Assembly (NCBI RefSeq): GCF_004353825.1
Contig: NZ_SMNA01000005.1
Coordinates: 248,001 to 312,000, forward strand
Source of the DNA: Occultella glacieicola
Lineage (GTDB): Bacteria > Actinomycetota > Actinomycetes > Actinomycetales > Beutenbergiaceae
Length of the DNA stretch: 64,000 nt
Reading direction: 5' to 3'
In this document: one piece after another, positions 1 through 64,000 of the stretch
Position numbering within the stretch: the first letter of the stretch is position 1
Layout of the letters: the number at the start of each line of letters is the position of its first letter
The notes under the pieces: generated by a model
What the model was told of the DNA's origin: nothing
The model's database searches: none
The model's input: only the letters and a program-made list of their open reading frames with translations
Program-made: the position numbers and the translations under genes

Positions 1-192
1 GAACTCCGGGGTGAGGACGCTGGCCATCCGTTCCTTGCCTCCGGCGATCTGCAGCTTGGTGGCGTAGTCGGCCTCGCTCCAATGCAGGTCGACCCCGACG
101 TGTTCGAACGTGGCGTTGAACGCGACCCGATGCCCGTCCCGTTCGGTGTCCGCGAGCACACCGTCGCAGTCGAAGATCAGCGTGGCGCTCAC
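1..192 (-). CDS. HAD-superfamily hydrolase, CbbY-like (5' part only; runs off the window edge)
   Basis: Manual translation from GTG at 192: MSATLIFDCDGVLADTERDGHRVAFNATF...LQIAGGKERM. DxDG HAD motif I plus the GHRVAFN and GGKER CbbY-type motifs; GTGA overlap with the aldolase stop. Confidence 0.85.
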   Translation of the reverse strand, partial: MSATLIFDCDGVLADTERDGHRVAFNATFEHVGVDLHWSEADYATKLQIAGGKERMASVLTPEF

Positions 193-1052
193 AAGACCTC
201 CCAGGCCTTCCCGGCGCTGCCGAACATCCGGATGTGCTCGGCGGCCATCTCCTGCACCGCCGCGTGCTGCGCCCGGAACAACGAGGGCGGGTCGTAGGTG
301 CCGGGGTTGGCGCTCATGTAGTCGTAGCCGGAGGACATGAACCGGATCTTCAGCGCCGTGGAGATGTTCACCTTCGCGCAGCCGCGGGCGATCAGGTCGG
401 CGAACTGGTCCTCGCTCATCCCGGTGCCGCCGTGCAGGGCCACCGGGATCCCGGCCCGCTCGACGATGTCGGTCACCCGCTGGTTGTCCAGCGTGGGGGT
501 GGCGCGGTACATGCCGTGGGCGTTGCCGATGGCGGGGGCGAACACGTCCACGCCGGTGGCCTCGATGAACGCCAGCGCGGTCTCCAGGCTGAGCTCGGGC
601 GGCGGGGCGTTCCCGGTCAGGTCCTCCACCCGGGCGAACGGCTCGATCTCACCCTCGACCAGGGCGCCGTAGTCGCGAGCCTGAGCGACCACCTCGACGC
701 ACTGGCGCTGGTTCTCCTCGACGCTCAACTTCGAACCGTCGAAGAGCACCGAGTTCCACCCCGCCCGCAGGCACGCGGTGATCAGGTCCCGGTCCGGGCA
801 GTGGTCCAGGTGCAGCGCCACGGGCACGCTCACCGCCTCGGCCAGCTCGGCCCAGAGCACGTAGAGCACGTTCACGCCCATCGCCTCGACCGTCTTCACC
901 GACGTCTGCACGATCAGCGGCGCCTGCAGCTCCTGAGCCGCGGCGAGCACGGCCGCCATGGTCAGGTCGTTGACCACGTTGATCGCGGCGACCCCGTAGC
1001 GCTCCTCGAACGCCCGGTCCACGATGTCCTGCGTTCGCACGATCGGCATCAT
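189..1052 (-). CDS. Class II fructose/tagatose-bisphosphate aldolase
   Basis: HLDH, FDGS, EGEI, IGNAHG, LHGGTG and KVNIST motifs; alternative ATG at 1049. Confidence 0.93.
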   Translation of the reverse strand: MMPIVRTQDIVDRAFEERYGVAAINVVNDLTMAAVLAAAQELQAPLIVQTSVKTVEAMGVNVLYVLWAELAEAVSVPVALHLDHCPDRDLITACLRAGWNSVLFDGSKLSVEENQRQCVEVVAQARDYGALVEGEIEPFARVEDLTGNAPPPELSLETALAFIEATGVDVFAPAIGNAHGMYRATPTLDNQRVTDIVERAGIPVALHGGTGMSEDQFADLIARGCAKVNISTALKIRFMSSGYDYMSANPGTYDPPSLFRAQHAAVQEMAAEHIRMFGSAGKAWEVL

Positions 1053-1065
1053 CCACCTCCGGCTC

Positions 1066-2052
1066 TCATGACTCCTGCGCCCGGTCCGCCCGCGCCCCCG
1101 ACTGCAGGTTGAGGACGGCCCGGGCGTTGGGCTCGTCCACCACGAGCGCGTCGACGATGCCGGCGCGCAACACCCCGAGGATCGCCAGCGGCTTCTCCGG
1201 TCCGCACGCGACGGCCACGACGGCGGGGATGTTCCGCAGTTCAGTCAGCGACAACCCCATCACCCGTTCCGAGTGAGGCGCGGTGATCGCAGCACCCGCG
1301 GCGTCGAGGTAGGTCCCGAGCACGTCCCCGACCGCACCGCGCGCCCGCAGCCGCGCGATCTCGGCGGCGGACAGGCAGCCGGACCGCACCATGGTGCACT
1401 CGTCGTCGGTCCCGCCGATCCCCACGAGGGCCAGCGCCGCCGTCGCGGCGAGATCGAAGACGCCCCCGACGGCGTCCTGCCGGCGCAGTTGGTCCCGCAC
1501 CTGGCCGTCGGCCACGTAGGCGGGCGCATAGAGACTGTGCGCGGTGCCGTCGGCGGCGTCCGCGAGCACCCGGGCGATCTCGTTCGGGTTGGTCGGAGCG
1601 TCGACCGACGGCGATCCGCCCATCGCGCTGACGAACACGCACCCGGTGGCGGTGGGCTCCCGGAACGCGGCGGCCAGCGCGGCCAGGTCTCGCCCGTGCC
1701 CGACAGCCACCCGCTGCCCGTCCGCCAGGCGCCGCTCCAGGTACCGGGCCGCGCTGCGGCCCACCAGCGCGCGCTGCTCGGCCGGCTCCGCGGCGGCGGG
1801 CGCCACGATCGCGTGGCGGAGCCCGAAGACCTCGGCGAGGCGGTCCTCGAGGCCGAGGTCGAGCCCGCGCGGGGTGTCGATGTGGATGTCGACGACGCCG
1901 GTGGCCCGGGCCCGCTCGAGCAGCCGGCCGACCTTGGGCCGGGACAGCGCGAACTCCTCGGCGATCTGCTCCTGGGTGCGGGCGTCCACATAGGACCGGT
2001 GCGCGATCCGGGCGAGCAGTTCGTGCTCGTCAGGATTCAGTCCCACGGGCAT
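1066..2052 (-). CDS. SorC/DeoR-family sugar-binding transcriptional regulator
   Basis: N-terminal HTH (TQEQIAEEFALSRPKVGRLLERAR) plus sugar-binding domain (ALVGIG, GAVGDV, EKPLAILGVLR, LVVDE). Confidence 0.92.
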   Translation of the reverse strand: MPVGLNPDEHELLARIAHRSYVDARTQEQIAEEFALSRPKVGRLLERARATGVVDIHIDTPRGLDLGLEDRLAEVFGLRHAIVAPAAAEPAEQRALVGRSAARYLERRLADGQRVAVGHGRDLAALAAAFREPTATGCVFVSAMGGSPSVDAPTNPNEIARVLADAADGTAHSLYAPAYVADGQVRDQLRRQDAVGGVFDLAATAALALVGIGGTDDECTMVRSGCLSAAEIARLRARGAVGDVLGTYLDAAGAAITAPHSERVMGLSLTELRNIPAVVAVACGPEKPLAILGVLRAGIVDALVVDEPNARAVLNLQSGARADRAQES

Positions 2053-2068
2053 GGCCGACTCCGAAACC

Positions 2069-2108
2069 TGAGCATCCGCTCACCACTGAGCGGATGCTCG
2101 CCACGGTA
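2069..2108 (-). promoter_or_regulatory. Tandem palindromic operator and probable -10 of the SorC-type operon
   Basis: GAGCATCCGCTCA-ccac-TGAGCGGATGCTC perfect 13-bp inverted repeat (2070-2099); each arm is itself TGAGC-N4-GCTC(A/G). TACCGT on the minus strand at 2103-2108. Could also act as a hairpin terminator. Confidence 0.6.
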
Positions 2109-2235
2109 GCAGCGCGCGAACCGGATCGGAAGGGGCGCACTGACGCTGAACTCAATGCAGAAGATCGACGATGCGCTCCGTGTCGCGCTGGCCCTCCGTG
2201 TTGGCCGGAGCAGCGGGCGATCTGGCCGGGAGGCA

Positions 2236-4314
2236 TCAGTACGGGAAGCGACCCCCGCCCTGGCCGAGCCCGGTACCGCCGTCGGGCAGTAGGGCGGCCG
2301 CCGGGTCGGAGGCGAGCGCGGCACCGGAGTCCACGACGGTCGGCGCTTCGAACGTCGCCACCCCTTCCTCGGGGACCAGCCGCAGCCGCGGGGTCGGCCG
2401 CGGCGCCCCCTTCGCCACGGCGTCGTCGGCGGTCCAGTCGTCGACTAGAGTGAGCAGCTCATCGACCAGGTGGTTGATCCGATTCCGCTGCCCGGCACCC
2501 GGCTGGTAGGAGGGCAGCGGCGCCTCGGCGCCGGAGCCGGCCAGGTCGGCGTAGTCCGTGGCGCCCGGAACCGGCGTCCGGTAGCCGGTCCCCCATGCGC
2601 CCAGCCAACCGTGCAGGCCGGTGGTCGAAGTTCGCATCCGGATCCACCGATGGTTCTCGAACCCGTAGCCGGGCGTGACACCGGGATCCTCGCCAGCGAA
2701 CTGGTCCACGAGTTTCACCGCGCCGGCCCGGCCGCGGGCGGCGAGGGCGTCGACGATCTCCTTGGGCATGGCCAGGTTCATCCCGCCCTCGGCACCGGAG
2801 TGGTAGATGGTGACCACCCGGTCCCGGTAGCCGGGCAGGACCAGTTGGGCGTTGTCGACCCACACCTGGGAGGTGGTCACCAGGGCGTGCGCGAACCCGA
2901 GCAGTCCGGGCAGGCCCCTCGGCGTGAGCGAGTGCCAGTGGCGCAGCGCGCCGACGGCGTTGTGGGTGGGCAGGAACGTGTTCTTGGCCGGGTCCGGGTC
3001 GGGGGCCCGGCCCTCGGCGAGCTGGCCGAGGTTGATCGCGAACGTGGGCCGCTTCGGCAGCGGGCTGTCGAAGAAGTGCACGGGCAGGTTCGCGCACAGT
3101 CCGCCGTCGGAGAACCAGTTCGGTTCGAACTGCGGCAGCGCGACAAGCGCGGCGAGCGCCTCCTCGACATCCGCGTCCGGGTGCCCACCCAGCCACGCCT
3201 CGGCCTCTTTGCGGTACCGGGCGTTCTCGGCCCGGCTGAAGTCGATCGCCTCCAGCGGTACCGCCGAGATCAGCACCGGGAAGCTCAGGCTCATCCGGGT
3301 CGCGACCACGATCGGGACGTCCGCCGGCGCCGGGAACGGAACCAGCCCGCGGCGCCGCGCACAGGCGTGGGTGAGCTCGGTGTACCGGTCCCGGACCGTG
3401 CCGCCGGTGACGGTGGGCGGGTGCGCCTCGATCCAGGCGACCACATCGTCCGGGAAGTAGCGCCGCCACAGCGCCGGGTCCAGGTAGTACCCGCGGGCCT
3501 CCCACGGCATCGACATCGGCTGGTACCGGGTCACGTTCGTGGTCATCATCCGCAGCGTGATCCCGGCGGCGGCGAGCTGCCCGAACGTCACCGGTCCCGC
3601 GCCGGAGCCACCGGCAGCGCCGGAGCCACCGGCAGCGCTGGCAGCGCCGGACCCGCGGCGCCCGGCCATCGTCTGGATCCGCTCGTGCAGCCACGGGGTC
3701 AGCGCGGGCGCATTGCGGCCCCCGTACCCGGCCATCCCGGTGCACATCCCCCACCCCTGCAGCCGGCCGAGCAGCCCGCCGGCGGCGATGACGAGACCGA
3801 ACACGGCACCGAGCAGGGCCAGGACCACCCCGGCGAGCACCCCGGCCCACCGGCCACCGCCGCCGCCGGAGATGCCGGCGACCACCGCGAGCACCGCGCC
3901 CGGCAGGGCGCCGAGCACCAACGCCCACCAGAACCAACGCAACGTTGCGAACACCTTCGCACGCACCGCCGTCGACCCCTTCGAGCCCATCCCGGCGGTG
4001 GCGACCCCGAACAGCGGGGCCGCCGCCCGGGTCGGCTGGAACAGCCGGAACAGGGTGGACCCACCGGCGGGCGACGGTGCGGTGATGTCGTCCGGCATCC
4101 GCTCCAGCTCGGCGAACCCGCCGCTCGCGCGACCGAGTTCGGCGGCGGCGGCCGCGGCGGCGGCAATCGCCCCGGCGGAGGCGCCACCGACCGACCGCAG
4201 CCGGTAGGTGCGGGCCAGTTCGGTGACCGCCCGCGGGTAGATCACCCCGGAGGTGATCCCGCCCTTCATCACGAGGTCACACTCCAGTTTCGGGTCCGAC
4301 CAGTCCTGACTCAC
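2236..4314 (-). CDS. Patatin-like phospholipase with inserted transmembrane hairpin (about 692 aa)
   Basis: MKGGITSG glycine loop, GASAG nucleophile elbow, FSDGG catalytic Asp motif; two hydrophobic helices at about 3760-3940. GTG start at 4314 with CAGGAGG RBS; the ORF-track start at 4449 overlaps the HNH gene. Confidence 0.88.
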   Translation of the reverse strand: MSQDWSDPKLECDLVMKGGITSGVIYPRAVTELARTYRLRSVGGASAGAIAAAAAAAAELGRASGGFAELERMPDDITAPSPAGGSTLFRLFQPTRAAAPLFGVATAGMGSKGSTAVRAKVFATLRWFWWALVLGALPGAVLAVVAGISGGGGGRWAGVLAGVVLALLGAVFGLVIAAGGLLGRLQGWGMCTGMAGYGGRNAPALTPWLHERIQTMAGRRGSGAASAAGGSGAAGGSGAGPVTFGQLAAAGITLRMMTTNVTRYQPMSMPWEARGYYLDPALWRRYFPDDVVAWIEAHPPTVTGGTVRDRYTELTHACARRRGLVPFPAPADVPIVVATRMSLSFPVLISAVPLEAIDFSRAENARYRKEAEAWLGGHPDADVEEALAALVALPQFEPNWFSDGGLCANLPVHFFDSPLPKRPTFAINLGQLAEGRAPDPDPAKNTFLPTHNAVGALRHWHSLTPRGLPGLLGFAHALVTTSQVWVDNAQLVLPGYRDRVVTIYHSGAEGGMNLAMPKEIVDALAARGRAGAVKLVDQFAGEDPGVTPGYGFENHRWIRMRTSTTGLHGWLGAWGTGYRTPVPGATDYADLAGSGAEAPLPSYQPGAGQRNRINHLVDELLTLVDDWTADDAVAKGAPRPTPRLRLVPEEGVATFEAPTVVDSGAALASDPAAALLPDGGTGLGQGGGRFPY
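3601..3650. repeat. Short 18-bp tandem repeat encoding a (GGSGAA)n linker in the patatin
   Basis: gccggagccaccggcagc x2 plus a degenerate third copy. Confidence 0.7.
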
Positions 4315-4336
4315 GACGACCTCCTGGGGTGGGGGC

Positions 4337-5191
4337 TCAGTCCGGCGGGAACAGCCGGTCGTAGTAGGCGGCGACCACCTGCTTGGCCATCGCCGTGTAG
4401 GGCGCGTCGTCCGCGACGAACGTGGCGACGTCGGCCACGCCTCGCGCAAACTGGTCCCGCAGGTCCTGATCGTCCGGATGCCGCCCGATCGCCTCCTTCA
4501 GGAAGGCCAGGCTCTCCAGGTGACCGCGCAGCGCACGCACCACCCGCCGTCGGGTCTCGACCAGCCCACGCCGCTGCAGCGCGCACACGGCGATGGTGGT
4601 CTCCCCCTTGCGGCTCGTCCGCCCGGAGGCGTACCGGTGCGGGAGCACCCACCCCTCGTCGATGCCGGTGGTCTGCCACACGAAGTCGAGGTGCTTCTCG
4701 GGGAAGTCGAGGTAGGGATGCAGGAGCAGCCGCTCCTCCCGCGCCTCCTGCCCCGGTGCGGTGGCCCGGTCGGCCTCGTCACCGATCGGGAACGCGTTCG
4801 CCTTGCCCGCGGTCGCCCGGACGCCGGGCAGGTCCTGCCCCCGGGGGCTGTTGCAGTCCGTGCAGGAGGGCAGCAGGTTGTCCCACTGCGACGCGAGCCA
4901 GTAGTAGCCGGGCGGGGTGCGCACACCGTCGATGGTCACCTCACCCTTGGGCCGGTAGTGCTCGACGGCGACCGGCTGGGTCGCGAGGTAGGAGGACTCG
5001 CAGTAGGCGCACTTGAAGCCGAAGGCCGCCTCGAGGGCGTCCTTCACGTCCGGCGCCTTGTAGATGGCGTACTTGTTGTACTTGTCCACGCCGTTCCAGG
5101 TCGCATAGAACGCGGCCGCGCGGGTGCGTTCGCGCACGGCGCGGTCGGAGGACAACGTGGCCGGCTCGGGCGGGCGCGGCACCCGTCTCAT
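4337..5191 (-). CDS. HNH endonuclease, Septu PtuB / retron-associated HNH type (284 aa)
   Basis: KCAYCES...VEHYRPKG...YYWLASQWDNLLPSCTDCN: two CxxC pairs and an intact H-N-N core. ATG at 5191 overlaps the upstream stop (ATGA). Confidence 0.88.
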   Translation of the reverse strand: MRRVPRPPEPATLSSDRAVRERTRAAAFYATWNGVDKYNKYAIYKAPDVKDALEAAFGFKCAYCESSYLATQPVAVEHYRPKGEVTIDGVRTPPGYYWLASQWDNLLPSCTDCNSPRGQDLPGVRATAGKANAFPIGDEADRATAPGQEAREERLLLHPYLDFPEKHLDFVWQTTGIDEGWVLPHRYASGRTSRKGETTIAVCALQRRGLVETRRRVVRALRGHLESLAFLKEAIGRHPDDQDLRDQFARGVADVATFVADDAPYTAMAKQVVAAYYDRLFPPD

Positions 5192-7206
5192 CGCTTCGCC
5201 CCCGACGCCCGAGACGTCGCAGCCGCCCCCGCGGCCCCGGGCAGTCGCGCGGTCCACAGGGCCGCGAGGTCCTCGGTGACTTCCGCGGAGGTGCGCTCGA
5301 CGGCGTCCCCGACCTGACGCCGTCGGGCGATGAACTCGTCGGCGGCGGCGAGCAGCAGGCGGTCCCGCTCGGTGGTGCCGAGCACCCCGATCTCGTCGAG
5401 GCGGGCACGGACCCGGTCCAGCTCGGCCCGCTGGTCGGCGGACCGGCGGGTCAGTCCCTGGAGCCGGTAGTAGGTCGCCCACAGGTCGTCGAGCTCGGGG
5501 TCGTCGGTGCTGCCCAGGCCGAAGTGTTCGGAGGTGAGCAGCTGGTCCACCCGCATGCCCTGCACCGAGGGCAGGTCCGTGATCGCGATGACGTCGGCCT
5601 CGGCGTTGCGGCGGATCACGGTGACCTCGCCGTCGAGCAGGCCGCGCAGGCACAGCGGGTCGTGGGTGGACACGATGAACTGGACCCTCGGCATCAGGAC
5701 GCGCAGCGCGGTCACGATCCGCATCCGCCAGCGTGGGTGCAGGTGCGCACCGAGCTCGTCGATGAGCACGATCCCCTCCGCCAGCTCCACCCGGTCCCAG
5801 CGGGTCAGGACGGTGCGCAGCACGTCGCAGGCCAGCACCAGCATCGACTGGTAGCCGTCGCTGAGCTCGGTCAGCTCGGCGACGGAGTTCAGCTGGTGGA
5901 TCCGCACCACCCGGCGCCGGCGGTCCGCCTCGATGCGGGCGGTCTCGGAGAGCGCAAGCAGGTCCACGAGGCCCTCGGTGACGTCGGCGAACACCGGTTC
6001 CGTCAGGGACAACAGCCAGTGGGTGGGGTCGGTGAGCGGGCGGAACGGGTCGAACAGGTTGTCCACCCAGGCGCTCGCGTGGTCGGTGCGCTCGGGGACC
6101 GGCTCCCGGGGCAGCAGCCGGGTCGCGCCGTAGCCGAGGAGCAGCACCGGGGCGGCCTCGGGCCCGGTGAACTCGGTGTCCCCGGTGCGCCAGGAGAGTT
6201 CGAGCGGGCGCGCCTCCCCGGTGAGGTAGACCTGCACCCGGCCCACCCGCGCGCGGTGGCGCAGGTAGGCGCCGGCGTCCATGGCGAGCTCGCGTCGGTA
6301 GGCGCCGCCGATGAGGGTGAGCGCGATCGCGTGCAGGATCGAGGACTTGCCGCACCCGTTCTCCCCGAGCAGCACGGTCCACGGACCCTCCTGGCTCGTC
6401 GACTTGGAGAAGTCCAGGTCCAGATCCCGGATCGGCCGGAAGTTCTCGATGACCACCCGGTCGATCCACTTCGCCGCGCCGTAGTAGCTCGGCGCCTGGG
6501 TGGGCGCGAGCGGGAGGTTCAGGTCGTAGCTCGGCCGGGGCAACGCGACTGCGGGGGTGTGCCCGACACCGCGTTCGGTCATCGACGGGAACACCGCTGC
6601 GGCCGGGGCCGGTCCGCCCGGCGCGCCTGCGCCGGCCGGCGTCGGAGTGGCCCCGATCTGCCGGGCGCGCCGCTGCACGAGGGCCGACCGGTTCAGCGCC
6701 AGCACCTCGATGGTGACCCGCCCGCGTTCGCTGGCGCCGGCCACGGTGCCGTCGGTCTGGTAGAGGAGGTGGGCGCCGAGGTCCTCCCGGCCCGGGTCCA
6801 GGAGCAGCGCGTCCTCGCTCGCCCACGGTTCATCGGCGTCGGAACGGGCGCCGCGGACCGGGAACCGGCTGCCCTTGGCCCGCACGCAGTCCACGCAGGC
6901 GGGCAGCAGGTTCGTCCAGGTGTATTCCAGCCACCGGTAGTGGCCCGGGCTCACCGACCCGTCCTCGCCGACGGCGTTGCCGGGCGGGCGGTGGTGCGTC
7001 ACAACCGCGGTGGTCACCTCGAGCGGGGACTCGCAGTAGGCGCAGCGGTCGCCGGTCATCTCCAGGAGGCGCTCGATGATCGCCTGCGGCGCCGGCCCGG
7101 GGGCGATCTTGGTGGCCGCCGCCTCGTGCTCGCGCGATGTCAGGCCCGCGTTCTGCGAGCGGGCGCGGGCGAGTTCCTCGGGTTCTGCTGGGCGCACGAG
7201 TCGCAT
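5188..7206 (-). CDS. N-terminal HNH-like domain fused to an ABC/AAA_21-type ATPase (Septu PtuA-like), 672 aa
   Basis: N-terminus RCAYCES...THHRPPG...WTNLLPACVDC. C-terminus IENFRPI, Walker A GENGCGKS, signature LSDGYQS, Walker B IVLIDE, HLHPRW, H-loop STHDP and a DQLLTSEHFGL tail. GGAGG RBS. Confidence 0.88.
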   Translation of the reverse strand: MRLVRPAEPEELARARSQNAGLTSREHEAAATKIAPGPAPQAIIERLLEMTGDRCAYCESPLEVTTAVVTHHRPPGNAVGEDGSVSPGHYRWLEYTWTNLLPACVDCVRAKGSRFPVRGARSDADEPWASEDALLLDPGREDLGAHLLYQTDGTVAGASERGRVTIEVLALNRSALVQRRARQIGATPTPAGAGAPGGPAPAAAVFPSMTERGVGHTPAVALPRPSYDLNLPLAPTQAPSYYGAAKWIDRVVIENFRPIRDLDLDFSKSTSQEGPWTVLLGENGCGKSSILHAIALTLIGGAYRRELAMDAGAYLRHRARVGRVQVYLTGEARPLELSWRTGDTEFTGPEAAPVLLLGYGATRLLPREPVPERTDHASAWVDNLFDPFRPLTDPTHWLLSLTEPVFADVTEGLVDLLALSETARIEADRRRRVVRIHQLNSVAELTELSDGYQSMLVLACDVLRTVLTRWDRVELAEGIVLIDELGAHLHPRWRMRIVTALRVLMPRVQFIVSTHDPLCLRGLLDGEVTVIRRNAEADVIAITDLPSVQGMRVDQLLTSEHFGLGSTDDPELDDLWATYYRLQGLTRRSADQRAELDRVRARLDEIGVLGTTERDRLLLAAADEFIARRRQVGDAVERTSAEVTEDLAALWTARLPGAAGAAATSRASGAKR

Positions 7207-7312
7207 GGGACCTCCGCCGACCGGTGGGCGACATCATCCCACCGGGCGGGTGGCTCCGGTGGGCGTTTGCCAGCGAAGAGGCGGCCGCGAGGGCCGTGAT
7301 ACGGCAGGCGGG

Positions 7313-7552
7313 TCAGGACCGGCTGATGTTCGGCAGTGCGGCGAGCGCGGTGTCCCCGGCGGCGTCGCGGTGCAGCATCGGCACGATCACCCAGCCGGGT
7401 CCGGCGCCACCGGGCCCGGTGACGTGGGCGGACTCGTCATCTGGGGTGGTCCAGTCGGATCGTCGCCATTCGGTCACCACGGCGTCGGCGACATCCCCCA
7501 GCTTCATCACGTGGTCGAGATCGCACACCCACGCACACGCTGTCTCACCCAT
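7313..7552 (-). CDS. Small hypothetical protein (79 aa), co-oriented upstream of the HNH-ATPase operon
   Basis: ATG preceded by GGGGAG; no recognisable domain. Confidence 0.4.
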   Translation of the reverse strand: MGETACAWVCDLDHVMKLGDVADAVVTEWRRSDWTTPDDESAHVTGPGGAGPGWVIVPMLHRDAAGDTALAALPNISRS

Positions 7553-7662
7553 GTGCCCACTCCCCGATTCGATCCAATTCGTTCCCTTGAGCGCTCTTCA
7601 CGCTAGTCCGGGATGTGATACAGAGCACTAGTGGGATCGGGTGATCTTGGGGCTGGACGCTC

Positions 7663-7698
7663 CTCACCCCGGGGTGAGCTCGGGGTGAGGTCTCACCC
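7663..7698. promoter_or_regulatory. Array of four GGGTGAG heptamers (probable regulator binding site)
   Basis: Perfect 16-bp palindrome CTCACCCCGGGGTGAG (7663-7678) followed by GGGTGAG-gt-CTCACCC (7683-7698), in the divergent intergenic region. Confidence 0.5.
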
Positions 7699-7795
7699 TC
7701 CTCCAACCGGATCGGCGGACTCGCCACCGGCGGGCCCCTTCCCTGGCACGATCACTGGTGGCCGAGGCGACGGACGAGGACGGGAGCACTCGATC

Positions 7796-9028
7796 GTGAA
7801 GGTGCTGGTGGTGGGTGCGGGGATCCTCGGGCTGGCGACGGCGGCGCGCCTGGCCCGTCGCGGCGACGAGGTGGTGGTCGTGGACAAGGAGCCCGGGGTG
7901 GCGCACCACCAGACCGGCCACAACTCCGGGGTGATCCATTCCGGTCTGTACTACGCGCCGGGCAGCCTGAAGGCGCGGCTGGGGACCGCGGGCGCGGCCA
8001 GCATGACGGCGTTCGCGCAGGACCACGGCGTGCCGGTGCGGACCTGCGGGAAGCTGGTGGTCGCCGTCGATGACGCCGAGCTGCCCGCCCTGGCCGAACT
8101 GGCCCGGCGGGCCGAGGCGAACGGGGTGCCGGCGCGGCTGATCGACGCCGCCGAGGCCCGTGAGTACGAGCCGAACGTCTCCTGCGTGCGGGCGCTGCGG
8201 GTGGAGAGCACCGGCATCGTGGACTACGTGGGCGTGTGCGAGGTGCTGGCCGGGCAGATCGCCGACGGCGGAGGGCAGGTCCGTTTCGGCCGCACTTTCC
8301 GCGGTGCCCGCACCGTGGGCGGGCGCGTGCGCGCCCGGGTGGACGTGCTGGGCGCCGACGGCGCCGCGACGGACACGGGCCGCGAGGACGTCGTCGCCGA
8401 TGCGCTGGTGGTCTGCGGCGGACTGCACGCCGACCGGCTCGCCGACGCCTGCGATGTGGTGCCGCAGGCCCGGATCGTGCCGTTCCGCGGTGAGTACTTC
8501 GAGCTGGCCCCGGCCAAGACGGACCTGGTCCGCACCCTGATCTATCCGGTGCCAGACCCCCGGTTCCCGTTCCTGGGCGTGCACCTGACCACGATGATCG
8601 GCGGCGGCGTGCACGCCGGCCCGAACGCGGTGCTGGCCCTGGCCCGGGAGGGTTACACCTGGCGGGACGTGAATCTGGCCGACCTGCGCGGCTCGCTGTC
8701 CTGGCCCGGCCTGTGGCACCTCGGGCGCCGCAACCTCGTGCCCGGGGCGAACGAGGTCATCCGGTCCCTGTCCCGGACCCGGTTCGCGGCCAGCCTGTCC
8801 CGGCTGGTCCCGGGCATCACGGCCGCGGACCTAGTGCCGGCTCCGGCCGGGGTGCGGGCCCAGGCGCTGCGCCGGGACGGGTCCCTCGTGGACGACTTCC
8901 TGATCCAGCGGTCCGACCGCCAGCTCCACGTGCTGAACGCTCCTTCGCCGGCGGCGACGGCGTCCCTGGAGATCGCGGCCCACCTCGAGTCGGAACTGGA
9001 CGCGATGCTCGCCGCCGAGGCACGCTGA
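7796..9028 (+). CDS. lhgO: L-2-hydroxyglutarate oxidase
   Basis: GAGILG FAD motif, [68 protein letters not shown] start at 7796 after GGGAG. Confidence 0.92.
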
Positions 9029-9032
9029 CCGG

Positions 9033-9473
9033 ATGAGCCACATGGATCAGCAGGTGCATTTCGTCACCCTCGCCACCGCGGACCTGGACGGTGCCCGCCG
9101 GTTCTACGCCGACGGCCTCGGCTGGACGCCCGCCCTGGACGTCCCCGGCGAGATCCTGTTCTTCCAGGTCGCGCCCGGCCAGATGCTCGGGCTCTTCGAC
9201 GCGGTGAAGTTCAACGAGGACCTCGGCGCTCCGGCCGGGCCGGCCTCGGTCTCCGGGGTGACACTGGCCCACAACGTGGCCGGACCGGACGAGGTGCGCG
9301 CCGTGGTCGAGGCCATGACCGACGCCGGGGGCACCGTGCTCAAGGCCCCGCAGCCGGGCGCGTTCGGTGGGGTCTTCCACGCGCACGTGCAGGATCCCAA
9401 CGGGGTGATCTGGGAGATCGCGCACAACCCGGGCTGGACGGTCGACGCCGACGGCACGGTGCGGTTCGGGTAG
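9033..9473 (+). CDS. VOC (glyoxalase/bleomycin-resistance) family protein
   Basis: [15 protein letters not shown]...GVTLAHNV...[13 protein letters not shown]; alternative start at 9042. Confidence 0.88.
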
Positions 9474-9550
9474 GTCCCCGGCAGGCCGGGCCCGGGACCC
9501 GGTCCGCCGGCGCTCGTGGCCGTTGTCGGTGGCGCGTGCCATCGTGAGCC

Positions 9551-9928
9551 ATGACCACCCACACCCACACCATTCCGCTCTCGATCGACTACATCGAGAT
9601 CTCGGTCACCGACCTGCAGGCCGCCAAGGACTTCTACGGCGGGGCGTTCGGCTGGACCTTCACGTCCTACGGGGACGAGTACGCGGGCATCCGCACCCCT
9701 GCCGAGACCGACGGGGAGGAGGCCGGCGGCCTCGCCCTGGTCGCTGAGCCGAGACCGGCCGGCGGACCTCTCGTGCTGCTCTACAGCGGCGACCTCGACG
9801 CCACCGTGCGCGCGGTGACGGGCGCCGGCGGCCGGGTCGTGAACGGGCCCTACGAGTTTCCCGGCGGGCGACGATTCCATTTCACCGACCCGAGCGGTAA
9901 CGAGCTCGGAGTCTGGGGCCCACGGTAG
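9551..9928 (+). CDS. VOC family protein
   Basis: IDYIEISVTDLQAAKDFY...FPGGRRFHFTDPSGNELGVW. Confidence 0.9.
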   Translation: MTTHTHTIPLSIDYIEISVTDLQAAKDFYGGAFGWTFTSYGDEYAGIRTPAETDGEEAGGLALVAEPRPAGGPLVLLYSGDLDATVRAVTGAGGRVVNGPYEFPGGRRFHFTDPSGNELGVWGPR

Positions 9929-9938
9929 GGCTACAGCA

Positions 9939-10814
9939 GTGACCATAGGAGGCCCGGACCCCACGGTGGACCCGTCGGAGCACGCGATGCTGGCTGACCT
10001 CGGCAGCCGCTCCGGCCTGTGGACCGACCGTACCCAGCCCACGACCGTGGCTCGGGGCAGCGAGAACACCACGTTCGCCGTCGGCGGCTTCATCGTCCGG
10101 CGCACGGTCGACGTCGACGCCCTGACCCGGGAGGTGGCGCTGCTGGAGGCGCTCGCCGGCGAGACCTCGATCCCGGTGCCGGTCCCGCTGGTGCACCGGA
10201 GCGACCTCGGCGTCCTCGTGTACCGGGCCCTGGGCGGCGAGCCGTTGCTGGGTCGGCCGGACCTGATCGGCCCCGCTGTGGAAGGGCCCCTCGTCGACGT
10301 GCTCGGCGCGTTGCGGAGGATCCGCCCGGATCCGCCGTTGGTCGTGGACGACCACCCGAACGATGCGTGGCTCGCCGGGGCCCGCCAGGACTTCGAGACC
10401 GCGCGGTCCCACCTCGGTCCCGAACGGGCGGCGGCCGTGGCGCAGTTCCTGGACCAACCGCCGCCACCGGCCGGACCGGTGCTGGTCCCCCAGCACAACG
10501 ACCTCGGGGCCGAGCACATCCTGGTCGACGATCGCGGACGGGTCAGTGGCGTCATCGACTGGAGCGACGCCGCGCGCACCGAGCCGGCCCGTGACATCGG
10601 GCGGCTCCTGCGGGACCTCGGCCCCGCCATCGCCCTCGCGGTCGCGGCCGGGCTCGACGGCCAGTCGACCGCGGAGGAACGCCTGCGGATGACCTTCCAC
10701 GCGCGGTGCACCTGGCTCGAGGACCTCGCCTACGGCCTCGCGGATCCGGCCGGGCGGTCGGCGTACCTGGCGAACGCCGAGCGCGTGTTCGGGCACGTCT
10801 TCGGCCACGCCTGA
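9939..10814 (+). CDS. Aminoglycoside-phosphotransferase-like (APH/choline kinase) family protein
   Basis: HNDLGAEHILVD and GVIDWSD kinase motifs. Confidence 0.82.
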   Translation: MTIGGPDPTVDPSEHAMLADLGSRSGLWTDRTQPTTVARGSENTTFAVGGFIVRRTVDVDALTREVALLEALAGETSIPVPVPLVHRSDLGVLVYRALGGEPLLGRPDLIGPAVEGPLVDVLGALRRIRPDPPLVVDDHPNDAWLAGARQDFETARSHLGPERAAAVAQFLDQPPPPAGPVLVPQHNDLGAEHILVDDRGRVSGVIDWSDAARTEPARDIGRLLRDLGPAIALAVAAGLDGQSTAEERLRMTFHARCTWLEDLAYGLADPAGRSAYLANAERVFGHVFGHA

Positions 10815-10827
10815 GGACGACCTCAGG

Positions 10828-12598
<1,771 letters not shown>

Positions 12599-12602
<4 letters not shown>

Positions 12603-13216
12603 CGTGGCACCAGGGCTTCGAGCCCGGGGAGGAGGTTCTCGACGTACTTGGCCAGGACGTCCACCTCGATGTTCACGCGGGATCCGGCGCCGCGCCGACC
12701 GAGGGTGGTGCGCGTCAGCGTCTCGGGGATCAGGCCGATGGTCACCACGGCGTCCGTCACCGACACGACGGTCAGGCTCACGCCGTCGACGGCGATCGAC
12801 CCACGGTCGACCACGTAGCGAGTGACGCCGTCGGGCAGTGCGATTCGGACCAGGTGCCCACCTCCGCCGCCGGTGTCGGCCTCGACGGCGAGAACCTCGC
12901 CGACACCGTCGACGTGGCCCTGCACGATGTGTCCGCCGAGGCGGGCGTCCGCGCGCAGGGACCGCTCGAGGTTCACCCGGTCGCCTGCCGCGAGGCCGCC
13001 GAGCGAGGTGGCCGCGAGGGTGGTGCCGATGACGTCGGCGCTCCACATCTGGCCGTCGTGCTCGGTGACGGTCAGACAGCAGCCGTTGACGGTGATCGAG
13101 TCGCCGGGTGCGGCGTCGGAGAGGACGAGCGGCGAGCGGATGTGCAGGCGGACGGCCTCGGCCGAGGAGTCGATGCCCTCGACGGTGCCGAGTTCCTCGA
13201 TGATTCCGGTGAACAT
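12599..13216 (-). CDS. ribE: Riboflavin synthase
   Basis: MFTGIIEE, GCCLTV, RLGGHIVQGHVDG, VNIEVD. Confidence 0.95.
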
Positions 13217-13235
13217 GGTGGTCCTTTCGGTTGGG

Positions 13236-14306
13236 TCAGGCGTGAGGTGGCCGCAGGGTCAGTTGGACGTCGGTGCGCCCATCCGGTGAGGTGAGCAGGG
13301 TGGTCTCGACCAGGTCGAAGGCGAGGGCGTCGGCGATGGTGCCGATGCCGAGCGACCCGACCGCCGACGGTCCGGCGCCGAGGAGTTTCGGAGCGAGGTG
13401 GACGATCAGCTCGTCGACTCCTCCCGCGGCGAGGAACGCCGCGATCAGGGTCGGGCCGCCCTCGAGCAGCACGTGGCGCCGGCCGCGAGCATGCAGGTCC
13501 GCCAGGGCCTCGGCCGGGTCGTGGGTGCGCAGGTGCACGGCGGGCACCGCAGGCGCCTGGGTGGGCAGATCCGGGATCCGGCGCAGACCCATCACGGCCC
13601 GGAGCGGTTGCCTCGGGTGCAGCGTGCCATCGGTGCGGCGCGCGGTGAGCGCGGGCCGGTCCGCCCGGGCGGTCCCGGCGCCGACCAGGACCACGTCGCA
13701 GCGGGCCCGAAGGCAGTGCACCTGCTCGCGGGCGGCGCTCCCGGTGATCCACCGGCTCGAGCCATCGGTCGCCGCCACCCGCCCGTCCAGGGTGAGCGCC
13801 AGCTTCGCGGTGACCAGGGGCCGCGCGTGCCGCAGGCCGTGCTCCCAGCCGCGGTTCAGCGCCGCGGCCTCGACTGCGAGTTCGGCGGGCACGTCGGTCT
13901 CCACCTCGACGCCGGCCGCGCGCAGGACCTCGACCCCGCCGGCGGCGACGGCGTTCGGGTCGCGGCGGCCGATCACCACCCGGCGGACCCCGGCGTCGAT
14001 CAGGGCCTGGGTGCAGGGGCCGGTGCGGCCGGTGTGGGCGCACGGTTCGAGGGTGACGACCGCCGTGGCGCCGACTGTGCTCGCCGTGCTCGTCGGGCCC
14101 GCCGCGCCCGCAGCGCCCGCCCGGGCCAGCGCGTCGACCTCGGCGTGGGCCGTTCCGGCGCCGCGGTGGTAGCCCTCGGCGATGACCCGGCCGTCCGTGC
14201 CGAGCAGGACGCAGCCGACGCGCGGGTTCGGTCCGAGGGCAACGGCAGGGTGCGCCGCGATCTCGAGGGCACGGCGCAGTGCGTCGTGTTCCGCCTGGTG
14301 GATCAT
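13236..14306 (-). CDS. ribD: Bifunctional pyrimidine deaminase/reductase
   Basis: PNPRVGC, HAEV, TLEPCAHTGRTGPC, LDGRVA...SRWIT, LEGGPTL. Confidence 0.95.
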   Translation of the reverse strand: MIHQAEHDALRRALEIAAHPAVALGPNPRVGCVLLGTDGRVIAEGYHRGAGTAHAEVDALARAGAAGAAGPTSTASTVGATAVVTLEPCAHTGRTGPCTQALIDAGVRRVVIGRRDPNAVAAGGVEVLRAAGVEVETDVPAELAVEAAALNRGWEHGLRHARPLVTAKLALTLDGRVAATDGSSRWITGSAAREQVHCLRARCDVVLVGAGTARADRPALTARRTDGTLHPRQPLRAVMGLRRIPDLPTQAPAVPAVHLRTHDPAEALADLHARGRRHVLLEGGPTLIAAFLAAGGVDELIVHLAPKLLGAGPSAVGSLGIGTIADALAFDLVETTLLTSPDGRTDVQLTLRPPHA

Positions 14307-14424
14307 GCCCGCTCCTGAGGTCCGCGATGCTCGCGGTCCGGAGTGAGGGAGGGGTCACGGAGGCGTCGTCCACCAGGGGAATCCACGGTGCACGGGTGCG
14401 CCCTGGGGTCCGTCCGGAGACTCC

Positions 14425-14555
14425 TCGCGTGCGCTTCCCATCCGGACTCTGACCGTCGGTCCAGGAGTTCCACCTGGTCAACCGGTGACCTTGCGGTCAT
14501 CGGGTCGCGGACTATGACCGCCGGCTCGGAATTTCACCGACCCCAGTGCACGCGA
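14425..14555 (-). ncRNA. FMN riboswitch (RFN element)
   Basis: Reverse complement reads GGGGTCGGTGAAATTCCGAGCCGGCGGT...AGTCCGCGACCC...GACCAGGTGGAACTCCTGGACCGACGGTCAGAGTCCGGATGGGAAG, directly upstream of ribD. Confidence 0.95.
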
Positions 14556-14715
14556 ACTTGTCAGCTCGTCAGTCGCCAGGCTAACAGCGTCCTCCGCAAC
14601 GCTGGACGCGGCGCTGTCCGACGACCGATCCGTGAGACGGACCGCACTCCGAACGCCGCCGCGCCCACCGGGATCGGCGGGGGCGGCGGCCTCCTGGAGA
14701 CGATCGGGATCGGCG

Positions 14716-15207
14716 TCAACGAGCCAGCGACGCGACCCGGCCCCGCAACGCCCGGGCCGCGATCACCACGGCCGCCGCGACCAGGACGATGTCCTTGATG
14801 ATGTACTGCGCCTCCAGGGTGAGCCCCCCGCCGAACAGGTCGCCGGCGAAGAGCACGACCGGGGCGAAGAAGCCGACCGTGGCGCCGCCCATGGCGAGCA
14901 GCCCGAGGCGCAGGAACGTGCCGGTGACGAGGGTGAGCCCGATGAACGTCTCGAGCAGCGCGACGGCCACCATGGCGCCCTGGCCGGAGACGAGCCCGAG
15001 GGACAGGGCTTCGACGGTGTCCATCACCAGGGTCTCGACCGGGCTCGCGCCCGGGAAGAACTTCGGGATGCCGAACACGAGGAAGATCAGGCCGACGGCC
15101 ACGCGCAGCAGCGTGACGCCGTGACGGTCGGCCCAGTCGGCGAACCGGGTCGAGAAGGTGGCCGGCGGCGCAACCGGCGGCGGGCGAAGAGCGGTCTGGG
15201 TGGACAT
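14716..15207 (-). CDS. DoxX-family membrane protein
   Basis: LLRVAVGLIFLVFGIPKFFPGASP...QYIIKDIVL; ATG at 15207 with GGAGG RBS. Confidence 0.82.
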   Translation of the reverse strand: MSTQTALRPPPVAPPATFSTRFADWADRHGVTLLRVAVGLIFLVFGIPKFFPGASPVETLVMDTVEALSLGLVSGQGAMVAVALLETFIGLTLVTGTFLRLGLLAMGGATVGFFAPVVLFAGDLFGGGLTLEAQYIIKDIVLVAAAVVIAARALRGRVASLAR

Positions 15208-15478
15208 GGGAACCTCCGGGATGCGTGCGTTTTCGGACGTTCTCAGCGTCGCCGCGGCGGGCTCCCGGGACATCCGCCGACGAGCGGGTTCGGCACTGCG
15301 TCATCGGTCGAACCGAGGATCGCACCCGGTCGACGCGGAGGCCGCCCCGGGTACGTCAGCAGGCGCAGCCGACCCTGACGCGTGCGTGGGTGATGACCCC
15401 GATCAACGGCATCTCAGACGGCCCGCCGACAGCCGTACCACACTCGGGTGTCCGCGGCGCTGTGCGGCCGACTTCCGC

Positions 15479-16882
15479 TCAGAGGTCCCCGGACCGGCCG
15501 TGCGCCATCCCGGTCGCGAAGCCCACGCCGACGCCCGCCCCGAGAGTGACGGGTTGGGGTCCGGTGGGTGCACTGCCGCAGCACGAGCCCGCCACGCCGG
15601 AGTCGTCGGCCTCGAGGGCGAGGTCGCTCGAACAGACACCCGTCGCGGGAAGGGCCAGTTCGACGGCGTCGGCGCCGGCCCGGTCTCCGGCGAGGGCTGC
15701 GGCAATGGACCGGACCTGTTCGTAGCCCGTCGCCAGGAGGAACGTGGGGGCTCGCCCGTAGGACTTCATGCCGGCCAGGTAGAAGCCCTCGTCGGGGTGA
15801 GCCAGGACGCGCTCCCCGTGCGGGGGGACGGTGCCGCAGGAGTGCTGGTTCGGGTCGATCAGCGGGGCCAGAGCGGTCGGCGCCTCCACGACCGGGTCGA
15901 GGTCCAGCCGCACCTCGCGCAGCATGTCCAGGTCGGGCCGGAAGCCGGTCGCGTTGACGATGGAATGCACGTCCAACTCGAGGGTGTCCTCACGGGCCGC
16001 GCCGAGCACGCGGACGGACTCGGGACCCGGCACGACCTTCTCGATCGACACCCGGGTGAGCAGTCGCAGCTGCCCTGCCTCGACGGCGCCCTTGAGCCGG
16101 GTACCGAGCAGTCCACGCGCGGGCAGTTCGTCGTCGGTCCCACCTCCGAACAGGCGACGAGCCGATCCGCCGCGGATCGCCCAGGTGATCGTCGTGGCCG
16201 GTTCGGATGCCGCCAGTTCGACCAGGCTCAGCAGAGTGTTCGCGGCCGAGTGGCCCATGCCCACGACCAACGTGTGCCGACCCGCGAACCGGGCCCGGTC
16301 CGTGCCGAGCACCTCCGGAAGTGGCCCGGTGAGGAACTGTGCCGCGTCGTCCTCCCCGGCTGCGGGAAGGCCGCTCACACCCAAGGGGTTCGACTGTCCG
16401 TACGTGCCCGAGGCGTCGATCACGGCCCGGGCCAGCAGGTCCGCCACGGCGCCGCCGGCGTCCACGGTGCGCACGCGGTAGGCCCGCCGCTCCCGGCCAA
16501 GGCTGTGCGTCTTGTCGGCGCCATCGCGAGCCACGGCCACCACCCGGGTCCCGGTCCGCAGCCGGGTAGCGATCGCCTCGGTCTGCGCCAGCGGCACCAG
16601 GTAGTGCGTCACGAGCTCGGTGCCGGTCGGCAGCGCATCCAGATCTGGGCGGATCCATCCGGTCGGCTCCAGGAGTCGCGCCGCCGCGTCGTCGATGTCG
16701 TAGCGCCACGGCGAGAACAGCCGAACCTGCCCCCACGACGAGATCGCGGCACCGGGCCCGGCCCCCGCCTCGAGCACGAGCGGCTCGAGCCCGCGTTCGA
16801 GCAGGTGGGCCGCGGCCGCCAGACCTACCGGCCCTGCCCCGATCACCACGACCGGCAGGTCCTCGCGCGCAACGTGCCTCAT
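15479..16882 (-). CDS. FAD/NAD(P)-dependent oxidoreductase of actinobacterial ars clusters (ArsO-like)
   Basis: GAGPVG, VIDASGT, GMGHSA, NATGFRP, HSCGTV, GMKSYGRAPTFL; Cys-rich C-terminus (GVCS...SCCG); divergent from arsR. Confidence 0.85.
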   Translation of the reverse strand: MRHVAREDLPVVVIGAGPVGLAAAAHLLERGLEPLVLEAGAGPGAAISSWGQVRLFSPWRYDIDDAAARLLEPTGWIRPDLDALPTGTELVTHYLVPLAQTEAIATRLRTGTRVVAVARDGADKTHSLGRERRAYRVRTVDAGGAVADLLARAVIDASGTYGQSNPLGVSGLPAAGEDDAAQFLTGPLPEVLGTDRARFAGRHTLVVGMGHSAANTLLSLVELAASEPATTITWAIRGGSARRLFGGGTDDELPARGLLGTRLKGAVEAGQLRLLTRVSIEKVVPGPESVRVLGAAREDTLELDVHSIVNATGFRPDLDMLREVRLDLDPVVEAPTALAPLIDPNQHSCGTVPPHGERVLAHPDEGFYLAGMKSYGRAPTFLLATGYEQVRSIAAALAGDRAGADAVELALPATGVCSSDLALEADDSGVAGSCCGSAPTGPQPVTLGAGVGVGFATGMAHGRSGDL

Positions 16883-16892
16883 CACTACTCCT

Positions 16893-16950
16893 CATATCGA
16901 GAAACATCAATGAGTCGAGCCTGCACCCATACATCGAAGAATGTCAATCT
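16893..16950. promoter_or_regulatory. Two probable ArsR operators
   Basis: ATCGA-GAAACA-TCAAT and ATCGA-AGAATG-TCAAT in an AT-rich divergent gap; the same motif recurs at 19677-19712. Confidence 0.65.
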
Positions 16951-16966
16951 GTGGGACGATGATGCC

Positions 16967-17335
16967 GTGACGACGACCGACACCACACCGGCAACGACCG
17001 GCGCCGACTGCTGCACGCCTGCGGTCGCACAGGCCCTCGCCCCTGAGGTCGCCCGTGGCGTTGCGCGGGCGTTCAAGGCCCTGTCCGATCCGGCTCGCGT
17101 GCAACTCCTGGCGATCATCGCCGCACAGCCCGACGGCGAGGCTTGCGTGTGCGACCTCACCGAACCGGTGGCACTCACCCAGCCGACCGTCAGTCATCAC
17201 CTCAAGATCCTCGTCGAGGCGGGACTTCTGGCCCGGGAACAGCGGGGCCGCTGGGCCTACTACACGATCCAGCCCACCGCCCTGACCCGGTTGGCCGCCG
17301 GCCTCGCGGGCACCGGGAGCACCGCGGCGCCATAG
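16967..17335 (+). CDS. arsR: ArsR/SmtB-family metalloregulator
   Basis: N-terminal CC, FKALSDPARVQL, EACVCDL, QPTVSHHLKIL, EQRGRWAYY; GTG start at 16967. Confidence 0.9.
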   Translation: MTTTDTTPATTGADCCTPAVAQALAPEVARGVARAFKALSDPARVQLLAIIAAQPDGEACVCDLTEPVALTQPTVSHHLKILVEAGLLAREQRGRWAYYTIQPTALTRLAAGLAGTGSTAAP

Positions 17336-17366
17336 CCGTGGCGACCGTGACGGCGAGCGGGGCGGG

Positions 17367-18923
17367 TCAGTGTCCCGCGCCGAGGTTGCCGGAGAGCCTG
17401 GTGTGGCGGCTGGCACTGTCGGGATTCATGCCCACGATGGTGACGCTCTTGCCCTTGGTCTCGTACTTGTGGGTGATGGCGTCGAGGGACGCTACGGTCG
17501 AGGCGTCCCAGATGTGCGCGCGGGTCATGTCGATGACGATGTTCTGCGGGTCCCCGGTGTAGTCGAACTGGTAGACGAGGTCGTTGGACGAGGCGAAGAA
17601 CAACTCGCCCTCGACGGCGTAGACCCGTTCATTGTCCTGGTCGCTGGCGTCCAGGCGGGTGACCGAGGTGACGTGCGCGACGCGCCTGGCGAAGAGCACC
17701 ATGGCGACGAGAACCCCGGCAAGCACGCCGTAGGCGAGGTTATGGGTCGCGACGGTGATGACGACGGTCGCGAGCATCACGGCCAGTTCGGACTTGGGCA
17801 TCCGGCGAAGGGTCGCAGGGTGGATCGAGTGCCAGTCGAAGGTGCCGACCGAGACCATGATCATCACCGCGACGAGCGCGGCCATGGGAATGGTCGCGAC
17901 GACGTCGCCCAAACCCACCACAAGGACCAGCAGGAACGCTCCGGCCAGGAAGGTGGAGATCCGGGTGCGCGCGCCGGAGGCCTTCACATTGATCATCGTC
18001 TGGCCGATCATCGCGCAACCGCCCATGCCGCCGAGGAAGCCGGTGATGATGTTGGCTGCCCCTTGGCCCCACGCTTCCCGCGTCTTGTTCGAGTGGGTGT
18101 CCGTGATGTCGTCCACCAGTTTGGCGGTGAGCAGCGACTCGAGGATCCCGACCAGTGCCATCGCCAGCGCGAACGGGGCGATGATCTGCAGGGTCTCCAG
18201 CGTCAGCGGCACGTTCGGGAACAACAGTGACGGGAGAGAGTCGGGCAACGCGCCCTCGTCGCCGACGGTCGGGATGTCGTTCAAGCCGGCCAGCACGACG
18301 GCCGCCGTCAGCAGCACGATCGCCACCAGCGGGGCCGGGACCACCTTGGTCCAACGGGGCAGCAGCACCATGATCACGATGCCGACGGCCACCAGTGGAT
18401 ACACGAGCCACGGCACGCCGGTCAGGTGCGGAATCTGTGACAAGAAGATCAGAATGGCGAGGGCGTTGACGAAGCCGACCATCACCATGCGCGGGATGAA
18501 CCGCATGAGTTTGGCGACACCGAGCACGCCCAAGGCCACCTGGAACACTCCGCCCAGGATCACGGTGGCGATGAGGTAGTCGAGGCCGTACCGCTGCATC
18601 ACGGGCGCGATGACCAGAGCGATGGCACCGGTGGCCGCGGAGATCATCGCCGGGCGACCGCCCAGGAACGAGATCGAGACGGCCATGGTGAACGCGGCGA
18701 ACAGTCCCACCCGAGGGTCCACACCGGCGATGATCGAGAACGCGATGGCCTCCGGGATCAGCGCCAGGGCGACCACGAGGCCGGCCAACACCTCGGTCCT
18801 GAGGCGCCGTGGCGAGCGCAGCGCAGCGCGGACGGAGAACGTCTCGCCCGCTTCCGGTGTCATGACGGCGGCGCGACTCAAGCGACGTGGCCCAGATCCA
18901 GCGGGTCGCGACTCGTTCGACAT
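17367..18923 (-). CDS. SulP-family inorganic anion transporter with STAS domain
   Basis: LALIPEAIAFS, GGRPAMISAATGA, GMGGCAMIGQT, GELFFAS. Start uncertain (ATG at 18923 or 18863). Confidence 0.92.
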   Translation of the reverse strand: MSNESRPAGSGPRRLSRAAVMTPEAGETFSVRAALRSPRRLRTEVLAGLVVALALIPEAIAFSIIAGVDPRVGLFAAFTMAVSISFLGGRPAMISAATGAIALVIAPVMQRYGLDYLIATVILGGVFQVALGVLGVAKLMRFIPRMVMVGFVNALAILIFLSQIPHLTGVPWLVYPLVAVGIVIMVLLPRWTKVVPAPLVAIVLLTAAVVLAGLNDIPTVGDEGALPDSLPSLLFPNVPLTLETLQIIAPFALAMALVGILESLLTAKLVDDITDTHSNKTREAWGQGAANIITGFLGGMGGCAMIGQTMINVKASGARTRISTFLAGAFLLVLVVGLGDVVATIPMAALVAVMIMVSVGTFDWHSIHPATLRRMPKSELAVMLATVVITVATHNLAYGVLAGVLVAMVLFARRVAHVTSVTRLDASDQDNERVYAVEGELFFASSNDLVYQFDYTGDPQNIVIDMTRAHIWDASTVASLDAITHKYETKGKSVTIVGMNPDSASRHTRLSGNLGAGH

Positions 18924-19057
18924 GCGGGGAATCCGATCAGGTGTGCGGTGGGGCGTGGGGGACTCAGCCGTGACATCGGACCCGCCATCGGAGTTCGAAT
19001 CGTCGGCCTGTGCTGACGTCGCTGGGAGCGGACAGGGGAGCAATAGCGCGACGGATG

Positions 19058-19087
19058 AAACCCTACCCTAACGTAAGGGTAGAGTTT
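19058..19087. promoter_or_regulatory. Probable MerR-type operator
   Basis: AAACcCTACCCT-AACGTA-AGGGTAGaGTTT dyad between the divergent sulP and merR-family genes. Confidence 0.7.
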
Positions 19088-19110
19088 CTGACTGTCTGAG
19101 AGACTGGACC

Positions 19111-19536
19111 ATGCGCACTCCGCAGCAGCCGACGCCGCACGGCGTGGGCGTCGGCGCGCCGCCGGCTGATGCTGAGGCTACGCAGCACATCGGAGCCGTG
19201 GCCGAACGTACCGGTCTGTCCCTGCGAACGCTTCGCCACTACGACGACGTCGGGCTCCTGCGACCCTCGGCACGATCCGAGGGCGGGTACCGCCTCTACA
19301 CCGACAGCGATGTTGAGCGGATCCTGCTGATCAAACGCATGAAGCCGCTCGGCTTCACCCTTGACGAGATGGCCGACCTGCTCGACGCCGTCGCCACCTT
19401 GGACATCGATGCCGAGGACGCCACGGCCAGAGCCAAGGTCGCGGACTACACCCGTTCCGCGGAAGAGCGACGGCACAAGCTTGCACGCACCCTGGACATG
19501 GCGGACGAGTTCATCGCCCTGCTCCGCGCCACCTGA
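19111..19536 (+). CDS. MerR-family transcriptional regulator
   Basis: IGAVAERTGLSLRTLRHYDDVGLLRPSARSEGGYRLY...MKPLGFTLDEM. Confidence 0.92.
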   Translation: MRTPQQPTPHGVGVGAPPADAEATQHIGAVAERTGLSLRTLRHYDDVGLLRPSARSEGGYRLYTDSDVERILLIKRMKPLGFTLDEMADLLDAVATLDIDAEDATARAKVADYTRSAEERRHKLARTLDMADEFIALLRAT

Positions 19537-19676
19537 GTTCCGTCGGGTCGCTGAGCGGTCGTTCCACAGGCGGAACATCCCGCAACGATCGACGGACCGG
19601 GAGGATCGTCGACCGACCGCGGAACCGGGAGCCCCGAGGCGCCTTGCGGCCGCTTCCCGACAACCGCTTGCAGGTC

Positions 19677-19712
19677 ATATCGACGTATGTCAACATAGAC
19701 ACATGCCGATAT
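19677..19712 (+). promoter_or_regulatory. Tandem probable ArsR operators upstream of trx-acr3-arsC
   Basis: ATCGA-CGTATG-TCAAC followed by ATAGA-CACATG-CCGAT. Confidence 0.6.
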
Positions 19713-19755
19713 AAGCCCGGTGGCACCTCACGTGCCCGGCTGTGGAGGAGATCCG

Positions 19756-20085
19756 ATGAGCACGAACACCGTCTCGGTGACCGATGAGACCTTCGCGGAG
19801 GTCGTCCTGGGCTCCCAGGTGCCTGTGCTCGTGGACTTCTGGGCGGCGTGGTGCGGCCCGTGCCGGCAGGTCGCTCCGATCCTGGAGTCGCTTGGCGCCG
19901 AGTACGCCGGTCGGCTGGTCATCGCCAAGCTTGACGCCGACGCGAACCCCAAGTCCCTGGCCGACGCAGGGGTGGTGTCCATTCCGACCCTGAACTTCTA
20001 CGCCGACGGTCAGTTGATGAAGTCGGTGGTGGGAGCACGCCCCAAGAATGCGCTGATCACCGAGATCGAGGAGATCCTGGCGTGA
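19756..20085 (+). CDS. trxA: Thioredoxin
   Basis: VDFWAAWCGPC, SIPTL; ATG at 19756 with GGAGGAG RBS. Confidence 0.93.
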   Translation: MSTNTVSVTDETFAEVVLGSQVPVLVDFWAAWCGPCRQVAPILESLGAEYAGRLVIAKLDADANPKSLADAGVVSIPTLNFYADGQLMKSVVGARPKNALITEIEEILA

Positions 20086-21206
20086 GCGAGACCATGCTGG
20101 CTCCGGTCACGCAACGCACGCAGGCCCGCCGGCTCTCCACGCTCGACCGGTGGCTGCCCGCGTGGATCGGGCTGGCCATGGTCGCCGGCCTGGTCCTGGG
20201 CCGGTTCGTGCCGGGCCTTGCCGACGTGCTGACGGCGCTGGAGGTCGGTGGGATGTCCGTCCCGATCGGGCTTGGCCTGCTGGTCATGATGTACCCGGTA
20301 CTGGCCAAGGTCCGCTATGACAAGGTCGGCGCAGTCACCGGTGACACGAGGCTGCTGGTCAGTTCGCTGGCGCTGAACTGGCTGCTCGGCCCCGCGCTGA
20401 TGTTCGCCCTGGCCTGGACGCTGTTGCCGGATCTGCCGGAGTACCGGACCGGGCTGATCATCGTGGGTCTGGCCCGGTGCATCGCGATGGTCGTGATCTG
20501 GAACGACCTCGCCTGCGGTGACAGGGAGGCGGCCGCCGTTCTCGTGGCGATCAACTCCGTGTTCCAGGTCATCGCGTTCTCCCTCCTCGGCTACTTCTAC
20601 CTGACGGTGCTACCCGGCTGGCTCGGCCTGGACACCCAGGGCTTGGACGTGTCCGTGGGACAGATCGCGCTCAACGTCCTGGTCTTCCTCGGGCTACCGC
20701 TCCTGGCCGGGTTCGCGTCCCGCTGGCTCGGTGAACGCACGAGGGGACGCCATTGGTACGAAGCCCGGTTCGTCCCCCGGATCGGTCCGTGGGCTCTGTA
20801 CGGCCTACTGTTCACGATCGTGCTGCTGTTCGCCCTCCAGGGCGAGGCCGTGACCTCCAACCCGCTGGACGTGGCCCGCATCGCGCTGCCCCTGCTGGTC
20901 TACTTCGCGCTCATGTGGGGCATCGGGATCGTGCTCGGGAAGGCACTGGGCCTGGGCTATGCCCGCTCCAGCACGCTCGCGTTCACCGCGGCCGGCAACA
21001 ACTTCGAGCTCGCGATCGCCGTGGCGATCGGCACCTTCGGGGCAGCGTCCGGACAGGCACTCGCCGGGGTGGTCGGCCCCCTGATCGAGGTCCCGGTCCT
21101 GGTCGGCCTCGTCTACGTCTCGCTCTGGCTCTCTCGCCGCCTGTTCCACACCGACCCCGACGGTCTGCGCGGCAGCACGCCACCTATGGAAGGGGCACAA
21201 CCATGA
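20082..21206 (+). CDS. acr3: ACR3-family arsenite efflux transporter
   Basis: LSTLDRWL, MMYPVLAKV, GLARCIAMV, AAGNNFELAIAV, GPLIEVPVL. Confidence 0.95.
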   Translation: MSETMLAPVTQRTQARRLSTLDRWLPAWIGLAMVAGLVLGRFVPGLADVLTALEVGGMSVPIGLGLLVMMYPVLAKVRYDKVGAVTGDTRLLVSSLALNWLLGPALMFALAWTLLPDLPEYRTGLIIVGLARCIAMVVIWNDLACGDREAAAVLVAINSVFQVIAFSLLGYFYLTVLPGWLGLDTQGLDVSVGQIALNVLVFLGLPLLAGFASRWLGERTRGRHWYEARFVPRIGPWALYGLLFTIVLLFALQGEAVTSNPLDVARIALPLLVYFALMWGIGIVLGKALGLGYARSSTLAFTAAGNNFELAIAVAIGTFGAASGQALAGVVGPLIEVPVLVGLVYVSLWLSRRLFHTDPDGLRGSTPPMEGAQP

Positions 21207-22225
21207 CCACCTCCGACGACGTGCGGCCCATGTCCGACGTGACCGACCCGGATTGCACCCCGCAGACCGAGTCCCATGCGATTGCCACCGAGGCCGCCAC
21301 CACGGTGGCCACCACGCTGAAGGCACTTGCCGAACCGCTCCGGTTGCGGATGCTGTCCTTCATCGCCACCGCCCCGACCGGCGAGGCCTGCGTGTGCGAC
21401 CTCGCCGCCCTGACCGACGTCTCCCAGCCGACCGTCTCCCACCACCTGAAAGTCCTACGTGAGGTGGGGATCCTCACCTCCGAACGGCGCGGCACCTGGG
21501 TCTGGTATCGCATCGAACCCGGCTACCGCGGCGCGGTCGCGACACTGCTGGACTCCTTCGCACCGGCCGCCCTCGAGGCACCACACCGTCGGCAGGCACT
21601 CGGTGGCCTGCAGGCCGTCGATCCGGTGCTCGATCGCATGGCCACCGAACTTGCGCCCTCCTTCCCCGGCGTTCACGTCGACGTGGTGCAGCGGATCGTC
21701 CGCGAGTCCTACACCGGCCTCGCCCGCACCGCGAAGGTGTCTGCGCACCTGATCTCGCTCGCCGAGCGGTTCGCTCGGCAGCGGCTCACCGACACCACCC
21801 GGGAGGCCACAACCTCGGTCCCGCAGGTGCTGTTCGTCTGTGTCGCGAACGCCGGTCGCTCCCAACTCGCCGCGGCCCTGATGCACCGCTACGCGGGCGA
21901 CCGCGTCACCGTCCGTTCTGCCGGTTCCACCCCCGCCGCCGACGTCCACACCGGGGTCCGTGAGGCCCTGGCCAACCTCGGCACCACCGACGCCTACCCC
22001 AAGCCCCTCACCGATGACGCCGTCCGCGCGGCCGATGTCGTGATCACGATGGGCTGCGGTGATGTCTGCCCGATCCTGCCCGGCATCCGCTATGAGGACT
22101 GGCTGGTGGGCGACCCCGCGCTGGCCTCACCCGCCGGCATCGCCGCGATCCGCGCCGACCTCGACACCCGCGTCCGGGGTCTCCTCGCCGACCTGCTGCC
22201 CGACCTCACGCTGCCCACCACCTGA
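21203..22225 (+). CDS. ArsR regulator fused via a helical linker to an LMW-PTP arsenate reductase domain
   Basis: EACVCDL...SQPTVSHHLK (ArsR); SYTGLARTAKV...AERFARQRL (helical bundle); FVCVANAGRSQ and ITMGCGDVC (ArsC). ATG at 21203. Confidence 0.88.
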   Translation: MTTSDDVRPMSDVTDPDCTPQTESHAIATEAATTVATTLKALAEPLRLRMLSFIATAPTGEACVCDLAALTDVSQPTVSHHLKVLREVGILTSERRGTWVWYRIEPGYRGAVATLLDSFAPAALEAPHRRQALGGLQAVDPVLDRMATELAPSFPGVHVDVVQRIVRESYTGLARTAKVSAHLISLAERFARQRLTDTTREATTSVPQVLFVCVANAGRSQLAAALMHRYAGDRVTVRSAGSTPAADVHTGVREALANLGTTDAYPKPLTDDAVRAADVVITMGCGDVCPILPGIRYEDWLVGDPALASPAGIAAIRADLDTRVRGLLADLLPDLTLPTT

Positions 22226-22243
22226 GCCATTGGAGCCAACGTC

Positions 22244-22675
22244 ATGACCACCACCCCCCAGGCGTCCGCACTGTTCGTGTGTGTCCACAACGCCGGCCGC
22301 TCGCAGATGGCCGCCGGGTTCCTGCGCACCCTCTCCGGCGGGCGAGTCGACGTCCGCTCCGCCGGGTCCACGCCCGCCGACCAGGTCAACCCGGTCGCCG
22401 TCCAGGCGATGGCCGAGGTCGGCATCGACATCGGCGCCGAACAGCCCAAGGTCCTGACGACCGACGCCGTGCGGGCCTCGGACGTCGTCATCACCATGGG
22501 CTGCGGCGACGCCTGCCCCATCTTCCCTGGCAAGCGCTACGAGGACTGGACCCTCGAGGACCCGGCCGGGCAGGGCATCGAATCCGTCCGCGAGATCCGC
22601 GATGAGATCCGAGCGCGAGTGCTGACACTGCTCGACGAACTGGGAGTCAACCCTGACGCTCCCGGCCGTCAGTAG
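22244..22675 (+). CDS. arsC: Arsenate reductase (LMW-PTP fold, thioredoxin-coupled type)
   Basis: FVCVHNAGRSQMA, ITMGCGDACP, DWTLEDPAG. Confidence 0.93.
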   Translation: MTTTPQASALFVCVHNAGRSQMAAGFLRTLSGGRVDVRSAGSTPADQVNPVAVQAMAEVGIDIGAEQPKVLTTDAVRASDVVITMGCGDACPIFPGKRYEDWTLEDPAGQGIESVREIRDEIRARVLTLLDELGVNPDAPGRQ

Positions 22676-22811
22676 CCCCGTGCTCTGACCCGATCAGCAG
22701 GAGGGCGATCGAACCAGCATCTCTCCCGGGCTTCAATGGGTCGCACCGGACCGGCTGGTACGGTCCCGGCATGGCTGTGACGACCCCGCGTCCTCCGACC
22801 CGGGCCCGGTC

Positions 22812-23171
22812 ATGACCTCGCTGCCCGAGCCCGTCTGGCCGATGGTGCTGCTCGCCCTCATCCAACTGGTCGACGGGGCACTATGCCTCAAGCCGGCAAG
22901 GTTCATCGCCGAGTGTTTCGAGGACGTGCACTTCCCCCGGCGGTTCTGGTGGGTGACCCCGCCGATCAAGTTCGCCGCCGCGGCCGGGCTGGTCGCAGGC
23001 ATCTGGATCCCCTATCTCGGCGCCCTCACCTGCGGCGCGCTGGTCCTGTACTTCGTGGTCGCCATCTCGGCGCACCTGCGGGCGAGGGACTTCGGCCGGA
23101 ACCTCTTCGTCAACGCCACCGGCATGCTCGTGGTCTGCGTCGCCACCGGCCTCTTCTGCTTCGTGCTCTGA
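22812..23171 (+). CDS. DoxX-like small membrane protein
   Basis: Hydrophobic; AAAGLVAGIW...LYFVVAISAHLRARD is typical of DoxX_2-like proteins. Confidence 0.75.
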   Translation: MTSLPEPVWPMVLLALIQLVDGALCLKPARFIAECFEDVHFPRRFWWVTPPIKFAAAAGLVAGIWIPYLGALTCGALVLYFVVAISAHLRARDFGRNLFVNATGMLVVCVATGLFCFVL

Positions 23172-23180
23172 GCGCCGCCG

Positions 23181-24275
23181 TCAGGCACCGTCGTCCGGTG
23201 CGGCCGCGGGCAGGCGCACCGTCACCCGAAGTCCACCCTCGGCGAGGGCGGTGAGCGCGAGCGTCCCGTCGTGCGCCGACGCGATGCTCTTCACGATCGC
23301 GAGGCCGAGTCCGACTCCGCCGTGGTCGTGGCGGATGCGTTGGGTGCCACGCTGGAACGGCTCGGTGAGCGTGGTGACCTGGGCCGGGGTCAGCACGGCG
23401 CCGGTGTTCTCGACCGTGAGCAGCACGGTGTCCGGCCGGGCGTCGGTACCGACGTGCACGGTGCCGTGGTCGGGCAGGTTGTGGACGATCGCGTTGTGCA
23501 CGAGGTTCGTGGTCAGCTGCAGCAGGAGCGCAGGCGAGCCGGTCGTGGCGGCGGTGGCCCCGCCGGCCTCGATGCTGACGCCACGTGCCTCCGCGAGCGG
23601 CAAGAGGGTCTCGGTGGCGTCCTCCACGAGCAGCGACAGGTCGACGCGTTCGCGGGTGAAGGAGCGCTGGTCGGCCCGGCTGAGCAGGAGCAGCGCCTCG
23701 GTCAGCTCGATCGCGCGGGTGTTCACGGCGCGCAGGTGTTCCTCGAGTTCGCCGCCGCTGCGGTCGGGGTCGTCGCGGGCGACGTCCAGGAGCGCCTGCG
23801 TGATCGCCAATGGGGTGCGCAGTTCATGGGACGCGTTCGCCGCGAACCTGCGCTGCTCGTCGACGTGCGCCTCGAGCCGGGCGAGCATGTCGTCGAAGCT
23901 GTCGGCGAGCTCGCGGAACTCGTCCCGGCGTCCCTCCAGGTCGATCCGGTGGGAGAGCGATCCGGTCGAGGCCTTGCGGGTAGCGCGGGTGATCCGTCGC
24001 AGGGGTGCCAGCATCCGGCCGGCCAGGAACCATCCTCCGACCAGGCCGAAGACCAGCAGGAACGCCAGCGCCCAGGCCACCCGGGGGGCGAATGCCCGGA
24101 TCAGGTCGCCGCGGCCGGGTACGAACCCGCCGCGGGTCGGGATCGCCTCCTCGGGCACGTAGCGCAGGAGGAACGCCCACACGACCGCGAGCAACAGCGC
24201 ACCCGCCACCATGAGGAACCCGGCGTAGCTCAGGGTGAGCTTGAGACGAACGCTCGGGCCGGGTGCCCTAGCCAC
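23181..24275 (-). CDS. vanS: VanS-like sensor histidine kinase (Streptomyces type)
   Basis: SVRLKLTLSYAGFL, HAMP domain, RFAANASHELRTPLA, NLVHNAIVHN, GVGLGLAIV; GTG at 24275 overlaps the vanR stop. Confidence 0.85.
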   Translation of the reverse strand: MARAPGPSVRLKLTLSYAGFLMVAGALLLAVVWAFLLRYVPEEAIPTRGGFVPGRGDLIRAFAPRVAWALAFLLVFGLVGGWFLAGRMLAPLRRITRATRKASTGSLSHRIDLEGRRDEFRELADSFDDMLARLEAHVDEQRRFAANASHELRTPLAITQALLDVARDDPDRSGGELEEHLRAVNTRAIELTEALLLLSRADQRSFTRERVDLSLLVEDATETLLPLAEARGVSIEAGGATAATTGSPALLLQLTTNLVHNAIVHNLPDHGTVHVGTDARPDTVLLTVENTGAVLTPAQVTTLTEPFQRGTQRIRHDHGGVGLGLAIVKSIASAHDGTLALTALAEGGLRVTVRLPAAAPDDGA

Positions 24276-24963
24276 GGTCGCTCCGCGGGGCACCGGACTC
24301 CGGGCCGGCGTCGATGCGGTAGCCGACACCGGGCACGGTGGCGATCAGCCAGGGTTCGCCGAGTCGTTTGCGAAGCGCGGACACCGTGATCCGTACGGCG
24401 TTCGTGAAGGGATCGGCGTTCTCGTCCCAGGCCCGTTCCAGGAGTTCCTCGGCGCTGATGACCCCGCCCTCGGCCGCGACCAGCACCTCGAGGACGGCGA
24501 ACTGCTTCCTGGTGAGCGCGACGTGCCGGCCGTCCCGGTAGACCTCGCGGCGGAACGGGTCCAGCCGCAGGCCGGCGATCTCCCGCACCGGTGGTCGGCT
24601 GTGCGCCCGCCGGCGGTCGAGGGCGCGGAGCCGGAGTACGAGCTCACGCATCTCGAACGGCTTCGTGAGGTAGTCGTCCGCGCCGAGCTCGAAGCCGGAG
24701 GCCTTGTCGTCGAGCCGGTCGGCCGCGGTCAGCATCAGGATCGGGGTGCCGGCACCCGAGGAGACGATGTGTGCGGCGACAGCGTCGCCGGAGGGTCCGG
24801 GGATGTCCCGGTCGAGCACGGCGATGTCGTAGGTGTTGACGCTCAGAAGTTCCAGCGCGGCGTCGCCGTCGCCGGCGATGTCGGCGGCGATCGCCGCCAG
24901 CCGGAGCCCGTCGCGCACGGCCTGCGCCATCAGGGGCTCGTCCTCGACGACCAAGACACGCAT
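24268..24963 (-). CDS. vanR: VanR-like OmpR-family response regulator
   Basis: MRVLVVEDEP, VLDRDIPGPSGD, GADDYLTKPF, AWDENADPFTNAVRITVSALRKRLGEP. Confidence 0.87.
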   Translation of the reverse strand: MRVLVVEDEPLMAQAVRDGLRLAAIAADIAGDGDAALELLSVNTYDIAVLDRDIPGPSGDAVAAHIVSSGAGTPILMLTAADRLDDKASGFELGADDYLTKPFEMRELVLRLRALDRRRAHSRPPVREIAGLRLDPFRREVYRDGRHVALTRKQFAVLEVLVAAEGGVISAEELLERAWDENADPFTNAVRITVSALRKRLGEPWLIATVPGVGYRIDAGPESGAPRSDRG

Positions 24964-25050
24964 GCGTCCGATGCTACGAGCCCGTACCTATCGTGGGCAT
25001 ATCGGAAACCGCATACGGGGCGGCAACATCCCGCTCGCTTGACTGACGCC

Positions 25051-25710
25051 ATGCGTCGACGGAACCCACCACCAGCACGGACCCACACGACCTTCTGGAC
25101 CACCGCCGTCGGGCTCCTGGTCGTCCTCGCGGCGATCGCCGGCCTGCTCGGACACCGGTCCGGGCCGACGGCGGCGGCCCCGCCGTCGACGTCGTGGTCG
25201 CTCGAGGGCATCGTCGGCGAGGGCGAGGCGGCCGAGGCGCCCGACGACGGAACGATCGGTCCCGAGGACGGCGTCCTGCCCGAGGGCACGTCCGTCTTCG
25301 ACGACCGGTTCGCCGGTGTCGTCAACGTCGACCCGGCGCTGCTGCAGGCCTTGCGCGACGCGGCGGCGGATGCCGCCGAGCGCGACATCGCGTTCGAGCT
25401 GAACAGCGGCTGGCGCTCCCCCGAGTACCAGGATCAGCTCCTGGAGGAGGCGGTCACCGAGTACGGGTCACGAGCGGAGGCGGCCCGATGGGTCGCCACC
25501 GCGGACACGTCGCCGCACGTCTCCGGGGACGCCGTCGACGTCGGGCCGTACGCGGCGATGGACTGGTTGGCCCAGCACGGCGACGAGTACGGGCTGTGCC
25601 AGATCTACGGGAACGAGCCCTGGCACTACGAGCTGCGCCCGGAGGCGGTCGACGGCCGGTGCCCGCGGATGTACGCCGACCCGACGGAGGATCCCCGGAT
25701 GGCCCCATGA
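25051..25710 (+). CDS. M15B D-Ala-D-Ala carboxypeptidase (VanY-like), membrane anchored
   Basis: N-terminal TM helix, NSGWRS, SPHVSGDAVD (SxHxxGxAxD), NEPWH; ATG at 25051. Confidence 0.88.
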   Translation: MRRRNPPPARTHTTFWTTAVGLLVVLAAIAGLLGHRSGPTAAAPPSTSWSLEGIVGEGEAAEAPDDGTIGPEDGVLPEGTSVFDDRFAGVVNVDPALLQALRDAAADAAERDIAFELNSGWRSPEYQDQLLEEAVTEYGSRAEAARWVATADTSPHVSGDAVDVGPYAAMDWLAQHGDEYGLCQIYGNEPWHYELRPEAVDGRCPRMYADPTEDPRMAP

Positions 25711-25789
25711 CCCGTTCCGGGAGGTCGGGGAGGCTGTGCGCCCAGATGCGCCATTCCGGCAAGACGTGATAAGAGGTATCGTACGTTGC

Positions 25790-26365
25790 ATGACAGCGTT
25801 CCACTCCCCCGAGATCGAGGCCGCTGCCGACCGGCACGGACTCGACACCGACGCGTTCCTCGCCGCGCTCGACGACCTCGTCAACTCCACCGCCACCGCC
25901 ACACAGACCGAGAAGGACTACCTCCTCACCCACGGCGGGATCGGGCCCGAGACACTCACCCCACACGCGCAAGCGCACGCACTGCGCGTCATCGAGGTCG
26001 CCACCGAAGCCGCCGACCGCGACGCCACCGAACAAGGGATCAGCACGGCAGACGTAGCTGCCCGGTACAGCTACCAGAAGTCGAACATCAGCCGCATGGT
26101 CGCCAACCGCGACCTCTACGCACTCAAGCAGGCCCGAGGCGCTGGATCGGTGTTCCCGTCCTGGCAGTTCACCGACACCGGGCCACTGCCAGGGCTGCGG
26201 CACGTCCTGCCCGAGTTCCCAGACGACTACCACCCCCTCGACATCGCCGCGTTCATGACCACCCCCACCGACGGTCTCGAAGGCCGGACGCCGCGGGGCT
26301 GGCTCGCCACCGGCGGAGACCCGGCACGGGTCGCGAGCCTCGTCGCCGAGCTCGCGATCGCATGA
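25790..26365 (+). CDS. Putative antitoxin of a RES toxin (HTH plus MbcA/Xre-like C-terminus)
   Basis: STADVAARY...NISRMV HTH, VFPSWQF, FMTTP..LEGRTPRGWL; ATGA overlap with the RES gene. Confidence 0.75.
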   Translation: MTAFHSPEIEAAADRHGLDTDAFLAALDDLVNSTATATQTEKDYLLTHGGIGPETLTPHAQAHALRVIEVATEAADRDATEQGISTADVAARYSYQKSNISRMVANRDLYALKQARGAGSVFPSWQFTDTGPLPGLRHVLPEFPDDYHPLDIAAFMTTPTDGLEGRTPRGWLATGGDPARVASLVAELAIA

Positions 26366-27006
26366 CTGGCAAGAACCCACAGACCCCACCTGCGCCGCTC
26401 ACCGCAGACCCCGCCGATTTCACCACCCACACCGACCCGCTGTGGAGGATCCACCGCACCACCGGCGCGTATCGGCAACGCTGGGACGAGATGCGCACCG
26501 TCGGCCCCCTCGTCCAGATGCGATGGGACCCACACCACCCAGCTGGTCCAGGGCCGGTGCGGGCGGTGACGTACACCGCCACCGATGTGCTCACAGCGTT
26601 CGGGGAGGCGTTCCAGACGCGGCGCCGGATCGTGCTGTCCGAGCACCAGTCGCTCGTCTCATGGGTGCCTTCCCGCCCGCTTCGGCTGCTGAGTCTGCTG
26701 CCCCCGACGACCCCGACCGGGACGCCCTGGGCGCTGCGCAACGGTGCGTCAGCATCGCTGGACTCCGCCCCGAAATCGACGTGCCGTGCGTGGGCGCGGT
26801 CGATCGCAGAGACCTGGCCTGATCTCGACGGTATCCACGTGCGTTCGCCCGTCACCGGACAGCCCATGGTCACGCTGTTCGCACCCGCCGCCACCACCTA
26901 CCCCGTTGACCCGGCCTACTCCCGCCGGCTCGATGACTCTGCGGTCGCCGCCATCGCCGTCCATGTCGCCATCGCCCTCAACTGGACCCCACCGGTCAGA
27001 GGCTGA
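26362..27006 (+). CDS. RES-domain toxin (NAD+ phosphorylase family)
   Basis: LWRIHR, RWDPH, YTATDVLTAFGE, DLDGIHVRS (R-E-S residues). Confidence 0.8.
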   Translation: MTGKNPQTPPAPLTADPADFTTHTDPLWRIHRTTGAYRQRWDEMRTVGPLVQMRWDPHHPAGPGPVRAVTYTATDVLTAFGEAFQTRRRIVLSEHQSLVSWVPSRPLRLLSLLPPTTPTGTPWALRNGASASLDSAPKSTCRAWARSIAETWPDLDGIHVRSPVTGQPMVTLFAPAATTYPVDPAYSRRLDDSAVAAIAVHVAIALNWTPPVRG

Positions 27007-27167
27007 CCACACTCCGCATGACGGCAGCAAGCCCGGAATCTCAACGATCCAGACCCTTGCCGCGCGGCGCCGCAACCCTCGCTCGGGCCGGCGGTGGTTC
27101 GAACCATCGCATGGCCACAGACACGAGGAAGCCCCGCCAAACCAGCGGTTCAGCGGGGTCCTCCATC

Positions 27168-27243
27168 TGGTGGAGCTAGGGGGATTCGAACCCCCGACCT
27201 TCTCATTGCGAACGAGACGCGCTACCAACTGCGCCATAGCCCC
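27168..27243 (-). tRNA. tRNA-Ala (anticodon CGC), CCA encoded
   Basis: GGGGCTATGGCGCAGTTGGTAGCGCGTCTCGTTCGCAATGAGAAGGTCGGGGGTTCGAATCCCCCTAGCTCCACCA. Confidence 0.97.
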
Positions 27244-27306
27244 AAGATCGACGTTCAGATTACCACCTCGCGCAGGCCCGTTGCGACGCCGCGGACGTGG
27301 CCGGGA

Positions 27307-28395
27307 TCACTGCCCGGAGGCGCGGCGGCGGGCCAGCACGGCCTGCAGGTTCATCGCCGGAGCGGCGGGTTCTGCCGGTGCGTCGGCCGGGTCGTGCTCC
27401 GTGGCCTCGGCGGTCGCGTCCAGGCTGGTCTCGGACGGCGCGGGCACCTCGGTGTCAGCCTCGTCGGTCGCGCTCGCGGCCGTGGTCTGCTCGTCCGTCT
27501 CGAACGGAGCGACCTCCCGACGGCGCACGGCCGGCTTGAGCGTGTAGGTGGGGGCGGGCACGGGCACCGGGGTCCAGCCCTCACCCTCGGGCAGCTCCGG
27601 ACCGGCACGATGCGCGACCGGCTCCTCCGGCAGCAGGGACGCCGGGTCGACGTCGATGCGCAGGCTGGGCCGGGTGCCGGTGGCCGCGGCCGGGCGGGCC
27701 CGCCGCTCGGTCCGCTCCGTGCGCTCGGTCCGTTCGGGGCCGGGGGTCGTCGAGCCCGTGCCCGGGCGCTCGGCGGCACCGTCCCGGCGGGTTCCCTTGG
27801 AGTGCCGCACGGGGGCCTCGGCGCGGTCGATCGTGCCGACCGGGGCGAACGGGTCACGGGTGTCGCGGGCCACCTCGGCGCGCCAGCGTGCGTCGGCGAC
27901 CGCCGCCCGGGCCGAGGCACGACGGCCGGCGACGACCACGGCGAGCAGGAGCACGGAGGGCACGATCGCGGCGGCGACCGGCAGCGACGCGACGGCGAAC
28001 AGGGTCCAGGTCACGGCGGTGGCACCGAGCAGCAGCAGGGTCAGGGCGAGCCGACGGCGGGCGGCCGCGGCCCGGCGGCTCGCGGCGGCGGCGCGTGCGG
28101 CCCGGGAGGCGGCGGCACGGCGGGCATCGGCAGCGGCGAGCCGGTCGCCGCGGGCCACGGGCGTGTGCATGGGTGCCTCCGGTTGTTCGATCCGCGGGTG
28201 GACGTATCCGCGGTTACTGCGCTCGGCCTTGGGCTCGGGCGGGTCGCCCGCCCTCGCCACCACTCGGAGGTCCTCGGAGAACCGGTCCTCGACCCGGGAG
28301 TCGAGAACCACCTGCCGGGACCGGATCACGGACGGCAGCAGGAAGGCGAAGAACATGACGAGGATCGCCGTCACCGCATAGCCGCCGAAACTCAC
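27307..28395 (-). CDS. Divisome-associated membrane protein, SepX/GlpR-like
   Basis: N-terminal TM, DRFSEDLRVV, Arg/Ala-rich segment, TM pair, WTPVPVPAPTYTLKP; conserved position between rimJ and tRNA-Ala. Confidence 0.75.
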   Translation of the reverse strand: MSFGGYAVTAILVMFFAFLLPSVIRSRQVVLDSRVEDRFSEDLRVVARAGDPPEPKAERSNRGYVHPRIEQPEAPMHTPVARGDRLAAADARRAAASRAARAAAASRRAAAARRRLALTLLLLGATAVTWTLFAVASLPVAAAIVPSVLLLAVVVAGRRASARAAVADARWRAEVARDTRDPFAPVGTIDRAEAPVRHSKGTRRDGAAERPGTGSTTPGPERTERTERTERRARPAAATGTRPSLRIDVDPASLLPEEPVAHRAGPELPEGEGWTPVPVPAPTYTLKPAVRRREVAPFETDEQTTAASATDEADTEVPAPSETSLDATAEATEHDPADAPAEPAAPAMNLQAVLARRRASGQ

Positions 28396-28458
28396 ATCCC
28401 GACGGTAGAACGCGCAGGTCCCGCTACTGCCGACCGGCCCCGGCGTGTCGGGCGAAGA

Positions 28459-29022
28459 TCAGGGCAGGCGCGCCGTCAGACCGCCCCGAGCCTCCTCGAC
28501 CGTCAGCGCGAACGTGCGGTGGTCCGCCCACGTCCCGTTGATGTGCAGGTAGCGCTCCCGGATGCCCTCGTCCCGGAATCCGAGCTTGGCGACGACCCGC
28601 AGGCTCGCCGCGTTCTCCGGCCGGATGTTGATCTCCACGCGGTGCAGCCCGAGCTCGAGGAAGCAGTAGTCGGTCGCGAGGGCCACACAGACGGGCACGA
28701 TCCCACGGCCGGCCATCTCCTCGGCGATCCAGTAGCCGATGGTCGCCGATTGCAACGAGCCCCGGGTCACCGACGAGACCGTCAGCTGCCCGACCATCCG
28801 CCGGTCCACCTCGATCACGGCGGCGTAGCCCTCACCGCGCCGGGCTGCCCGGTTCTGGCCCCGCACGTACTGGGCGAAGGTGGGCCGGAACGCGTTCGCC
28901 TCCGGTGAGGTCGCCTCCCAGGGCCGCAGCCAGCCGGCGTTGCGCATCCTCAGGTCGTCCCAGGCGACCCGGTCGCGCAACCGCAGCGGGCGCAGCCGGA
29001 TGCCACCGTGGACGAGGTCCAT
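28459..29022 (-). CDS. rimJ: RimJ/RimL-family GNAT N-acetyltransferase
   Basis: WLRPWEAT, IGYWI, LGLHRVEINIRPENAASLRVVAKLGFRDEG, YLHINGTWADH. Confidence 0.88.
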   Translation of the reverse strand: MDLVHGGIRLRPLRLRDRVAWDDLRMRNAGWLRPWEATSPEANAFRPTFAQYVRGQNRAARRGEGYAAVIEVDRRMVGQLTVSSVTRGSLQSATIGYWIAEEMAGRGIVPVCVALATDYCFLELGLHRVEINIRPENAASLRVVAKLGFRDEGIRERYLHINGTWADHRTFALTVEEARGGLTARLP

Positions 29023-30236
29023 CAACTCTCCAGGACCAGGCAGTGCAGTTCGTCGTCGACGCCGACGGCCGTGGTGTCCTCGGCGACCACCGCGAGCGCG
29101 TTCGCCCGCGCCATCGCGGTCAGCAGCAGCCCACCCGGCGGGCCGACAGGGGTGGCCCGGTAGCCGTGGTCCGGGGATCCCACGAGGGTCACCGGCACGA
29201 ACTGGCGCCGACCCCTCGGCGACGTCCACGCCGTCGTCATCCGCGCCGACACGGTGGGCCGGTAGAACTCGGCGTGGCCGGCCATCGCCAGCAACGCGGG
29301 CCGTACGAACACCTCGTAGGCGACCTGCGCACTGACCGGGTCCCCGGGCAGGCACAGGATCGGAGTCTCCTCCCCCACCACTCCGACGCCGAACTGTCGC
29401 CCGGGTGTGATCGCGACGTTGTCGAAGCGGACGGTGCCCAGCGGGCTGAGGACCTCCTTGACGGTGTCGTTCGCGCCGTAGCTGAGTCCGCCGGTGGTGA
29501 TGATCAGGTCCGCGCGGACGAGCTGGTCCTCGAGCGTCTCCCGCAGCGCACCCCGCTCGTCCGGCACCGCGGCGACGCGGAACGTGGTCCCACCGGCGTC
29601 CTGGACGGCGGTGGCGAGGGCATGCCCGTTGGCGTCGAACACCTGACCCTCGGTGGCGCGGCGGCCCGGCTCGACGAGTTCGTCGCCGACCGAGATCAGC
29701 ACCACCCGCGGCCGCGGGTGCACCGGTACCCGGGAGCGGCCGAGCGCGGCCAGCAGGGCGATCTGCCGGGCACCGACGCGCACCCCCGAGGCCAGCGCGA
29801 TCTCGGTCTCGCGCAGGTCCTCGCCGGCGCGGCGGATGTTGTCGCCGACGGCGCAGGTCGCCGTGATCGTCACGGAGGCGGTCCCGGAGTCGGTCGCGTC
29901 GAGCGGCACCACGCAGTCCGCCTCGGCCGGTACCGGGGCACCGGAGGCGATCCGCACGCAGGCGTGCGCGACGAGCCGGGTCGGGTCGGTGTGCCCGGCC
30001 CGGACCTCGTCCAGCACGCGCAGCACGACCGGCCGGTCCGGGGCGGCGCCGTCGATGTCGGCGAACCGGACCGCGTACCCGTCGAGGGCGGCCAGGTCGC
30101 GCCGGGGCAGGTCCGCGGGTGCGGTCACGTCGGCCGCGAGGACACACCCGACGGCGTCGTGCAGCACCACCTCGAGCGGCGGCAGCGGGCGAAGGAGCTC
30201 GAGGACCGCGGCGAGGTGCTCGGAGACCGCCTTCAT
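29022..30236 (-). CDS. moeA: Molybdopterin molybdenumtransferase (gephyrin-like Glp)
   Basis: ALDGYAV, RIASGAPVP, SVGDELV, IITTGGLS, LPGDPVSA; ATG at 30236. Confidence 0.92.
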   Translation of the reverse strand: MKAVSEHLAAVLELLRPLPPLEVVLHDAVGCVLAADVTAPADLPRRDLAALDGYAVRFADIDGAAPDRPVVLRVLDEVRAGHTDPTRLVAHACVRIASGAPVPAEADCVVPLDATDSGTASVTITATCAVGDNIRRAGEDLRETEIALASGVRVGARQIALLAALGRSRVPVHPRPRVVLISVGDELVEPGRRATEGQVFDANGHALATAVQDAGGTTFRVAAVPDERGALRETLEDQLVRADLIITTGGLSYGANDTVKEVLSPLGTVRFDNVAITPGRQFGVGVVGEETPILCLPGDPVSAQVAYEVFVRPALLAMAGHAEFYRPTVSARMTTAWTSPRGRRQFVPVTLVGSPDHGYRATPVGPPGGLLLTAMARANALAVVAEDTTAVGVDDELHCLVLES

Positions 30237-30331
30237 CTGCGGGGGCCTGGCTGCGCGCGGCCCAGCCGGCACTGGCGGCACTGCCGGCCCTGCCGGGCCC
30301 CGAGGGCCGAGGAGAACGGTGCGACGAACAT
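30233..30331 (-). CDS. Putative leaderless 32-aa uORF translationally coupled to moeA
   Basis: TAGCCT-N6-ATG; MFVAPFSSALGARQGRQCRQCRLGRAQPGPRR*; stop overlaps the moeA ATG (ATGA). Confidence 0.4.
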   Translation of the reverse strand: MFVAPFSSALGARQGRQCRQCRLGRAQPGPRR

Positions 30332-30418
30332 GAAGGCAGGCTAGTAGATGCCACACCGTGCGCTTCGCCATCAGCGAATCGGTGGCGGAATGTCTGTCCG
30401 CCCTGACAAGGTGGAGGC

Positions 30419-31039
30419 ATGTGGTCAGTGGCGAACACCCTCCCCCGTGATGCTCATCTGGAGATGGAGGACGCCAAGCAGATCATGCGTGACTCCGTGC
30501 GGGCGCACCGCACCGAGCGGTCCGACCGGGAGCGCCGCGAGGCCGCCGAGGCGATCGCCGTGCACGCCGCGGAACTCCTCGAGGACGTGCGCTGCGTCGC
30601 CACCTACGCCGCCCGCCGGACCGAGCCGGACACGGCCCCGTTGCTGGAGACCCTCGACCGGGCCGGGATCTCGATCCTGCTGCCGATGCTCGGGCCGGGC
30701 CTCAGCCGGGACTGGGCGCGGTACCGGCCCGGTGACCCCCTGGAGGTCCGGGCACCCGGTCGGCCGCCCGACCCCGAGGGCCCAGGTCTCGGCGCCGAGG
30801 CCCTGGCCGAGGCGGACCTCATCCTCACCCCCGCGCTGAGCGTGGACGCCGCCGGTAACCGTCTCGGTCAGGGCGGCGGGTGGTACGACCGCGCGCTCGC
30901 GCACGCCCGCCCGGACGCCCGGGTGATCGCGATCCTGTTCGACGACGAGGTCTCCACCGAACCGCTGCCGGTCGCCCCGCATGACCGCAGGGTCGACGGC
31001 GTGCTGACGCCACGGGGGATCGTCCGCGCCACCCGCTGA
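30419..31039 (+). CDS. 5-formyltetrahydrofolate cyclo-ligase
   Basis: EPDT, LTPALSVD..GNRLGQGGGWYDRAL, PHDRRVD. Confidence 0.92.
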   Translation: MWSVANTLPRDAHLEMEDAKQIMRDSVRAHRTERSDRERREAAEAIAVHAAELLEDVRCVATYAARRTEPDTAPLLETLDRAGISILLPMLGPGLSRDWARYRPGDPLEVRAPGRPPDPEGPGLGAEALAEADLILTPALSVDAAGNRLGQGGGWYDRALAHARPDARVIAILFDDEVSTEPLPVAPHDRRVDGVLTPRGIVRATR

Positions 31040-31055
31040 GCGCGGGTGACCCCGG

Positions 31056-33728
31056 TCAGCCCGGCGGGGCGAGGGTCAGGGTCCGGTCCTCGGACTCCTC
31101 GACGGCGGCCCGGGTGAAGGCCCACGGGTAGGGCTCACCCGACGCCCACCGGTCGAACTGGTCGTCGTAGTTGCCGGACGTCGGGTGCCCGGAGCTGCCC
31201 AGGAAGTTCTGCCACGTGGAGGCGTCCCGGTCGGCGAGGTCGACGACCATTCGCATGGACGGCCCGGAGGTCACCGACAGGTCCGGGTAGCCACCGGCCC
31301 AGGCGCTCGCGTCCCAACTGGTCGCGTTCACCGATGAGCTGCCGCCGCCGATCGCGAAGGGATCGGGGTTGAAGTAGTTCGAGACCACACCGGGTACCCC
31401 GTCGCCGCCGAGCAGGGCGTGCGTGGGCGCGATCTGATGGGACCGGCCCCACCGCCAGTCCGCGGGATCCTTGCCCTGCGAGACGGTCAGCTGGGCCCGG
31501 GCGTCCACGAGGGCGAGCCCGAGGATCTCGTCGCGCTGCTCGACCACGGTCAGGGTGGCCCGGTCGTCCCACCATGGGCTCGCCTCGTCCTCGAGCAGGT
31601 TCCGGATCACGTCGAGCGAGACGCTGCCGCCGCTCGGCCGCTGAGCCTCGGGCACCTGGTCCCAGAACGTGAGCCGGAGCAGGTTCGTCCACACCGCGGC
31701 GAAGTAGGCGGCGGCGGGCGAGTCGGCGTCGTTGACGCGGTCCCAGTCGTCGAAGAGGTCGACGGCCTCGGCCACGAAGTCGTTCGGGACCCGGATCCGT
31801 TGCAGCACCGGGACGAGCATCTGCGCGTAGGGATTGACCTCGTCGAGCTGGATCCGGGTCATGTCCGCCGCGGTGAACGGCTCGCCGGCCGCGATCTGCT
31901 CGGTGATCAGGTCCCGGATCCGCTGGGCCCGGTAGCCCCGGTCCACATCGGTCGCGAGGTCCGGGGTGTTCCCGGGTGAGGTCACGGCCTGGTTGGCCGT
32001 CACGATGAAACCCTCCGCCGGGTCGACGACCGACGGCATCTGCTCCGGGGCCACGAGGCCCTGCCAGTCGTAGGCCGGGTCCCAGCCCAGACGCGGCCAT
32101 CGCCCGTCCGAGGGCACCACGGCGCCGGGCACGTCGGCACGGATCGGCATCGCACCCGCGGCCTGGTAGCCGATCTGGCCGTCCGCCGTCGCGAACACGA
32201 AACTCTGCGACGGCGAGTCGAAGAGCGCGGCCGCGGCGGCCACGTCGTCGGCGTCCACGGCGCGGTTCATCGCGAACAGGGCGTCCGCCGTCCGACCCGG
32301 GGTCAGCGCCGTCCAGCTCAGCGCGATCGCGTACCCGGACAGGCCGGTCGGCGGGGCTCCGTCGGGCAGCGGGGCGTCCCCGGCGGCGCGGCTGCCGAGG
32401 ATCGCGTCCGAGATGATCGGGCCGTGCGGGGTGGACTGCACCGTGATCGTCACGTCGTCGCCGCCGTTGACCTCGATCACCTCGGTCCGCTCGGTCAGCG
32501 GGAGCCGGTCACCGGCCCGCAGGTACGTGCCGTCGGAGTAGACGCGCTCGAGGAAGAAGTCGCTCGCGTCGGACGTCAGGTTCGTCAGCCCCCAGGCGAG
32601 GTCGGCGTTCTGTCCGATCACCACGCCGGGCAGCCCCGAGAAGCTGAACCCGGCCACGTCGAACGGGCACTGCTCCGAGACGGTGCGGCAGTGCAGGCCG
32701 ACCTGGTACCAGATCCCCGGTGCACCGAGGCCGAGGTGCGGGTCGTTCGCCAGCAGCGGCCGGCCGGACACCGTGTGCTCGCCCGAGACCACCCACGAGT
32801 TCGAGCCCAGGCCCTCACCCGTGCCGAGCAGCGCGGGGATCGCATCCAGGGCGGTTCGCACCGCCTCGCCGGCGTCCGCGGCCAGGGCGGTGGGATACGG
32901 GTCCGAGGCGACCCCGGACCCCGCCTCGGCCCGGTCGGAGTCACCGCCGGTCAGGTCCATGCCCTGGGCCTGCGTCTCCTCCGCCGCGGCAGCCTCCTCC
33001 TGCGCCGTGACCTCGGCCGCGGTGGGCAGGATCGGCAGGTTCCGGGAGCTGTCGTAGGCGGGATAGAGCGCGTCGACCATGTCCAGGTCTCCGACCTGGC
33101 CGAACACGGCGGCTCGTCCGAGCTCGTCACCGTAGTTCGAGAGGAGGTCCCAGGACATCGCCTTCAGCCAGGCCAGCGAGTCGACCGGGTCCCAGGGTTC
33201 GATCGTGCCGACGTCCACGGACATCCCGAGCACGGTGTACTCCAGCCCCAGTTGGCTGGGCTGGCGCGACTCGAGGTAGGCATTCACCCCGTCGGCGTAG
33301 GCGGTCAGGTAGGAACGGCTCGCGGGGTCGAGCAGGTCGAACTCCTGCTCGGCGACCTGGCGCCAGCCGAGCGTCCGGGTCACGGTGTCGGCGGCGAGCG
33401 CCGCGTCGACGGGGCCCACCAGCTCGGACAGCCGCCCGGCCGTGACGTGGCGGCGGTAGTCCATCTCGAAGAACCGGTCCTGGGCGTGCACGTAACCCTG
33501 AGCCATGAACAGGTCCTCGGCGTCGTCCGCGTAGATCTGCGGGATCCCGAGCCGGTCGCGGATGATCTCCACCTCGGCGCTGAGCCCGTCGACCTGCTGG
33601 GTGCCGCTGTGGCTCGGCAGGGGGCGGCGCACGAAGATCACCGTGGTGATCACCCCGGCGACGAGGACCACGACGAGGAAGACGGCCACGGCCAGAGCAA
33701 TGCGTCGAGCAACGGAGATCCCAGCCAC
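31056..33728 (-). CDS. Penicillin acylase family (Ntn-hydrolase, peptidase S45)
   Basis: AQGYVHAQDRFFEMD, GSNSWVVSG (catalytic Ser), LLANDPHL, GSSGHP; GTG at 33728 preceded by TACTCT-N6. Confidence 0.92.
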   Translation of the reverse strand: MAGISVARRIALAVAVFLVVVLVAGVITTVIFVRRPLPSHSGTQQVDGLSAEVEIIRDRLGIPQIYADDAEDLFMAQGYVHAQDRFFEMDYRRHVTAGRLSELVGPVDAALAADTVTRTLGWRQVAEQEFDLLDPASRSYLTAYADGVNAYLESRQPSQLGLEYTVLGMSVDVGTIEPWDPVDSLAWLKAMSWDLLSNYGDELGRAAVFGQVGDLDMVDALYPAYDSSRNLPILPTAAEVTAQEEAAAAEETQAQGMDLTGGDSDRAEAGSGVASDPYPTALAADAGEAVRTALDAIPALLGTGEGLGSNSWVVSGEHTVSGRPLLANDPHLGLGAPGIWYQVGLHCRTVSEQCPFDVAGFSFSGLPGVVIGQNADLAWGLTNLTSDASDFFLERVYSDGTYLRAGDRLPLTERTEVIEVNGGDDVTITVQSTPHGPIISDAILGSRAAGDAPLPDGAPPTGLSGYAIALSWTALTPGRTADALFAMNRAVDADDVAAAAALFDSPSQSFVFATADGQIGYQAAGAMPIRADVPGAVVPSDGRWPRLGWDPAYDWQGLVAPEQMPSVVDPAEGFIVTANQAVTSPGNTPDLATDVDRGYRAQRIRDLITEQIAAGEPFTAADMTRIQLDEVNPYAQMLVPVLQRIRVPNDFVAEAVDLFDDWDRVNDADSPAAAYFAAVWTNLLRLTFWDQVPEAQRPSGGSVSLDVIRNLLEDEASPWWDDRATLTVVEQRDEILGLALVDARAQLTVSQGKDPADWRWGRSHQIAPTHALLGGDGVPGVVSNYFNPDPFAIGGGSSSVNATSWDASAWAGGYPDLSVTSGPSMRMVVDLADRDASTWQNFLGSSGHPTSGNYDDQFDRWASGEPYPWAFTRAAVEESEDRTLTLAPPG

Positions 33729-33871
33729 GCTCCGAGAGTAGCCGCCGCGGGAGTGCGGGTGAGGCACCGCATCGCGCTCGCGTGAGAGGTATCGCCGACG
33801 GCGCGTAGAATATGCGATCGGGCCAGCGACGCACGCCGGCCCGATCGCCTGTTGGTTACCCGGAGGACCCT

Positions 33872-34249
33872 GTGCCGACCTACGCCTACGCCTGCCAGAA
33901 CTGCGGCCACGCGTTCGACATCTATCAGTCCTTCAGCGACGACGCGCTCACCGAGTGCCCCAACTGTCACGAGCCACGGCTGCGTAAGGTGTTCTCCCCG
34001 GTCGGCGTGGTCTTCAAGGGTTCGGGCTTCTACCGCACGGACTCGCGCGGGTCCTCCTCCTCCACCACGGGCGCCGGCAAGTCCGAGTCCGGCTCGTCCT
34101 CGAAGCCCGCGTCGTCGGACTCCTCGAGCGGGTCGTCCTCGAGCGGGTCGTCCTCGGGCGGGTCGTCGAACGGCACCTCGTCGAGCGGCTCCTCCTCGAA
34201 GGACTCCTCCAGCAGCGGCAGCAAGTCCCCGGCACCTGCCGCGAAGTAG
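33872..34249 (+). CDS. FmdB-family zinc-ribbon protein with Ser-rich tail
   Basis: PTYAYACQNC...ECPNC...VVFKGSGFYRTDSR; GGAGG RBS; tail contains 15-bp tcctcgagcgggtcg repeats. Confidence 0.92.
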   Translation: MPTYAYACQNCGHAFDIYQSFSDDALTECPNCHEPRLRKVFSPVGVVFKGSGFYRTDSRGSSSSTTGAGKSESGSSSKPASSDSSSGSSSSGSSSGGSSNGTSSSGSSSKDSSSSGSKSPAPAAK

Positions 34250-34402
34250 CCGTACCCGAGCTGCCGGCGCGGGACCCTCGAGGCCCAGCGCCGTGCTCGG
34301 CCAATCGGTCAACGGTCCACAGGGCCGGTCGGGCGTCGCCTCGTGCACAGGCCCGACGTGGCCCGGGCACACCCCGCACGTGACCTGACTACCGTCGGCG
34401 CG

Positions 34403-35089
34403 ATGAGAGCCGACCGGAGATCCCACCCCGAGCGCCCCGGCTCACGCGCGCGCCGCTGGCGGGCCGTCCTGTGGCGCTACCGGTTCGTGCTCGCCGCCGC
34501 CTGCCTGGGCTGGGCCCTGGTCCTGGTGCTCGCCGACCTGCGCCCACCGGCGGCCGCGACCACTCCGGTGCTCGTGGTCACCGGCACCCTGCCGGCCGGG
34601 TCGGTCCTGACCGAGACGGACGTGGAGGTCCGGCAGGTCCGGGACCCGCCACCGTCGACGGTGTCATTCGAGGAGGCGGTGGGATCGCCGCTCGCGATCG
34701 GAGTCGGCCCCGGCACGCCGGTGGTGCCGACCCTGCTGGTCGGGCCGGGCCTGACCGGGTCGGCTCCGGCCGGGACCGTGGTGCTGCCGATCCGGCTCGC
34801 CGACCCCGCCCTGGCCCAGTTGGTGCGCGTCGGCGACCGGCTGGACCTGTACCTGGCCCCGGTGGACTCCGGTGGGCAGGTGCTCGAGTCCGAACTGATC
34901 ACGGCCGGTGCCCTGATCCTGAGCCGGGTCGACGAACCGGCGGCCGATCCGTCGCTGTTCGGGGCCACCGACCCGGCCGGCGGCCCGACGGGGGTGGTGA
35001 TCGCCGCCGTCGCCGCCTCCGACGCCGCCCGGGTGAGCGGTGCCAGCGCGGTGGCGCCGTTTCGAGCCGTCCTCATCGACGAGGGCTGA
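34403..35089 (+). CDS. SAF-domain / CpaB-like protein
   Basis: TM helix, LPAGSVLTETDV, PIRLADP...VRVGDRLDL; conserved FmdB-SAF-mscL neighbourhood. Confidence 0.75.
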   Translation: MRADRRSHPERPGSRARRWRAVLWRYRFVLAAACLGWALVLVLADLRPPAAATTPVLVVTGTLPAGSVLTETDVEVRQVRDPPPSTVSFEEAVGSPLAIGVGPGTPVVPTLLVGPGLTGSAPAGTVVLPIRLADPALAQLVRVGDRLDLYLAPVDSGGQVLESELITAGALILSRVDEPAADPSLFGATDPAGGPTGVVIAAVAASDAARVSGASAVAPFRAVLIDEG

Positions 35090-35190
35090 GTGCGCTGCGC
35101 CCGCCCGTGGGCCGCCGGACCGCAGGGTGGGGCCGACGCGCCCGCACCCCGCGCGACGGGTGCGGGCTCGCCCCCATCGGCCGGTCGGGA

Positions 35191-35565
35191 TCAGCCCTGG
35201 GTGCCCGAGCGCAGCGAGTCGCGGATCTCACGCAGCAGCGCGATCTCCTCCGCGGCCTCGGCCGCCTCCTCGTCGGCCGGCGTGACGAACCGGGCCTTGA
35301 CGGCCTCGTAGGGCTTGACGATCCCGAAGTAGACGATGAAGGCCAGGATGATGAAGGCCACGAGGGCCGTCAGGAACGGACCGACGGTCGTGAAGCCACC
35401 CGGGGCCCACTCGTCGAAGTTCGGCGCCCCGCCGGCCTTCGCGATGATCTCGAGAATGATGTTCGTGAAGGCCGTGACAACCGCGGCGAACGACGTGGCC
35501 ATGATGAAGGCCACGGCGAGTTCGACCAGGTTGCCCCGCATGATGAAGTCCTTGAAACCGCCCAC
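35191..35565 (-). CDS. mscL: Large-conductance mechanosensitive channel
   Basis: GFKDFIMRGNLVELAVAFIMA...LLREIRDSL. Confidence 0.93.
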   Translation of the reverse strand: MGGFKDFIMRGNLVELAVAFIMATSFAAVVTAFTNIILEIIAKAGGAPNFDEWAPGGFTTVGPFLTALVAFIILAFIVYFGIVKPYEAVKARFVTPADEEAAEAAEEIALLREIRDSLRSGTQG

Positions 35566-35755
35566 GGCAGGTCCCCTCTCTGATTGCTGCGCGGCCGGAC
35601 GAAGCGACGTCATGGCCGCACACTCGGGATGAAGTTGTGTGCGGGACCCACCGTAGCCACTCCGGTCCCTGAAGCCTTGAACGCTCAAAGTCACGGGTCC
35701 GAACGTGTCGGAGGGTCATCGGTACCGAAGTCCGGGCCGGCGCCGGCCGGGCGAC

Positions 35756-38700
35756 TCAGGACCAGTGCGGCGGGACGTCGCGACGGAGCCGTTCGTCGTC
35801 GGAGTCCGACGAGCCTTCCCCCCAGGCGCGGTCCTCGTCCTCCCAGGCCCGGTTCGGGATCGTCGGCTCGGCTCGCCCGGCCGTGCCGGTTCGGGGCGCG
35901 TCCGGGTGCGCGTCGGTGGATCCGGCGTCGGCGCCGCCATCGCCCTGCGTGTCGTCGGCAGGCTCCTCGCCGGCAGCCTGGGCGTCGCCGGCGAGCTCAT
36001 CGTCGGCGGCCTCGGCGTTGCCGACGGGCTCATCGTCGGCGGCCTCGGCGTCGCCGGCGAGCTCATCGTCGGCGGCCTCGGCGTCGCCGGCGAGCTCATT
36101 GCCGGCAGCCTCGGCGTTGCCCGCGAGCTCATCGTCGGCGGCCGCGGCGGCCTCCGCCGGGGGCGAGCCGTCCGCCCCGGTGACGTCGCCGCCGTCGGCC
36201 TCCCCGGCCGCTCGCGTTGCGTCGGTGGCGGCCGGGGAGTCCGGAGCGGACCCGAGCCCCGAGCGCCGCACCGCGGCGCCGAGAACGGCGTCCACGTGGG
36301 TGCCGCGCTTGGCGATGCCCAGCTCGGCGCGGAGTTCCTCGCGCAACGCCTCGCTCGAGCGGGGCTCGCCGTCCGAGGCGAGCCACCCGACCAGGGCGTC
36401 GAGTTCGTCGTCGCCGTACCGGCTCAGCGGCTGTCCCGGCGGCACGTCGGGCCGGTCCCCGCGCAGTCCGGCGATCGGGGACCTGGTGCCGGGCCGGGTC
36501 GGCTGCTCACCGACCATGGCGATGCCGCGGGCGGACGTCGTGGGACGGGCCGCGGAATCACGGTCCGGTTCCTCCTCCCCGGCGACCTCGTCCACGAGAT
36601 CCGTGGGCGGGATCCCGGACGCCGGGCTCGTGACCGTCACGTTCCGCTCGGCGAGCACGGCCCGCACGTCCTGCGCGATCCGTTCCGCCTCGCCCTGCGG
36701 ATCCATGAACACCGCCGTGGAGAAGACCATCCGGACCCGCCATCCGCGGTTCTGCAGCCGTTGCACCCAGTGCCGGTCACGCCGTCGCAGGCTCGGTTCG
36801 GCGACGTACTCCGGGTCGTCGGTGAGGACCGCGACCAGCAGCTCCCCCGGCAGGTCCGGGTGCCCGATCGCGAGCGGGATGCGTACGCCCCCGGGCACGC
36901 CGTAGCGGGGCACCACGGTGAGGCCGAGGCGCCAGAGCCGCTCGGCGAGGTCGACGAGCAGTCGATCGGGGGCGTGATCGTCGGTGTCCTCGTCGAGTTC
37001 GGCCCGGCCGGCCGCGGCGAGGGCGAGCACGTCCTTGAGCATCCTGGACCCCTCGGACCGCAGCCGTGCCGGGTCCAGGTCCTCGGCTGCGAGGCAGCTG
37101 ACCACGGTGAACCGGTGCCGCACCGCGTCGAGCGCGTCCACGAGGTACTCGGCCCCGTCGCGTCCGGAGACGGCCCCGAACCGGTGCAGCACCCGCCCGT
37201 GCGGCGTCTTGCCGTAGCCGAGGCTGAAGATGATCGCGTCCCGGCGCAGGCCGGCGACCGACTCGATGTCGACGACGGTGAACGCGTCCGTGCCGGACTG
37301 GTCGAAGAACGCGGACATCGCGGTGCTGCCGGCCGCCGTGGAGAGCACCGCCTCACGGACCCGGTCCGCATGCCGGCTGTTCAGTGCGATCACGGCGAGG
37401 GACTGTTCCGGCCGGGTCAGTGCGTGGTCGATGACGAGGTCGACGACGCGGTCCACCTCGGCCTGCACGCTCTCGACCACGTCCGAGCCCGGAGCCGGCA
37501 TCCCGGTGCCGTCGACCAGGTCCAGGGTGATCCGAGGGCTGTGCGGCGGGGCCGGCACCGGCCGGATGATGTCCGCATAGCCGTGCCGGGCGAGGAACGC
37601 GGCGATGTCGGTGTCCTGGTCCACCCGGTCCCCGGGCAGCGTTGCCCGCGGCAGGAGGTCCAGGGCCCGGACGGTCCCGGTGCCGCCACGGCGGGTGTCG
37701 CCGAAGACGACCACCTGCTTCGCCCGGACGATCGCGGAGATCACCTGCTCCACGGGCAGGTGCTGCACGGCGTCGAGCACGAGCAGGTCCACGTCACGGC
37801 CGGGCGGGAGCACCTGCGGCACCACCATCGGTGGCACGATCCACACCGGCCGGGGTGCCCAGGCCACCTCGCCGAACCGGTTCAGCAGGGCCTTGAGGTC
37901 GGTGGCCCCACGCATCACCGTGCGGTAGAACTCCTGCGCGCGGGGACGGTCGGCGGAGATCGCGGCGCGCACCCGGGCGGCCGATCCGGCCAGCACCGGT
38001 GCGACCAGGCTCGCGGTCTGGGTCTCGTCCAGAGCCCGCAGCCGCGCGGCCGCCTCGTCCAGGGACTCCGCCTCGAGGCCGGCCATGGCCGGGTCCTCGG
38101 CGAGCATCTCCTCCAGCACACTCGACCACCAGGCGAGGTCGAACTCCGCGCCCACGAGGCTCGTCGGAACCCGCCGCTGGCCCAGGTCGGCCACCAGCGG
38201 CGCGAGACCGAGGCCGTTGAGCTTCGCGATCACCGCGGCCCGCTCCGGCATCTGCCGGACCGCCGCGTCGTCGGTACCCAACCGTTCGATGCGGTTGGCG
38301 AGTTCGGCCAGCGGCACCTCGGACAGGGTACGGCCACCCAGGGTGGGGGCCAGCACGGGCGCGAGTCGGCCGACGAGGTCGGTGACCTCCTGCGCCGTCC
38401 GGACGATCGCCGTCATCCCCTCGGGAACCCGCGGCCAGCCGCCCCCGGCGCAGTGCCGACGCCAGACGTCGCGGCGGGTGGCGACCTCGACCAGTTCCGC
38501 GTGCAGATCACCGACCGTGACCCCGGGTCGGAGCAGGTCCTTGGCCTGCTTGCGCAGCCGGCGCCGGGCACCCCAGGCGAGGTCGACCTGGTGCTGCGCT
38601 CGCCAGGCGCGGCTGGCGGTGGCGGCGACCATGTCCGTGGCCGACCGCTCGAACACCTGCGGCGTGAAGACGTCCAGGGAGGACTGGATCCCGTCGAGCA

Positions 38701-40555
38701 GGGTGAGCTGCTCGGACCACTGCTCGAGCGTCTGGGCCTCGTCGAGTCCCGTCTGAGCCGCGGCCGCGTCGACCTGCTCCCGCAGCCTCGGCAGCACCTC
38801 GTTCAGGGCGCGCACGTCCGCGAGCGTGGCGGTCGCGTGGTCGGCGCTGGTCAGCTCGGCGCCGAACCACGGCGTGTCCGAGGCTCGCAGCTGGAACGCC
38901 CCGAGCGCTCCGGCTCGGGCGAGCTCCTCGCGGGCCCGCTCGCGTTCGTCGGAGTCCATCGAGCGCACCGCCGTGCCGGACAGGCGCACCTGGGTGCGCG
39001 GACCGGGGCGCTGCGCGGTGAGCTCGGCCAGGGCCTGGAGCGCCTGGTACGCGCTCGCCGACCAGGGCGGACGCGGGGTGTGCAGGGCGTTGATGTATCC
39101 GGCGAGCTTCGTCCGGGCCGCCAGCAGGGCCTCGCGGTCCTTCGCGACCGCGGCCGGATCCACCGAAGGCTCGGGCGGGTTCAGCCCGTCCACCAGGCGC
39201 CGGGCCGCCGTGCGGTTCCAGCTCGGGTCGTTGCTCAGGTCGAGGGCGAGGTCGCCCACCCCGACGGCCCGCATCGCGTCCAGGAGGGCCCGGGCGGCCC
39301 GGCGGGTGCCGGGCACGTACAGCACCCGCTTGCCCTCGGCGGCGGCCTGCGCCACCACAGCCGTGACGGTGGCGGGCACATCCACCCCGGGCGGGGCGTC
39401 GACGAGCACGTGACCGCCGGCGCCGACGGCGTCCAGAACCCGGTGCTGGCCGGCGTCCAGGTCCCCGGCGCCACGTTCGGCCCCGGGGTCGCGGTCGCCG
39501 TCACCGGCCGAGGGCAGGGTCGACCGGAGCGCCGACTTGGCCTCGTCGTCGCCCGCGAGTGCGGCGACCACGTCGTGTGCGGCGAGCGCGCTCTGCTGGG
39601 CCTCGAGGTCGTCCGCGAGGGCCTGACCCGGGTGCACGAACGCGCCGACGATGATCCGGGAATCCATCCGGAACTCGGGCAGGGCCTTGCCGAGCTCCGC
39701 GATCGTGGCCAGGGCCGGACTGGGCGAGAAGCCGTGCGTACCCATGGTGGACCGTGCGATCTCGGCCGGGTCCAGGTCCACCCCGTGGGCGCGCAACTCG
39801 CGCACGAGCACCGAGTTGAGCTCGACGGCGGGATCGAGTTCGAGGTCGATCTCGGCATCCGAGCCCGGTCCGGTCAGGCGGACCGGCCGCAGCAGCACGG
39901 GAGCGTGCACGAGGCGGGGCGCCGGGGCGCGTGTGCCGGACGCCGGGGTCGCGGGGTCCTCGGCCAGAGCGGGCGTCGTGCCGGCGTCCTCGGCCAGCAC
40001 GGTCGTCGCGTCCGGGTCGGGCTGCGCGGCCGATTCGGACCCGCGGGCCGCCGCCGGGTCCGACCCGGGCTGCGCCGTCGACCCCTCGTCCGGACCCGGC
40101 GCGGGCCGGCCGGGTGCCGCGTCGCTGTGCTCACCGTGTGACTCCGCGCGCCAGGTGGCGACGCCGACGGCCACGTACGTCGGGGCGACCCCGTAGCGCT
40201 GAGCGAGCTCCTCGGTCCGCGCGCCCATCACTCGGGCCCGCCGCCGGGCCTGGGTCAGCGCGGACCCCTCCCGCACCAGGTTCGACAACCGGGTGGCGCG
40301 CCCGGCGAACAGTTGCGCGATCCCGCTCGGGTGGGCGGCGGTCAGGTCGACGAGGGCGTCACCGAGTGCGTCCACGTCCCAGAGGGCGCTGCCGCCGGCG
40401 AGATCCGCGAGCCGGTTGCGCCACTGTGCCGCGGCGCCGGAGACCGCACGTTCGCGCGCGGTCGGTTCCGGGGCCGTCGGCTCCACCTCCGGAGGCTGCG
40501 GCGCCGACGAGGCCTTGCGGCCGCCGGGCAGTGGGAATCGAACGGGCGGGGTCAC
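35756..40555 (-). CDS. Large DUF4011-like / SF1 helicase-like / Vsr-like restriction-fold protein with degenerate catalytic motifs
   Basis: WRNRLADL N-terminus, HAPVLLRPV, LDAGQ...DAPPG, GKRVLYV, PVWIVPP, VVFGD, RRDAIIFSLGYGKTPHGRVLHRFG, RRRDR...LQNRGW. Confidence 0.75.
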   Translation of the reverse strand: MTPPVRFPLPGGRKASSAPQPPEVEPTAPEPTARERAVSGAAAQWRNRLADLAGGSALWDVDALGDALVDLTAAHPSGIAQLFAGRATRLSNLVREGSALTQARRRARVMGARTEELAQRYGVAPTYVAVGVATWRAESHGEHSDAAPGRPAPGPDEGSTAQPGSDPAAARGSESAAQPDPDATTVLAEDAGTTPALAEDPATPASGTRAPAPRLVHAPVLLRPVRLTGPGSDAEIDLELDPAVELNSVLVRELRAHGVDLDPAEIARSTMGTHGFSPSPALATIAELGKALPEFRMDSRIIVGAFVHPGQALADDLEAQQSALAAHDVVAALAGDDEAKSALRSTLPSAGDGDRDPGAERGAGDLDAGQHRVLDAVGAGGHVLVDAPPGVDVPATVTAVVAQAAAEGKRVLYVPGTRRAARALLDAMRAVGVGDLALDLSNDPSWNRTAARRLVDGLNPPEPSVDPAAVAKDREALLAARTKLAGYINALHTPRPPWSASAYQALQALAELTAQRPGPRTQVRLSGTAVRSMDSDERERAREELARAGALGAFQLRASDTPWFGAELTSADHATATLADVRALNEVLPRLREQVDAAAAQTGLDEAQTLEQWSEQLTLLDGIQSSLDVFTPQVFERSATDMVAATASRAWRAQHQVDLAWGARRRLRKQAKDLLRPGVTVGDLHAELVEVATRRDVWRRHCAGGGWPRVPEGMTAIVRTAQEVTDLVGRLAPVLAPTLGGRTLSEVPLAELANRIERLGTDDAAVRQMPERAAVIAKLNGLGLAPLVADLGQRRVPTSLVGAEFDLAWWSSVLEEMLAEDPAMAGLEAESLDEAAARLRALDETQTASLVAPVLAGSAARVRAAISADRPRAQEFYRTVMRGATDLKALLNRFGEVAWAPRPVWIVPPMVVPQVLPPGRDVDLLVLDAVQHLPVEQVISAIVRAKQVVVFGDTRRGGTGTVRALDLLPRATLPGDRVDQDTDIAAFLARHGYADIIRPVPAPPHSPRITLDLVDGTGMPAPGSDVVESVQAEVDRVVDLVIDHALTRPEQSLAVIALNSRHADRVREAVLSTAAGSTAMSAFFDQSGTDAFTVVDIESVAGLRRDAIIFSLGYGKTPHGRVLHRFGAVSGRDGAEYLVDALDAVRHRFTVVSCLAAEDLDPARLRSEGSRMLKDVLALAAAGRAELDEDTDDHAPDRLLVDLAERLWRLGLTVVPRYGVPGGVRIPLAIGHPDLPGELLVAVLTDDPEYVAEPSLRRRDRHWVQRLQNRGWRVRMVFSTAVFMDPQGEAERIAQDVRAVLAERNVTVTSPASGIPPTDLVDEVAGEEEPDRDSAARPTTSARGIAMVGEQPTRPGTRSPIAGLRGDRPDVPPGQPLSRYGDDELDALVGWLASDGEPRSSEALREELRAELGIAKRGTHVDAVLGAAVRRSGLGSAPDSPAATDATRAAGEADGGDVTGADGSPPAEAAAAADDELAGNAEAAGNELAGDAEAADDELAGDAEAADDEPVGNAEAADDELAGDAQAAGEEPADDTQGDGGADAGSTDAHPDAPRTGTAGRAEPTIPNRAWEDEDRAWGEGSSDSDDERLRRDVPPHWS
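35976..36140. repeat. 33-bp tandem repeat x5 encoding acidic ADDELAGDAEA units
   Basis: gcctcggcgtcgccggcgagctcatcgtcggcg units starting at 35976, 36009, 36042, 36075 and 36108. Confidence 0.9.
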
Positions 40556-40777
40556 CCGTCCACGCTAACCGCCTACGGGCCCGGATAGCACCGTGACCCG
40601 CCGGGCTGGGGCGGTACCGGGCTGGAACCGGCCCATTCCGGGCGCTCCGGCGCACCCGGCGTCCGCGCCCGGATCCGGACATGGAAGGACGGTGTGCGCC
40701 ACGCAGGGGGCAGGCGACGCACACCGCCGTGGAAGAGTGTGTACCCACGCTGCCCGGAATGCAAACCGCCTCCCGGC

Positions 40778-41113
40778 TCAGCCCTCGAGGTAGCGCCTCA
40801 GGACCACGGCCTGGTTGTGTTCGGTGTCCCTCGCGCCGTACAGGAGGGTGGCGCCGGAGTGCGCGGCGATCAGGTCGCGGAGCCGGTCGACGGCGTCGTT
40901 TCCGGCGAGTTCCTCGGTGTAGCGGTGGGCGAACTCGTCGAACTTCGGGGCCTCGTGCCGGAACCAGTTCCGCAGGTCGTCGCTCGGGGCGACGTCCTTG
41001 AGCCAGACGTCGACGCGGTCCTTGCGCACCCCACGGGGCCAGAGCCGGTCCACGAGGATGCCGTGCCCCTCGTCCGCGGTGCGAGCCTCGTAGACCCGCT
41101 TGATCGCGATCAT
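40778..41113 (-). CDS. DUF488 (YeaO-like) protein
   Basis: IKRVYE...ILVDRLWPRGVRK...WLKDVAPS..LRNWF...TLLYGARDTEHNQA. Confidence 0.9.
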   Translation of the reverse strand: MIAIKRVYEARTADEGHGILVDRLWPRGVRKDRVDVWLKDVAPSDDLRNWFRHEAPKFDEFAHRYTEELAGNDAVDRLRDLIAAHSGATLLYGARDTEHNQAVVLRRYLEG

Positions 41114-41153
41114 GTCGACTCCCTACTCCCGGGCGGCGTGTCCGCCCACATCG

Positions 41154-41783
41154 TCACCCGCGGGACGTGAGGTAGCCAAGGGAGAACGCGGTGGCGACGG
41201 CGGCGGCTCGGTCGTTCACGCCGAGCTTGGCGTAGGCGTGCAACAGGTGCGTCTTGACCGTCGCCTCACTGATGAACAGCGTGCGTGCGGCCTCGCGGTT
41301 CGTCGAACCGCCCGCGATCAGCTCCAGCACCTCCAGCTCGCGCTGGGAGAGCGGATCGACCGGCGGTCGGCGGCGCTGCCCGAGGAGCCTCGTCGCGACG
41401 ACCGGGGAGAGCACCGCGGTCCCGGCGGCGGCCGCCTCCACCGCCCGGAACAACTCCTCGCGCGGCGCGTCCTTCAGCAGGTAGCCGGTGGCGCCCGCGT
41501 CGATGGCGGGCAGCACGTCGCCGTCCGTGTCGTAGGTGGTGAGCACCAGTACCCGGGCCGGCACCCCTCGCTCGGTCAGGGTCCTGATCGCATCGACCCC
41601 GTCCATCCCGGGCATCCGGAGGTCCATCAGGATCACATCGGGCCCGAGGTGCTCGGCGGCGGCGACCGCCTCGGCGCCGTCGCCCGCCTCACCGAGGACC
41701 TCGAACCGGGGATCCGCGCTGAACATGCTGCGCAGCCCGTCCCGGACCACCGGGTGGTCGTCCACGATCAACACCGAGATCAT
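41154..41783 (-). CDS. NarL/LuxR-family response regulator
   Basis: VDDHPVVRDGL, LMDLRMP, GYLLKD, LFISEATVKTH. Confidence 0.93.
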   Translation of the reverse strand: MISVLIVDDHPVVRDGLRSMFSADPRFEVLGEAGDGAEAVAAAEHLGPDVILMDLRMPGMDGVDAIRTLTERGVPARVLVLTTYDTDGDVLPAIDAGATGYLLKDAPREELFRAVEAAAAGTAVLSPVVATRLLGQRRRPPVDPLSQRELEVLELIAGGSTNREAARTLFISEATVKTHLLHAYAKLGVNDRAAAVATAFSLGYLTSRG

Positions 41784-43045
41784 CGCGCGCTGCCCGCCGG
41801 GATCGCGGGTACGGTGGCCGAGATCGCGGTGCCGCCGCCGGGCTCGGACTCGATGTCGAGCCGGCCGGCCAGGCGCTGCACCCGCTGCCGCATGCCGGCA
41901 AGCCCGAACCCGCCGGTACCGGCACCGTCGGCGCGGCCGGCTTCGGGATCGAACCCGACGCCGTCGTCCCGGATATCGAGCGTGACCAGGTCCTCCATGT
42001 AGGACAGGGTCAGGCCCACCCGGGAGGCTCCGGCGTGCTTGGCCACGTTCGCGAGTCCTTCCTGCGCGGCCCGCAGCAGGGTGAGCTCGACGTCGACACG
42101 CATGGGCCGAGGATCACCCGTGGTGGTCAGGGCAGCCTCGATGTGGTGCACCTGCGCCCATCGTGCGGTCACGTCGTCGATCGCGTCGGGGAGCCGGGCA
42201 CCGGCGAGCACCTGCGGCTCCACCGCATGGACCGTCCGTCGTGCCTCGACGAGGCTCTCCCGGGCCAGACCGACGGCGGTGGTCACGTGCCGGCGGACCG
42301 CGTCCGGTCTCTGAATCGTCTGTTCGGCCGCCTGGAGCTGGGTGAGGATCCCCGCCAGGCTCTGCGCCAGGGTGTCGTGGATCTCGCGCGCCATCCTCTG
42401 CCGTTCGTCCAGCACGCCGGCCTCGCGCGCCTGATCCAGGAGTTGCGCGTGCAGCCCGGCGTTCTCCGCCAGTGCGGCCTCCAGTCGCAGGTTGGCCTCG
42501 TGCAGCTCGGCGAGGGCACGCTGCTGCCGCCGGCCGTGCTGGTCGCTGCTCGCGAGGATGTGGAAGAAGATCAGGGACAGGCCGACGCTGACGGTGCTGA
42601 CCGCGGCCCACAGCCACCAGTCGTCCGCGACGATGTTCGCGACGCCCCCGACGTAGGTCACCGCCATGATCAGCGACGTGGCGACCACTCCGACGTACCG
42701 CCAGCGACCACGCAGATACAGGAACGCGTGGACGTAGCCGATGAACGCGAAGATGCCGTACGAAGGTGCGAGCGCCACCAGGGCGGCGGTCCACACCGTC
42801 AGCCCGGCGAAGTACAGCCCGAGCAGCCTGACGTCGGGATCCGGTCGGCGGTCGAGGCGACCCAGCCAGACCAGCCAGCCGGCAGCCACGGCGGTGAGGC
42901 CGAGCACCGCCGGCGCGGGCGCCGGTCCCATCAGGGCGATGACCGTGCTGACCGCGAGCAGGGCGTACGGAAGCACCCTGATCACGGCCGCCTCGCGATG
43001 CTCCGCACGGGCGTACTCACGGCGCAGTTCGGCCTCGATGCTCAT
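41780..43045 (-). CDS. Membrane sensor histidine kinase (HisKA_3)
   Basis: Multiple TM helices, ERQRMAREIHDTLAQ, QEGLANVAKH, DDGVGFD, GFGLAGMRQR; ATG at 43045. Confidence 0.92.
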   Translation of the reverse strand: MSIEAELRREYARAEHREAAVIRVLPYALLAVSTVIALMGPAPAPAVLGLTAVAAGWLVWLGRLDRRPDPDVRLLGLYFAGLTVWTAALVALAPSYGIFAFIGYVHAFLYLRGRWRYVGVVATSLIMAVTYVGGVANIVADDWWLWAAVSTVSVGLSLIFFHILASSDQHGRRQQRALAELHEANLRLEAALAENAGLHAQLLDQAREAGVLDERQRMAREIHDTLAQSLAGILTQLQAAEQTIQRPDAVRRHVTTAVGLARESLVEARRTVHAVEPQVLAGARLPDAIDDVTARWAQVHHIEAALTTTGDPRPMRVDVELTLLRAAQEGLANVAKHAGASRVGLTLSYMEDLVTLDIRDDGVGFDPEAGRADGAGTGGFGLAGMRQRVQRLAGRLDIESEPGGGTAISATVPAIPAGSAR

Positions 43046-43065
43046 CGTCCCCGCTCCCGGTGGCT

Positions 43066-43806
43066 CTACTCCCACCGAAAGTACCGCGCGGCCAGGCCGC
43101 CGGCCACGATCGCCCAGCCGAGCATGACGGCGACGAGAAGCAACTGCGGCCAGCCCCCTCCGGTCGCGTCCTGCAGCGACTGGACACCGGCGCCCAATGG
43201 GCTCGCGTCCGAGATGTTGCGCAGCACACCACTCATCGACTCGCGCGGGATCCACAGGCCGGCGAAGAACAGGAACGGGAAGAACAGCACCAGGCCGATC
43301 GCGCCCGCGCCTGCAGCACCTGGCGCCAGCGCGGCCACGAGCAGTCCGATCGCCAGCATCGAGACCGCGGTCAGCGCGAACGCCACCAGGTACCCGAGCG
43401 GGTTGCCGGGCAGCTCGACGGCGAACACCAGGCGGGCGATGACCAGGACCACCACGGTCGTGGCGAAGGACATCAGCACGGACATGAGCAGCTGCGCGCC
43501 GAGCAGGAGGGCCGGCCGGGCCGGGGTGGTGCGCAGCCGACGCAGGACACCCTTCTCCCGGTAGGTCGCGAGTTGTTGCGGGAGGCTGGTCAGCGCGACG
43601 GTCGCGATGGCGATCGCGACCACCAACGGGGTGTACAGGTCGATCACCCGGCGGCCACCGAGGTCGGGATCGGGCTCACGGAACGCCGGGACGGCGCCGA
43701 GGACGATGAGCAGGACCGGGGGCAGGGCGAGAGCGAAGAGCACGCTGATCGGCTCGCGGAGGAAGAGCTTCGTCTCGGTCACGGTGAGTCTCAGCAGGGC
43801 GGACAC
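43066..43806 (-). CDS. ABC-2 type permease
   Basis: ETKLFLREP, YREKGVLRRLRTTP, RYFRWE; GTG at 43806 with GAGGAG RBS. Confidence 0.9.
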   Translation of the reverse strand: MSALLRLTVTETKLFLREPISVLFALALPPVLLIVLGAVPAFREPDPDLGGRRVIDLYTPLVVAIAIATVALTSLPQQLATYREKGVLRRLRTTPARPALLLGAQLLMSVLMSFATTVVVLVIARLVFAVELPGNPLGYLVAFALTAVSMLAIGLLVAALAPGAAGAGAIGLVLFFPFLFFAGLWIPRESMSGVLRNISDASPLGAGVQSLQDATGGGWPQLLLVAVMLGWAIVAGGLAARYFRWE

Positions 43807-43816
43807 GGTGGTCTCC

Positions 43817-44725
43817 TCAGTCGTGGATGGGGCGGCCGGTGAGCGCGACGAACGCGTCATCGAGCGAGGGCTGATCGACACGGAGGTCGGCGGGGACGAT
43901 CTGGTTGCGGGCGAGCGCGGTCGTCACCGCGAGCAGGAGATCGCCGGTGCCGGTCACGAGGACCTGGTCTCCGGACCGCTCCACCGACGCGACCTCGGGC
44001 AGCGCGGTCAGCGTGGCGCCGTCCAGCGGCGCCGACGGCCGGAACCGGATCCGCTGCCGCCCGCCGGACCGCTCGATGAGGCCGGCCGGGGTGTCGAGCG
44101 CGACGAGCCGCCCCGAGTCGATCAGGGCGATCCGGTCGCAGAGCCGCTCTGCCTCCTCCATGAAGTGCGTGACCAGCAGGATCGTGACCCCGCGGTCCCG
44201 GATCGTCTCGATGAGGTCCCAGGTGTCACGGCGGGCCTGCGGGTCCAGGCCCGTGGTGAGTTCGTCGAGGACCGCCACCCTCGGGTTGCCGACCACGGCA
44301 AGGGCGATGGACAGACGCTGCTGCTGACCGCCGGACAGGTGCCGGAACTGGGTGTCGACCTTGTCGGTGAGTCGCAGGGCGGAGATCAGTTCCCGCCAGT
44401 CGACCGGGTCGCGGTAGAACGAGCTGTACAGGGCCATCGCCTCACCGACGGTGAGCTTGTCGGGCAGTTCACTCTCCTGCAGTTGCGCGCCGAGGACATG
44501 CTGCAGTTCGCGGTCGCCGCCCTGCGGGTCGATACCGCAGACCCGGATCGTGCCGGCATCCGGGGTGCGCAGACCCTCGATGCACTCCACCGTGGTGGAC
44601 TTGCCGGCCCCGTTCGGTCCGAGGATCCCGAAGATCTCACCGCGCTCGACGGCGAAACTGACCCCGTTCACCGCGGTGTGCGGTCCGTAGCGTTTGAGCA
44701 GGTGGTCCACCTCGATGATTGCCAT
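43817..44725 (-). CDS. ABC transporter ATP-binding protein
   Basis: GPNGAGKST, LSGGQQQR, VLDELTTGLDP, VTHFMEEAERLCDR. Confidence 0.93.
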   Translation of the reverse strand: MAIIEVDHLLKRYGPHTAVNGVSFAVERGEIFGILGPNGAGKSTTVECIEGLRTPDAGTIRVCGIDPQGGDRELQHVLGAQLQESELPDKLTVGEAMALYSSFYRDPVDWRELISALRLTDKVDTQFRHLSGGQQQRLSIALAVVGNPRVAVLDELTTGLDPQARRDTWDLIETIRDRGVTILLVTHFMEEAERLCDRIALIDSGRLVALDTPAGLIERSGGRQRIRFRPSAPLDGATLTALPEVASVERSGDQVLVTGTGDLLLAVTTALARNQIVPADLRVDQPSLDDAFVALTGRPIHD

Positions 44726-44790
44726 GCCTCAACGGTGCCCGGCGGCACCGCGCACCGGATCGGCCACCTGGCCGGAGACCGCCGCCGCTG

Positions 44791-44825
44791 CGGTGGATGC
44801 GGGCATCAACCGATCGGTGGATGCG
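44791..44825. promoter_or_regulatory. Probable NarL-type regulator binding site upstream of the ABC/two-component operon
   Basis: CATCAACCG-AT-CGGTGGATG imperfect palindrome (44804-44823) and CGGTGGATGCG direct repeat (44791 and 44815). Confidence 0.55.
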
Positions 44826-44893
44826 CAGCACGGCCCGACCCGCAGGTGGAGCGGCCTGGAATAGGCCTCGTGCGCAGGCGGTTCGCCCCTGAC

Positions 44894-45712
44894 ATGGAAC
44901 TCGAAATGGTGCTGCCCGACGAGTCGCCGTCGATTCCCGTGCGCACGCTCGTCGAGCTGGCCCGGACGGCCGAGGACCTCGGTTACACCACGGCGTGGCT
45001 GCCCGAGCACGTGCTACCGCCGCCGGGTGAGTTCGGCGCGACGTTCGGCGGGGTGTACGAGCCGCTGGTGACGATCGGGCACCTGGCCGCGGTAACCGAG
45101 CGGCTGCGGCTCGGCACGTCCGTACTGATCGCCCCGCTGCGCAACCCGTTCGTGCTCGCCAAGCAGGTCGCCACCCTGCACCAGCTCTCGGCGGGCCGGG
45201 TGGTGCTGGGCCTCGGGGTCGGCTGGATCGAGCAGGAGTTCGATGCCGTCGGGGCCGACTATCACCACCGAGGCGCCATCACCGACGACGTGATCGCCCT
45301 GCTGCGCCACCTCTTCGACGGCGGCACGGCGCCCTACCGGGGCCGGCGGTTCGCCTACGAGCAGGGCGTGTTCGCCCCGGTCCCGGACGGCCGGGTGCCG
45401 ATCATGGTGGGCGGCAACAGCGACGCGGCGCTGCGCCGCGCGGCCCGGTCCGCCGACGTCTGGCAGGGCATTCCGGACGGCCCCGGCGCCTTCGCCGAGC
45501 GGGCGCGGCGGCTGGCCGAGCTCACGGCCGGTCGTCCTGAGGTCGTGGCCGCGGTGCGGCTCGGCTGGGACGGCGGCGCGCAGGTCGGGCGGGTCGCCGA
45601 CGAGATCCGCGCCTACGCCGAAGCCGGAGCGCAGCGGGTGGCCGTGCACTTCGGTGACCACGGCGGCACCCGGGAACGGATGGAAGCGCTGGCCACGGCC
45701 CTGGGCCGCTGA
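44894..45712 (+). CDS. LLM-class (probably F420-dependent) oxidoreductase
   Basis: AEDLGYTTAWLPEHV, TERLRLGTSVLI.PLRNP..LAKQVATL..LSAGRVVLGLGVGW, PIMVGG. Confidence 0.88.
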   Translation: MELEMVLPDESPSIPVRTLVELARTAEDLGYTTAWLPEHVLPPPGEFGATFGGVYEPLVTIGHLAAVTERLRLGTSVLIAPLRNPFVLAKQVATLHQLSAGRVVLGLGVGWIEQEFDAVGADYHHRGAITDDVIALLRHLFDGGTAPYRGRRFAYEQGVFAPVPDGRVPIMVGGNSDAALRRAARSADVWQGIPDGPGAFAERARRLAELTAGRPEVVAAVRLGWDGGAQVGRVADEIRAYAEAGAQRVAVHFGDHGGTRERMEALATALGR

Positions 45713-45741
45713 CCGTCCCGGACCTCGGCGGCCGGCCTGCG

Positions 45742-45814
45742 TGCCCCCGGCGCGATTCGAACGCGCGACCTACCGCTTAGGAGGCGGTTGCTCTATCCCC
45801 TGAGCTACGGGGGC
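45742..45814 (-). tRNA. tRNA-Arg (anticodon CCT), CCA not encoded
   Basis: GCCCCCGTAGCTCAGGGGATAGAGCAACCGCCTCCTAAGCGGTAGGTCGCGCGTTCGAATCGCGCCGGGGGCA. Confidence 0.96.
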
Positions 45815-45887
45815 CACGGTGGAAGAGTACCGGCCCACCGGCGGTCGAAGCGAAGCGGCCCCGGCGTCGGTGTGGCACCGTGGGGGC

Positions 45888-46355
45888 GTGCCCGCCACCG
45901 TCACCTCCCGCGTGATCGGCCTGGACGCCGTTGCCCTGTTCGACCGGGTCACGGCGCTCGCGAACCACGAGCGGCTGATCCCGCTGACGCGCGTGCACGC
46001 GCCGCACCGCCGGCCCCGGGTGGGCGACCGGGTCGTCGCCACCTCCGCGGGAGTGCTACGGGACGTCATGCTGCTCACGCAGTACGAGAGGCCCGACGGC
46101 GTCGCGGACCCACGCTCCGCCGTCGCCGGGGTGGGACGGGCCGTCTACCGCAAACTCGGCCCGGTCCTGCTCGGCCGCGCCGAGATCGTGGTCACCGCGC
46201 TCGGACCGGCCACGGCCCGGGTCGACTGGACCGAGGACGTGCGCCTGGTGGACCCGTGGCGGCCGGCCGAGGCGATCGTGTGCCCGTTGCTCGCGGTGAT
46301 GACGGCGCGGGCGCTGCGGCTGCTCGCCGAGGCGACCGACGGCGAGCGCGGCTGA
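45888..46355 (+). CDS. Hypothetical protein, possibly SRPBCC-like
   Basis: HERLIPLT...GVLRDVM...YRKLGPVLLGRAEI...VDWTEDV; start uncertain. Confidence 0.6.
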   Translation: MPATVTSRVIGLDAVALFDRVTALANHERLIPLTRVHAPHRRPRVGDRVVATSAGVLRDVMLLTQYERPDGVADPRSAVAGVGRAVYRKLGPVLLGRAEIVVTALGPATARVDWTEDVRLVDPWRPAEAIVCPLLAVMTARALRLLAEATDGERG

Positions 46356-46595
46356 CCCCGACTCCCCCGCCACCACCCGCCCCGACTCCCCTGACGGCCC
46401 GTCGAACGCGCACTTCCCACGGTGGACCGCGGCCGCAACCGGGGGCAACAACGCGGTCGGCCGAGGTGGGCGAGACCGAGGTGGGGGGAGGTCGTGGTGG
46501 AACGTGCGGTGGCGAATGGGGGCGCCGATCGCTAGCCGGGCCGTGTCTCAACATGTGAGAATGACGGGACTTCCGCACACCCAACTGGAGGTTCG

Positions 46596-46709
46596 ATGTT
46601 GCACCCCCGCCACCGGACGTGCCCATCCGCGCACGTCGGGGCCCGCCCGGTCCACCCCGCCACCGGCCGCCGTCCGGTCCCCGCGCGAACGGAGGTGGTT
46701 CCGTCATGA
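46596..46709 (+). CDS. Putative 37-aa uORF coupled to rocD
   Basis: GGAGG-N4-ATG; MLHPRHRTCPSAHVGARPVHPATGRRPVPARTEVVPS*; stop overlaps the rocD ATG (ATGA). Confidence 0.35.
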   Translation: MLHPRHRTCPSAHVGARPVHPATGRRPVPARTEVVPS

Positions 46710-47872
46710 GCGCACTCGCGGTCAACTACGCCCCGCTCGACATCGACATCGCCGACGGCGAGGGGGTGTGGATCACCGACACCGCCGGCAACCGCTACAT
46801 CGACTGCCTGGCCGGCTACTCGGCCCTGAACTTCGGGCACCGCAACCCCGAGCTGACCGCGGCCGCGCACGCCCAGCTCGACCGGGTCACGCTGACCGCG
46901 CGGGCGATCGGCAACGACCGGCTGCTCCCGTTCGCGGAGGCCGTGACCGCGCTCACCGGCACCGAGATGCTGCTGCCGATGAACACCGGGGCGGAGGCGG
47001 TGGAGACCGCCATCAAGACGTCCCGCAAGTGGGGCTACGACGTCAAGGGCGTGCCTCGCTACGACGCGACCATCGTGGTCGCCGCGAACGCCTTCCACGG
47101 CCGGACCACCACGATCGTCTCGATGTCGACCGACCCGGAGGCCCGCGACGGGTTCGGTCCGTACACCCCTGGGTTCCGGGTGGTGCCGTACGGGGACGCC
47201 GCGGCCGTCGCGGACGCCATCGACGAGACCACGGTCGCGGTGCTCGTGGAGCCGGTCCAGGGCGAGGCCGGGGTGATCATCCCGCCCGAGGACTACCTCG
47301 GCGCCCTGCGGGCCACCTGCACGGCCGCGAACGTGCTCCTGGTCCTGGACGAGATCCAGTCCGGGCTCGGCCGCACGGGGGCCACCCTCACCCAGGACCT
47401 GTCCGGGGTGCGGGCGGACCTGACCACGCTCGGCAAGGCGCTCGGCGGTGGCATCATCCCGACCTCGGCTCTCGTCGGCCGCGCGGATGTCATCGAGGTG
47501 GTCACCGCGGGCACCCACGGATCCACGTTCGGGGGGAACCCGCTCGCGTGCGCCGTGGGCCTGGCGGTCACGAAGATCCTCGGCACTGGGTACTACCAGG
47601 AGCGGGCCCGCACCCTGAGCCCGATCCTGGCCGAGCGGGCCAAGGACCTCGTGGCCGAGGGGCTGCTCACCGACGTGCGCTGCCTCGGCCTGTGGATGGG
47701 CGTGGACGTCGCGAACCTCACCGGGCGCCAGGTCAGCATCAGGCTCGCCGAACGGGGCGTGATCGCGAAGGAGACCCACGGCAACACCATCCGGTTCGCG
47801 CCGCCGTTGTGCGTCACCGAGGACGAACTGCACCAGGTCATGGACGCGCTCACGGCGGCCCTACGGGCCTGA
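46706..47872 (+). CDS. rocD: Ornithine--oxo-acid aminotransferase
   Basis: NYAPL, DCLAGYSALNFGH, PMNTGAEAVETAIK..RKWGY, FHGRT, EPVQGEAG, DEIQSGLGRTG, LGKALGGG, HGSTFGGNPLA. Confidence 0.93.
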   Translation: MSALAVNYAPLDIDIADGEGVWITDTAGNRYIDCLAGYSALNFGHRNPELTAAAHAQLDRVTLTARAIGNDRLLPFAEAVTALTGTEMLLPMNTGAEAVETAIKTSRKWGYDVKGVPRYDATIVVAANAFHGRTTTIVSMSTDPEARDGFGPYTPGFRVVPYGDAAAVADAIDETTVAVLVEPVQGEAGVIIPPEDYLGALRATCTAANVLLVLDEIQSGLGRTGATLTQDLSGVRADLTTLGKALGGGIIPTSALVGRADVIEVVTAGTHGSTFGGNPLACAVGLAVTKILGTGYYQERARTLSPILAERAKDLVAEGLLTDVRCLGLWMGVDVANLTGRQVSIRLAERGVIAKETHGNTIRFAPPLCVTEDELHQVMDALTAALRA

Positions 47873-47897
47873 GGGGGCGGCGCCGGCCCGGCCCCGG

Positions 47898-48830
47898 TCA
47901 GGGCCGGCGCTTCCACCCCATCGCGATCGGCGGGAGACCCTCGTCGGCCACCCGGGTCGGCACCACCATCACCGGGCACGCCGAGTGGTGCAACACCTGC
48001 TGGGAGGTGGAGCCGAGCAGCATCCCGGCGAACCCCCCGCGCCCACGGGAGCCCACCACCACCAGGTCGACGGCGGTGGAGAACTCCGAGAGCAGCGCGG
48101 CACCGTTGCCGTCCAGGGCGTGCCGGCGCACGGTCAGGTCCCGTCCCTCGAGGGCGTGGTCGACGGCGACGTTCAGCCCCTCCTTGACGTCGGCGAGCAC
48201 CCCCTCCCGGTCGACGGACGCGGGCAGCCAGCCGAGCAGACCCGCGCCCGCGCCGATCGGCACCGCGACGACCGCCGTCAGCTCCGCACCCCAGACCTCG
48301 GCCTCCTCGATCGCCCGACCGAGGGCGACCTTCGCGGACTCCGAGCCGTCGACCCCGACCACGATCCGCTTCACCGGCAGCGGGGTCTCCTCGCCCTCCC
48401 GCAGTGGCACCACCACCGTGGGGCAGTGCGCGTGCGCGGGCAGCGCCGAGGAGACGGTGCCGAGGATCCGCTCGGCGAACCCGCTCGTCCCCCGGGTGCC
48501 CACCACCGCGAGGCACACCTGCTTGGACAGGTCCACCAGGACCCCGGCCGCGTCGCCGGTCTCCAGCGCGCTGGTGACGTCCACCCCTCGGCCGTCGACC
48601 CGCGCCAGCGCCTCGTCGAGGACGGCCTGGGCGCCCTCCCGGATCGCCGTGTCGTCCAACGTGGCGTAGCCACCGTCGAGCGACGCCGCCGCGAACGTGG
48701 GCAGGGCGTACGCGCACACCAGGTGTAGCCGCCAACCGACCCGCTTCGCCTGGGCGACCGCCCAGTCCAGGGCGTTCAGGCTCGCCGCTGAGCCGTCCAC
48801 CCCGACGAGGATCACCTGTTCATGCTCCAT
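47898..48830 (-). CDS. Tandem-domain universal stress protein
   Basis: Two VGVDGS...VVG(T/S)RG..GF..LLG units. Confidence 0.93.
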   Translation of the reverse strand: MEHEQVILVGVDGSAASLNALDWAVAQAKRVGWRLHLVCAYALPTFAAASLDGGYATLDDTAIREGAQAVLDEALARVDGRGVDVTSALETGDAAGVLVDLSKQVCLAVVGTRGTSGFAERILGTVSSALPAHAHCPTVVVPLREGEETPLPVKRIVVGVDGSESAKVALGRAIEEAEVWGAELTAVVAVPIGAGAGLLGWLPASVDREGVLADVKEGLNVAVDHALEGRDLTVRRHALDGNGAALLSEFSTAVDLVVVGSRGRGGFAGMLLGSTSQQVLHHSACPVMVVPTRVADEGLPPIAMGWKRRP

Positions 48831-48944
48831 GACCGCTTCACCGCCGTCCCTTGGGAATCTCTTTGACTATTGTGCCCCGTCCGGGCGCGCCCCGCAGCGT
48901 TCCCCACGCGGGGAAACGAGAACGTTACCGGCCTGGAACGACGA

Positions 48945-48975
48945 ATGGCCCGCCCCCGGTCGGGGGGCGGGCCAT
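48945..48975. terminator. Hairpin terminator downstream of the NlpC/P60 gene
   Basis: ATGGCCCGCCCCC-ggtcg-GGGGGCGGGCCAT, 13-bp stem. Confidence 0.75.
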
Positions 48976-48992
48976 CCGTTGGGAGAGCGTGC

Positions 48993-49772
48993 TCAGAGAA
49001 CCCGGATGAAGGTGGGGTTCGAGCGGTAGATCGGGCCGGCGGTCAGCGGGGTACCGGGGTTGCGCGCAGCGATGTGCTGGTTGCCACCGAGGTAGATGCC
49101 GACGTGGCCGGGCCACCAGATCAGGTCACCGGGCTGCGCCTCGGACGCCGAGACCACGGTGCCCGAGCCGCGCTGCGCGGAGGAGCTGCGCGGCAGGCTG
49201 ATGCCCACCTGGGCGAACACGTAGGACGTGAACCCGGAGCAGTCGAAGCCGGACGGGGTGCCACCGCCGTACACGTACGGGGTGCCCACGTAGCGGTAGG
49301 CGATGTCGATCACGGCTGCGGCCGAGGCCGAGGTGACCTGCGGAGCGGGGGCGGCCTCCTCGACAGCCTCGCGCTCGGTGCTGCGCGACGCCTGCGTGGT
49401 GGTGCTGCGGCTCGTGGTCTCGGTGCGCACGACCGGCGGCGGGGGCGGCGGCGGGGCGGCCTCGGACGTCGCCTCCACGGCGGTGAACGTCCACGCGGCG
49501 TCGGCGGCCACGGTGACGGTCTCGGCGGTGGTGCCCGGCGCGTCCAGGTTGGCGGCCGCGGCGGCCGTCAGGTTCGCGGTCTGCACCGGCGCCACGTTGT
49601 TCGGGGCGGCGATGCCTGCGGAGGCGCTCAGCGTGAGGATGATCCCCGAGGAAGCCACAGCGGCAGCGGTGCGGCGACCGACGGTCCCTGCAACGGCCTG
49701 ACCGAACGTGGTCAAGGGGGTGACGGGACGGCGGGCGGCTCGGTGCCGCGCGCCTGCGGTGCATTCAGTCAA
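48993..49772 (-). CDS. NlpC/P60 (C40) cell-wall peptidase
   Basis: ARHR N-terminus, signal/TM segment, GTPYVYGG..PSGFDCSGFT, PGDL, GHVGIY; TTG start at 49772 after AGGAGAGG. Confidence 0.92.
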   Translation of the reverse strand: MTECTAGARHRAARRPVTPLTTFGQAVAGTVGRRTAAAVASSGIILTLSASAGIAAPNNVAPVQTANLTAAAAANLDAPGTTAETVTVAADAAWTFTAVEATSEAAPPPPPPPVVRTETTSRSTTTQASRSTEREAVEEAAPAPQVTSASAAAVIDIAYRYVGTPYVYGGGTPSGFDCSGFTSYVFAQVGISLPRSSSAQRGSGTVVSASEAQPGDLIWWPGHVGIYLGGNQHIAARNPGTPLTAGPIYRSNPTFIRVL

Positions 49773-49782
49773 AGTGGTACCT

Positions 49783-49960
49783 CTCCTGACGCCTACGAGG
49801 TGAGCTGTCGGGTTCGGGTGGGAGATCACCCGGTCTGCCGGACCTCACGATCCGGCGGGACTTCACCCCAAGGAGTTCATCGACAACCTGAACACCAGAA
49901 GGATTGGGTCCCCCGTCCCTGTCGCTTGCTGTACGGGACCTCGTTCGGTGACAGGGCTAG
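49783..49960 (-). ncRNA. Cyclic di-AMP (ydaO/yuaA) riboswitch
   Basis: Reverse complement: CCGAA...GGGACGGGGACCCA...TTGGGGTGAAG...CCGGGTGA...CCCGAACCCGACAGCTCACCTCGTAGGCG, upstream of a cell-wall hydrolase. Confidence 0.92.
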
Positions 49961-50111
49961 GCGTCCGTCCGAGGTACTCGCCGAAGGAGGGTTTCGTCGA
50001 GCGAGGTTGAGGCTACATGACGCTCGCGGCAATTGTCACGTTCCGGTCACGAAGTGTGTCCGGACGGGCACCGCGACCCGGTCGCTCGGCTCGAAAGCGG
50101 CTCGGGCCCGA

Positions 50112-50798
50112 CTACTTCACCGACCTCACGAACAGGTGGCGCGCGGTGTCCTCGGGTACCTCGAGGGCGTACTCGGCGCCCTCGACACTGACCGTGATGA
50201 CGTCCTGGGAGCGCTGCGACGTCAGCACGGCGCCCGGTCGGACGCCGGCCTCGCTGAACCGGGCGAGCAGTTCCACGTCGACCTGCAGCGGCTCCCCGAT
50301 GCGGGTCAGCACGAACTCGACCCGGTCGCCGGTGACCGCGTCCGCGAGTGCGACGCCCAGGTCCGGGACCGGCCGGGCCTCCCCGAACTCCTCGAGCCCC
50401 GGGATCGGGTTGCCGTACGGGTCGTGGTCGGGGTGGTTCATCAGAGTGAGCAGGCGCTCCTCGACCTGGCGGCTCATGACGTGCTCCCAGCGGCAGGCCT
50501 CCTCGTGCACGTGCGGCCAGTCCAGCCCGATCACGTCGGTGAGCAGCCGTTCGGCCAGGCGGTGCTTGCGCATCACCCGGGTGGCACGCGCCAGGCCCTC
50601 CTCGGTCAGTTCCAGATGACGGTCGCCGGTGACGATCATCAGGCCATCGCGCTCCAACCGTGCGACGGTCTGGGAGACGGTCGGGCCGGAATGACCGAGA
50701 CGCTCGGCGATCCTGGCCCGGAGCGGCACGATGCCGTCCTCCATGAGCTCGAACACCGTCTTCAGATACATCTCGGTCGTGTCGATCAGATCGGCCAT
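50112..50798 (-). CDS. ideR: DtxR/IdeR iron-dependent repressor
   Basis: DLIDTTEMYL, PLRARIAERL.HSGPTVSQTVAR, MRKHRLAERLL, EEACRWEHVMS, PYGNPIPGL. Confidence 0.92.
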   Translation of the reverse strand: MADLIDTTEMYLKTVFELMEDGIVPLRARIAERLGHSGPTVSQTVARLERDGLMIVTGDRHLELTEEGLARATRVMRKHRLAERLLTDVIGLDWPHVHEEACRWEHVMSRQVEERLLTLMNHPDHDPYGNPIPGLEEFGEARPVPDLGVALADAVTGDRVEFVLTRIGEPLQVDVELLARFSEAGVRPGAVLTSQRSQDVITVSVEGAEYALEVPEDTARHLFVRSVK

Positions 50799-50966
50799 GA
50801 CGTCCTATCCATCCCCTTGCTCCGCGAACCTGGCCCAACCTTAGTCGCTGCGCCCCGACATCCGACCTCGGGCGCCGCACGGCCCGCCGACGCCGCTCCC
50901 GAACGCCAGGCGGACCGCGCCCCGGCTGGTCCGGACGGGCCCCGCCGATCACCTACCCTCAGCGTG

Positions 50967-53085
<2,119 letters not shown>

Positions 53086-53086
<1 letters not shown>

Positions 53087-53895
53087 TGCGCGGGCTCGTG
53101 GGCCGGGTGGCCCTGGTCACCGGCGCCGGACACGGCATCGGCGCAGCGATCGCCGGCCGGCTCGCCGCCGAGGGTGTGCGGGTGGTCGCCGCGGACCTGG
53201 ACCTGCCGGCAGCGGAGGCGGTCGTCTCGGAGCTCCCGACGGCGGGTCGCGCCCTGCGCATGGACGTCACCGACCGGGCCGGGGTGGAGGCGGCGGTCGC
53301 CGCCGCGGTCGAGGAGTTCGGCGGCATCGACATCCTCGTCAACAACGTCGGGGTCGCGGGTGGGCGCCCGTTCGACCAGCTCGACGACGCCGAGTGGGAC
53401 CGCCAGGTGGAGCCGACCCTGCGCGGCGCGCTGCGGTGCATCCAGGTCTGCCTTCCGGAACTGCTGCGGGCCGCCGGCGGCGGCCGGATCGTCTCGATCT
53501 CCTCCGTGAACGGGATGACGGCCGTGGGCGACGTGCCGTACTCGGCCGCGAAGGCCGCCCTGATCAACGCGTCGATGAACATCGCGGTGGAGTACGGGCC
53601 CAAGGCACTGGGCACCGCGAGCGGCGGCTCCGGCTGGGTCCGCGCGAACGTCGTCGCCCCGGGGACGATCGTGACCCGGAACTGGACCGAGAACGGCCCC
53701 GAGCAGTTGCAGATGCTGGAGTCGATGTCCCAGCTCTACCCGATGGGCCGGGTGGGCCAACCGGACGAGGTGGCGGCCGCCGTCGCCTTCCTGGCCTCCG
53801 ACGACGCGTCCTGGATCACCGGGATCACGCTGCCGGTCGACGGCGGCTTCCTGACCGGACCCCTGGTCCGGATCCGCGACTTCGCGGGCGACTGA
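53086..53895 (+). CDS. SDR-family oxidoreductase
   Basis: TGAGHGIG, ILVNNVG, YSAAK, PVDGG. Confidence 0.92.
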
Positions 53896-53902
53896 CCCCG
53901 GC

Positions 53903-54760
53903 TCAGCCGAACACGCCGAGAGCACCCCAGCCGGCCAGGAGGCCGGCGTGCCGACTGACGAGCAGCACCAGCGTGACCACCGCGAGCACGACGCCCGTGA
54001 GCACCGCGTCGCCGGGGGTCAACCGGGCCGGGTCATGGATCGTGCGGCGGCCGGCGCCGAGGCCGCGGGTCTCGAGGGCGATCGACATCCGTTCCCCGCG
54101 GCGCAGGGTCGTGACCAGAAGCGTGAACGCGGCGCGGGTGAGCGCCCGGGGCGAGCGGGGCAGTGCGACGGGACGATGCGGGGCACGCGAGCCGCGCCGC
54201 TGTACCCCTCGGCCGGGCGCGCGCGTGCGGCGCATCGCCTGCGCCTGGCGGATCGTCTGCCATTGCTGCGGCAGCTGCTCCAGGAGCCGGTACCCGGCCA
54301 GCACCGCGTAGGCGAAGGCGCCGGACAGCCGCACGTGCTGGTGCAGGCTGGTCATCAGCCGGGCGCCGTCGGTGGTGAGCACGAACCCGAGCGACAGGGT
54401 GCCGATGAGCAGGGTCCGGACCGCGAGGGACGCCCCGATGGCCAGGCCCGGCGCGGTCACGTCGAAGGGGCCGAGCGTGCCGACCACCTCACCCTGCCGG
54501 GTGAGCGCGTTGACGGTGAACAGGCTGAGCCCGAACAGTGCGAACGGCACGTGCGCGCGGGCCAGGGTGCGCGGCGGGATCCGGCCGGCGACGGCGACCG
54601 CGGGCAGCGCGATCAGGTACAGGGCCGTGGGCGTCCAGGGGTCGAACACACCGGTGACGACGGCGGAGGTCACCAGCACGAGGGCGAGCTTGACGGCCGG
54701 GTCCCGCCGGTGCAGGAGCGAGTCCACGTCCAGGGGGCGGCCGAAGGCGGTCGCGCTCAC
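53903..54760 (-). CDS. ECF transporter T component (YkoC-like)
   Basis: RDPAVKL, TM helices, AYAVLAGYR, ALETRG; GTG at 54760. Confidence 0.87.
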   Translation of the reverse strand: MSATAFGRPLDVDSLLHRRDPAVKLALVLVTSAVVTGVFDPWTPTALYLIALPAVAVAGRIPPRTLARAHVPFALFGLSLFTVNALTRQGEVVGTLGPFDVTAPGLAIGASLAVRTLLIGTLSLGFVLTTDGARLMTSLHQHVRLSGAFAYAVLAGYRLLEQLPQQWQTIRQAQAMRRTRAPGRGVQRRGSRAPHRPVALPRSPRALTRAAFTLLVTTLRRGERMSIALETRGLGAGRRTIHDPARLTPGDAVLTGVVLAVVTLVLLVSRHAGLLAGWGALGVFG

Positions 54761-56481
54761 GCCGGGACCGCCCGGCCCGGCCGGTCCAGCCCAGTGGCGG
54801 CGTCCAGGGTCTCGAGCAGGTCCCGCAGCGGCAGGCCGCTGCCGCGCCACCCCTCGAGCAGCGGTGGCAGCGCCAGCCCGGCCCGATCGAGGGCGGCGCC
54901 GGCGAGCACCTCGTCCACCCCTCCGCGGGCGAGCACCCCGCCGGGCAGCGGGATCCCCCCGGGCCGCACCTCGCCGCCGCCGAGGACCACCACCTCATCG
55001 GCCAGGGTGGCCACCAGACGCAGGTCGTGACTGACCAGGACCACGCCCCGCCCGTCGTCGGCGAGCCCGCGCAGGGCCCGGGCGACGGCGGCCGTGGTGC
55101 GCCGGTCCTGCCCGAACGTGGGCTCGTCCGCGAGGAAGACCTCGTCGTCGCAGACCGCCATGGCGGCGAGCGAGAGCCGGCGCTGCTGCCCGCCGGAGAG
55201 CCGGAACGGGTCCCGGTCGGCGACCGCGGCGAGGTGGTAGCGCGCCAGGGCGGCCTCGACGACCCCGGGACGGGTCGCGTCCGCCCCGTGCGCCACCTCG
55301 GCGCGCACCGAGCGCGCGAGAAACTGGTGCTCGGGATTCTGGAACACCAGGCCGGCCGGTGGGCCGTCGATCGTGCCGGTGAACGGCAGCAGCCCGGCGA
55401 GGGCGAGCAGCAGGCTCGACTTCCCGGACCCGTTCGCCCCGAGGACCGCGGTGATCCGGCCGCGGTGCACGTCCAGGTCGACGCCGGTCAGGACCGGCGT
55501 CGCCGCGCGGTGCACGCCGAGCCCGCGGGCGCGCAGGAGCGCCCCACCGGCCGGACCCTTCGACGACGTGGCCGACGGTGCCGAGGGTGACCGACGTGCG
55601 CTGCGCCGTCGGGCCATCAGCTCGAGCAGCCCCGCGCGCAGCGCGGCGACCCCGGGGGCGACCTCACGCCCCAGCGCCGCCCCGACCTCGACCCGAGCCG
55701 GCAGCCACGCCCCGGCGGCCGTCAGGTCCGCGCCGTGCTCGCGCAACACCTGCTGCGTCGGACCGGCGGCCCGGACCCGGCCGGCGTCGTCGAGGACGAC
55801 CACCCGCTCGGGCAGCCTGCCCAGCTCGTCGAGTCGGTGCTCGATGAGCACCTGGGCCGGCCCGGGATCGGCGAGCAGGGCGCCGATCCGCCGGGCCGCC
55901 GCGGTGTCCAGCAACGCCGTCGGCTCGTCGAGGAGCAGCACCTCGGGACGGGCCACGAGCGCCGCGGCGAGCGCGACCCGCTGCCCCTGCCCGCCGGAGA
56001 GCTCACCGGTGCGCCGCCCGGCCAGGTGCGCCGCCCCGACGGCCGCGAGCGCGGCACGCACCCGCGGGCCGATCCGCTCCGGTGGCACGGCCCGGTTCTC
56101 GCAGGCGAACGCGACCTCGTCCGTCACGGTGGGCAGGCACAGCTGGTCGGCGGGGTCCTGGGTGAGGGTGCCGACCCGGGCGGCCAGGACCGGCACCGGC
56201 GTGGTGGTGGGATCCGCCCCGGCGATGGCGACCCGGCCGGTCACCTCGGCGTCGATGGTCCCCGGGACCACCCCGGCGAGGACCCGCAGCACCGTGCTCT
56301 TCCCGGAGCCCGATGAGCCCATCAGCAGCAGCCGCTGCCCGGCGGGCACGTCGAGGTCGACACCGTCGAGGGTGGGCTCCGCCGCCGTCGGGTAGTGCAC
56401 GCGCAGGTCCGCTGCCGTGACCGCAGCGGGGGCGCCCGGTCCCGCACGCCGGTCGGTCGCCGGCGACGGAGCGGCCGTCAT
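54757..56481 (-). CDS. ECF transporter double ATPase (YkoD-like)
   Basis: GSSGSGKS/LSGGQ/LLLDEP and GANGSGKS/FQNPEHQF/LSGGQ/DEPTFGQD; ATG at 56481. Confidence 0.9.
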   Translation of the reverse strand: MTAAPSPATDRRAGPGAPAAVTAADLRVHYPTAAEPTLDGVDLDVPAGQRLLLMGSSGSGKSTVLRVLAGVVPGTIDAEVTGRVAIAGADPTTTPVPVLAARVGTLTQDPADQLCLPTVTDEVAFACENRAVPPERIGPRVRAALAAVGAAHLAGRRTGELSGGQGQRVALAAALVARPEVLLLDEPTALLDTAAARRIGALLADPGPAQVLIEHRLDELGRLPERVVVLDDAGRVRAAGPTQQVLREHGADLTAAGAWLPARVEVGAALGREVAPGVAALRAGLLELMARRRSARRSPSAPSATSSKGPAGGALLRARGLGVHRAATPVLTGVDLDVHRGRITAVLGANGSGKSSLLLALAGLLPFTGTIDGPPAGLVFQNPEHQFLARSVRAEVAHGADATRPGVVEAALARYHLAAVADRDPFRLSGGQQRRLSLAAMAVCDDEVFLADEPTFGQDRRTTAAVARALRGLADDGRGVVLVSHDLRLVATLADEVVVLGGGEVRPGGIPLPGGVLARGGVDEVLAGAALDRAGLALPPLLEGWRGSGLPLRDLLETLDAATGLDRPGRAVPA

Positions 56482-57158
56482 CGGCGCTGTGCCCGGGCCG
56501 CGGCCCGCTCCGCCCGGCCGATCGCGTAGTTGTCGAGTACCCCGGTGCGCAGCAGGGCGTCGCCGATCACCTTCGCGAGGAGCCCGCAGAGCAGGATGCC
56601 GCTGGCGAACTGCAGGCCCACGCGCAGCGCGAAGAAGTCCTGACCGGCCCAGCCGAACCGGACCACGCCGAGCATCAGGTTGAACAGGGCGGCGCTGATC
56701 CCGGACGCCACGAACACGCTCCAGCCGAACCGGCGGTACCGGGTCAGCGCGAACGGGAGCTCGGCGCCGACCCCCTGGATCAGGCCGACCAGGAGCAGCA
56801 TCGGGCCCACCGGTGAGGCCAGGAACACGACCTCGACGATCGCGGCGATGATCTCGACGACGACCCCGACGCCCGGCTTGCGGACGATGTAGACCGCGAG
56901 CGGGGCGACCACCATCCACCCGCCGGCGAGGGCGTTCTGGGCGAGGTCGCCGAACGGGCCCATCGCCACCTGCAGCCAGCCCCAGAGCTGCACCAGGGCC
57001 CAGTACAGGAACCCGAAGACGACGGCAAGCGCGGCCAGCAGGACCAGGTCGTGGAGGGTGATCGGGGAGCGGCGGGGTGCCGTGGGCCGCGGGCTGTGTC
57101 CGTTCGGCCCGGCCGGGCTCGGGGTGTCGCGGCGTGGCCCGTCGGTACGGGCGCTCAT
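56478..57158 (-). CDS. ECF S component for thiamine/HMP (YkoE-like)
   Basis: DLVLLAALAVVFG, VRKPG, GLIQGVGAEL, LLRTGVL; under TPP riboswitch control. Confidence 0.88.
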   Translation of the reverse strand: MSARTDGPRRDTPSPAGPNGHSPRPTAPRRSPITLHDLVLLAALAVVFGFLYWALVQLWGWLQVAMGPFGDLAQNALAGGWMVVAPLAVYIVRKPGVGVVVEIIAAIVEVVFLASPVGPMLLLVGLIQGVGAELPFALTRYRRFGWSVFVASGISAALFNLMLGVVRFGWAGQDFFALRVGLQFASGILLCGLLAKVIGDALLRTGVLDNYAIGRAERAAARAQRR

Positions 57159-57886
57159 CGGTCGCCCGCAGAGGTCGGGGCGCTGGGCGAGTCCACCGAG
57201 CTCGGCGAGTTCAGGGAGATCGTCGCGTGGGTGGCGACGTGCCGGACGGACCGTCCGACGGTCAGCCAGGCGTCCCCGATCGTGGTCAGGACGTCGGCGA
57301 GATCGCCGTCCAGACGGGTCGCGAAGTGCTCGCCACGGGTGAGGGTGCCGCGCCTGCGGGCTCCCTCGATCGCGGCGTAGATCGCGGTCATGTGATCGCC
57401 GTCGGGCCCGTCGTGCAGCGGGTACAGCGACCAGTGCGCGGCCGCGCGCAGCCCGGTGGCCGGGATCGGGGCGAGTGGCGCCGGGGCGTACGCGACGCCG
57501 TCGGCCACCTCGCAGGCGACCTCGCCCGGGCAGCCGCGGGACAGCAGCACCTGGGCGACCGTGTGTACGCCGGTGCGCCCGGCCCGCGCGATCACCGCGG
57601 TGAGGTAGCCGAGCACGTCGGACTCCGGCCCGCGCACGAACGTCGAGACGTCGTCGGTGACCACCTCGAGCCCGGCTCGCAGCTCCGGGTCCACGGCGAG
57701 CGCGTCGGTGATGACTGCCACGAAGTCGTCCGTGAGCGGCAGCAGCGTGAACCGGGCACCGACGCCGTACTCCTCCGGCGTGGGCGAGGTGGGTCGCTGG
57801 GCCGGGGCGGGTGCGTGGGCATCGGTCTGGGCCGGCGGGCCGGCTGCCGGCGAAACGGCCGGGGTGTCGATCTGCTGGGTGCGCAT
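57155..57886 (-). CDS. YkoF-family thiamine/HMP-binding protein
   Basis: GARFTL...TDDVSTFVRG...LSRGCPGE...WSLYPL...HMTAI...NSPS. Confidence 0.85.
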   Translation of the reverse strand: MRTQQIDTPAVSPAAGPPAQTDAHAPAPAQRPTSPTPEEYGVGARFTLLPLTDDFVAVITDALAVDPELRAGLEVVTDDVSTFVRGPESDVLGYLTAVIARAGRTGVHTVAQVLLSRGCPGEVACEVADGVAYAPAPLAPIPATGLRAAAHWSLYPLHDGPDGDHMTAIYAAIEGARRRGTLTRGEHFATRLDGDLADVLTTIGDAWLTVGRSVRHVATHATISLNSPSSVDSPSAPTSAGDR

Positions 57887-57979
57887 CGTGGGTCCTCTCG
57901 TGGAAGGACCCCCGGCGAGTGCACGACGCCGGGCCCCTCCCGCGCCCGAGACTGCGCACGCGGGTGGTGCCCGACAACT

Positions 57980-58080
57980 GCCCTACTCCCTACGCTGGTG
58001 CTAACCAGGTCAGGTTCCTCGGGTCTGCGGCCGGTGTACCGACCGCACTCTCAGCGCCAACGCGCTCCCCGGGGGCTGTG
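57980..58080 (-). ncRNA. TPP riboswitch
   Basis: Reverse complement: GGGGAGC...GCTGAGAG...AGACCC..GAACCTGACCTGGTTAGCACCAGCGTAGGGAG, upstream of the ykoF-like gene. Confidence 0.92.
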
Positions 58081-58217
58081 TCCGGGCCAGCCTAGCCCCG
58101 AGGACGCCGCGCCCGGCAAGGCGCGTCCACGGTGTGGACGGCGCCGAAGGCATCCGGCTCATGTGCTGCCCTGGCCTGACCCGCGGCACGCCGGACCGCC
58201 TCAGGGCGGGCGGGCTG

Positions 58218-59549
58218 TCAGGCGGCCTGGCCACCGTCGGCGGCCTGCTGGGAGGCCACCTCGACCTGCGCGCGCTCCCGGGCGGCGCGCTCCTCGGCGT
58301 TGGTGAGGACCAGATGCGGGCGGCGGCCCATCCGGTAGGAGACCTCGACCTGCCAGTGCCGGCGGGCCCACAGGGCGGCGGCTGCGGCGATGAGCACGGA
58401 GGCGATCGCGCCGATCCCGATGGACCAGCGCGGTCCCCAGGCCTCGGCGACCCAGCCCACGAACGGCGAGCCGATCGGGTTCCCGGCGAACAGCACCACC
58501 ACGTACAGGCTCATCACCCGGCCGCGGATCGCGGGGTCGGTGCTGATCTGGATGGCGGCGTTCGCGGAGGTGAGCATGGTGATGGAGAAGAACCCCACCG
58601 GGATGCAGGCGAGCGCGTACAACTCGTAGGTGGGCGCGATCGACATCAGGCCGGAGAACAGTCCGAACAAGGCGGCCGAGGCGATCACGCTGCGGACCCG
58701 GGGCCGCTTGCGCCGGGCGGCCAGGAGCGCGCCGGCGAGGGAACCGATCGCCAGGATCGAGCCGAGGATGCCGTACTCGCCGGCGTCCCTGCCGAACTCG
58801 ATCCGGGCCATCACCGCGGAGGTGAGCTGGAAGTTCAGCCCGAGGCCGCCCACCACGAACACGATGATCATGATCATCGTGATGTCGGTGCGGCGCCGGA
58901 CATACGACAGCCCGGCCCGCAGCTGTCCCTTGGCACGGCCGACGCGCGGCGACACGTGCAGCTCGCCGACCCGCATGATCGCCATCACGAAGATCGTGGC
59001 GGCGAACGAGGCGGCGTTGATGAGGAACACCCAGCCCGGTCCCACCAGGGCGATCAGCAGCCCCGCGGCGCCCGGTCCGATCAGCCGGGCAGCGTTGAAG
59101 GACGCGCTGTTCAGGGCCACGGCGTTGGCCAGTCCGCTCGCCGGCACCAGTTCGGAGACGAACGTCTGCCGGGCCGGGGCGTCGAACGCGCTCGCCACCC
59201 CGAGCAGGGTCGCGAAGACGTACACGTGCCACAACTCGGCGTGGCCGAACAGCACCAGGACGCCGAGCGCGGCGGCGAGGACCCCCAGGATCCCCTGCGT
59301 GGCCATCAGCAGCTTGCGCCGGTCGATCCGGTCGGCGAGCAGTCCCGCGTACGGGCTGAGCAGCACCGACGGTGCGAACTGCAGGCCGGTGACGATCCCG
59401 ACGGCGAGGCCGGAGTCGTCGGACAGCTCGGTCAGGACCAGCCAGTCCTGGGCGATCCGCTGCATCCAGGTGCCCACGTTGGCGACGAGGGCACCGGCGA
59501 ACCACAGCCGGTAGTTGTAGAGCCTCAACGAGGCGAACATCGAACTCAC
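58218..59549 (-). CDS. MFS transporter (MFS_3/DHA3-like)
   Basis: MFASLRLYNYRLWF, GTWMQRIAQDWLV, ADRIDRRKLL, DAPARQTFV, RGRVMSLY; GTGA overlap with the MarR stop. Confidence 0.92.
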   Translation of the reverse strand: MSSMFASLRLYNYRLWFAGALVANVGTWMQRIAQDWLVLTELSDDSGLAVGIVTGLQFAPSVLLSPYAGLLADRIDRRKLLMATQGILGVLAAALGVLVLFGHAELWHVYVFATLLGVASAFDAPARQTFVSELVPASGLANAVALNSASFNAARLIGPGAAGLLIALVGPGWVFLINAASFAATIFVMAIMRVGELHVSPRVGRAKGQLRAGLSYVRRRTDITMIMIIVFVVGGLGLNFQLTSAVMARIEFGRDAGEYGILGSILAIGSLAGALLAARRKRPRVRSVIASAALFGLFSGLMSIAPTYELYALACIPVGFFSITMLTSANAAIQISTDPAIRGRVMSLYVVVLFAGNPIGSPFVGWVAEAWGPRWSIGIGAIASVLIAAAAALWARRHWQVEVSYRMGRRPHLVLTNAEERAARERAQVEVASQQAADGGQAA

Positions 59550-60046
59550 TGGGTGTAGATCCTCCGCATGATCTCCTCGGCGTCGGACAGCGTCTGACGT
59601 TCGGCGGGCGTCAGGGACGCCAGCCGTCGGGAGAGCCACTGGTCGCGGCGGCGCCGCGTGGCGATGATGTGCTGCTCGCCCCCCTCGGTGAGCGAGACGA
59701 TCACCTGCCGCTTGTCCTGCGGGTGGGGCGCCTTGGTCACCATGCCGAGTTCGACGAGGGTCTGGATCGTCCTGGTCATGGTCGGCGCGCTCACGTGCTC
59801 CCGCTCGGCGAGCGCGGTGGGGCTCTGCGGGCCCTGGTTGAACAGGCTGCCGAGCACTGCTCCCTGCGCCTCGCTGACGGCGTTGGACCGCTCCGCGCGC
59901 AGCCGCCGGGACGTGCGCAGCAGGGTGACCCGCAAGCGCGCTGCGAGGCCGCCGTCTCCGCGGTTCTGCTGGCGGCGACTCGGCACCACGGGGTCCTCGG
60001 GACCGACGGCGGAACTCGCCTGCGGGAGAGGGCTGGAGTCGGTCAC
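59546..60046 (-). CDS. MarR-family regulator
   Basis: SPTALAEREHVSAPTMTRTI...HPQDKRQVIVSLT. Confidence 0.9.
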   Translation of the reverse strand: MTDSSPLPQASSAVGPEDPVVPSRRQQNRGDGGLAARLRVTLLRTSRRLRAERSNAVSEAQGAVLGSLFNQGPQSPTALAEREHVSAPTMTRTIQTLVELGMVTKAPHPQDKRQVIVSLTEGGEQHIIATRRRRDQWLSRRLASLTPAERQTLSDAEEIMRRIYTQ

Positions 60047-60128
60047 GGTACCTCATCTTAGATGATTAGTTCGGCTAAGTAAATTCCAACACCGGAGGAT
60101 CGTGGGGCGCCCCGGCGATTTAGCGCAC

Positions 60129-60189
60129 GTTCAGGCGGCGTAAATCGGCCGTTCCCGAACTGTCAACGACTGGTCACGGGGCGTTCACC
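60129..60189 (+). promoter_or_regulatory. Probable PHO-box array (PhoP/RegX3-type 11-nt direct repeats)
   Basis: GTTCAGG (60129), GTAAATC (60140), GTTCCCG (60151), GTCAACG (60162), then GGTCACG (60172) and GTTCACC (60183), upstream of phoX. Confidence 0.6.
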
Positions 60190-60249
60190 CGGCCCGCCCC
60201 GGGGCGGCCTAGCGTCCCTAGCGTCCCCATCCTGTGAAGGAGCAGTCCC

Positions 60250-62298
60250 ATGCCGACCTCCCCTCGCAAGCTGTTGCCGCTGCTGCCCAACCACAGCAGC
60301 AACCGCTCGCCCATGACCTGCCTGTACCGCTGCGGAGACGCGTGCTTCCACGAGGTGCCGAACGCGTCCGCCGGTGCCTACCTCGGCGACATCATCGCCG
60401 CTGGGCTCTCCCGCCGGAGCCTGCTGAAGGTGGGCGCCGTCGTCGCGGTGGCCGGCGCGGGCGCCGCCGCGCTCGGGGCCCAGCCCGCGTCCGCGGCCCC
60501 GAACCGGGCCGCCCGGGGGCTCGCCTTCACCCCCGTCGCACCGAACTCCGAGCACGCCGTGACCGTGCCCGAGGGGTACACCTCCAAGGTCCTCGTCCGC
60601 TGGGGCGACCCGCTCTTCTCCGACGCGCCGGAGTTCGACCCCGAGAACCAGACGGCCGCCGGCCAGGCGCGCCAGTTCGGCTACAACAACGACCACCTCG
60701 ACCTCTTCGAGATCCGCCGCGACGAGCACGTCATGGTGATCAACCACGAGTACACGAACGAGGAGATCATGTTTCCCGGGTACGACCCGGCGGCACCGAC
60801 GCAGGAGCAGGTGGAGATCGCCTGGGCCGCGCACGGCCTCACCGTCGTGGGCGTCACGGGCGCCGCCCGGGGACGCCCCTCCGGCGAGCTGACCACCGTC
60901 GTGGACCACCGCCTGAACCGCCGCCTCACCGCGACCACGGAGTTCCGGCTCTCGGGTCCCGTGGTCGGCAGCGACTACGTCAAGACCGCCGCGGACCCCC
61001 GCGGCCGCGACGTGCTCGGCACCCTGAACAACTGCGCCGGCGGCATCACCCCGTGGAACACCTGGTTGACCGCCGAGGAGAACTTCAACCAGTACTTCGC
61101 CAACGCGGACGCGGTCACCGACCCGGTGGTTCGCGAGCGGCTGCGCCGCTACGGGTTGGGTGGCGGCGCCTCCCAGCGCAAGTGGGAGGCGTACGACTCC
61201 CGCTTCGACCTCGGCCAGGAGCCGAACGAGGTGAACCGGTTCGGCTGGATCGTCGAGGTCGACCCGTTCGACCCCGAGTCCACCCCGCGCAAGCGCACCG
61301 CGCTCGGCCGGTTCAAGCACGAGGCGGCCAACGTCCACCTGGGTCAGCACAACCACGTGGTCGCCTACATGGGCGACGACGAACGGTTCGACTACCTGTA
61401 CAAGTTCGTCTCCCGCGATCAGTTCCGCCGGAACGACCCGGAGCACAACGACACCCTGCTGGACAACGGCACGCTCTACGTGGCCAGGTTCACCGGCAAC
61501 TCCCCGGCCGAGGAGATCGACGGGTCCGGCACGCTGCCCAGCGACGGCGCGTTCGACGGCGCCGGCGAGTGGATCCCGCTGGTCACCAGCGACGAACGTG
61601 GCGCAACCTCGCACGTGGAGGGCATGACCGGCATCGAGGTGCTCGTGTTCACCCGGCAGGCCGGCGACGCCGTCCAGGCCACGAAGATGGACCGGCCCGA
61701 GGACGTCGAGACGAACCCGCTGACCGGGGTGCTGTACGTGGCACTGACCAACAACAGCAACCGCGGCACCGGAACGAACCCCGGCCCGGACGAGACGAAC
61801 CCCCGCTCGACGAACCGGCACGGCCACGTGATCGAACTCCTGGAGACCGGCAACGACCCGCTCGCCCTCGCCTTCGGCTGGCGGATCTTCCTGCTCTGCG
61901 GGGACCCGAACGACCCGAGCACCTACTTCGCCGGGTACGACAAGTCACAGGTCTCCCCGATCTCCTGCCCGGACAACGTCACGTTCGACCCGTACGGGAA
62001 TCTCTGGATCAGCACCGACGGCAACGCCCTCGGCACGAACGACGGCCTGTTCGGGGTCGCCGTCGACGGGGAGTACCGGGGTCAGGTCAAGCAGTTCCTG
62101 ACCGTGCCGACCTCCGCGGAGACCTGCGGTCCGAAGGTCACCGAGACCCGCGTGCTGGTGTGCGTGCAGCACCCGGGCGAGGCGTCCGGCGCCTCGTTCG
62201 AGAACCAGTTCTCGCACTGGCCCGACGGCGGCACGTCCGTCCCGCGGCCGTCGGTCGTCGTGGCGTGGCGTCCGGACGGCATCCGGATCGGCCGCTGA
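60250..62298 (+). CDS. phoX: PhoX-family alkaline phosphatase, Tat-exported
   Basis: LSRRSLLK twin-Arg, FGYNND, NHEY, GTLNNCAGG.TPW.T.LTAEENF, GRFKHE, MDRPED, CPDN, ETCGP, VQHPGE. Confidence 0.93.
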   Translation: MPTSPRKLLPLLPNHSSNRSPMTCLYRCGDACFHEVPNASAGAYLGDIIAAGLSRRSLLKVGAVVAVAGAGAAALGAQPASAAPNRAARGLAFTPVAPNSEHAVTVPEGYTSKVLVRWGDPLFSDAPEFDPENQTAAGQARQFGYNNDHLDLFEIRRDEHVMVINHEYTNEEIMFPGYDPAAPTQEQVEIAWAAHGLTVVGVTGAARGRPSGELTTVVDHRLNRRLTATTEFRLSGPVVGSDYVKTAADPRGRDVLGTLNNCAGGITPWNTWLTAEENFNQYFANADAVTDPVVRERLRRYGLGGGASQRKWEAYDSRFDLGQEPNEVNRFGWIVEVDPFDPESTPRKRTALGRFKHEAANVHLGQHNHVVAYMGDDERFDYLYKFVSRDQFRRNDPEHNDTLLDNGTLYVARFTGNSPAEEIDGSGTLPSDGAFDGAGEWIPLVTSDERGATSHVEGMTGIEVLVFTRQAGDAVQATKMDRPEDVETNPLTGVLYVALTNNSNRGTGTNPGPDETNPRSTNRHGHVIELLETGNDPLALAFGWRIFLLCGDPNDPSTYFAGYDKSQVSPISCPDNVTFDPYGNLWISTDGNALGTNDGLFGVAVDGEYRGQVKQFLTVPTSAETCGPKVTETRVLVCVQHPGEASGASFENQFSHWPDGGTSVPRPSVVVAWRPDGIRIGR

Positions 62299-62326
62299 CC
62301 GACCCGCACCGGCCCGCACTCGAACC

Positions 62327-62359
62327 GAGGGCCACCCGCCGAGCCGGCGGGTGGCCCTC
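62327..62359. terminator. Bidirectional hairpin terminator between the convergent phoX and NCS2 genes
   Basis: GAGGGCCACCCGCCG-agc-CGGCGGGTGGCCCTC, 15-bp perfect stem. Confidence 0.82.
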
Positions 62360-62376
62360 CTGGCGTCGTCCGCCCG

Positions 62377-63852
<1,476 letters not shown>

Positions 63853-64000
63853 GGGTCGCCATCTTGGCAGAGGCCGGCGGCCGGGCAACACCTTTCGGAC
63901 TCCCCGCCCGGGCGGATGCCGACCTGTCCTACGATCGGGGGGTGCTCCCCTCCCCCGACCGCCCGGCGCCGAAGGAACTCGCGCCCGCCCGGGTGAACGC

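Follow-up and report, generated by a model that had tools for sequence, protein, structure and literature searches.

In the window, i.e., the 64,000-nt stretch of Occultella glacieicola DNA analysed here, a predicted Septu type I gene pair is followed by the gene of a putative membrane lipase. In our main reading, the locus represents a Septu type I subfamily in which PtuA carries a dead copy of PtuB and which is coupled to an exchangeable lipid hydrolase that triggers the nuclease; we assign this reading a probability of about 0.45. Across genomes, the fused subfamily recurrently adjoins genes for a patatin, Tle1/DUF2235 or a membrane alpha/beta hydrolase. That lipase and Septu are functionally coupled, in whichever direction, appears probable to us.

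Gene layout and Septu assignment

All three genes are open reading frames on the minus strand, co-oriented as the original prediction had stated. The ptuA-type gene (5188..7206; 672 aa), an HNH-ATPase fusion with profile matches, is followed by ptuB (4337..5191; 284 aa), an HNH nuclease gene with a PADLOC match, and by the gene of a patatin-fold lipid hydrolase (2236..4314; 692 aa), assigned from motifs and a structure model. The sequence also confirms the predicted junctions, i.e., the ptuB start overlaps the ptuA stop in an ATGA at 5188-5191, and a 22-bp spacer (4315..4336, minus strand) carries the ribosome-binding site CAGGAGG five bases ahead of the patatin's GTG start codon. Since AGGAGG and an ATG are found at the aligned position in 3/3 same-genus relatives, the patatin start is confirmed. 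A terminator scan gives no minus-strand terminator-like site in 1900-7900, and a promoter scan, which is weak in high-GC DNA, no sigma-70 site.

The flanks are metabolic and unrelated, as had been noted: a Sugar-bind (SorC-type) regulator and a class II aldolase border the trio at one end, and a DAO-family FAD oxidoreductase at the opposite end. That is, the trio is surrounded by metabolic genes, outside any defence island. It is whole and at one site in 4/4 genomes of the genus; dN/dS is 0.21-0.40 across all three genes, and all three are under purifying selection there. The trio's dS is 0.37-0.51, compared with 0.31-0.39 for the flanking housekeeping genes.

Septu type I is an anti-phage system with an ATP-inhibited PtuA6B2 nuclease complex. 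The window's PtuA matches the PADLOC PtuA1 model PDLC00292 (E 7.7e-190), Pfam's AAA_21 above cut-off and the solved PtuA chains (E 5e-18 to 1e-15). Its ATPase motifs comprise Walker A at G281-S288, the signature LSDG at 448-451, Walker B up to D483/E484, and H515; G281, N283, K287, D483 and H515 are invariant in 89/89 PtuA homologues, and the ATPase is predicted to be intact in its motifs. PtuB matches the PADLOC PtuB1 model PDLC00328 over residues 1-280 (E 8.2e-66) and solved retron PtuB with E 0.002. Its motifs (CxxC, EH, N, CxxCN) are intact, with E77, H78, N105 and N114 present in 26/26 stand-alone homologues. We thus find a PtuA-type ATPase with intact Walker A/B, an adjacent downstream HNH protein with its catalytic His and no attached retron reverse transcriptase. 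Judged by sequence, the pair is Septu type I, forming a distinct subfamily with a predicted anti-phage role, and the proposed Septu derivation holds in the PADLOC check, where both genes match PtuA1/PtuB1 models. With Septu type I (PDB 8EE4/8EE7/8EEA) it shares these matches, the gene order, translational coupling and intact motifs, but its PtuA bears the dead PtuB copy and a third, lipase-type gene is coupled.

The claim that the locus is neither a retron nor CBASS is upheld, and we rejected both. For retron type I-A / Septu type II, an RVT_1 profile search finds no reverse transcriptase in the organism's own genome (100% complete), and the NCBIfam retron PtuA and PtuB scores are far under their cut-offs (103.7 vs 500 and 50.7 vs 150, respectively). 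For CBASS, the same genome gives no CD-NTase match with SMODS, the one family searched, and the patatin does not match CBASS effector models. In two reports on retron type I-A / Septu type II (Ec78, Ec83), an added module controls the PtuA/PtuB effector pair (10.1101/2025.05.10.653283, PMC12640716). The window's locus likewise joins such a pair to an added module, but both locus and genome lack the reverse transcriptase.

The fused HNH domain and the patatin

In PtuA, a PtuB-like HNH domain at the N terminus (about residues 40-185) is joined to the ATPase through a Pro/Ala linker. The HNH part, delimited by alignment to PtuB and encoded at 6652..7089 (minus strand), is also matched by the PADLOC PtuB1 model PDLC00339 (PtuA residues 41-184), and residues 40-217 of PtuB align to residues 42-192 of PtuA. 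The four Cys, RP and the first Asn are kept. The acid ahead of the catalytic His is replaced by Thr, the metal-ligand Asn by Val (T-H, CxxCV), and the C-terminal helices of PtuB are absent, i.e., the domain has neither the [DE]-H pair nor the CxxCN ligand expected of an active HNH. Catalytic residues are intact in 34/159 fused HNH homologues vs 26/26 stand-alone PtuB; within the HNH alignment, no fused domain of the aligned loci has them intact. In the genus, dN/dS of the fused domain is 0.24-0.31.

The fused HNH is thus a degenerate second copy of PtuB, its catalytic residues having been lost, and we reject an extra active nuclease on the ATPase, the role originally predicted for this module. 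With its zinc fold kept, the dead domain probably is a module for nucleic-acid or phage-protein sensing or for scaffolding. The HNH-ATPase fusion had moreover been taken as undescribed. It is not new, because the PADLOC PtuA1 models PDLC00292/288/291 already cover both domains. What stands of the predicted novelty is the combination, as the literature searched yielded no description of Septu with a patatin. No account of a dead PtuB copy on PtuA was found there either; HNH-fused ATPases may be treated in the work of Krishnan et al. 2020 about ABC ATPases.

The third protein carries a Gly-rich GG oxyanion motif, a GxSxG motif (GASAG, S46) and DGG (D403); G18, G19, S46, D403, G404 and G405 are invariant in 116/116 homologues. 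Hydropathy places a two-helix membrane hairpin (about residues 131-177) within the catalytic domain. The structure model (pLDDT 89.7) has a patatin fold matching VipD, CapE and CapV, while a single-sequence fold (pLDDT 41.9) was discarded. With regard to profiles, Pfam Patatin scores 25.7 bits, just under the 27.7 cut-off, and neither PADLOC nor NCBIfam families match at E 0.1 (0 each); a PDB sequence search gave no meaningful match. We infer a putative membrane-hairpin lipid acyl hydrolase with intact catalytic motifs. CapV and CapE of CBASS have the patatin fold and the Ser-Asp dyad in common with it, but the window's patatin is about twice as long, has the inserted hairpin, is only 10-12% identical and comes without a CD-NTase. 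Two longer patatin forms were found, both of which lack HNH and AAA_21 domains. Patatin residues 1-655 modelled in complex with fused HNH residues 1-190 scored 0.00, a result we take neither way. Some database records name homologues 'RpoH suppressor' (SuhR), presumably after a gene from Rhizobium meliloti able to suppress an rpoH mutant of E. coli; the literature searched contained neither a paper behind this name nor a defence link for the family.

Lipase-type neighbours across genomes

At 73/80 patatin loci there is no Septu pair within 8 kb. Among these are its nearest relatives beyond the genus (56-64% identical), so the patatin also exists independently of Septu. Since 25/33 plasmid records of fused-PtuA pairs are conversely without a patatin, the trio is not the fixed system that had been envisaged. 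The linkage itself fared better in the homologue census, where it turns up in distant lineages much more often than chance allows: outside the genus, the patatin adjoins a fused pair in 5/78 patatin loci, which exceeds chance because the fused subfamily is rare (3/300 Hyphomicrobiales; 0/397 Actinomycetales outside the genus). The coupling is seen, with the genes in either of two orders, in actinobacteria, Rhizobium, Rhodobacter, Paracoccus, Shinella and one gammaproteobacterium. Among metagenome homologues, the two closest (L111, L112), found via the ATPase alone, carry the same trio with a 1-bp gap or an ATGA overlap at the PtuB-patatin junction. It is also present in Rhodobacter (L063, L134) and on plasmids of Rhizobium (8 records) and Paracoccus (2 records), together 10/22 patatin-bearing plasmid records, and the patatin comes first in Shinella, a Steroidobacteraceae genome and L276. 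Intergenic gaps in recurrent trios are at most about 33 bp.

One ancient trio inherited as a fixed unit is rejected, since constraining linked genes to one clade fails on both trees (AU p 3e-50 for linked patatins, p 4e-5 for linked ATPases); the trees fit repeated gain and repeated loss of the patatin link alike. Also rejected is the patatin as a general defence-island gene, because just 4/135 neighbours of solitary patatins match PADLOC, all of them housekeeping-like. In a neighbour survey across phyla, PtuA/PtuB is the sole recurrent non-housekeeping neighbour of the patatin. Viral contigs hold two patatin loci, both in prophage tail regions and with no ATPase/HNH among the neighbours scanned, as well as two fused pairs with no lipase, the other 78/80 matches listed being unfused or unrelated ATPases.

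Exchangeability was assessed in a prospective random sample of genomes with lipase-type families defined beforehand. Here, 6/9 fused-PtuA loci vs 0/9 unfused Septu loci adjoin a lipase-type gene (Fisher p 0.009, computed on 6/9 vs 0/8), in a sample that is small and Rhodobacteraceae-rich, with kin not independent and 3/9 unfused controls cut by contig ends. The six partners are one patatin, one Tle1 phospholipase and four membrane alpha/beta hydrolases, the latter putative lipases by their motifs and one sub-threshold Pfam match (E 0.004). Sister ATPases bear different lipase-type partners. These are unrelated in fold, and Tle1 has no membrane hairpin. Fused pairs without a lipase neighbour make up the remaining 3/9 of the prospective sample and 8/13 of a second plasmid batch and also occur at L130, L131, L161 and L162; at L076, L129, L153, L157, L159, L279 and L280 the partner is convergent or divergent, i.e., not co-transcribed.

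The pairings arise repeatedly in separate parts of the trees, the genes overlapping or lying less than about 33 bp apart; the same pattern is seen for three unrelated hydrolase families and in 0/9 unfused controls. This makes it rather unlikely that the window merely holds a plain two-gene Septu beside an unrelated lipid-metabolism or stress gene, brought together by shared mobile cassettes or insertion sites with no interplay. Such a reading would fit that pair and patatin are each mostly found alone, that the window's patatin has its own ribosome-binding site and that the 'RpoH suppressor' annotation hints at a stress role. Several Rhizobium loci are indeed crowded islands, but many trios are surrounded by housekeeping genes, and solitary patatins lie outside defence islands.

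Coupling models and significance

ATP depletion is the accepted trigger of Septu, and the switching-on of stand-alone Septu is only partly understood. In other Septu systems, ATP holds PtuAB in check and a drop in ATP frees the nuclease. For the window's operon, infection would cause the lipase to attack the inner membrane, the damage would let ATP fall, PtuA would then release active PtuB, and the freed PtuB would cut DNA (or tRNA) such that the infected cell aborts. This direction, i.e., lipase upstream and nuclease release after an ATP fall, we put at somewhat less than even odds. The coupling is probably metabolic rather than by protein contact, because the lipase-type partners have unrelated folds. 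Our working model is Tmn-Septu, in which Tmn, a protein embedded in the membrane, lowers ATP and by this means switches on Septu type I, a synergy that PtuB mutants abolish (PMC13001434). Tmn is a P-loop NTPase from a separate system, whereas the window's membrane component is a putative lipid hydrolase within the Septu operon. As the repeated occurrence of unrelated lipase-type partners suggests, DNA cutting and membrane damage may act jointly in defence. More tentatively, the fused-PtuA branch may represent a Septu subtype not yet described, with a 'lipase slot' built in: the membrane patatin, Tle1/DUF2235 and the membrane alpha/beta hydrolase, perhaps also PLD, GDSL or DUF915 enzymes, would be taken up interchangeably to damage the membrane once phage triggers them, the resulting ATP collapse would fire PtuB, and the dead PtuB would act as sensor or brake.

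The lipase could also be a second killing effector, downstream of or parallel to the nuclease, with PtuA, perhaps via the dead HNH, holding or activating the patatin. The resemblance of the fold to CapV and CapE, the invariant catalytic residues and the translational coupling at several loci, with the patatin first or last in the operon, are all consistent with this. A common protein switch is nevertheless hard to picture for partners of unrelated fold, one of which (Tle1) has no membrane hairpin; the SMODS search leaves a CapV-type ligand without a cyclase, and the patatin is, unlike a dedicated toxin, mostly solitary amid housekeeping genes. We regard the originally predicted membrane-attacking second effector as rather unlikely; an upstream trigger agrees with known Septu regulation no less well. 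Quite improbable is that the lipase restrains Septu or repairs after it, or that the pair answers envelope stress instead of phage, with a lipid product as the ligand that sets PtuAB activity: different lipases could give the same fatty-acid product, and the trio has been passed on stably and vertically within the genus, its dS near that of the flanks, which is not what one usually sees in a defence cassette of fast turnover, but the many fused pairs without a lipase alongside argue against an obligatory antitoxin, and a Pfam domain search recognises no lipid-binding module in PtuA.

Returning to the lipase as upstream trigger, an operon of Septu and a membrane lipase opens an ATP-lowering trigger to test in one small construct, and the exchangeable-slot model predicts that function is kept when the patatin is swapped for Tle1 or the alpha/beta hydrolase. 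The operon also points to two uncharacterised enzyme families as candidate immune components and to a regulatory role for a nuclease domain that is itself dead. Should the link have no function, what is left is an ordinary Septu next to a lipase. The lipase-slot reading, if true, would represent a genetically hard-wired synergy of defence systems and would give the solitary 'RpoH suppressor' patatins a function.

Identity, age and parts of the trio

The trio consists of three minus-strand genes, i.e., a fused PtuA (HNH-ATPase, 672 aa, 7206-5188), a PtuB (HNH, 284 aa, 5191-4337) and a membrane patatin (692 aa, 4314-2236). The coordinates, the ATGA overlap of the PtuA and PtuB genes and the 22-bp PtuB-patatin spacer with its CAGGAGG were all confirmed in the sequence, such that the predicted genes are real. 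The AGGAGG and ATG of the patatin start also occur in three same-genus relatives. The closest named relatives are Occultella species, the same flanking genes surround the trio in 4/4 genomes of the genus, and its GC and GC3 values are those of the flanking genes. Within the genus, dN/dS is 0.21-0.40 across the trio genes and their dS is similar to that of the housekeeping genes on either side, so the block has long been present in the genus and is under selection.

PADLOC identifies the first gene as PtuA1 (E 7.7e-190) and the second as PtuB1 (E 8.2e-66), which bears out the Septu-derived ATPase-HNH pair of the original prediction. The three top-scoring PtuA1 models span 726-773 positions, the first part of which matches PtuB. 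Thus, the HNH-ATPase fusion, once taken for undescribed, is an existing Septu subfamily whose models already span the PtuB-like part and the ATPase. This subfamily is large (1,156 representatives at E < 1e-30, the best 150 of which are nearly all 600-800 aa long). The ATPase motifs of the fused PtuA are intact, and the pair agrees with Septu type I in those features open to sequence tests. A type I-A retron is rejected, as RVT_1 has no match in the own genome and the pair scores far below the NCBIfam retron cut-offs; likewise CBASS, as SMODS has no match in the same genome and no CBASS effector profile matches the patatin. The expectation of neither system thus stands.

The reading of the fused HNH domain (an extra HNH-like module in the original prediction) as a further active nuclease is rejected, since the domain is degenerate. 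Stand-alone PtuB keeps E77, H78, N105 and N114 in 26/26 homologues. In 159 fused domains, four cysteines and an Arg are invariant and Pro and the first Asn are kept in 158/159, with His in 85/159, the last Asn in 77/159 and the full set in 34/159. The window's domain carries T-H and CxxCV at the catalytic/metal positions. Also missing from it are the C-terminal helices with which PtuB docks onto PtuA (docking according to 10.1101/2025.05.10.653283). It is still under purifying selection. Judged from its residues, the domain is a dead copy of PtuB and would be a folded, non-catalytic module; sensing or braking is our guess for its role. In three further loci (L121:6358-8488, L140:5018-7314, L112:6700-8831), the fused ATPase is broken or split into HNH and ATPase frames while PtuB and partner are whole.

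As judged from motifs and predicted fold, the third gene encodes a membrane patatin that is intact. All 116/116 aligned homologues share GG, GxSxG and DGG, a pair of hydrophobic helices spans about 131-177, and the structure model (pLDDT 89.7) has patatin folds as its only matches at E < 0.05. The family is large (4,235 matches among 8,000 scored) and is named 'RpoH suppressor' in some records. Some homologues have other contexts: four gammaproteobacterial loci (L068, L074, L080, L081) show a GDSL-like hydrolase gene upstream of a solitary patatin, the L080 copy being related to the GDSL gene adjoining the Septu pair in L114; one homologue follows a Dam-type methylase and closes a prophage tail cluster (L145/L146:5992-8088); and the long proteins P0274 and P0275 are fused to NTPase or beta-propeller/TIR-type domains (precomputed Pfam).

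The window holds further features. A perfect 30-bp inverted repeat (2069-2098), almost invariant in 4/4 genus genomes, lies directly upstream of a SorC-type regulator and is probably its operator. A REase_MTES_1575 domain occurs in a 1,576-aa protein (35759-40486, minus strand); this protein and a small RES-domain gene (26557-27003, plus strand) are possible defence or toxin-antitoxin parts. The cluster at 17099-22672 resembles an arsenic-resistance region, with ArsR/MerR regulators, a thioredoxin, an SBF transporter and two LMW phosphatase-family genes.

Patatin and other lipase-type partners of fused Septu

Searching from the patatin, a PtuA/PtuB pair was found within 8 kb at 7/80 loci (2 same-genus, 2 Rhodobacter, 2 Shinella, 1 Steroidobacteraceae); several of the 80 loci are on short contigs. 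The nearest patatins outside the genus are solitary. Neighbours of solitary patatins gave 4/135 PADLOC matches, all housekeeping-like and so not defence genes (2 loci without gene call dropped). Searching from the ATPase, the patatin directly follows PtuB in 2 of 5 metagenome loci, namely the two closest (the other 3 contigs are short), and in 8/33 plasmid records, all Rhizobium. A second query added 2 Paracoccus records, and L134 is a second Rhodobacter locus of this kind. At the junctions, the genes overlap or are separated by 1 to about 33 bp, and two gene orders occur; in one locus (L076), pair and patatin are convergent. As about 1% of the sampled genomes carry the fused subfamily, this linkage is not chance. 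The patatin and ATPase trees largely agree for the alphaproteobacterial group. Both reject the linked genes as a single clade, i.e., the pairing arose or was lost more than once.

In patatin-less loci, other genes adjoin the fused pair. These are stand-alone Tle1/DUF2235 phospholipases from Alphaproteobacteria and Bacteroidota (L129:10827-11993, L157:6828-7958, L159:3204-4244; also L277:4651-5844), PLD (L140), GDSL (L114), DUF915 (L138) and, without membrane segment, an amidohydrolase (L141). An unnamed alpha/beta-hydrolase-like family of ~480 aa, with HG and AHSLG motifs, a membrane hairpin and no Pfam family above cut-off, adjoins the pair in L153 (6780-8213) and L142 (3488-5008), is broken in L158, lies three genes off in L144, and also occurs in L266, L278, L279 and L280. 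In the records seen it is almost always beside a fused Septu pair; 8/9 plasmid records with it also hold the pair, several of these plasmids being near-identical. We consider this family a candidate new defence component. Among 13 plasmid loci of a second batch, 5 have a hydrolase of some kind beside the pair (one of them broken, another a fragment whose relevance is doubtful) and 8 have none. Further genes near fused pairs are a KAP-family NTPase gene in a prophage (L161:8950-10794) and opposite-strand reverse transcriptase genes in two plasmids (L151:6759-7772, L142:9356-10255).

For an enrichment test, partner families were fixed before random genomes were drawn (400 Pseudomonadota, 300 of the Rhodobacter family). 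A lipase-type partner adjoins 6/9 new fused loci (4 alpha/beta hydrolases, 1 Tle1, 1 patatin), not counting G460 and G759 (centre-related, already seen) and G457. Among these six, three lie in the same orientation as the pair, overlapping it or a short gap away, and the same is true of the patatin. Beside unfused Septu, such partners were found at 0/9 loci, 3 of them cut by contig ends, in a six-frame search that did not rely on gene calls. The p value of this difference (Fisher p 0.009, two near-identical controls merged) is too favourable because kin are not independent. With earlier random draws, the counts are 7/12 vs 0/11. ATPase-tree sisters differ in partner, i.e., L157 (Tle1) groups with L278 (hydrolase) and L277 (Tle1) lies within a patatin clade, which is the pattern of non-orthologous replacement. 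The patatin is thus one of several lipase-type partners of fused Septu. That is, the trio predicted as a distinct system is real and recurs elsewhere, but belongs as one case to a broader, optional pairing of Septu with lipases.

Possible role of the lipase

Functional coupling of lipase and Septu, in whichever direction, is quite probable. The unrelated folds in the lipase slot favour a metabolic link over protein contact. According to the respective reports, stand-alone PtuAB is inhibited by ATP and releases PtuB when ATP falls (10.1101/2025.05.10.653283; PMC12640716), and the membrane NTPase Tmn lowers ATP such that Septu type I becomes active, with PtuB catalysis required (PMC13001434). 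As Tmn acts upstream there, the lipid hydrolase may take the same upstream role here. We tentatively favour this reading (probability about 0.45): upon infection, the hydrolase would damage the membrane, ATP would fall, and PtuB would then cut nucleic acid and the cell abort.

It is unlikely that lipase and Septu co-travel without interplay, optional as the pairing is. A lipase that kills in parallel to or downstream of Septu seems rather improbable, and a lipase that restrains Septu or signals stress is the most doubtful of these alternatives.

In the freely readable literature searched, we found no PtuA/PtuB-patatin link. The Septu pair and the HNH-ATPase fusion are known already; what appears new, from the gene neighbourhoods, is their optional pairing with lipase-type genes, which may act upstream of Septu activation via membrane damage and a fall in ATP.
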